Positions 1 through 19,339 of a stretch of DNA of 19,339 bases are shown piece by piece. The position numbers and the translations under genes were made by a program. The stretch is from an uncultured Rhodothermales bacterium. Its GTDB lineage: Bacteria > Bacteroidota > Rhodothermia > Rhodothermales > VXPQ01. The DNA is taken from the NCBI GenBank assembly GCA_964487555.1, contig CAZART010000036.1, positions 23,091 to 42,429 of the forward strand, in the 5' to 3' direction. The notes below the pieces were generated by a model. It saw only the letters and a list, made by a program, of their open reading frames with translations, did no database searches and was not told the origin of the DNA. Numbering within the stretch: position 1 is the stretch's first letter; every line of letters starts with the position of its first letter.

Positions 1-2041
1 GATCGCGAAGCTGCGTCAGCCACTCGCTCTGAACCTGGTTGCGACGCTGCTGTAGGAGCTGCTCTCGAAGTTGGTTTCGCTGTGTCTCGCTGATGGGTGC
101 GGGCTCGTCGACCGAGGTCGCCTTGAGGACGAAGACGGCGTTCTGGCCGGCAACGACGCCGGAGGACTGGCCTTCCTCCAGCCCGAGGGCCGTACCGATG
201 AACTTGGGCTCACGGCCGAGACCGGGAATGACGTTCGTCGAGAATTGGACATCCTCGGCCGTCTGCACCTGTGCGTTAATTGCTTGCGCGAGACCGTCGA
301 AGCCTCGGTCATCAAGCGCGTTCTGCACGCGGCGCGTCAGCAGTTCCTTCTTTTTTTCGACGTATACACGCGGCTCCAGTTCGGATCGAACTTCCTCGAA
401 AGACCGGTAGCCTTCCTTGGCGAGTTCCTCAACCTGGCCCACTACGAATACGTCGTCGAGTTCCAGGACCTCGCTGATGTCGCCTTTCTCAGCGCTCTCG
501 AGGTAATTGAGGATCGTCCGGCTGCTGCCGAGGCCCGGAATCGATGCCTGGTCCGGCGTTACCTGGACTGTTTCTACCTTCAACTCGAGGCGCTCGGCCT
601 CCGTCTCGAAGTCGCCCGTCTCTTCCGCGAAGTAGCGAAGATCTTCGAGCACTTCCCGCATGCTGTTGAGCGTGGCAACGTCAGCGCGAACCTGCAGCGC
701 ATAATCTGCGATCTTAACATCGCTGTTGGCCCGGGCCGTCACCTTAATGAGATGGTAGCCGAACTGTGTTTTGATCGGTCCGACGATCTGGTTGGTTGGG
801 GCGCCGAAGGCCGCGTTCTCGAAGGCGTCAACCATCTGTCCGCGGCCGAACCAGCCGAGATCGCCACCACTTGAAGCGGAGCCGTCCTGCGAATGCAGCC
901 GGGCCGCGTCCTCGAACGATATGGCACCCGATTCGATCTCATTCCTGATGTCCGTCAGCCGATTGCGGACCTCCTCGTCTTCTTCGGGCGAACGGATGAG
1001 AATATGACGCGCCTGAACGGCCTCATTCTCGACCGGCCGAACGTCGCGAATCTTCACGAGGTGTGCCTGATTTCCCGCGAAGAGCGGTCCGATGACGGTT
1101 CCGGGCTCCGGATTCGGGAAAATGGCCTCGGCGATGGCCGGATCAAGCTGATTCGCAGACTGCCATTCGTCTGAGAACTGCGTCTCGGACGCATTTCGCG
1201 CCAGAAATGAAGAATCGTCCTCCGACTCAGCGAAACGCGGCTTGAGCCGCTCGAGCTCGTTCATGATGTTCGTCGAATCCTCGGCCGAAGGCTGCTTCGG
1301 TCGTGTCACGTAATTGAACGTGTACGTGCGCGGGCGGCTGTAGTCGTCCCGATGTGCGTCGTAGTAGCGCTTGAGATCGCGCTCGGTGACTGAGACGGAA
1401 TCGTTGGGGATGTCGGCGTAGCGAAGCCCCACCCAGCTCACGTCGACGGAGAGATTGCGGCGGCGGTACTCATCAAGGACATCGTCCTCCGACACGCGTA
1501 CGGTGGCCGCGATGAGGTTGTCCATTTTCTGGCGGCGGCGCTCCGCGCGAAGGTAATTTTCGATTTGAATCCAGTCCGAACGAGCCTCCGGATTGGAGAT
1601 GAAGTTCTGCAGGAGGGCACGGTCGACGTTTCCTTCTTCGTCACCGAAATAGGTGCGAATAATAGGATGGGGGTCCGAACCCATGACCATTTCGTAGATC
1701 TCCTCATCGGACACGCTGATGCCGAGGCGATCCATCTCATGCTCGCGAAGCTTGTTTTCGACGAGCTGCTGATAGACGGTTTCCCGCTGTTGATCGACCA
1801 TTTGAGGAGGCATGCTTTCGCCGGTTTGCTGCTGATACTGCTGCACCTGCGCGTCTACGGCCTGGACATACTGCTCATATGGAATAGGATCGCCGTCAAC
1901 CACAATAATATTCTGAGTGCCGCCGGAGCCCACGGTATCGAGGGCGCCGGAATCTTGAAGCACCCAGATAACACCGAAAGCGAACACGAGAATCCACAGG
2001 ACCACGCCTGTGTTCTCGCGCATCTTGGTCATCGTGCCCAT
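1..2041 (-). CDS. ppiD: Periplasmic folding chaperone PpiD (membrane-anchored peptidyl-prolyl isomerase family), 3'-partial; continues beyond window start
   Basis: Reverse complement of 2041 downward reads MGTMTKMRENTGVVLWILVFAFGVIWVLQDSG... (N-terminal TM anchor, typical PpiD start). Alternative in-frame ATGs at 2030-2032 and 2021-2023. Frame (codons at 3k+2..3k+4) is consistent down to position 2, where it reads ...REQLLQQRRNQVQSEWLTQLRD with no stop. Not in the ORF track because it runs off the edge. The plus-strand ORFs 71..874 and 1565..2206 are its antisense shadows. Confidence 0.75.
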   Translation of the reverse strand, partial: MGTMTKMRENTGVVLWILVFAFGVIWVLQDSGALDTVGSGGTQNIIVVDGDPIPYEQYVQAVDAQVQQYQQQTGESMPPQMVDQQRETVYQQLVENKLREHEMDRLGISVSDEEIYEMVMGSDPHPIIRTYFGDEEGNVDRALLQNFISNPEARSDWIQIENYLRAERRRQKMDNLIAATVRVSEDDVLDEYRRRNLSVDVSWVGLRYADIPNDSVSVTERDLKRYYDAHRDDYSRPRTYTFNYVTRPKQPSAEDSTNIMNELERLKPRFAESEDDSSFLARNASETQFSDEWQSANQLDPAIAEAIFPNPEPGTVIGPLFAGNQAHLVKIRDVRPVENEAVQARHILIRSPEEDEEVRNRLTDIRNEIESGAISFEDAARLHSQDGSASSGGDLGWFGRGQMVDAFENAAFGAPTNQIVGPIKTQFGYHLIKVTARANSDVKIADYALQVRADVATLNSMREVLEDLRYFAEETGDFETEAERLELKVETVQVTPDQASIPGLGSSRTILNYLESAEKGDISEVLELDDVFVVGQVEELAKEGYRSFEEVRSELEPRVYVEKKKELLTRRVQNALDDRGFDGLAQAINAQVQTAEDVQFSTNVIPGLGREPKFIGTALGLEEGQSSGVVAGQNAVFVLKATSVDEPAPISETQRNQLREQLLQQRRNQVQSEWLTQLRD

Positions 2042-2286
2042 CGTGGAATCTCTACCTGTTTACTATGGAAAAATGGAATCTTTCACGCTGACCACCGTCC
2101 ATTGGAGCACGAGGCTGACCGGTGGAAAAGCGTCGATGCAGGCCGCGCAGCAAATCCATGCGATTGCGAGGCTCGGAAGCGAATGAATTTTTGGAAAGTC
2201 CGGTAATATACTGAGCCCCGGCTTAATTGTTCGAGGCGTCTGCCGGTCAGAAATGAGAACTGGACTTGAAGAAATAATAGGGGCTT

Positions 2287-2303
2287 GGCCGAGACTCCTC
2301 GGC
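2287..2303 (-). terminator. Possible weak rho-independent terminator after the DUF1801 gene (end of nfeD-flotillin operon)
   Basis: Inverted repeat GGCCGAG-actc-CTCGGC(T) 25-40 nt downstream of the DUF1801 stop on the minus strand, followed on the transcript by a moderately U-rich stretch (CUAUUAUUUCUUC). Confidence 0.3.
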
Positions 2304-2327
2304 TTCCGCGTTTACCGGTCGATGGTG

Positions 2328-2711
2328 CTACAACCCGGATCGCCGCAGCGCCTCAAGGAGAAGCCAGCTGAGTCGTTCCGTCGTTTCGTCATCCACTGAT
2401 CTCACCTTTACGTGGCGCGTGTTCTTTCCGCTGCCTTCGATTCGCAGCCCGTCACGTCGGACGTCTGCCACATGGTGAACGTACAGCTTGCAGTGGTCAA
2501 GAGCAGGCTGGATGCCGCAGACGACATGGTTCGGCCCTCCGCGACTATAATGCGCATTGGCGACGGAGAGACCTCCGTAGATGTTCTCATTAAAATCCGG
2601 CATCGGCTCGCGGATCATCGTCCGCAAGGATTCCGCCGTCGCTTGTACTGGGGCGTTGAAGGGCGCTATCAGCTCCTCGAACGTGGTGGGCTTCTCGCTA
2701 TGCGTCGCCAT
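2328..2711 (-). CDS. DUF1801 (YdhG-like) domain protein
   Basis: 127 aa. Pattern FEELIAPF...AESLRTMIRE...ENIYGGLSV...HVVCGIQP...KLYVHHV...GSGKNTRHVKVRS...LSWLLLEA matches my memory of PF08818. Start overlaps the flotillin stop by 14 nt (translational coupling). Confidence 0.65.
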   Translation of the reverse strand: MATHSEKPTTFEELIAPFNAPVQATAESLRTMIREPMPDFNENIYGGLSVANAHYSRGGPNHVVCGIQPALDHCKLYVHHVADVRRDGLRIEGSGKNTRHVKVRSVDDETTERLSWLLLEALRRSGL

Positions 2712-4008
2712 GCAAGCCCTTCTTGCCGCTGGGAGGCGTCTCGACGTCCAGCACGTCCCCGTCTTTGCCGCTCATGGAGATGGTTTCTTTCTGTTCGTGG
2801 GCTCGGCGCAGCATACCGGCAATATCGACGCCGGTGGAAGCTTTCAAGCTTTCGAGAAGGGCCGGTGTGGCGCCGGCGATTTGATTGAATACGGCAGGCA
2901 CGCCCTGTCCGGCGCCGCCCCCGTCCACGACGGTCAGTTTGTCGATCTTGAGGTTGTCGACCGTCTTGATGACCTCCTTGAGAATGTCGGGCAGCATCTG
3001 GATGAGGAAGAGGCGTTCGGCGTCGGGTCCGGCCTGCTGCCAGAGGGCGAGCTTTTGCTTGAGCACATCGACCTCGGCCTGTCCATCCTCGAAGATGCGG
3101 GCGGCGTTTCCCTTGGCGATTTCTTCCTTTGCCTTGCGCTCGGCTTCGGCTTTCACGATGACCGTGGCGCGTTGGTGCTTCTCGGCAAGCTCGATCTCCT
3201 GGACGGCGAGCTCCTGCTCGGCAATGGCCCGGGCCACGTCCGCGGCGACGGTAACCTTGGCTTCCTCGGCCTCGGACCTGGCGGCGAGTTGTGCTTTGAC
3301 GATGCGAACATCGTTCTCGGCCTCGGCGATCGATTTGTCCGCCCTGGCCTCTGCCACGCGGGCCGATTCTCGCTGGGTGGCCTCCGTGATCTCAGCTGCG
3401 GCGATGATGTGTGCCGTTTGCTGGCGTCCGATGGCGTCCAGATACCCGCGATCGTCTTCCACGCTCTGGATCTTAAACGTATCAAGTTGCAGGCCGAGGG
3501 CCGAGAGGTCGGTGTCCGCCTCCTCGACGAGCTCGCGGGCGAACTTGAGGCGATCCTCATTGACCTCCTCGGGTGAGAGCAGAGCAACTACGCCGCGGAG
3601 ATTTCCTTCGAGCGTTTCTTTGGCAATCAACTGAATCTCTTCGAGGTTCTTACCGAGAAGCCGCTCGACGGCGTTGTTCAACTCGTTTTCCGTAGACGCC
3701 ACTTTTACGTTGGCAATGGCGCGCACCGAGAGGGGGATGCCGCCCTTCGAGTAGGCGTTCTTCACCGTCAAGTCGATCGGGATCGTATTGAGCGAGAGCC
3801 GATCTACCTCTTCTAGAATCGGTATCCGAAAGCCGCGGCCGCCACGGATAACGCGATAACCAAGAGACGAGCCGTCCGTCAGAGCGCGACGCCGGCCGCT
3901 GAAGATCAGCACCTCGTTCGGCTGGCAGATTTTCAGATTCGCCCTTACGATGCCCAGCACCGTCATGAACGCGAGGATGAGTATGCCGGCGATAATAAAA
4001 GCTTCCAT
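2698..4008 (-). CDS. Flotillin-like SPFH/band-7 protein (FloT/YqiK type)
   Basis: 436 aa. N-terminal hydrophobic helix, SPFH core (RGGRGFRIPILEEV..., NAYSKGGIPLSV...), long Ala/Glu-rich coiled-coil (EA repeats), flotillin C-terminal region. Confidence 0.9.
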   Translation of the reverse strand: MEAFIIAGILILAFMTVLGIVRANLKICQPNEVLIFSGRRRALTDGSSLGYRVIRGGRGFRIPILEEVDRLSLNTIPIDLTVKNAYSKGGIPLSVRAIANVKVASTENELNNAVERLLGKNLEEIQLIAKETLEGNLRGVVALLSPEEVNEDRLKFARELVEEADTDLSALGLQLDTFKIQSVEDDRGYLDAIGRQQTAHIIAAAEITEATQRESARVAEARADKSIAEAENDVRIVKAQLAARSEAEEAKVTVAADVARAIAEQELAVQEIELAEKHQRATVIVKAEAERKAKEEIAKGNAARIFEDGQAEVDVLKQKLALWQQAGPDAERLFLIQMLPDILKEVIKTVDNLKIDKLTVVDGGGAGQGVPAVFNQIAGATPALLESLKASTGVDIAGMLRRAHEQKETISMSGKDGDVLDVETPPSGKKGLHGDA

Positions 4009-4077
4009 AGCGGGTTACGGTCTGTCTTCGGTGCTGGAGCAGCTCCGAATGGTGAACGAACGGGCAGCGGGGCTGCC

Positions 4078-4659
4078 CTACTCCGGTTTAACGACTTCGA
4101 CGACGGATCCGTTGACGCGTATCACTACGACTTCGTCTCCGGGATTGAAAGCGTCCATCGTCTGATTTTCGAATGCGCGGGCCACGAGATGCAGGCTCTG
4201 ACCCCGGGTGACCAGGCTGATCTTACCGCGCCGGTTGCCCTTGAAAGGTATGAGAACCTTGCCTGTCATTCCCTTCAATTCTTTCGTCGATACATCGCTT
4301 GATACGTGCTCGTATCCGACGCGCTTTATGAGATAATTGCCGCCCAGACCGACGAGAGTTCCAACGAGTGCGGCGAGCACTGCGGTAAAGGGTTCTCCGG
4401 TGCCGGCCAGCGAAAGCGCAAGCCCGGTCAAGCCGAAAAACGCGGCGAACAAGAACAGAGCGCGTACCGAGAACAGATCCACTAGATCGGTCCCGGCGGC
4501 GTCGGCAACGGTATTCACCTCACCCTCCAGGTTCACATCGGCATCGGCATCGACGTCGAGGTCTACATCGGCATCGGAATCGCCGCCCCCGAAGAGAGAC
4601 AGAAGAACGAAGAATCCACCTACAAGAAGGCAGATCAGATAGAGGGTCGTCATAGGCAC
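4078..4659 (-). CDS. NfeD-family membrane protein (YqiJ/YuaF-like flotillin partner)
   Basis: 193 aa. N-terminal TM, second TM pair, C-terminal OB-fold beta-barrel (GMTGKVLIPFKGNRRGKISL...GDEVVVIRVNGSVVEV). Immediately upstream of flotillin, the classic nfeD-floT/yqiJK arrangement. Contains an acidic D/V repeat linker (DSDADVDLDVDADADVNLEGEV). Confidence 0.85.
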   Translation of the reverse strand: MPMTTLYLICLLVGGFFVLLSLFGGGDSDADVDLDVDADADVNLEGEVNTVADAAGTDLVDLFSVRALFLFAAFFGLTGLALSLAGTGEPFTAVLAALVGTLVGLGGNYLIKRVGYEHVSSDVSTKELKGMTGKVLIPFKGNRRGKISLVTRGQSLHLVARAFENQTMDAFNPGDEVVVIRVNGSVVEVVKPE

Positions 4660-4907
4660 CTGCGAGTAGATTGAACGGGAGGTACCACACCATCATGATA
4701 ACTGCCCCGGTCGCGGGGGTCAACGGGTGCACACGCTACTTTCTGTTTGAAGCCTCGGAACTTCTTGGTCGAAGCCTCACGTGCGCGCTCGTCCGTTTGG
4801 AGCGGCCAGGGTGCTTGTCTACGGAAAAACCCTCATTTCGTTGCGTTTCGTCCGACTATCGCCTGAACCACGATGTTCGATTCAGCACCTGATCGGGGGT
4901 TGCGCCT

Positions 4908-4942
4908 GGTGCATCTGTGCGTATACCGTGCATCTGTGCGTA
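4908..4942. repeat. Tandem direct repeat, 2 x ~19 bp (GTGCATCTGTGCGTATACC / GTGCATCTGTGCGTATTCG)
   Basis: Seen directly in the sequence, in the noncoding region upstream of nfeD. Confidence 0.8.
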
Positions 4943-5021
4943 TTCGATAGACACGAACGAGCTGCGCCATGCTGCGAGGCTTATCGGTGGCTACGGCCGG
5001 TGCGTACAATTGCCGGGCGCC

Positions 5022-5049
5022 AATTGAGGCACGGCATATTGAGGCACGG
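5022..5049. repeat. Tandem direct repeat, 2 x 13 bp ATTGAGGCACGGC with 15-bp period
   Basis: Seen directly in the sequence: attgaggcacggc at attgaggcacggc. Confidence 0.8.
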
Positions 5050-5224
5050 CGGAGCCGTTGTCTAGCCGTCGCTCAGCGGCATCATGTTCTCGAAGATCCA
5101 GTCCGGACAGCTGTCTCGATCGGCAAAATACTTGCTCGCGCGCGGTGGAACCAGAAGATCGGAGATTATCGCCGCCTCGCCGGCACGGAATTGAGCCAGG
5201 CGTTTTGCGACGTGGTCCGCCGTC

Positions 5225-5926
5225 TCACGATTTGAATAGGTGCGGGTTTCGCTGGATGAATTTGTGGATCCAGTGTTCAATGAACGAGCGCTTTCCCTGG
5301 CGCATATACCGCCAGCCGAGGGCGCTGATGACGAGTGCGCCGGCCGCATCTACAATTAGATCCCACATCGTGTCCGCAAGGCCTGACGGGTCGCCGAGCA
5401 TCGGTTTCTGCATGTTCGTGCCGAACATGCGATCCATTCCGAATTCGAACATCTCCCACACGGAGCCGACGGAAACCGCAAATGCGAAAGCGAAGATGGC
5501 AACGAAGCGCGGGCGCATGTGCAGTTCGATGCGCTCGCTTTCGTTGAGTATGTAGACGAGCAGAAAACCCAGAATTCCGAGGAGGAGGCCGGAGACGGCG
5601 TGCAGTGCCATGTCCCACCACCAGATCCGCTCGTAATAGCTCTGGATCTCCCCGAGAAACACCGAGGCAAAAACGAAGGCGATCGTGAGCACCTGGAATT
5701 CGGCGGGGATATCGACGGTCTTCCAACGGCGGAGAAACATGGGGACGAGCGTGCCTCCCATAATCATCAAGACGAGGAAGACGTTTAGCCACTGCCTGTT
5801 GAGGAGCACCAGCACGAGCTCACCTGCCAGGATGACCTGCAGGATGAAGACCGTGCTCCTGTGGATTCGCGCGACGAGGCCGGTTTCTACCCCGTACCCC
5901 GGCGTCGAGGGCATCTCGCTCATCAA
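5225..5926 (-). CDS. Polytopic inner-membrane protein of unknown function (about 6 TM helices; possibly DUF2238/YjdF-like)
   Basis: 233 aa, multiple hydrophobic helices, conserved-looking EMFEFGMDRMFGTNMQKPMLGDPSGLADTMWDLIVD segment. Starts 16 nt after the DGPF gene stop. The overlapping ORF 5277..5792 (Arg-rich, different frame) is rejected. Confidence 0.6.
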   Translation of the reverse strand: MMSEMPSTPGYGVETGLVARIHRSTVFILQVILAGELVLVLLNRQWLNVFLVLMIMGGTLVPMFLRRWKTVDIPAEFQVLTIAFVFASVFLGEIQSYYERIWWWDMALHAVSGLLLGILGFLLVYILNESERIELHMRPRFVAIFAFAFAVSVGSVWEMFEFGMDRMFGTNMQKPMLGDPSGLADTMWDLIVDAAGALVISALGWRYMRQGKRSFIEHWIHKFIQRNPHLFKS

Positions 5927-5942
5927 GAACTGCGTTCGTGGC

Positions 5943-6275
5943 TCAGGGCTTCAGCTGTCGGACGGGTCTTACCTCGATACTGCCTACCCGCGCCGGGGGA
6001 ATGTTTGACGCCACGCGGATGGCGTCGTTCAGGTCGCGGGCGTCGATGAGATAAAACCCGGCGAGCTGCTCCTTCGTTTCGGCGAAGGGGCCGTCGGTAA
6101 TCGACACTTTTCCGCTGCGGACGCGCACAGTCGTAGCCGTCTGCACCGATTCTAGTGCCTCGGCGGCGATGCGCTGACCGCTGTCGTCGAGCATCTGACC
6201 GAAGGCCATACATTCGGCGTCCGGGACGTCGGTCAGCGTGGCTTCATCCATGTAGACCAGGCAAAGGTATTTCAT
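5943..6275 (-). CDS. YciI-like / DGPF-domain protein (YCII-related, PF03795)
   Basis: The track ORF 5943..6521 has a junk Arg/Pro-rich N-terminus. The internal ATG at 6273-6275 gives a 110-aa protein MKYLCLVYMDEATL...ITDGPFAETKEQLAGFYLIDARDLNDAI... carrying the diagnostic DGPF motif. This family is a known genomic partner of ECF42 sigma factors. Confidence 0.8.
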   Translation of the reverse strand: MKYLCLVYMDEATLTDVPDAECMAFGQMLDDSGQRIAAEALESVQTATTVRVRSGKVSITDGPFAETKEQLAGFYLIDARDLNDAIRVASNIPPARVGSIEVRPVRQLKP

Positions 6276-6310
6276 CGTATTCGGTGGAAAATATGGAGGG
6301 GACCGTTCAC

Positions 6311-6342
6311 TATTAGTCGGATAGACAGGCCGGAAATCGACA
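6311..6342 (-). promoter_or_regulatory. Candidate ECF42-type promoter (TGTCGA -35-like, 16 nt, CGAC -10-like) about 40 nt upstream of the DGPF gene ATG
   Basis: The minus strand reads TGTCGA(6342-6337)-TTTCCGGCCTGTCTAT-CCGAC. From memory of the Mascher-lab ECF classification, the ECF42 target motif is TGTCGA in the -35 region and CG(A/T)C in the -10 region. The motif is recalled, not looked up. Confidence 0.35.
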
Positions 6343-6367
6343 ACGGGACTACGCCTTTGAAGGTTCT

Positions 6368-7831
6368 CTAGCTGCGGGCTCCGATATCGACCGCAATCGA
6401 ACGCCACTTTCCTTGATTGAAGCGCAGCGCGCTCAACGCGCACCGCGTGATGTGGCCGAGGAGAATGGCGATCCAGATGTCGATCGGATCGAGGACGGAC
6501 ACCTGTTGAATGATGAAGCACATGCCCAGGGGAATGACGATCTGCGAGACGATCGAGATATAAAGCGGACTCCTCGTGTCGCCGGTTCCCTGAAGCCCGC
6601 CGGTGTACGTGAGCGCAACGGCGATGAAGAGTCCCGATACGCTGAGAATCCGCAGGAGCTGTACTCCGATCTCCACCACGAGCGGCTCATTCATACCGAA
6701 CGCGGCGAGCAGCTGTTCGGGCAGGAAGAGGAAGAAGGCTCCAACGCCCGTAGCAGTGACGACGCCGATACGCGCAGCAACGTGCACGGCTTTTTCGGCT
6801 CGGTCCGCATTGCCGGCGCCGAGGTTCTGGCCTGCAACCGTCGCCGCCGCACCCAGCAGACCGACGGACGTCCATGTGATGAACGAGAAAAGCTGAGTGT
6901 ACGAAACCGCGTAGGCGGCCTGGGCTGCGGCGCTATCTGCGAGCGAGCCGACGAATGCGAGCAGGAACACGCCGCCGACGTTCATGGCGATCCCCTGAAT
7001 GCCGGTGGGCAGCCCAAATCGAAACAGGGCGCGGATGATGCCCCAGTCAGGGCCGAAGCGGCCGCCGCGCGGAAAGGCAACGACCCATCCACCCGTCCAC
7101 AGTTTGATGAGAGCATAGACGGCGACCGCGCCGCCGGCGACGACGGTGCCCATGGCGGCGCCCGTCGTCCCGAACGCGGGAACAGGGCCGAGTCCTGGAA
7201 TGAGGATGATGTTGAGGAGTAGATTCAGCAGCGTGAGGGCGATGCCGAGGCGAAGCGGCGTTTTCGCGTCGCCGGCCGATCGAAGCGCGCCTCCGAGCAT
7301 GAAGAACACGAGCATGCCGCTGCTGAACAGAAACATCGTTCGCAGATAGGGCAGGGCTTCCGTCTGCACTTCCGGGGCGGCATTCACGAGATCGAGAAGC
7401 CACGGTGCGGCGAAGTACCCGAGGGGAGCAAATATTCCCAGCGAGAGGCCCATGGCCGTCAGAAATGCCTGATAGACGGTACGATCCGTCTTCTCCACGT
7501 CACCCGCGCCCACGAAGCGCGCGACGAGGACGCTCATTCCCGTGAAGAGGGAGGTAATGAAGACGATGACGACCAGGAAGATCTGCCAGCTTACGCCGAT
7601 GGCTGCATTTCCGGTGAACCCGACGTAGTGGCCGACGAGGGCATGGTCGACCAGGCCCTGCAGTCCGCCTATCGCATTTTGCAGCATCGTAGGCCAGGCG
7701 ATCTTCCAGACCGCAGGTAGCAAGGGGCCTTCCACAATCGAGCGGTCGTACCGGGGCCGCGTCGGTGGGGGAGGCGGTATGAGCGGCTCGGCACCCGCTG
7801 CGACAGGGGACGACGCGGCGTTATCTTTCAT
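6368..7831 (-). CDS. MATE-family multidrug/toxin efflux transporter (NorM/DinF-like), 12 TM
   Basis: 487 aa. Duplicated 6-TM MATE architecture with typical WPTMLQN..., GLGP..., GLPTGIQ segments. About 35-aa Pro-rich N-terminal extension. The ATG at 7829-7831 overlaps the stop of the upstream small ORF (ATGA). Confidence 0.9.
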   Translation of the reverse strand: MKDNAASSPVAAGAEPLIPPPPPTRPRYDRSIVEGPLLPAVWKIAWPTMLQNAIGGLQGLVDHALVGHYVGFTGNAAIGVSWQIFLVVIVFITSLFTGMSVLVARFVGAGDVEKTDRTVYQAFLTAMGLSLGIFAPLGYFAAPWLLDLVNAAPEVQTEALPYLRTMFLFSSGMLVFFMLGGALRSAGDAKTPLRLGIALTLLNLLLNIILIPGLGPVPAFGTTGAAMGTVVAGGAVAVYALIKLWTGGWVVAFPRGGRFGPDWGIIRALFRFGLPTGIQGIAMNVGGVFLLAFVGSLADSAAAQAAYAVSYTQLFSFITWTSVGLLGAAATVAGQNLGAGNADRAEKAVHVAARIGVVTATGVGAFFLFLPEQLLAAFGMNEPLVVEIGVQLLRILSVSGLFIAVALTYTGGLQGTGDTRSPLYISIVSQIVIPLGMCFIIQQVSVLDPIDIWIAILLGHITRCALSALRFNQGKWRSIAVDIGARS

Positions 7832-8013
7832 TTATGGTCGTTTTCCGGTCGTGGCCGATTCGATTCCCCAATACGCCGATGGTGCGTTTTCATGAATTCG
7901 CGCCAGGTACCGTTCTCGTCGAGGGTGCCCGCGTAGATCCAGAGGTGGGTCATCATGGATCCAATCCGCATCCCAACGGAACGATCCTTCTGCGGATCGA
8001 AGCCGAGGGTCAT
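7828..8013 (-). CDS. Small hypothetical protein (61 aa from ATG 8011-8013; alternatively 71 aa from ATG 8041-8043), translationally coupled to the MATE gene
   Basis: Only the C-terminal part of track ORF 7828..8310 looks coding (MTLGFDPQKDRSVGMRIGSMMTHLWIYAGTLDENGTWREFMKTH...). GC3 is about 70-80% in this frame by my count, there is a GAAGG 7 nt upstream of the ATG, and the stop TGA overlaps the MATE ATG. The upstream Arg-rich part of the ORF is junk. No family recognised. Confidence 0.3.
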   Translation of the reverse strand: MTLGFDPQKDRSVGMRIGSMMTHLWIYAGTLDENGTWREFMKTHHRRIGESNRPRPENDHK

Positions 8014-8331
8014 TACCTTCGACGCATCGCCTCCCCCCGGCATGCTGCCTCGCCCCTTCGGCGGCGAGCCACCGTCCGCCAAGCAAACGTACGGTCTCCG
8101 TGCCTTCGATCTTGTCGTCGGAAAGAGCTTTCTCGGTCGTCGAAGCGCCTTCGAATCTCCAATCGCCGACGAGTTGTTGCAGCCTCTAATGTTCGTGACC
8201 GGGCCGGGCGTACACGACGGCGTGTTCGTGCTGTTTCTGATTCGTTTCCATCGTGGTGATCTTTGATTATGGGGGCGTCTGTACCAGATTGTCGACCGAT
8301 TGCGTGGCAAATCGACGATGCGTGGTGCTTT

Positions 8332-9603
8332 TCATGGTGACAATTCTTCAATCCGGCGCTTCAGGAAACGGCGCTCCGGCTCCTGCCGGGTGAGTTCGAG
8401 GGCTTGTTGGTACGAGGCCCGTGCCTCGGCAGAGCGCCCGAGCCGGCGGCATAAATCGGCCCGTGCCGAATGGGCAAGATAGTAGTCCGAAAGTTCGCCC
8501 CTCGCCAGAATCTCGTCGATGAGATAGAGACCGGCGGCAGCACCATCGCGCATGGCGACCGCCACGGCGCGGTTCAGAGCGATGACCGGGGAGGGGTTCA
8601 CCTGAAGGAGGACGTCATACAGGCCGACAATCTGGTTCCAGTCCGTAGCGTCGGGCGCGGGAGAATCGGCATGGACGGCGGCGATCGCCGCCTGCAGTGA
8701 ATACGGTCCGATGGGACCGGTACGCATGGCCTGCTCGACCAGCGCCGTGCCCTCGGCAATCAGTTCGCTATTCCAGAGGGAACGGTCCTGCTCATTCAAT
8801 AAGATCAAGTCGCCGTTCTCGGTGGACCTCGCAGTCCGGCGCGATTCATGCAGGAGCATCAGCGCCAGAAGCCCCATCACCTCGGGCTCCGGCAGCAGCT
8901 CCACGAGCAGGCGGCCCAGGTAAACGGCCTCCTCGGAAAGATCGGAACGCGTCACGGCGGTACCGGCTGAAGCGGAGTACCCCTCGTTGAATACGAGGTA
9001 GACCACGTGAAGGACGGTATCAAGCCGCTCAGGCAGATCGCGGTGCGCGGGCACTTCATATGGAATACGAGCGTCGCGGATTTTGCGTTTGGCGCGTACG
9101 ATTCGCTGCGCGAGGGTGGAGGGGCTGGTCAGGTAGGCGCGAGCGATTTCTTCCGTCGTGAGACCGCAGACTTCGCGAAGTGTAAGAGCGATCTGCGCGT
9201 CGGCGGGAAGGGCCGGATGACAGCAGGTGAAGATCAGACGGAGTCGGTCGTCTTTGAACTCCTCACCTTCCCACCCGGCAGCATCTTCGGAGGCTTCATA
9301 GAGCCGATCGGCGATTTCCACGAGGGCTGCGTCGAACCGTCCTCTGCGTCGGAGGCGGTCAATGGCACGGAATCGACCCGTCGACACCAGCCATGCCCGC
9401 GGATTCGTGGGCACTCCGCCGGCGGGCCACTGCTCGACGGCGGCGGCGAAGGCATCCTGCAAGGCATCCTCGGCGAGATCAAAGTCGCCGAGAAGGCGGA
9501 TGAGCGTGGCGAGAACGCGTCTCGATTCGGAGCGATACACCTCGTCCACGATGCGCCGGGCATCGGAGCTGTCGGAAGGCATGGGGGAGGACCTATCGAA
9601 CAT
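8332..9603 (-). CDS. ECF sigma factor with C-terminal TPR-like extension (COG4941 / ECF42 group)
   Basis: Sigma-70 region 2 (DEVYRSESRRVLATLIRLLGDFDLAEDALQDAF..WP) and region 4 (LTLREVCGLTTEEIARAYLTSPSTLAQRIVRAKRKI), followed by a ~230-aa helical/TPR-like C-terminal domain. 424 aa from the ATG at 9601-9603. The track ORF extends to 9687 only via a TTG start and a low-complexity leader. No anti-sigma factor follows, as expected for ECF42, and a DGPF protein lies downstream. Confidence 0.8.
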   Translation of the reverse strand: MFDRSSPMPSDSSDARRIVDEVYRSESRRVLATLIRLLGDFDLAEDALQDAFAAAVEQWPAGGVPTNPRAWLVSTGRFRAIDRLRRRGRFDAALVEIADRLYEASEDAAGWEGEEFKDDRLRLIFTCCHPALPADAQIALTLREVCGLTTEEIARAYLTSPSTLAQRIVRAKRKIRDARIPYEVPAHRDLPERLDTVLHVVYLVFNEGYSASAGTAVTRSDLSEEAVYLGRLLVELLPEPEVMGLLALMLLHESRRTARSTENGDLILLNEQDRSLWNSELIAEGTALVEQAMRTGPIGPYSLQAAIAAVHADSPAPDATDWNQIVGLYDVLLQVNPSPVIALNRAVAVAMRDGAAAGLYLIDEILARGELSDYYLAHSARADLCRRLGRSAEARASYQQALELTRQEPERRFLKRRIEELSP

Positions 9604-9746
9604 CGTGGCGGACCAACATACGCATCGGTCTCGCGTTCTTCCAAGAAGTGCAGCGTCTCTTCGTGGCGCGGCCGAATCCAAGGGCAACGGTGTGCAAGAC
9701 GTGAGAACGACGAGAAAGGTGCGAGAAGAATGTGAGCGTCAACGGT

Positions 9747-10040
9747 TCAGCGCACCTTTACCACCAAAAATGTCATGTCGTCACACGGCGAGGCCTTGCC
9801 TCGCCAGAGCCGGCGCAGTTGGAGCATCACGATCGACACTGTACCTTCTCGAACGTACGAAGCTTCGAAATCGAAGTAGACAGTGGCGCCGAACGTCATC
9901 AAAAAAGCCGCATAGAAGAGGTTGCTTTGCTGCTCGCGAAGGTACGCGTAGAGGATCAGATGAAGCAGACCGAATCCGAACGGAAGGGCTGTGAAAAACG
10001 CCTGCATGCGGATGAATTTGAAGAGACTCTCAGGGTCCAT
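9747..10040 (-). CDS. Small 2-TM membrane protein of unknown function (97 aa)
   Basis: Internal ATG (10038-10040) of track ORF 9747..10103 gives MDPESLFKFIRMQAFFTALPFGFGLLHLILYAYL...LFYAAFLMTFGATVYF... with two hydrophobic helices. GC3 is about 72% and TTC is strongly preferred over TTT, as in the other genes. Same strand as and directly upstream of the sigma gene. Confidence 0.4.
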   Translation of the reverse strand: MDPESLFKFIRMQAFFTALPFGFGLLHLILYAYLREQQSNLFYAAFLMTFGATVYFDFEASYVREGTVSIVMLQLRRLWRGKASPCDDMTFLVVKVR

Positions 10041-10177
10041 TGTCAGGTCCGAATGGGCGGGCGACGCGTAGAATCGGTGAGTGGTCGATCTTTCTACCCG
10101 CACGCGGTGCTTTTCCGATCTTTATGACTGCATTCACCCGATTTTTCCATCTTGGTTCGCGAATTTGCGGGTCTAGA

Positions 10178-11845
10178 ATGAAGACTTTTTTCGCCCTGAC
10201 GGTGTGCCTTTGTTTTGTGTTCGGATGTGCCCGCTCAGAGTTGCCGGTCGAAACCGCGTCGCTCGTAGTGCTCAACGGACGTGTCTGGACCGGCGAGCCT
10301 GCACGCCCATGGGCCGAGGCGCTTGCGGTGCGGGGCGACCGCATCGCAGCGGTCGGATCGAGCGAGGAGGTCCGTGCGATGATCGGCGAAGGTACGCGGG
10401 TGATCGACGCATCGGGCGGTCTGGTCACTCCCGGACTGATCGACGCGCACATCCATTTTCTGGAAGGCGGATTCCGGCTTTCGTCGGTGCAGCTTCGCGA
10501 TGCGAAGACGCCGGCGGAATTTTCTGCGCGCATTCAGACGTTCGCTGAAACGGTTGCGCTGGGGACGTGGATTGTCGGCGGTGATTGGGATCACGAGCAG
10601 TGGGGTGGGGAGCTACCTCGCCGTGAATGGATCGACGCCGTCACGCCCGACCATCCGGTCTGGGTGAGCCGCCTCGACGGTCACATGGCCCTGGCGAATG
10701 CGCGAGCGCTTGAGACGGCGGGCGTTACGAGTGCCACGGCGGACGTCGACGGCGGGGCGATCGTCCGCGACTCCTCCGGCCGGCCGACCGGCATTCTAAA
10801 AGACAACGCAATGGCAATGGTCGATCGTGCCGTGCCCGAGCCGGACGATGCCATGAAGGACCGGGCGCTGGATGCGGCCATGAGATACGTTGCTGAGCAG
10901 GGTGTGACGAGCGTGCATCACATGGGCACGTGGGATGATCTGGCTGTGTTGGAGCGCGCACATCGGAACGGCAGGCTGCGCACGCGGATCTACGCCGCCG
11001 TGCCCCTCTCGACCTGGCAGCGGCTGCAGAGGAAAGTGGCTCGGGAGGGGCTTGGGGATACGTGGCTTCGCATCGGCGCGTTGAAAGGCTTCGTCGACGG
11101 CTCGCTCGGATCGCACACCGCGGCGTTTTTTGAGCCGTTCACGGACGCGCCCGATGATACGGGTCTCTTCGTCAACGATCCCGAACAACTACATACGTGG
11201 ATTGCCGGCGCCGACGCGGCGGGGCTGCATCCGGTAGTGCACGCCATCGGCGATCGGGCGAATCACGATCTGCTCGACATCTTTGAACGTGTGATCGCCG
11301 AAAACGGTGAGCGCGAGCGCCGCCGTTTCCGCATCGAGCACGCGCAGCACCTCACTCATGACGATATAGGGCGTTTCGGCCAACTAGGGGTGATTCCGTC
11401 GATGCAGCCGTACCATGCCATCGACGACGGACGGTGGGCGGAGAAGGTGATCGGTCCGGAGCGCATCAAGACGACGTACGCATTTCGGGCGCTGCTCGAT
11501 GCGGGTGCGCTGCTGGCTTTCGGCAGCGACTGGTTTGTCGCCCCGCCGACGCCTCTCGAGGGTATCTACGCCGCCGTAACCCGCCGCACGCTCGACGATG
11601 CGAATCCGGACGGCTGGGTGCCGCAGGAAAAAATCACCGTGGAAGAGGCCCTCCGTGCCTACACCATCGACGCGGCCTATGCCTCGTTCGAAGAAGACGT
11701 CAAAGGATCCCTCATACCGGGGAAGTTGGCTGATTTTGTTGTCTTCGACCGGGATCTCACGGCTGTTTCGCCGGAGACGATCCGTGACGCGAGGGTCATC
11801 CATACCATCGTTGGCGGTCTGCAAGTGTTCGAGGCGGAATTATAG
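10178..11845 (+). CDS. Metal-dependent amidohydrolase (Amidohydro_3 / YtcJ-like), lipoprotein
   Basis: From ATG 10178: MKTFFALTVCLCFVFGC... (lipoprotein signal with lipobox Cys). Continues ...PGLIDAHIHF (metal-binding HxH), ...HAIGDRA..., ...FRIEHAQH..., ...GSDW... as in the amidohydrolase superfamily. The track ORF starts at a TTG (10040) upstream; the ATG with the signal peptide is preferred. Confidence 0.85.
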   Translation: MKTFFALTVCLCFVFGCARSELPVETASLVVLNGRVWTGEPARPWAEALAVRGDRIAAVGSSEEVRAMIGEGTRVIDASGGLVTPGLIDAHIHFLEGGFRLSSVQLRDAKTPAEFSARIQTFAETVALGTWIVGGDWDHEQWGGELPRREWIDAVTPDHPVWVSRLDGHMALANARALETAGVTSATADVDGGAIVRDSSGRPTGILKDNAMAMVDRAVPEPDDAMKDRALDAAMRYVAEQGVTSVHHMGTWDDLAVLERAHRNGRLRTRIYAAVPLSTWQRLQRKVAREGLGDTWLRIGALKGFVDGSLGSHTAAFFEPFTDAPDDTGLFVNDPEQLHTWIAGADAAGLHPVVHAIGDRANHDLLDIFERVIAENGERERRRFRIEHAQHLTHDDIGRFGQLGVIPSMQPYHAIDDGRWAEKVIGPERIKTTYAFRALLDAGALLAFGSDWFVAPPTPLEGIYAAVTRRTLDDANPDGWVPQEKITVEEALRAYTIDAAYASFEEDVKGSLIPGKLADFVVFDRDLTAVSPETIRDARVIHTIVGGLQVFEAEL

Positions 11846-11890
11846 GCCGTCCGTTGAACGTCATGCGGAACTAAAGGCCGCCTATCGCCA

Positions 11891-12050
11891 CGATGCCGCA
11901 GGTAGGGGCTAGGTGTCGAAGACTCTCCCCCGAGGTGGGAAAGGAGACGCACGAATGTCGCAGGTAGGGGCGTGGGTGTCGAACTTCACGGCATTTCGGC
12001 GTGGGCTATTCTTTCTCTACGATGCCGCCGGTATAGGGCTGGGTGTCGAA
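11891..12050 (+). repeat. Three degenerate ~30-bp direct repeats (GATGCCGCAGGTAGGGGCTAGGTGTCGAA-like) separated by ~32- and ~37-bp spacers
   Basis: Copies at 11891-11920, ~11953-11983 and 12021-12050, about 85-93% identical with small indels. Each ends in GGTGTCGAA. The third copy lies inside the last ~15 codons of the sulfatase ORF. Confidence 0.7.
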
Positions 12051-13472
12051 CACGTCTCCCTGGCCTCGGACGCGCGGATCTCCGGTGGCGTGCAGCTTTT
12101 CCATCAGACGATTCCACAGCTCGCGCTTGATATCCGTGTAGGCGGTATCGGCGGCCACGTTGCGGAGCTGATGGGGATCCGACCTCAGATCGTACAACTC
12201 GTCGCCCGGGCGCTTTGCGAAGGCAAGATCGAAGAGACGGCGGTGTGCATCGTCTTCGTCGCGGTGTTCATACATATAGTGTTTCGCCGGACCCGCATCG
12301 GTATCGGCATACCAGGCTGGTTGGATGAAGGCCTTTTCAGCGTGCGGCGTGCCTGAAGGCCACCGTTCGGGTCGAAAGTTGCGGATGTAGAGATAATCCG
12401 CGGTGCGAACGGCACGCATTGGGTACCCACCGCCGTCCGGGGCCTCCTGGGACGGAACGTGACGTTCCTTGCCGAAGAACACCACATCTCGCGACGGTTC
12501 GGTTGCGTCCTCCTTCAACAAGCCGGCCAGGCTGCGGCCCGTCATCACGTCGGGCACCTCAGCGCCGGCCATCTCCAGAAACGTGGGTGCAAGGTCCGTG
12601 AGGCTCACAAAGTCCGAGGCATTCGTTCCGGCGTCGACAAGTCCGGGCCCGCGGATCGCGAGCGGCACGCGCGTGCCCATGTCGTACACGCTGCTTTTCG
12701 AACGCGGAAACGGCATACCGTTGTCGCTTGTCACGATCACGACGGTATTGTCGAGCTCGCCGAGGCGGTCCAACAGATCCATCATCTCGCCGAGCTCCGT
12801 ATCGAGCCGCTGTACCTCCACGTAGTAATCAGCCACGTCTCCGCGAACGTCCGGACTATCGGGAAAGATCGCCGGCAGCATGATATCGTCCAACGGCATT
12901 CCGCTCGCCACGCCGGATCCTGTCTCGTAGGGCCGGTGCGGGTCGGTGGTGCCGAACCAGAAGTGGAACGGTGCACCGTCAGGCCGCTCCTCTAGAAAGT
13001 GGCTGAACGAGTCATACCTGGAACCCGCCGGATTCCGCTCGCGCGCTCCCAGTTCCCCCGGCGCCCAGCCTTTCCGGGTGTATCCGACGTGGTAACCATG
13101 CTCTTCAAGCAGATCGGTATAGACCGGATGCTCGGGAGGAAGTGGACCATATAGATTGCCCCCGCCGTCCAGGCGCCAGAAGTGCTGCCCCGTAAGAATC
13201 GCGGCGCGCGACGGCGTACACGAGGGCGAGCTGACATAGGCATGGTCGAACAGCATGCCCTCCCGGGCCACGCGGTCGAAATGCGGCGTGAGGACGACCG
13301 GATCGCCGTATGCCCCGGCATGAGGCCAGCTCCAGTCGTCGGCGATCACAAGGAGTACGTTGGGTGGATCGGTTTCGGCCGGAACAGACCTCCCGTCCAC
13401 GGTGCCCGCGAGGACGAGCACGGCGCCCGCGAGGCCAAGGGGAAGAACGATCGAAAGGGAGAGAGCCTTCAT
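12006..13472 (-). CDS. Formylglycine-dependent sulfatase (arylsulfatase family), secreted
   Basis: 488 aa. N-terminal signal peptide, and the sulfatase signature SSPSCTPSRAAILTG with the CxPxR formylglycine motif (C-T-P-S-R). Confidence 0.9.
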   Translation of the reverse strand: MKALSLSIVLPLGLAGAVLVLAGTVDGRSVPAETDPPNVLLVIADDWSWPHAGAYGDPVVLTPHFDRVAREGMLFDHAYVSSPSCTPSRAAILTGQHFWRLDGGGNLYGPLPPEHPVYTDLLEEHGYHVGYTRKGWAPGELGARERNPAGSRYDSFSHFLEERPDGAPFHFWFGTTDPHRPYETGSGVASGMPLDDIMLPAIFPDSPDVRGDVADYYVEVQRLDTELGEMMDLLDRLGELDNTVVIVTSDNGMPFPRSKSSVYDMGTRVPLAIRGPGLVDAGTNASDFVSLTDLAPTFLEMAGAEVPDVMTGRSLAGLLKEDATEPSRDVVFFGKERHVPSQEAPDGGGYPMRAVRTADYLYIRNFRPERWPSGTPHAEKAFIQPAWYADTDAGPAKHYMYEHRDEDDAHRRLFDLAFAKRPGDELYDLRSDPHQLRNVAADTAYTDIKRELWNRLMEKLHATGDPRVRGQGDVFDTQPYTGGIVEKE

Positions 13473-13501
13473 GGTGATTGTGCCTCGATGAATGCAGCTA
13501 C

Positions 13502-13885
13502 TCAGGATGGAAAGAATCGCCCGCCACTTAGAACGCGTTCGACGGCTTCGAGAATCACGTCGGCGTCGCCTTTGCGAACAAACCCGTCGGCTCCGGCCCG
13601 GCGTGCGGGTTCGGTGTACTGCGACTCATGATGGCCCGACACGACGAGGAGGCGAATCCCGGGAGACGTCGCTCGAAGCGACTCGACGAGGCTCAGTCCG
13701 TTCATCCCCGGTAATGAGATATCGATAATAACCATGTCCGGTGCGAGACCGGGAATCTCCTCAAGCGCCTGTTCGGCCGTGGCGACGGCGCCGCATACGT
13801 GCAGCCCACCGATCGTTTCGAAAAAAAGGATGTAGCCCTCTCGTACTTCGTCGTGGTCCTCGACGATATAGACGCACTTATTCAT
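13502..13885 (-). CDS. Single-domain response regulator (CheY-like receiver, no output domain)
   Basis: From ATG 13883-13885: MNKCVYIVEDHDEVREGY...MVIIDISLPGMNGL...LVVSGHHE...GADGFVRKG (acidic pocket, phospho-acceptor Asp in IIDISLPG, conserved Ser and Lys positions). GGAGG Shine-Dalgarno lies inside the kinase 3' end. Start overlaps the kinase stop (ATGAATAA). Confidence 0.85.
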   Translation of the reverse strand: MNKCVYIVEDHDEVREGYILFFETIGGLHVCGAVATAEQALEEIPGLAPDMVIIDISLPGMNGLSLVESLRATSPGIRLLVVSGHHESQYTEPARRAGADGFVRKGDADVILEAVERVLSGGRFFPS

Positions 13886-15233
13886 AAGGCTCCTCGACCG
13901 ATGCGCCGGCAAGTCCGCTTCCCTCCGTATACGGCACGAAAATCGTCACGCGCGTGCCCGAACCCTGAGAAGAGTCGATGTCGAGTCTACCGCCAAAAAG
14001 GCGTAGCCGCTCCGCCACACTGAACAGTCCGAGGCTCGTCTGGTGGTCGTCGGTGGCGCGGACGCCGGCGACGTCGAAGCCCGAGCCCTGGTCCTCGACT
14101 TCGATGGCAAGCGTACCGTCTCCCGTATAAGCGGTAAGTCGACAGGTGGTTACTCCGGAGTGCTTGATGATGTTGAAGAGGAGCTCGCGAACGAGTTGTA
14201 CGAGCAGACCCTGCTCCTCTTTGCCCCTCGTATCGACGTCATCCGCAATCTCGAGCTGCACTTCGAGACCGTACTGCTCGGACATGTGAGATCCCAGCCA
14301 AAAAAGCGCCGTCTTCAATCCTTCGCCCTCGAGAATCGGCGGGTTCAGCTCGATGGACAGCGTGCGTGAAACGTGAATCGCTCGCTGCGCATATGCGCGG
14401 ATGTCTTCGCACTGAGCTACGAGTGCCTGATCGGCCATTTCAGGCTTTTTCCTCAGATCCATGTCCAGCATCTTGAGCCGCATCTCAACGCCGAATAGAA
14501 GCTGCTGCAGATCGTCATGAAGGACGCGGGAGAGGCGGCGGCGCTCCCTCTGTTCGGCAAGCGTAAGGGACCGAGAGAGAGCCTGCACCTGTTCCGTCCG
14601 CATCCGAACACGCTCCTCGAGCGTCTCGTTGAGCTCTGCCAGCCGCGCTCGCTCTTCGGCCACTTGCGAATGAAGCCGCTCGCGCTCCGTCTCGGATGCC
14701 AGAAGGGCTTCGTGTCGTTTCTGCTGCGTCAGGTCCGTCACGACCAGACAAATGGCATTGAGACCGTCGATGTGTGCGGCGGCCCTCGAGAGAAATACGG
14801 GAATCTGCTCGCCGCCGCGCGTCGTAAACTCGAGTTCGCACTTGGCCGCATCCGGCTGCGCGAGAAACGCTCCGAAGCGTTCGGCAGCGGTCTCGTCTAC
14901 GTAACGATGGATATCACTGCCAATCACCTTCTGGATCGGCATGTGAATGATGCGTGCGAATGCCTGATTGCAGTACAGGATCGTGTGATCTTCGGCGAGG
15001 GTGACCGACCCCTCCTTCATCGTCTCGACGAAGACGCGATATGGATGGTCGGCCCCCCGGAGTGTGTACACCTGCGGATCGTCGGGCTCGCCTACGACTA
15101 CGGCATCTATGCTACCGGTGCGGATGGCCTGGAGAATTTCTTCAGCCTCGTTGAGTTGGCTGCGGAGTTCGGCATTCTCCGCCTGGAGAGATTCGATCTC
15201 TGTCGGCAGATCCGGCGATCGATCACGAGGCAT
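13878..15233 (-). CDS. Cytoplasmic sensor histidine kinase: N-terminal coiled-coil, PAS domain, HisKA_3-type dimerisation/H-box, HATPase_c
   Basis: 451 aa, no TM. Coiled-coil (ESLQAENAELRSQLNEAEEIL). PAS-like region (ILYCNQAFARIIHMP...). H-box of NarX/DesK-type kinases (RRRLSRVLHDDLQQLLFGVEM). N-box (ELLFNIIKHSG). G-box (IEVEDQGSGF ... TRVTI). Starts 6 nt after the kaiB2 stop. Confidence 0.85.
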   Translation of the reverse strand: MPRDRSPDLPTEIESLQAENAELRSQLNEAEEILQAIRTGSIDAVVVGEPDDPQVYTLRGADHPYRVFVETMKEGSVTLAEDHTILYCNQAFARIIHMPIQKVIGSDIHRYVDETAAERFGAFLAQPDAAKCELEFTTRGGEQIPVFLSRAAAHIDGLNAICLVVTDLTQQKRHEALLASETERERLHSQVAEERARLAELNETLEERVRMRTEQVQALSRSLTLAEQRERRRLSRVLHDDLQQLLFGVEMRLKMLDMDLRKKPEMADQALVAQCEDIRAYAQRAIHVSRTLSIELNPPILEGEGLKTALFWLGSHMSEQYGLEVQLEIADDVDTRGKEEQGLLVQLVRELLFNIIKHSGVTTCRLTAYTGDGTLAIEVEDQGSGFDVAGVRATDDHQTSLGLFSVAERLRLFGGRLDIDSSQGSGTRVTIFVPYTEGSGLAGASVEEPYE

Positions 15234-15239
15234 GGCGGC

Positions 15240-15545
15240 TCAATTACTCAGGCCCAGACGCTGAATCACGAGTGAGGCGTTCTCAAGAGTGCCGACGAGC
15301 AGGCGAATCGGCGGCGGATTCTCCTTCACGAGCGTGGGCGTCACCACGATCTGAGCCGTGGCGGCCAGTGCCGGCTGCTGATAGATGTCGATTATGTCCA
15401 GCTCATATTGATTCCGGAGGAATGTATCGCAGAGCGCTCGCAGATTTCTGACGGCTTGCATGGAGCGCGGGGTGGTGCCGGCGATGTAAAGTCGAAGCAC
15501 GAATGAGGCCTCCCGTGGCTTCCCTTCGGTAAACGTCTCCTGCAT
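15240..15545 (-). CDS. kaiB: KaiB-family protein, divergent paralog (KaiB2)
   Basis: 101 aa. LRLYIAGTTPRS..A..NL..LC.....YELDIIDIYQQPALAATAQIVVTPTLVKENPPPIR matches the KaiB/thioredoxin-like core. The C-terminal segment (LLVGTLENASLVIQRLGLSN) departs from canonical KaiB. Confidence 0.85.
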   Translation of the reverse strand: MQETFTEGKPREASFVLRLYIAGTTPRSMQAVRNLRALCDTFLRNQYELDIIDIYQQPALAATAQIVVTPTLVKENPPPIRLLVGTLENASLVIQRLGLSN

Positions 15546-15620
15546 ACTCGCTCCTCGTTTGCCGATATCGGATTCTAGTTACGCCGTATTATTGCGCAGC
15601 ATTTTTGGGATCGTGGCTCA

Positions 15621-15947
15621 TTACTCAGGTGGCCGCAGGTCCAGACCTACCAGCACGCGCTCGGTGTTCGAGAGATCGCCGATGATCTTTCGCATCGGCT
15701 CGGGCAGCTTGCGTACCAGCGTGGGGATAGCGAAGATCTGGTCGCCCTGTGCGAGTTGAGGATTTTCGAGCAGGTCCACGATTTCAATTTCGTACCGACC
15801 CGACAAATGTTCCTCGCACAGTCGCTTGAGATTGTCGAATGCCGCGATGCACTTCGGCGTTTGCCCCGCCACATACAGGCGCAGCAGATACGGCTTCGCC
15901 GAAGGCGCCTCGTCAGGAGGTGAGCTGCCGCGTGAAATCTCATTCAT
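15621..15947 (-). CDS. kaiB: KaiB circadian-clock protein homolog (canonical, KaiB1)
   Basis: 108 aa. [83 protein letters not shown] is near-colinear with cyanobacterial KaiB (…LKLYVAGNTPNS…[47 protein letters not shown]). Confidence 0.9.
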
Positions 15948-16003
15948 CGCACATAGGCTTGGTTAACGGGAGGATCACGTCAATTCTTGCTGTCTGGCCG
16001 TTC

Positions 16004-16023
16004 CGTATCCGGTTCAGGATACG
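16004..16023 (-). other. Perfect 7-bp-stem hairpin (CGTATCC-ggttca-GGATACG) in the kaiC-kaiB1 intergenic region
   Basis: Seen directly in the sequence. No U-tract follows on the minus transcript, so it is not an obvious terminator. Confidence 0.5.
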
Positions 16024-16041
16024 TGCGGCGCTGCGCGGCTG

Positions 16042-17505
16042 TCAAACCGGCGACGGAGCAGACGTCTTCCGGGCATCGACGAGCTCCACACCGCGATTCG
16101 TAATTTTCATCTCGCGGACCTGATTAGAGTGCGCCATCCCCCGTGACTTAAGTACGAACAGCGCACGGTTGCGTTCGCCGCCGCTCTCAAGGGCTTGCAG
16201 CAGCAGCCACGTATCCATGAGTGAGGAGATCCCGACGTCCGTCTTCTCCTGCTCGATGCGGCTGCTCGTGAGGCTTGTGAACATGGCGGTGATTTGCCGC
16301 TCCTTCAGAAAGTCGATAAGCCGGGTGAGCGCGGCGCCCGCCTCGTCAATGCTGGAGACGGCCATGAGGTTCGTCACCGGGTCGATTACGACCGCCGATG
16401 GATCTACCTTTTCGACCAGCTTCTGCATGGCGATGAGATGCATCTCGAGGCCATAGAGCTGAGGGCGCCTTGCGTGGATATGAAGGAGGTCCTTTTCCAG
16501 CCAGCGGTCGAGTTGGAGTCCGATCGACAGCATATTGCGAGCGAGCTGCCGGGGCGATTCCTCAAACGCTACATAGAGGCACCGTTCTCCGCGCTGGCAG
16601 GCGGCATTGACGAAGTGGGCTGCCAGGCTTGTTTTTCCCGTGCCTGCCGTTCCTGAGATGAGAACGGAGCTGCCCCGGTAGAAACCCCCGCCCACAAACA
16701 TGTCGTCGAGGCTTGCGACTCCTGTCGAAACCTGATCGGAACTCACGTCGTGGGTGAGTCCGAGCGACGTAATCGGGAGCACCGAGATGCCGTCGTCGTC
16801 AATGAGGAACGGATACTCATTGGTCCCATGGCTGGAGCCGCGATACTTCACAATGCGCATACGCCGCGTTGAGATCTGATTTGCCACGCGATGGTCGAGC
16901 ATAATGACGCAATCCGACACGTACTCCTCGAGACCGTGACGCGTCATGGTGCCGTCGCCTTTCTCGGCCGTGACGATGGCGGTGATTTCGTGCTCGTTGA
17001 GCCATCGAAAGAGGCGGCGCAGCTCGGCGCGAAGAATCAACTCGTTGGATAATCCCGCGAAGAGGGCCTCGATGGTATCGAGTACGACCCGCTTCGCACC
17101 AACCTTCTTTATGGCGAATGATAACCGGACAAATATGCCTTCGAGATCGTAGTCGCCCGTCTCGGCGATTTCGCTTCGTTCGATCCGCACGTGATCGAGC
17201 GCCAGAAGATCGCGCTCGACGAGCTCGTGGAGATTGAATCCGAGCGAAGCGACGTTCTGCGCGAGCTCTTCGCTCGTCTCCTCGAACGTCATGAAGACGC
17301 CCGGCTCTTGGTAGTCGAGCGCCCCGCGCACGAGGAACTGGGCGGCAAAAAGTGTTTTCCCGCAGCCGGGTCCGCCGCATACGAGTGTCGTACGACTGCG
17401 CGGAAGTCCGCCTTTGGTGATCTCATCAAGTCCGTAGATGCCGGTACCAGACTTCAGGACGCCGTTTGGCGATGAACCGGGATCGGAGTTTGGATGTTCG
17501 GCCAT
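16042..17505 (-). CDS. kaiC: KaiC (double RecA-like CI/CII ATPase/autokinase), short C-terminus
   Basis: 487 aa. CI Walker A GGPGCGKT with catalytic TFEET. CII Walker A GTAGTGKT with catalytic AFEES. Phospho-site region TDVGISSLMDT aligns to cyanobacterial TDSHISTITDT (Ser/Ser instead of Ser/Thr). Only ~13 aa follow the last conserved block, so there is no A-loop/KaiA-binding tail. Confidence 0.9.
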   Translation of the reverse strand: MAEHPNSDPGSSPNGVLKSGTGIYGLDEITKGGLPRSRTTLVCGGPGCGKTLFAAQFLVRGALDYQEPGVFMTFEETSEELAQNVASLGFNLHELVERDLLALDHVRIERSEIAETGDYDLEGIFVRLSFAIKKVGAKRVVLDTIEALFAGLSNELILRAELRRLFRWLNEHEITAIVTAEKGDGTMTRHGLEEYVSDCVIMLDHRVANQISTRRMRIVKYRGSSHGTNEYPFLIDDDGISVLPITSLGLTHDVSSDQVSTGVASLDDMFVGGGFYRGSSVLISGTAGTGKTSLAAHFVNAACQRGERCLYVAFEESPRQLARNMLSIGLQLDRWLEKDLLHIHARRPQLYGLEMHLIAMQKLVEKVDPSAVVIDPVTNLMAVSSIDEAGAALTRLIDFLKERQITAMFTSLTSSRIEQEKTDVGISSLMDTWLLLQALESGGERNRALFVLKSRGMAHSNQVREMKITNRGVELVDARKTSAPSPV

Positions 17506-17683
17506 CGGTGTGACTAAGACTGTACGAAATCACTATACCGGCAGAGCACATCGTGCCGGCGTGCGACGCCGATTTGCAGGATGACTGCGAAAGAGTGGTT
17601 TAGTCTAAAGAGTCGTTCAGTCTACGGACATCGACTCCGGCCTACAAATGAAATCCGAGTTCGTTGCTCGATAGCGACAGAAC

Positions 17684-18457
17684 TCACAGGCGCTCTCGCA
17701 CCTCGTCCAGATACTTACGGATGCGGCGCGCGTTCACGCCCAGATCTCCACGACCTACGCGCGAGACCGAGCGAATATCAAGAACCGTACGCCCGTTCGC
17801 CGGCGTCAAGCGAACGACGACGTCGTCATCGAACCCGTACCAGAACGTTTCGTCCACCGCTTCAATGCGGCCTGCGGCCGGGTCGGCGTCGACGATGGAC
17901 CATCCCATTTCACGAGCCGCCTCGAGGGCCACCTCGAACGCATGCTCGGGTGGAGCTGCCAGTTGTAGAGGTTCTATCTCGGGGTAAGCTTCCCGCTGCT
18001 GAGCGGCTACTTCCGGGCCGCCGTACTCAGTCGGATTCGGTGCGTCGGCACGGAGCGGTGAGATGGCGACGAAGTCGGGTGGATTTTCAACATCCGTCGT
18101 GATGTCATGAATAGGAGGAAACCGCTGCCCCATGCGCTGTACCTGCCACGGCACGATGAACGTGGCGAGGGCGATCATAACGGCGAGCAGGGCGATCGGA
18201 AATCCCTTTCGAGATGCGCCCGGCCGCGTTCGGTAGAGAGCGATGAGGGAAAGGACGGCGGCGGCGATACCGCCGTAGGCGGCCCAGCGAAGCATGGTGA
18301 ATCCCGTTTGGAAGTGCCACCAATCCCATCGGGTGCCGAACGAAGAGAGGAGTGCGAGGCAGGCCGTCGCGACTGCCAGGAGCGCGACGCCGACGGCGAA
18401 GCGCGAGCGCGGTCGGGCAGATCTGGGAGACAAGGATGCCGAGGCTGGAGATTCCAT
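17684..18457 (-). CDS. DUF1499-family protein, N-terminally membrane anchored
   Basis: 257 aa. Two N-terminal hydrophobic helices. C-terminal motif FWYGFDDDVVVRLTPANGRTVLDIRSVSRVGRGDLGVNARRIRKYL matches my memory of the DUF1499 signature (RSxSRxGxxDxGVNxxR). Confidence 0.6.
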   Translation of the reverse strand: MESPASASLSPRSARPRSRFAVGVALLAVATACLALLSSFGTRWDWWHFQTGFTMLRWAAYGGIAAAVLSLIALYRTRPGASRKGFPIALLAVMIALATFIVPWQVQRMGQRFPPIHDITTDVENPPDFVAISPLRADAPNPTEYGGPEVAAQQREAYPEIEPLQLAAPPEHAFEVALEAAREMGWSIVDADPAAGRIEAVDETFWYGFDDDVVVRLTPANGRTVLDIRSVSRVGRGDLGVNARRIRKYLDEVRERL

Positions 18458-18506
18458 CGTTAACGATGGGTTTGATCCCGGTACATCGAAGACCTGCTCG
18501 AGTGGG

Positions 18507-19328
18507 TTAAGCGGATTTGAAGCCTTTCGTCACGACAAATTCGCCGGGAATTTCGTAACCCTCGCCGTTCCGGAAGGGCTCCACGGATGCCAGGTACTCT
18601 GCGCGTGCGGCGTCTTTCGTAGGCTGGTCGAAGCGTCCGAAGGCGAGGGCCACGGGCCCGGCCTCAAAAGCGGCCGCGTTAACCTCGTCCGCCGTCTCAT
18701 AGCGCAGAACCGCAGGAAATCGCTCGGTCGTCACGTCGGCAAAGCCGGTGTTGCGGAAAACATGTGCGAGAGCGTCTCCCGTCCCCAGCTGGAAGAAAAG
18801 AGGGCACACATCCGAGGCAACGCGCCTGTCAACGATGGGAAAGACATCGGCCCAGCCGCAGCGGTCACGGCGTCCCCAGACCACGGCCACCGCGCGGCCG
18901 CCCGGGAGGAGTACCCTATGCATTTCCTGCAGAGCGTCCGGTGGGTTGGGCACGTACATCAAACCGAGGGAGCAAAGCACGGCGTCGAAGGAGGGCTCCT
19001 GAACGTCCAGCTCTTCGGCGTCCATGCGCTGGAAGGTCGCGTTGTCGATGCCGCGCTCCCGCGCCAATTCGGTGGCAATCGCAACCATTTCCTCGGAGAT
19101 ATCGACGCCCAGGACCTCTCCGCCCGGTTTGACGGCCGCTGCCGCCGGGAGGCTTACCAGCCCCGTGCCGCAGGCGACGTCGAGGACGCGCTCTCCCGTT
19201 CGGAGGTCGGCGACGTCGAGCAGACGGTCCTGCGCCGGCTTGAGCTGTTGCTGCCAGTAGGACTCATAGAAGGAGGCGGCTCTATCCCATCCGTATCGCT
19301 GGACTCTTCGTTGTAATTCGGGCGTCAT
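18507..19328 (-). CDS. Class I SAM-dependent methyltransferase (Methyltransf_11/25 type)
   Basis: 273 aa. Motif I VLDVACGTG, post-I acidic residue (LGVDISEEM), motif II/III region (DAVLCSLGLMYVPN...LLPGGRAVAVVW). The plus-strand ORF 18294..19316 is its antisense shadow. Confidence 0.85.
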   Translation of the reverse strand: MTPELQRRVQRYGWDRAASFYESYWQQQLKPAQDRLLDVADLRTGERVLDVACGTGLVSLPAAAAVKPGGEVLGVDISEEMVAIATELARERGIDNATFQRMDAEELDVQEPSFDAVLCSLGLMYVPNPPDALQEMHRVLLPGGRAVAVVWGRRDRCGWADVFPIVDRRVASDVCPLFFQLGTGDALAHVFRNTGFADVTTERFPAVLRYETADEVNAAAFEAGPVALAFGRFDQPTKDAARAEYLASVEPFRNGEGYEIPGEFVVTKGFKSA

Positions 19329-19339
19329 GATTCTGTTGT

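Follow-up and report, generated by a model that had tools for sequence, protein, structure and literature searches.

By its domain architecture, its YCII neighbours and its promoter motif, the sigma factor encoded in the window (the whole stretch of DNA analysed, 19,339 nucleotides in length) is assigned, together with its partner genes, to a genuine ECF42 module. The favoured reading, held to be quite probable, is that this module has two ECF42-type promoters downstream of the sigma gene and that a MATE efflux pump belongs to its regulon. ECF42 is among the most widespread groups of ECF sigma factors, and its C-terminal extension has been reported in the literature to be needed for activity.

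An ORF check of the window placed all five reading frames on the minus strand with coordinates unchanged, which bears out the same-strand array of sigma, small, MATE, DGPF and membrane ORFs described in the initial annotation. The features of the locus, with the evidence for each, are as follows:

8332..9582, minus strand: ECF42-type sigma factor, 416 aa (Pfam domains, exact protein P0001, AF2 model)
8291..8317, minus strand: near-canonical ECF42-type promoter, cGTCGA-TTTGCCACGCAATCGGT-CGAC (motif scan, alignment with the L083 promoter)
7828..8251, minus strand: DUF1579 pseudogene (partial Pfam match, three-frame translation, tblastn, L083 DNA alignment)
6368..7831, minus strand: MATE family efflux transporter, 487 aa (MatE 2e-47, TIGR00797)
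6314..6342, minus strand: canonical ECF42-type promoter, TGTCGA-TTTCCGGCCTGTCTATC-CGAC-TA (motif scan, conservation in relatives)
5943..6275, minus strand: YCII/DGPF protein, 110 aa (PF03795 4e-19, alignment)
5225..5923, minus strand: DUF2238/YjdF-family polytopic membrane protein, 232 aa (weak PF09997 match, annotation of homologues)

The other neighbours of the sigma gene are an amidohydrolase gene and a 118-aa ORF, the latter upstream of the sigma gene and without a Pfam match or a counterpart in the relatives. Rfam and tRNA scans gave no match anywhere in the window. A search for intrinsic terminators from the sigma stop codon to the end of DUF2238 gave only two weak terminator-like matches, both inside the DUF2238 coding sequence.

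The sigma factor and its class

The sigma ORF spans 8332-9687 (451 aa), within which the source record has the gene called from 9582 (416 aa); a start at 9603 (423 aa) is also possible. Pfam matches to Sigma70_r2 (1.5e-11; residues 51-117 of the 451-aa ORF), Sigma70_r4_2 (1e-10; residues 152-203) and DUF6596 (4e-37) define its layout, with no Pfam match to region 1 or region 3, and the sigma70-ECF model TIGR02937 scores 48.8 bits against a cut-off of 42.9. The C-terminal part is composed of DUF6596 and TPR-like helices, with one TPR near the C-terminus and sub-threshold Pfam matches to TPRs at residues 404-440 of the 451-aa ORF. In the AF2 model of the 416-aa protein, residues 220-416 are all-helical with pLDDT above 88, and residues 216-413 make up 10 helices, likewise above 88. 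All top Foldseek matches of this model in the PDB are TPR proteins, at weak E-values of ~1e-3. Pfam, AF2 and Foldseek agree with the original description of a sigma factor with regions 2 and 4 and a ~230-aa helical, TPR-like extension. The claim that no anti-sigma gene lies nearby likewise held, as Pfam analysis of the neighbouring genes found no candidate; such absence of a domain match falls short of proof.

Orthologues of the sigma factor are 62-80% identical to it; they include proteins from many phyla at 62-73% identity, among them Pseudomonas proteins that stand in a YCII-sigma arrangement and share 67-70% identity with that of the window. A YCII gene lies within 8 kb at about 72 of the 80 orthologue loci; in the window it is found 2 kb downstream of the sigma gene on the same strand. 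These neighbours, the architecture and promoters resembling the S. meliloti motif all support the fit to ECF42 proposed in the initial annotation. Characterised members of the group include S. meliloti RpoE10 (SMc01150) and P. putida ECF-10 (PP4553), and SVEN_0747, 4377 and 7131 of S. venezuelae have reportedly been characterised by Liu, Pinto and Mascher in 2018. With the known ECF42 systems the window shares a sigma-2 and sigma-4 core carrying a TPR-containing C-terminal extension of ~200 aa, the lack of an anti-sigma gene, an adjacent YCII/DGPF gene and promoters of the form TGTCGR-N17-CGWC. Unlike them, it has a MATE exporter between the sigma gene and a YCII gene placed downstream, a DUF2238 membrane gene after YCII, and a decayed DUF1579 target gene.

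A comparable solution is found in ECF41 (M. tuberculosis SigJ, R. sphaeroides, B. licheniformis ECF41), where a fused C-terminal regulatory extension likewise replaces the anti-sigma factor and a small conserved regulon adjoins the sigma gene. The extension of ECF41 is a SnoaL_2/NTF2-like domain, whereas that of the window's sigma factor consists of DUF6596 and TPR helices. NCBIfam SigJ models match only the core of the latter, scoring 34 bits where the cut-off is 271.

ECF42-type promoters and the DUF1579 pseudogene

The ECF42 motif TGTCGA-N17-CGAC-TA was derived independently from the 80 sigma-orthologue loci. Within 200 nt upstream of the 117 YCII genes at these loci, 77 TGTCGA hexamers were observed against 11 expected; CGAC follows at N17 in 46 of them and at N16 in 12, CGTC follows at N17 in two, and the extended consensus continues with TA after the -10 element. 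YCII genes are preceded by the motif in more than 60 loci. It agrees with the promoters of S. meliloti RpoE10, TGTCGG-N17-CGTC (PMC6180224), and its recognition by the sigma factor of the window is predicted.

Only one site on the minus strand of the window, at 6342-6314, matches all 10 core positions. It lies in the 92-nt intergenic region between MATE and YCII, with 40 nt from the end of its CGAC to the ATG of YCII, and is conserved in four relatives: L001 and L082, which are the two closest, L171 and L173. The second site, at 8317-8291, precedes the ATG of the pseudogene by 39 nt and that of MATE by 460 nt. Its -35 element begins with C where the motif has T, and AA stands in place of TA after the -10 element. 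The same C begins the motif in the conserved YCII promoters of L171 and L173, and the site aligns with a canonical TGTCGA-N17-CGAC-TA before the intact DUF1579 gene of a further relative, L083. Matches of 9 of the 10 core positions are common by chance (16 in the window, about 6.6 in shuffles), so what gives this second site its weight is where it lies and its homology to the L083 promoter. Being quasi-palindromic, the site is matched on the plus strand too, by TGTCGA-N17-CGAC at 8290-8316. An antisense promoter into the sigma gene at that match was rejected as the primary reading because of this quasi-palindrome and because the minus-strand version can be aligned with the L083 promoter of DUF1579 and has a T-rich stretch after the -35 element.

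A scan of the window found no ECF42 promoter upstream of the sigma gene itself. In this respect the gene resembles rpoE10, which has no autoregulatory promoter directly upstream (PMC6180224; PMC8999054). The initial annotation had placed the sigma gene at the head of the array; one simple operon led by it was given up as a layout, since ECF42 promoters lie inside the array and none lies upstream of its first gene.

The small ORF between sigma and MATE, 7828-8310, does not hold an intact ~155-residue DUF1579 (PF07617) domain in one frame. Only its residues 86-134 match DUF1579 in Pfam, at profile positions 52-99 of 155. The N-terminal part of the domain is in another frame, with an in-frame TAG at 8188-8186, and the two tblastn HSPs lie in different frames. 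The intact gene of L083 encodes 168 aa and scores 190 bits over profile positions 1-155. Alignment with its DNA reveals the TAG, which is a two-base change (CGA TGG to TAG AGG), a +1 frameshift near 8058, and an internal deletion of ~129 nt near 7920 that removes 43 codons; the original stop is lost. Outside the 49-residue DUF1579 fragment, the small ORF is arginine-rich, out-of-frame sequence. The ORF is not present in L001, L082, L171 or L173, and no DUF1579 remnant was found in L001 or L082. On these comparisons, the small ORF is best described as a decayed DUF1579 pseudogene and not as a real gene. What is left of its frame runs into the start of MATE with an ATGA overlap; the overlap from which translational coupling had been proposed is real, and what falls away is the coupled gene.

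The same observations bear on two other explanations. All five ORFs, including the 160-aa small ORF, might be functional in a single operon whose promoter precedes the sigma gene, and translation of the small ORF might be coupled to that of MATE. This is very improbable. The common strand, the short gaps, the genuine ATGA overlap and the lack of a detected terminator between the genes would suit such an operon, but the arginine-rich composition of the small ORF, the remainder of DUF1579 in another frame with a stop and 43 codons missing, the absence of the ORF from four relatives and the placement of the ECF42 promoters all count against it. Scarcely credible is the alternative that the pseudogene is an assembly or sequencing artefact and that the organism has an intact DUF1579 gene. 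The window does come from a metagenome-style contig without a cultured reference, and single-base frameshifts are a common assembly error. However, the lesions are three and independent, with a two-base change and a large deletion among them, and the independent assemblies of relatives show a later stage, complete loss of the gene. The locus also captures regulon turnover under way: one relative still has a whole DUF1579 gene, the window has it in decay and other relatives have lost it, yet the promoter of this target gene has stayed in place before the gene that follows.

The MATE pump as a candidate regulon member

The assignment of the pump proved sound: MatE is matched at 2e-47 (PF01554, 161 bits over two stretches), and the TIGR00797 score of 194 bits exceeds the cut-off of 147. 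Equivalog-level models were all missed (score/cut-off: SolL 149/780, YeeO 89/465, NorM 69/449, DinF 37/409). The orthogroup is 71-93% identical across soil bacteria, and homologues in Gemmatimonadota and Acidobacteriota share 76-84% identity.

The initial annotation saw the pump as inserted between the sigma factor and its DGPF partner. The order is correct, and a different reading of it is available: sigma, MATE and YCII form a trio conserved in five lineages, namely the window, L001, L082, L171 and L173. In addition, a sigma gene of ECF42 architecture lies directly upstream of MATE in 21 of 80 MATE-centred loci, equal to 11 of 39 informative lineages after dereplication. Greedy ORF clustering of these loci was noisy, with spurious arginine-rich frames, and served as a guide only; key genes were confirmed with Pfam. 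The sigma factor in the 11 linked lineages is a different ECF42 sigma, ~50% identical to that of the window, and one ancestral arrangement may lie behind all of them.

Genes in the linked lineages often overlap, and in L093 and L136 stop and start codons do so. These two exemplify operons of the order YCII-YCII-sigma-DoxX-MATE that belong to a second ECF42 subclade from soil metagenomes. Like the window, such operons contain YCII genes, the promoter motif, a sigma factor of ECF42 architecture and a pump of the same MATE orthogroup (73-79% identical). They differ from it in having a sigma factor only 48-54% identical, YCII upstream of the sigma gene instead of downstream, MATE at the end of a single compact operon that is probably autoregulated, and DoxX, alpha/beta-hydrolase or MarC between sigma and MATE. 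They also lack a DUF2238 or DUF1579 gene.

Promoter sites provide a second line of evidence. Where MATE is at least 83% identical to that of the window, a site that fits 9 or more of the 10 core positions precedes the pump in all seven loci; such sites occur in 2 of the 68 remaining loci, in 5 of 75 on the reverse strand and in 1 of 75 inside the gene. Two of the seven have no sigma gene nearby. Perfect ECF42 sites precede the MATE ATG by 42 nt in L173 and by 54 nt in L085, where no sigma gene occurs within 5 kb. Because the same orthogroup is found in YCII-sigma-DoxX-MATE operons or with its own ECF42-type promoter, even without an adjacent sigma gene, the pump is likely a regulon member of the ECF42 module and not a bystander. 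The functional tie between MATE and the ECF42/DGPF pair that had been suggested thereby gains comparative support, from 11 of 39 lineages and the promoters of the closest relatives. Recurrence beside ECF42-DGPF pairs, a check that the initial annotation had asked for, was borne out for MATE from the MATE side only; neither MATE nor the membrane gene appears in any of the 80 sigma-orthologue loci.

The chief competing explanation, which appears rather unlikely, is that MATE is a conserved housekeeping transporter beside the ECF42 module, driven by a sigma-70 promoter or by read-through. The upstream element would then be a relic of the dying DUF1579 promoter, leaving YCII-DUF2238 as the only true target. 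In its favour are the unusual conservation of the pump across phyla and its absence from the sigma-centred loci. Neither an ECF42 sigma nor YCII is near the pump in 16 of the 39 informative lineages, so the pump is not an obligate partner. In L001 and L082, moreover, the -10 element of the corresponding site is CTAC, a variant seen in none of the 77 YCII-proximal sites, and the promoter before the pseudogene may therefore be decaying along with it. A sigma-70-like TCGACA-18-CATAAT overlaps site 8317-8291 and could drive MATE instead, and the chance frequency of 9-of-10 matches also suits a housekeeping pump. Against this stand the ECF42-like sites in all of the closest MATE loci, and the perfect sites in L173 and L085, where no DUF1579 gene is present that could account for them. 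The second subclade, moreover, has the pump in overlapping-gene operons across at least eight sigma lineages below 90% identity. A search of the accessible literature, which did not extend to the primary 2018 and 2019 papers, turned up no account in which a MATE exporter figures as a conserved neighbour or target of ECF42.

Proposed module function, YCII and the DUF2238 gene

With the pump taken as a regulon member, a cytoplasmic cue would act through the C-terminal extension of the sigma factor, which would direct RNA polymerase to both ECF42-type promoters. The promoter at 6342-6314 would give a YCII-DUF2238 transcript. The one at 8317-8291 would give a transcript of pseudogene leader and MATE, the dead DUF1579 gene forming a leader of ~420 nt that runs straight into the MATE gene. 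As no terminator was detected, this second transcript probably reads on into YCII.

Knockout of P. putida ECF-10 alters resistance to several antibiotic classes (PMC4613276). Together with the companion genes across the loci compared, which encode DoxX, MarC, alpha/beta-hydrolase and glyoxalase-like proteins, this phenotype suggests a small-molecule or xenobiotic stress response. A conserved, promoter-linked exporter in an ECF42 regulon narrows the hypotheses to a transportable small molecule. Speculatively, the pump would export a compound that YCII would bind, modify or sense. A broader proposal is put forward only tentatively: that this highly conserved MATE orthogroup of soil bacteria (Gemmatimonadota, Acidobacteriota-like) is a core member of ECF42 regulons, wired to ECF42 sigma factors at least twice and differently each time (within the sigma operon in one subclade, via its own ECF42 promoter in another), and forms with the sigma factor, YCII/DGPF and DoxX or DUF2238 a module that senses, binds or modifies, and exports a small molecule. 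If the module reading is true, it would offer a first functional handle on YCII/DGPF proteins and on the ECF42 signal.

The preset test of the DGPF protein as the usual ECF42 partner was a PF03795 search, which it passed (4e-19, 69.3 bits, cut-off 24). Translation properly begins at the ATG at 6275, so that the protein has 110 aa. The DGPF-E-KE motif is present, with D61-G62-P63-F64, E66, K68 and E69 invariant in the alignment, and the protein is 85-88% identical in L001, L082 and L173.

The membrane gene had been placed 16 nt past YCII, which is right when counted to a TTG; the distance to the ATG is 19 nt. It is probably co-transcribed with YCII. Within the YCII transcription unit it is a passenger specific to certain lineages, missing from the position after YCII in L171 and L173. 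A role as general YCII/ECF42 partner was rejected, as the homologues in L087-L090 stand in unrelated contexts and the sigma-centred loci contain none. In L001 and L082 two genes follow DUF2238, of which a search of the window found no remnants. A PDB fold search with the AF2 model, which has about 6-7 long helices, gave no significant match. The match to PF09997 (DUF2238) is weak in the Pfam scan of the window (20.8 bits, cut-off 26.4), and precomputed annotation assigns PF09997 to this exact protein and to all 120 of its best homologues. More than 2,400 homologues were found, at 61-82% identity.

The sigma factor and its gene array

By its architecture, the sigma factor of the window is of the ECF42 type. 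A sigma-2 and sigma-4 core is followed by DUF6596 and TPR (Pfam: Sigma70_r2, Sigma70_r4_2, DUF6596 at 4e-37, and a single C-terminal TPR). In an AlphaFold model built on 25 homologues, the C-terminal half is confidently all-helical, with pLDDT above 88. The best PDB fold matches of this model are all TPR proteins, with weak E-values, and no solved structure covering the C-terminal extension was found. Reviews of ECF42 name among its members S. venezuelae proteins, S. meliloti RpoE10, and P. putida ECF-10, and describe a TPR extension that is essential for activity and the lack of an anti-sigma factor (PMC8999054, PMC7826278, PMC6180224); the sigma factor of the window likewise has a TPR-containing extension and no recognisable anti-sigma gene nearby. 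The family is highly conserved, at 62–73% identity in Acidobacteriota, Gemmatimonadota, Planctomycetota, Nitrospirota, and many Pseudomonas species. Genes for YCII, the DGPF-motif protein that usually accompanies ECF42, lie near the sigma gene in about 72 of 80 species-representative loci. The domain core, the DUF6596/TPR extension, and this recurrence of YCII support the ECF42 assignment proposed in the initial annotation.

All features of the array lie on the minus strand.

Features of the array
8332-9582, minus strand, ECF42-type sigma factor, 416 aa by the gene call of the source record (P0001)
7828-8310, minus strand, small ORF, 160 aa, with an ATGA overlap between its stop and the MATE start
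6368-7831, minus strand, MATE transporter (Pfam MatE, 2e-47)
5943-6275, minus strand, YCII protein (Pfam PF03795, 4e-19, 69 bits, cut-off 24)
5225-5923, minus strand, membrane protein, 232 aa (Pfam DUF2238 match below threshold)

The PF03795 score upholds the earlier DGPF call, and the sigma start first placed at 9603 is a possible alternative to the 9582 of the source record. NCBIfam confirms the MATE family membership of the pump, which reaches no characterised equivalog there. The MATE and YCII genes are separated by 92 nt, and the ATG of the membrane protein lies 19 nt past the YCII stop. By Pfam, an Amidohydro_3 enzyme on the opposite strand flanks the array upstream, and NfeD-like and SPFH/flotillin genes flank it downstream.

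The membrane protein appears to belong to a well-conserved DUF2238/YjdF family, in which it shares 61–82% identity with its best matches and many acidic and aromatic residues are invariant. It has no significant structural relative in the PDB. Its homologues elsewhere sit in unrelated gene contexts. The gene is missing from loci L171 and L173; its copy in L085 stands two genes past the MATE orthologue and has no YCII gene with it. In the lineage of the window, the DUF2238 gene seems to have fallen under the YCII promoter solely through its position. Between the DUF2238 and NfeD-like genes of the window are 565 nt (4660-5224) without a convincing gene. In relatives L001 and L082 this position holds two conserved genes (311–321 aa and 500–552 aa; no Pfam match), of which no remnants are detectable in the window. 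The NfeD-like membrane gene and the SPFH/flotillin-like gene that follows it are a conserved pair (2698-4659, minus strand), syntenic in both relatives; the SPFH/flotillin-like gene is 92% identical in relatives.

The sigma factor (62–73%), the MATE pump (76–84%), and the DUF2238 protein (61–68%) are each unusually conserved across phyla. ECF sigma factors and drug-type efflux pumps do not usually reach such identities, which suggests either strong constraint or frequent horizontal exchange.

A decaying DUF1579 gene

Judged from its sequence, the small ORF is a DUF1579 pseudogene. It matches DUF1579 in Pfam at profile positions 52-99 of 155 only; three-frame translation places the N-terminal DUF1579 part in another frame, broken by a TAG. 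Queries with the intact DUF1579 proteins of loci L052 and L060 likewise give two tblastn HSPs in differing frames. The relative L083 (GCA_964644335.1), whose sigma factor is 80% identical to that of the window, carries an intact 168-aa DUF1579 gene 74 nt past the sigma gene. DNA alignment with this gene locates four lesions in the window: CGA TGG has become TAG AGG, a +1 frameshift lies near 8058, ~129 nt are lost near 7920, and the original stop is gone. L001 and L082, with sigma factors 77–80% identical, have just a 270-nt non-coding gap at this position, so that the lineage shows intact, decaying, and gone stages. The array was first described as five same-strand ORFs with an ATGA coupling. 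The common strand and the overlap stand; the small ORF as a functional gene does not, given its partial domain, TAG, frameshift, and ~129-nt deletion.

Directly 5′ of the sigma gene is a 118-aa ORF (9747-10103, minus strand) that has two or three hydrophobic segments. It matches nothing in Pfam and lacks a counterpart in L001, L082, and L083. The interval between the amidohydrolase and sigma genes is ~400 nt longer in the window than in these relatives.

Promoter elements and recurrence of the pump

In S. meliloti, RpoE10-dependent promoters have the form TGTCGG-N17-CGTC (PMC6180224). The 80 orthologous loci contain 117 YCII genes, and the 200-nt stretches upstream of these hold 77 copies of TGTCGA, where 11 would be expected; the hexamer has CGAC behind it at N17 in 46 cases, CGAC at N16 in 12, and CGTC at N17 in 2. 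The extended consensus of these loci is TGTCGA-TTT-...-CCG-WW-CGAC-TA. A perfect copy lies in the MATE-YCII gap (6342-6314, minus strand), with 40 nt between the end of its CGAC and the YCII ATG, and is kept in L001, L082, L171, and L173 although the intergenic DNA around it has diverged. A second copy, cGTCGA-N17-CGAC-AA (8317-8291, minus strand), stands 39 nt upstream of the ATG of the pseudogene; in the alignment with L083 it pairs with the canonical promoter of the DUF1579 gene that is intact there. It carries one mismatch, and 9-of-10 matches to the TGTCGA-N17-CGAC core are common by chance in a scan of the window. It is also matched on the plus strand because it is quasi-palindromic. The motif scan of the window found no ECF42-type element upstream of the sigma gene; with two elements downstream instead, the sigma gene is probably not the simple head of the array that it had been taken for. 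From the sigma stop to the end of the membrane-protein gene, the scan detected no terminator-like sites other than two weak ones, both within the coding sequence of DUF2238.

Some ECF42-type elements read GTCGAA-N-TTCGAC, a self-complementary form that matches on both strands (window 8291-8317; MATE loci L112, L146, L165, L169, and L170). In the five MATE loci, such an element lies between YCII and a divergent FEN-like-exonuclease-MATE pair, and therefore a single site could serve both directions. A sigma-70-like match in the window (8266-8295, minus strand; TCGACA-18-CATAAT, 10 of 12) overlaps the -10 of the 8317-8291 element and could supply basal MATE transcription.

The association of MATE with ECF42 and DGPF genes, raised in the initial annotation, fails from the sigma side and holds from the MATE side. 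None of the 80 loci centred on orthologues of the sigma factor has this MATE gene or the DUF2238 gene. The MATE orthogroup (71–93% identity in soil bacteria; named matches in Gemmatimonadaceae, Longimicrobiales, and Thermoanaerobaculia) was surveyed in 80 metagenome loci, and in 21 of them a sigma factor of full ECF42 architecture lies directly upstream of MATE on the same strand. These sigma factors are just 48–54% identical to that of the window, and an ECF42 promoter and one or two YCII genes usually precede them. When the loci are dereplicated at 95% MATE identity, 39 informative lineages remain: 11 have the sigma gene directly upstream of MATE, and YCII occurs within 4 kb in another 12. 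The genes of loci L093 and L136 abut or overlap in the order YCII, sigma, an optional alpha/beta-hydrolase, DoxX, MATE, and therefore form one operon. These operons share the MATE orthogroup, an ECF42-architecture sigma factor, and YCII with the window; DoxX is present in L093 and L136. The sigma-linked MATE lineages may share ancestry.

Within the subclade of the window (seven loci, MATE at least 83% identical), an ECF42-like element precedes MATE in 7/7 loci, compared with 2/68 other MATE loci, 5/75 on the opposite strand, and 1/75 inside the gene. Five lineages (the window, L001, L082, L171, and L173) keep the gene order sigma-MATE-YCII. Perfect copies of the element stand in L173, 42 nt before the MATE ATG, and in L085, a locus with neither a sigma gene nor YCII within 5 kb. 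The copies upstream of MATE in L001 and L082 have CTAC as -10, which is absent among YCII-proximal sites.

Proposed mechanism and neighbouring genes

A mechanism can be proposed from what is observed directly: the domain architectures, two promoter-like elements, a pseudogene, synteny, and motif statistics. The TPR extension would relay some cue that renders the sigma factor active, and the active sigma factor would produce a YCII-DUF2238 transcript from the canonical promoter. It would probably also transcribe the pump from the second promoter, through a 420-nt pseudogene leader. Companions in related ECF42 loci include DoxX, MarC, alpha/beta-hydrolase, glyoxalase/VOC proteins, SRPBCC proteins, and RibD_C, and a P. 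putida ECF-10 mutant has altered antibiotic resistance (PMC4613276); together these point to a small-molecule stress response. Previous work had described the ECF42 sigma group together with its YCII partner and its promoter; a conserved ECF42 link to a specific MATE exporter was not found in the searchable literature, whose scope excludes the primary ECF42 papers.

Other loci of the sigma family (L084, 3913-7933; L082, 133-3035) hold up to four YCII genes amid glyoxalase/VOC and RibD_C genes, arrays that echo the glyoxalase-like targets of S. meliloti RpoE10. One locus of the family has a YCII-glyoxalase fusion beside an alpha/beta-hydrolase and an SRPBCC protein.

NrsF is a negative regulator of sigma F. 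The N-terminal 100 residues of a DUF1499 protein in the window (17684-18457, minus strand) weakly resemble it (1.2e-4, below threshold); the ECF42 gene is 8 kb away, with nothing to tie the two together. A further same-strand cluster (13878-17505, minus strand) is predicted to be a KaiBC-type timing or stress module, here in a soil bacterium outside the cyanobacteria.

Genes of the Kai cluster
16042-17505, minus strand, KaiC homologue (KaiC domain, 7e-116)
15240-15545, minus strand, KaiB
13878-15233, minus strand, histidine kinase with PAS and HisKA_3

Follow-up and report, generated by a model that had tools for sequence, protein, structure and literature searches.

How can a KaiC/KaiB protein timer signal to the cell when neither KaiA nor a kinase of the SasA type accompanies it? 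This question is raised by a cassette of five genes from an uncultured Rhodothermales bacterium, located in a stretch of 19,339 nucleotides (the window) of a 42-kb contig. An earlier note, made from the letters of the window, had described the cassette as kaiC, two kaiB genes, a PAS/HisKA_3 histidine kinase and a stand-alone receiver. It had proposed that the second KaiB is a detachable adaptor of the kinase and that the architecture is not a characterised one. Our present results confirm that the cassette is a KaiA-less KaiC/KaiB protein timer joined to a sensor kinase and a receiver of its own. We propose, with a probability of roughly 0.7, that it is a KaiA-independent, KaiC2-type KaiB-KaiC module of the Rhodobacter sphaeroides/Rhodopseudomonas palustris operon family, coupled to a dedicated two-component pair and working as outlined below.

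A five-gene cassette of a widespread operon type

The five genes are co-oriented on the minus strand (Table 1) and lie where the earlier note had placed them; Pfam and NCBIfam profile searches bear out all five identities. In cassette order, they are spaced by 94, 75 and 6 nt, followed by an overlap of 8 nt. These are the spacings given before, and genes set so closely are compatible with a single transcript. Promoter- and terminator-like sites between 13300 and 17800 are no commoner than in shuffled sequence. One promoter-like hexamer pair (16045..16016) lies in the kaiC/kaiB1 spacer, such sites being no commoner than chance, and the kaiB2/kinase junction between 15233 and 15240, where a site of either kind would speak against a single transcript, has none. 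As claimed earlier, no plausible ORF of the 19-kb window matches the KaiA family, and none of the five genes encodes a DNA-binding regulator. A co-oriented sulfatase gene with a signal peptide (13472..12006), omitted in the earlier note, follows 29 nt past the receiver. The other genes of the window are of heterotroph type (sulfatase, amidohydrolase, ECF sigma factor, MATE pump), with no light-related gene among these neighbours.

Table 1. Features of the kai cassette (window positions)
Feature	Position	Strand	Length	Description
kaiC	16042..17505	-	487 aa	KaiC2-type double-domain ATPase/autokinase; Pfam PF06745, E=6.6e-116, two stretches
kaiC/kaiB1 spacer	15948..16041	-	94 nt	KaiC-frame codons after in-frame TGA
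kaiB1	15621..15947	-	108 aa	a-type canonical KaiB; PF07689, 94 bits
kaiB2	15240..15545	-	101 aa	b-type KaiB paralogue; PF07689, 80 bits
Sensor histidine kinase	13878..15233	-	451 aa	N-terminal helix + PAS (PAS_9), HisKA_3, HATPase_c
Helix+PAS module of kinase	14694..15200	-		residues 12-180; Kai-associated
Stand-alone receiver	13502..13885	-	127 aa	NarL/LuxR-type REC; Response_reg only

The architecture is less novel than had been supposed. Operons of the type kaiC-kaiB-PAS/histidine kinase are known from R. palustris and R. sphaeroides (PMC4794148; the R. sphaeroides kinase also in PMC5520375), PAS genes co-operonic with kaiBC are numerous outside cyanobacteria (PMC9478674), and a KaiC homologue with a PAS kinase and a single-domain receiver has been studied experimentally in Pseudomonas (bioRxiv 10.1101/2022.01.26.477890). 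A synteny comparison, suggested by the earlier note, showed that the order kaiC-kaiB-kaiB-output is found again at 12 of 27 loci of reference genomes from several phyla and in a cultured Pararhizobium. The whole cassette of five is conserved in three divergent metagenomic relatives: in locus L028 all five genes are 72-85% identical, in L029 they are accompanied by the same DUF1499 and sulfatase flanks, and the more distant L030/L031 also has all five. The operon type is thus widespread and already in the literature; particular to this copy are a diverged second KaiB and a KaiC without its coiled coil.

KaiC, its lost tail and the ordered KaiB pair

KaiC passes the NCBIfam KaiC equivalog NF006799 (702 bits, cut-off 408) and matches R. 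sphaeroides KaiC (8DBA/8DB3) with 605 bits at about 65% identity. All catalytic motifs are intact, both Walker A motifs (residues 44-51 and 285-292) and both Glu pairs (75-76 and 315-316) being kept as originally read. The same applies to the Ser-Ser phospho-site, since Ser427-Ser428 (codons 16222-16227) align with S413/S414 of the R. sphaeroides protein. The C-terminus lies 9 residues past the last position alignable with cyanobacterial KaiC, and therefore the A-loop tail is absent. This absence had been noted correctly, but it is not a simple lack of the KaiA-binding A-loop: orthologues of 584-592 aa retain a C-terminal coiled coil, and, judged by comparison with them, the missing tail is a recent loss of the coil that marks this KaiC's own clade.

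The spacer probably presents the remnant of this tail. Read in the KaiC frame, it gives 31 sense codons, or 33 if two overlapping the kaiB1 start are counted, and closes at a TGA overlapping the kaiB1 ATG (ATGAATGA), the same point at which KaiC of L028, 85% identical and free of frameshifts, has its stop. The spacer is identical in an independent sample (L032), which carries the same truncated KaiC allele. Loss of the coil in a KaiC whose closest relatives keep it appears to be undescribed in the literature searched. In R. sphaeroides, the coiled coil builds the dodecamer and drives dephosphorylation, and the behaviour of an engineered truncation without it has been reported (PMC10076222). 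By analogy with that truncation, the coil-less KaiC would form hexamers, able to phosphorylate but poor at resetting; it may also behave differently.

The two KaiBs belong to different types. KaiB1 matches R. sphaeroides KaiB (8FWJ_M) with 111 bits and has at least 8000 database matches at E<=1e-5, the best 120 of them 71-99% identical. At the fold-switch positions it has retained G88 and D90 (S. elongatus numbering), which occur in 121/121 and 117/121, respectively, of the sequences compared. KaiB2, whose gene is preceded by a GAGGAG ribosome-binding site, scores under both NCBIfam KaiB cut-offs and is classed by profile HMM as b-type, within a rare diverged clade (473 database matches in all, with just 8 clusters at least 60% identical). 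It carries T78, R88 and G90 where KaiB has D78, G88 and D90; G88 and D90, kept in a-type KaiBs and retained by many b-type ones, are absent from all nine KaiB2-clade sequences. All 16 loci with two KaiBs, and likewise Pararhizobium, carry an a-type copy first and a b-type copy after it. The tandem KaiBs appear to be an ordered, ancient pair, a conserved a-type followed by a fast-evolving b-type. Neither this pair nor the loss of G88 and D90 in the KaiB2 clade appears to have been described in the literature searched. Against L032, KaiB1 differs by 6 synonymous and 1 non-synonymous changes, a pattern by which it is under strong constraint, and KaiB2 by 5 and 5. The G88A/D90R substitutions lock KaiB in the switched fold, which is also that of the crystal structure of Legionella KaiB, where Ala89 is found (4KUN); on these analogies, KaiB2 probably remains in the thioredoxin-like fold that binds KaiC. 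Models built by AlphaFold2 from clade-only alignments reached a pLDDT of about 59 for either KaiB.

These features bear on the alternative that survives best, namely that the cassette is a stress or growth-phase signalling module without timekeeping, as in Legionella and Pseudomonas, maybe degenerating here after the coil was lost. Non-circadian roles have been reported for Legionella KaiBC and Pseudomonas KaiC, the neighbourhood is of the heterotroph type described above, the coil needed for fast dephosphorylation is cut off by an in-frame stop, and half of the KaiB2 changes are non-synonymous. Against this stand the intact catalytic motifs, the absence of frameshifts from a KaiC so close to that of L028, the constraint on KaiB1, the persistence of the truncated allele in two samples and the identity to a proven hourglass KaiC. 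We consider this alternative possible, yet unlikely.

Proposed coupling of the timer to its two-component pair

The kinase, with His239 in LHDDLQQ, an N-box at residue 354 and DxGxG at residue 381, is closest to NCBIfam kinases of the MctS/UhpB/LiaS/NarQ type. Pfam searches agree with the original description of a HisKA_3 kinase without KaiB-like domain. The receiver, its ATG preceded by GAGGAG, has E9/D10, the acceptor D55 (codon 13721-13723), S83 and K105. Pfam finds no DNA-binding domain in it, and a KaiA-like C-terminal domain is absent. Its best solved relatives are the LuxR-family receiver 3CZ5 and NarL (1A04), its NCBIfam matches span just the receiver half of NarL-type models, and receiver-only orthologues of 127, 129 and 149 aa occur in L028, L029 and L030. 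A receiver of NarL type suits a kinase of HisKA_3 type.

The helix+PAS module at the head of the kinase matches the gene after kaiB in 17 GTDB loci (54-135 bits), always at the extreme N-terminus, and reaches 216-299 bits in four metagenomic relatives, 107 bits in the Pararhizobium output protein and 54 bits in the kinase of R. sphaeroides KD131; further PAS domains contained in these output proteins score about 0. No complete Kai-linked output gene lacks the module, irrespective of the output domain, and this holds for single-KaiB operons as well. The catalytic part behind it varies (HisKA_3, HisKA, HWE or GGDEF, with REC-GGDEF-EAL or LuxR partners). Conservation of the module beside a changing catalytic part agrees better with a single dock that faces the clock and serves many outputs than with a single sensor, and the module is presumed to be the docking part of the kinase. 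Its distances track those of KaiC, not KaiB (partial Mantel r=0.80, p=0.0002), and its residual co-variation with b-type KaiB is marginal (r=0.25, p=0.056), both values being from 16 loci and confounded by shared ancestry.

According to the adaptor proposal, KaiB2 is the detached equivalent of the SasA N-domain, binding the KaiC CI ring and recruiting a kinase unable to reach KaiC alone. The close junction with the kinase gene, the constant position of b-type KaiBs beside the output gene and the marginal co-variation point to it, as does the lack of G88 and D90, shared with the SasA N-domain, which is constitutively switched, and with locked KaiB mutants. Moreover, KaiB2 hits the NCBIfam SasA model in its N-terminal part (33.5 bits) as well as solved SasA N-domains (E=0.003), which KaiB1 does not. 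However, SasA N-domains give 20-29 bits with profiles of b-type KaiB and of the KaiB2 clade and 25 bits with ordinary cyanobacterial KaiB, and therefore show no specific kinship, while G88 and D90 are kept in many b-type KaiBs. This PAS module also stands at the head of output genes in loci with only an a-type KaiB (L002, L019, L021, R. sphaeroides) or only a b-type one (L001, L014), so b-type KaiB is not required; the module co-varies mainly with KaiC, and an equivalent PAS domain in Pseudomonas binds KaiC in a genome without KaiB. The adaptor role is thus weakly supported, and we regard it as doubtful.

Equally improbable is that the pair serves as input, the PAS kinase sensing redox, oxygen or another signal and resetting the timer together with the receiver, with the output located elsewhere: the R. 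sphaeroides kaiBC-linked kinase has been proposed as redox input to KaiBC (PMC5520375; PMC10931921), the receiver lacks a DNA-binding domain, receiver-like N-domains of KaiA and KaiA3 (NarL-type in KaiA3) act on KaiC, and the P. putida receiver also interacts with KaiC, but the conserved module argues for a dock and the receiver has no KaiA-like C-terminal domain.

For the favoured KaiA-independent module we propose the following working. KaiC would autophosphorylate on Ser427/Ser428 without KaiA, and KaiB1, as the conserved fold-switching KaiB, would bind the ADP-state CI ring and drive KaiC towards dephosphorylation. The kinase would sense the state of KaiC or KaiC-KaiB through its helix+PAS module and then set the phosphorylation of the receiver, which would act via contact with other proteins, or serve as a sink or relay for phosphate. 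KaiB2 would represent an old second KaiB lineage, always placed after the first KaiB and before the output gene, whose clade has lost the residues holding KaiB in its ground-state fold; it would probably tune KaiC-kinase coupling rather than be needed for it.

Relation to known Kai systems

The hourglass of R. (Cereibacter) sphaeroides KD131 (Pitsawong et al. 2023, PMC10076222; pRSKD131A), with the order kaiC-kaiB-HWE kinase, shares with the window the Ser-Ser sites of a similar KaiC (about 65% identity), an a-type KaiB, a kinase headed by the helix+PAS module and the lack of a neighbouring kaiA. The window differs in its second, b-type KaiB, its receiver gene, a HisKA_3 instead of an HWE core and a KaiC without the coiled coil. 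The R. palustris operon (Ma et al. 2016, PMC4794148), likened here by its description, is likewise without KaiA and has a PAS histidine kinase gene after kaiC-kaiB; a single transcript is predicted for it, and its role is proto-circadian and hourglass-like, but it has a single KaiB and no receiver described.

In SasA-RpaA of S. elongatus, as proposed for the window, a kinase reads the KaiC state and phosphorylates a response regulator, and a thioredoxin-like KaiB-fold element is involved in KaiC binding. SasA, however, unites the KaiB-like domain and HisKA in one chain, and RpaA is an OmpR-type, DNA-binding protein, whereas the window combines a PAS+HisKA_3 kinase lacking such a domain with a NarL-type receiver that has no DNA-binding part. 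KidA of S. elongatus (PMC9478674), whose N-terminal PAS domains bind fold-switched KaiB, provides a precedent for PAS-KaiB contact; unlike the window kinase, it is a multi-PAS GGDEF-EAL protein encoded outside the kai operon, and it works with the KaiABC oscillator.

Legionella pneumophila KaiB, like KaiB2, has no Gly at the fold-switch position, and its thioredoxin-like crystal structure (4KUN) supports the fold suggested for KaiB2; it is, however, the sole KaiB of its operon and only of low similarity to KaiB2 (41 bits). In Pseudomonas, one operon contains a KaiC homologue, a kinase and a receiver-only regulator, again without a DNA-binding regulator (bioRxiv 10.1101/2022.01.26.477890), but no KaiB is present at all and KaiC groups more distantly. 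In P. putida, the N-terminal PAS domain of the KaiC-adjacent kinase suffices for KaiC binding and single-domain receivers are typical partners; this domain is likened to the window module by its position and role.

The five-gene cassette and its distribution

Five co-oriented genes are packed together at 13502-17505 of the window, and their identities, as read in the earlier note, are borne out by Pfam and NCBIfam profile matches and by motifs. Successive genes are separated by 94, 75 and 6 nt, kinase and receiver finally overlapping by 8 nt, which is the tight packing that had been claimed; kaiC, kaiB and a gene for a PAS signalling protein thus lie together as in the non-cyanobacterial operons. 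In a consensus scan, promoter-like and terminator-like sites were counted at or below the shuffled expectation. A scan of the window against Rfam gave zero matches, and no ORF of the 19-kb window matches KaiA. Gene matches, motifs and spacings, together with no excess of promoters or terminators and no match to KaiA, therefore confirm the observation from which this analysis started.

Features of the cassette and of the remainder of the window
Feature	Position	Strand	Properties
kaiC	17505..16042	-	487 aa; Pfam PF06745, two stretches, E=6.6e-116
kaiB1	15947..15621	-	108 aa; PF07689, 94 bits (Pfam cut-off 27)
kaiB2	15545..15240	-	101 aa; PF07689, 80 bits (Pfam cut-off 27)
sensor kinase	15233..13878	-	451 aa; PAS_9, HisKA_3 (PF07730), HATPase_c (PF02518)
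receiver	ATG at 13885, to 13502	-	127 aa; Response_reg as sole domain; GAGGAG site precedes ATG
sulfatase, secreted	12006-13472	-	begins 29 nt past receiver; added here to the earlier gene list
DUF1499 gene	17684-18457	-	upstream of cassette
YCII-domain, MatE efflux pump, DUF1579 and ECF-type sigma factor genes	5943-9687	-	co-oriented; sigma factor with DUF6596 and TPR tail
Band 7/SPFH (flotillin-like) gene and adjoining gene	2698-4659	-	neighbour encodes 193-aa membrane protein without Pfam match
large ORF	2-2059	-	more than 686 codons, off left end; N-terminal membrane anchor; by eye like the periplasmic chaperone PpiD (candidate)

Two of the remaining genes of the window deserve comment. 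In its listed form, the YCII ORF shares about 150 nt with the MatE gene, and for this reason its true start is probably an internal methionine (MKYLCLVY...). SPFH and NfeD-like proteins are usually paired, and the SPFH gene with its neighbour is likened to such a pair by arrangement only.

The sensor kinase contains His239 in the motif LHDDLQQ, an N-box and a DxGxG (G1) box; Pfam confirms its HisKA_3 domain and the lack of any KaiB-like domain, both noted earlier. Acceptor D55, E9/D10, S83 and K105 are present in the receiver. With its H-box and HATPase_c, the kinase forms a two-component pair of HisKA_3/NarL type with the receiver, which is of the NarL family and has D55. The closest solved structures to the receiver, the LuxR-family protein 3CZ5 and NarL (1A04), place it in the NarL/LuxR type, and NCBIfam matches agree. 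Such a partner class is expected of a HisKA_3 kinase, except that the DNA-binding domain is lacking: no LuxR/GerE helix-turn-helix was found on the receiver, whose protein ends after the domain, and the same holds for the metagenomic relatives L028, L029 and L030. A truncated gene as the source of this receiver-only regulator is ruled out by the same domain-only protein in these three divergent relatives.

A reference scan in which each GTDB species was represented by one genome revealed 27 related loci with 49-67% KaiC identity in Acidobacteriota, Verrucomicrobiota, Bacteroidota, Cyanobacteria, Desulfobacterota and Firmicutes. The gene order is kaiC-kaiB-kaiB-output in 12/27 of them and kaiC-kaiB-output in 5/27; in all, the succession of kaiC, kaiB and output gene was found in 17 GTDB loci, four metagenomic loci and three plasmids of cultured bacteria. 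Closer relatives come from metagenomes. One is L028, identical to the window in 85% of KaiC (584 aa), 82% of KaiB1, 73% of KaiB2, 73% of kinase and 72% of receiver residues (127 aa). L029 likewise contains all five genes (KaiC of 587 aa), flanked as in the window by DUF1499 on the upstream side and by sulfatase on the downstream side. The more distant L030/L031 (KaiB2 63%, kinase 48%) also carry the full set, with KaiC of 592 aa and a receiver-only protein of 149 aa. Because each of these relatives has all five genes, the cassette is a conserved unit. The sulfatase and DUF1499 flanks, kept in L029 and not in L030, are lineage markers outside it. In L030, a fragment of an IS66-family transposase follows the receiver.

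Several carriers are cultured bacteria. Rhodobacter sphaeroides KD131 has kaiC-kaiB-HWE kinase on plasmid pRSKD131A (L033), Sinorhizobium sp. B11 has kaiC-kaiB-PAS/kinase, and Pararhizobium qamdonense T808 has kaiC-kaiB-kaiB-hybrid kinase on conjugative plasmid p3 (NZ_CP119568.1, 288354-292408; L034). As both the two-KaiB cassette of Pararhizobium and the kaiBC-kinase operon of R. sphaeroides are plasmid-borne, horizontal movement of the cassette is suggested. The Pararhizobium strain, a culturable carrier of the two-KaiB form, is usable as a test organism. The cyanobacterial Coleofasciculus MAGs (L006, L009, L012) present another arrangement: their KaiC2-type gene encodes the coil and is accompanied by only one KaiB, which is b-like and has C88/S90, and no PAS-module gene follows; the output gene is thus not universal in this family.

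A KaiC of hourglass type without the coil

The window KaiC, with two RecA-like KaiC domains in tandem, scores 702 bits on the NCBIfam KaiC equivalog NF006799 (cut-off 408). All motifs reported for it earlier are in place: Walker A sequences GGPGCGKT (44-51) and GTAGTGKT (285-292), EE pairs at residues 75-76 and 315-316, and Ser427-Ser428, aligned with S413/S414 of R. sphaeroides KaiC, so that equivalents of the phospho-acceptors S431/T432 are present. Its nearest solved relatives are the R. sphaeroides structures 8DBA and 8DB3 (605 bits, about 65% identity); cyanobacterial KaiC reaches about 315-320 bits. R. sphaeroides KaiC is the KaiA-independent "hourglass" KaiC, whose clade combines Ser-Ser sites with a C-terminal extension; through this extension two hexamers are joined in a coiled coil of 12 helices (PMC10076222). 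In that system the ATP/ADP ratio sets the phosphorylation state and KaiB speeds dephosphorylation (PMC10076222).

The coil is missing from the window KaiC, which ends ...LVDARKTSAPSPV*, 10 residues beyond the conserved core. It is kept in the orthologues L028, L029 and L030 (584-592 aa) and in nearly all GTDB relatives, where full-length KaiC ORFs span 555-623 aa with two exceptions. In L028, the KaiC frame continues for about 113 codons past ...LVD, crossing a heptad-rich segment, up to a TGA overlapping the kaiB1 ATG (ATGAATGA). The window frame has its TGA at 16044-16042, and another 33 sense codons separate this stop from an identical ATGAATGA junction. Deletion boundaries were not found in comparisons of the KaiC tail with L028 and L029; since the DNA past ...LVD does not align, the loss can be given only as a net figure, about 70 codons. 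A different sequencing run yielded L032, a contig of 1,097 bp with 97.9% nucleotide identity to the window, which carries the identical KaiC end and the identical 94-nt spacer. The short kaiC allele is for that reason real and shared by a population, and an assembly artefact is ruled out.

Consequences of such a loss may be estimated from an engineered R. sphaeroides KaiC truncated at residue 490, which forms a hexamer with normal nucleotide exchange and autophosphorylation, shows little autodephosphorylation and falls apart upon KaiB binding; in that species the coil is required for dodecamer formation and fast dephosphorylation (PMC10076222). By analogy, the window KaiC should charge but reset poorly. 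With the coil gone, the locus lacks one of the features by which the coil-bearing KaiC2 clade is defined, and it forms with its coil-bearing close relatives a ready-made comparison pair.

Two kinds of KaiB

Alignment splits the KaiBs of all loci into two families. The a-type (...VDLLxNP...IPTLVRKLP...) is encoded by the first gene of a pair and the b-type (...IDIYQQP...PTLVKxLP...) by the second. When classified with profile HMMs built from the KaiB1 and KaiB2 database searches, the first copy is a-type and the second b-type in 16/16 two-KaiB loci and in Pararhizobium; the KaiB of R. sphaeroides belongs to the a-type. Conservation is very high in the a-type but not in the b-type. The KaiB1 search gave at least 8000 candidates at E<=1e-5 (all 8000 scored passed), the best 120 being 71-99% identical; the KaiB2 search gave 473 matches, with at least 60% identity in only 8 clusters. 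On NCBIfam KaiB equivalogs, KaiB1 reaches 105 bits, just under the cut-off of 110, and KaiB2 70 bits, under both cut-offs (110 and 145). Between the window and L032, KaiB1 has six synonymous changes and one non-synonymous, KaiB2 five of each.

The two types also differ at the fold-switch positions G88 and D90 (S. elongatus numbering). KaiB1 has both residues, and among a-type KaiBs G88 is present in 121/121 and D90 in 117/121 sequences, vs 84/112 and 61/112 among b-type ones. In the clade of the window KaiB2 both are replaced (R88, G90 and T78 in 9/9). S. elongatus KaiB with G88A/D90R is locked in the KaiC-binding fold (PMC9478674), and Legionella KaiB (4KUN), with Ala at the G88 equivalent, crystallises in that fold. 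Given these two precedents and the loss of G88 and D90, KaiB2 is likely held in the thioredoxin-like fold. AlphaFold2 models from small, clade-only alignments had pLDDT of 59.0 (KaiB2) and 58.7 (KaiB1), their C-terminal halves being unreliable.

Coupling of the timer to its output

The window kinase was divided at residue 180 into an N-terminal helix and PAS module and a catalytic part. Residues 12-180 match all output genes following kaiB across the GTDB loci with 54-135 bits, and those of four close relatives with 216-299 bits. The match always sits at the extreme N-terminus of the target protein, and the other PAS domains of these proteins score about zero against the module. Matches extend to the kinase of R. 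sphaeroides KD131, with 54 bits, and to the protein of Pararhizobium, with 107 bits. What follows the module varies. The catalytic part is HisKA_3 in the window, L002, L003, L005, L020 and L030, HisKA in L004, L007 and L025, a hybrid kinase-receiver in L010, HWE/HisKA_2 in L019 and the cyanobacterial L011, and a PAS-GGDEF cyclase in L001. Partner genes are diverse as well: receiver-only in the window, L028-L030 and L007, a receiver with LuxR (GerE) helix-turn-helix just upstream of kaiC in L005, REC-PAS-GGDEF-EAL in L011 and a second hybrid kinase in L004. To judge from these sequences, a single clock-facing dock seems to have been combined with many different outputs, and the conserved module is a concrete candidate for that dock.

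We propose that the kinase would dock through its own N-terminal PAS module and that KaiB2 would at most modulate the coupling between KaiC and kinase. The kinase adjacent to KaiC in Pseudomonas putida needs no more than its N-terminal PAS to bind KaiC, in a genus without any KaiB where single-domain receivers are the usual kinase partners (bioRxiv 10.1101/2022.01.26.477890). Fold-switched KaiB, too, can be bound by PAS domains, as seen with KidA (PMC9478674). Across 16 loci, distances of the PAS module track those of KaiC (r=0.80, p=0.0002 in a partial Mantel test with b-type KaiB controlled), hardly those of b-type KaiB (partial r=0.25, p=0.056, KaiC controlled) and not those of a-type KaiB (r=-0.10), correlations that amount to weak evidence because they are confounded by shared history.

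The earlier note had favoured another mechanism, a split SasA in which free KaiB2 stands in for the KaiB-like N-domain of SasA as a detachable adaptor. In its favour, a b-type KaiB abuts the output gene in every case, and the residues lost at positions 88 and 90 of KaiB2 speak in the same direction. The module is nevertheless also present with a-type KaiB alone (L002, L019, L021, R. sphaeroides) or with b-type alone (L001, L014), and both the Mantel distances and the KaiB-less P. putida example point to KaiC as the partner of the PAS module. Sequence kinship helps little: SasA N-domains are weakly matched by KaiB2 and not by KaiB1, but with the profiles of the b-type and of the clade they score 20-29 bits, no better than the 25 bits reached with ordinary cyanobacterial KaiB, so that a specific kinship of KaiB2 and SasA N-domains is ruled out; the 9-12 bits of SasA against the a-type profile are put down to the narrowness of that profile. 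The adaptor mechanism as a whole is poorly supported.

A broader reading is a division of labour between tandem KaiBs in a widespread, ancient timer, which we consider unlikely when all its parts are taken jointly. The a-type KaiB would provide the slow fold-switch step resetting KaiC. The b-type of this clade, locked in the switched fold, would be a permanent KaiC-binding adaptor and, as a free-standing counterpart of the SasA N-domain, would couple KaiC to the PAS kinase or gate that coupling. If all this were true, the coil-less KaiC would show how coupling compensates for, or exploits, a timer that does not reset itself.

The architecture had been called uncharacterised, which is overstated: the family of non-cyanobacterial kaiC-kaiB-PAS/kinase operons is already noted in PMC4794148, PMC5520375, PMC9478674 and PMC10931921. 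In the literature searched, whose coverage is incomplete, so that earlier accounts may exist, we found no description of an ordered a/b KaiB pair, of an N-terminal module common to different output domains or of a natural coil-less KaiC within the coil-bearing clade. Matches to tandem kaiB concern cyanobacterial paralogues at separate loci, not a/b pairs, and the adjacent PAS kinase of KaiA-less operons is described in the papers found only as a neighbour. The ordered pair spans phyla, and the b-type of the KaiB2 clade has lost the residues controlling the fold switch. Together with the putative PAS dock and the coil-less KaiC, the pair offers testable handles on how KaiA-less KaiBC timers signal their state. 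Current understanding is not overturned by the locus, which indicates a place at which one could dissect how primordial Kai timers produce their output.

Judged by its sequence, the locus belongs to this known operon family, with a core of R. sphaeroides hourglass type. It has in common with the hourglass the Ser-Ser pair and close KaiC similarity, and differs in that R. sphaeroides-type KaiC is extended at its C-terminus by some 50 or more residues that form the coil, which the window KaiC is not. It is no SasA-RpaA system. In SasA, a KaiB-like N-domain of thioredoxin fold is fused to the kinase, whereas the window kinase starts with helix and PAS and gives no KaiB match; SasA has HisKA (PF00512) and a partner, RpaA, with OmpR-type DNA-binding domain, whereas the window pairs HisKA_3 (PF07730) with a NarL-type receiver devoid of a DNA-binding domain.
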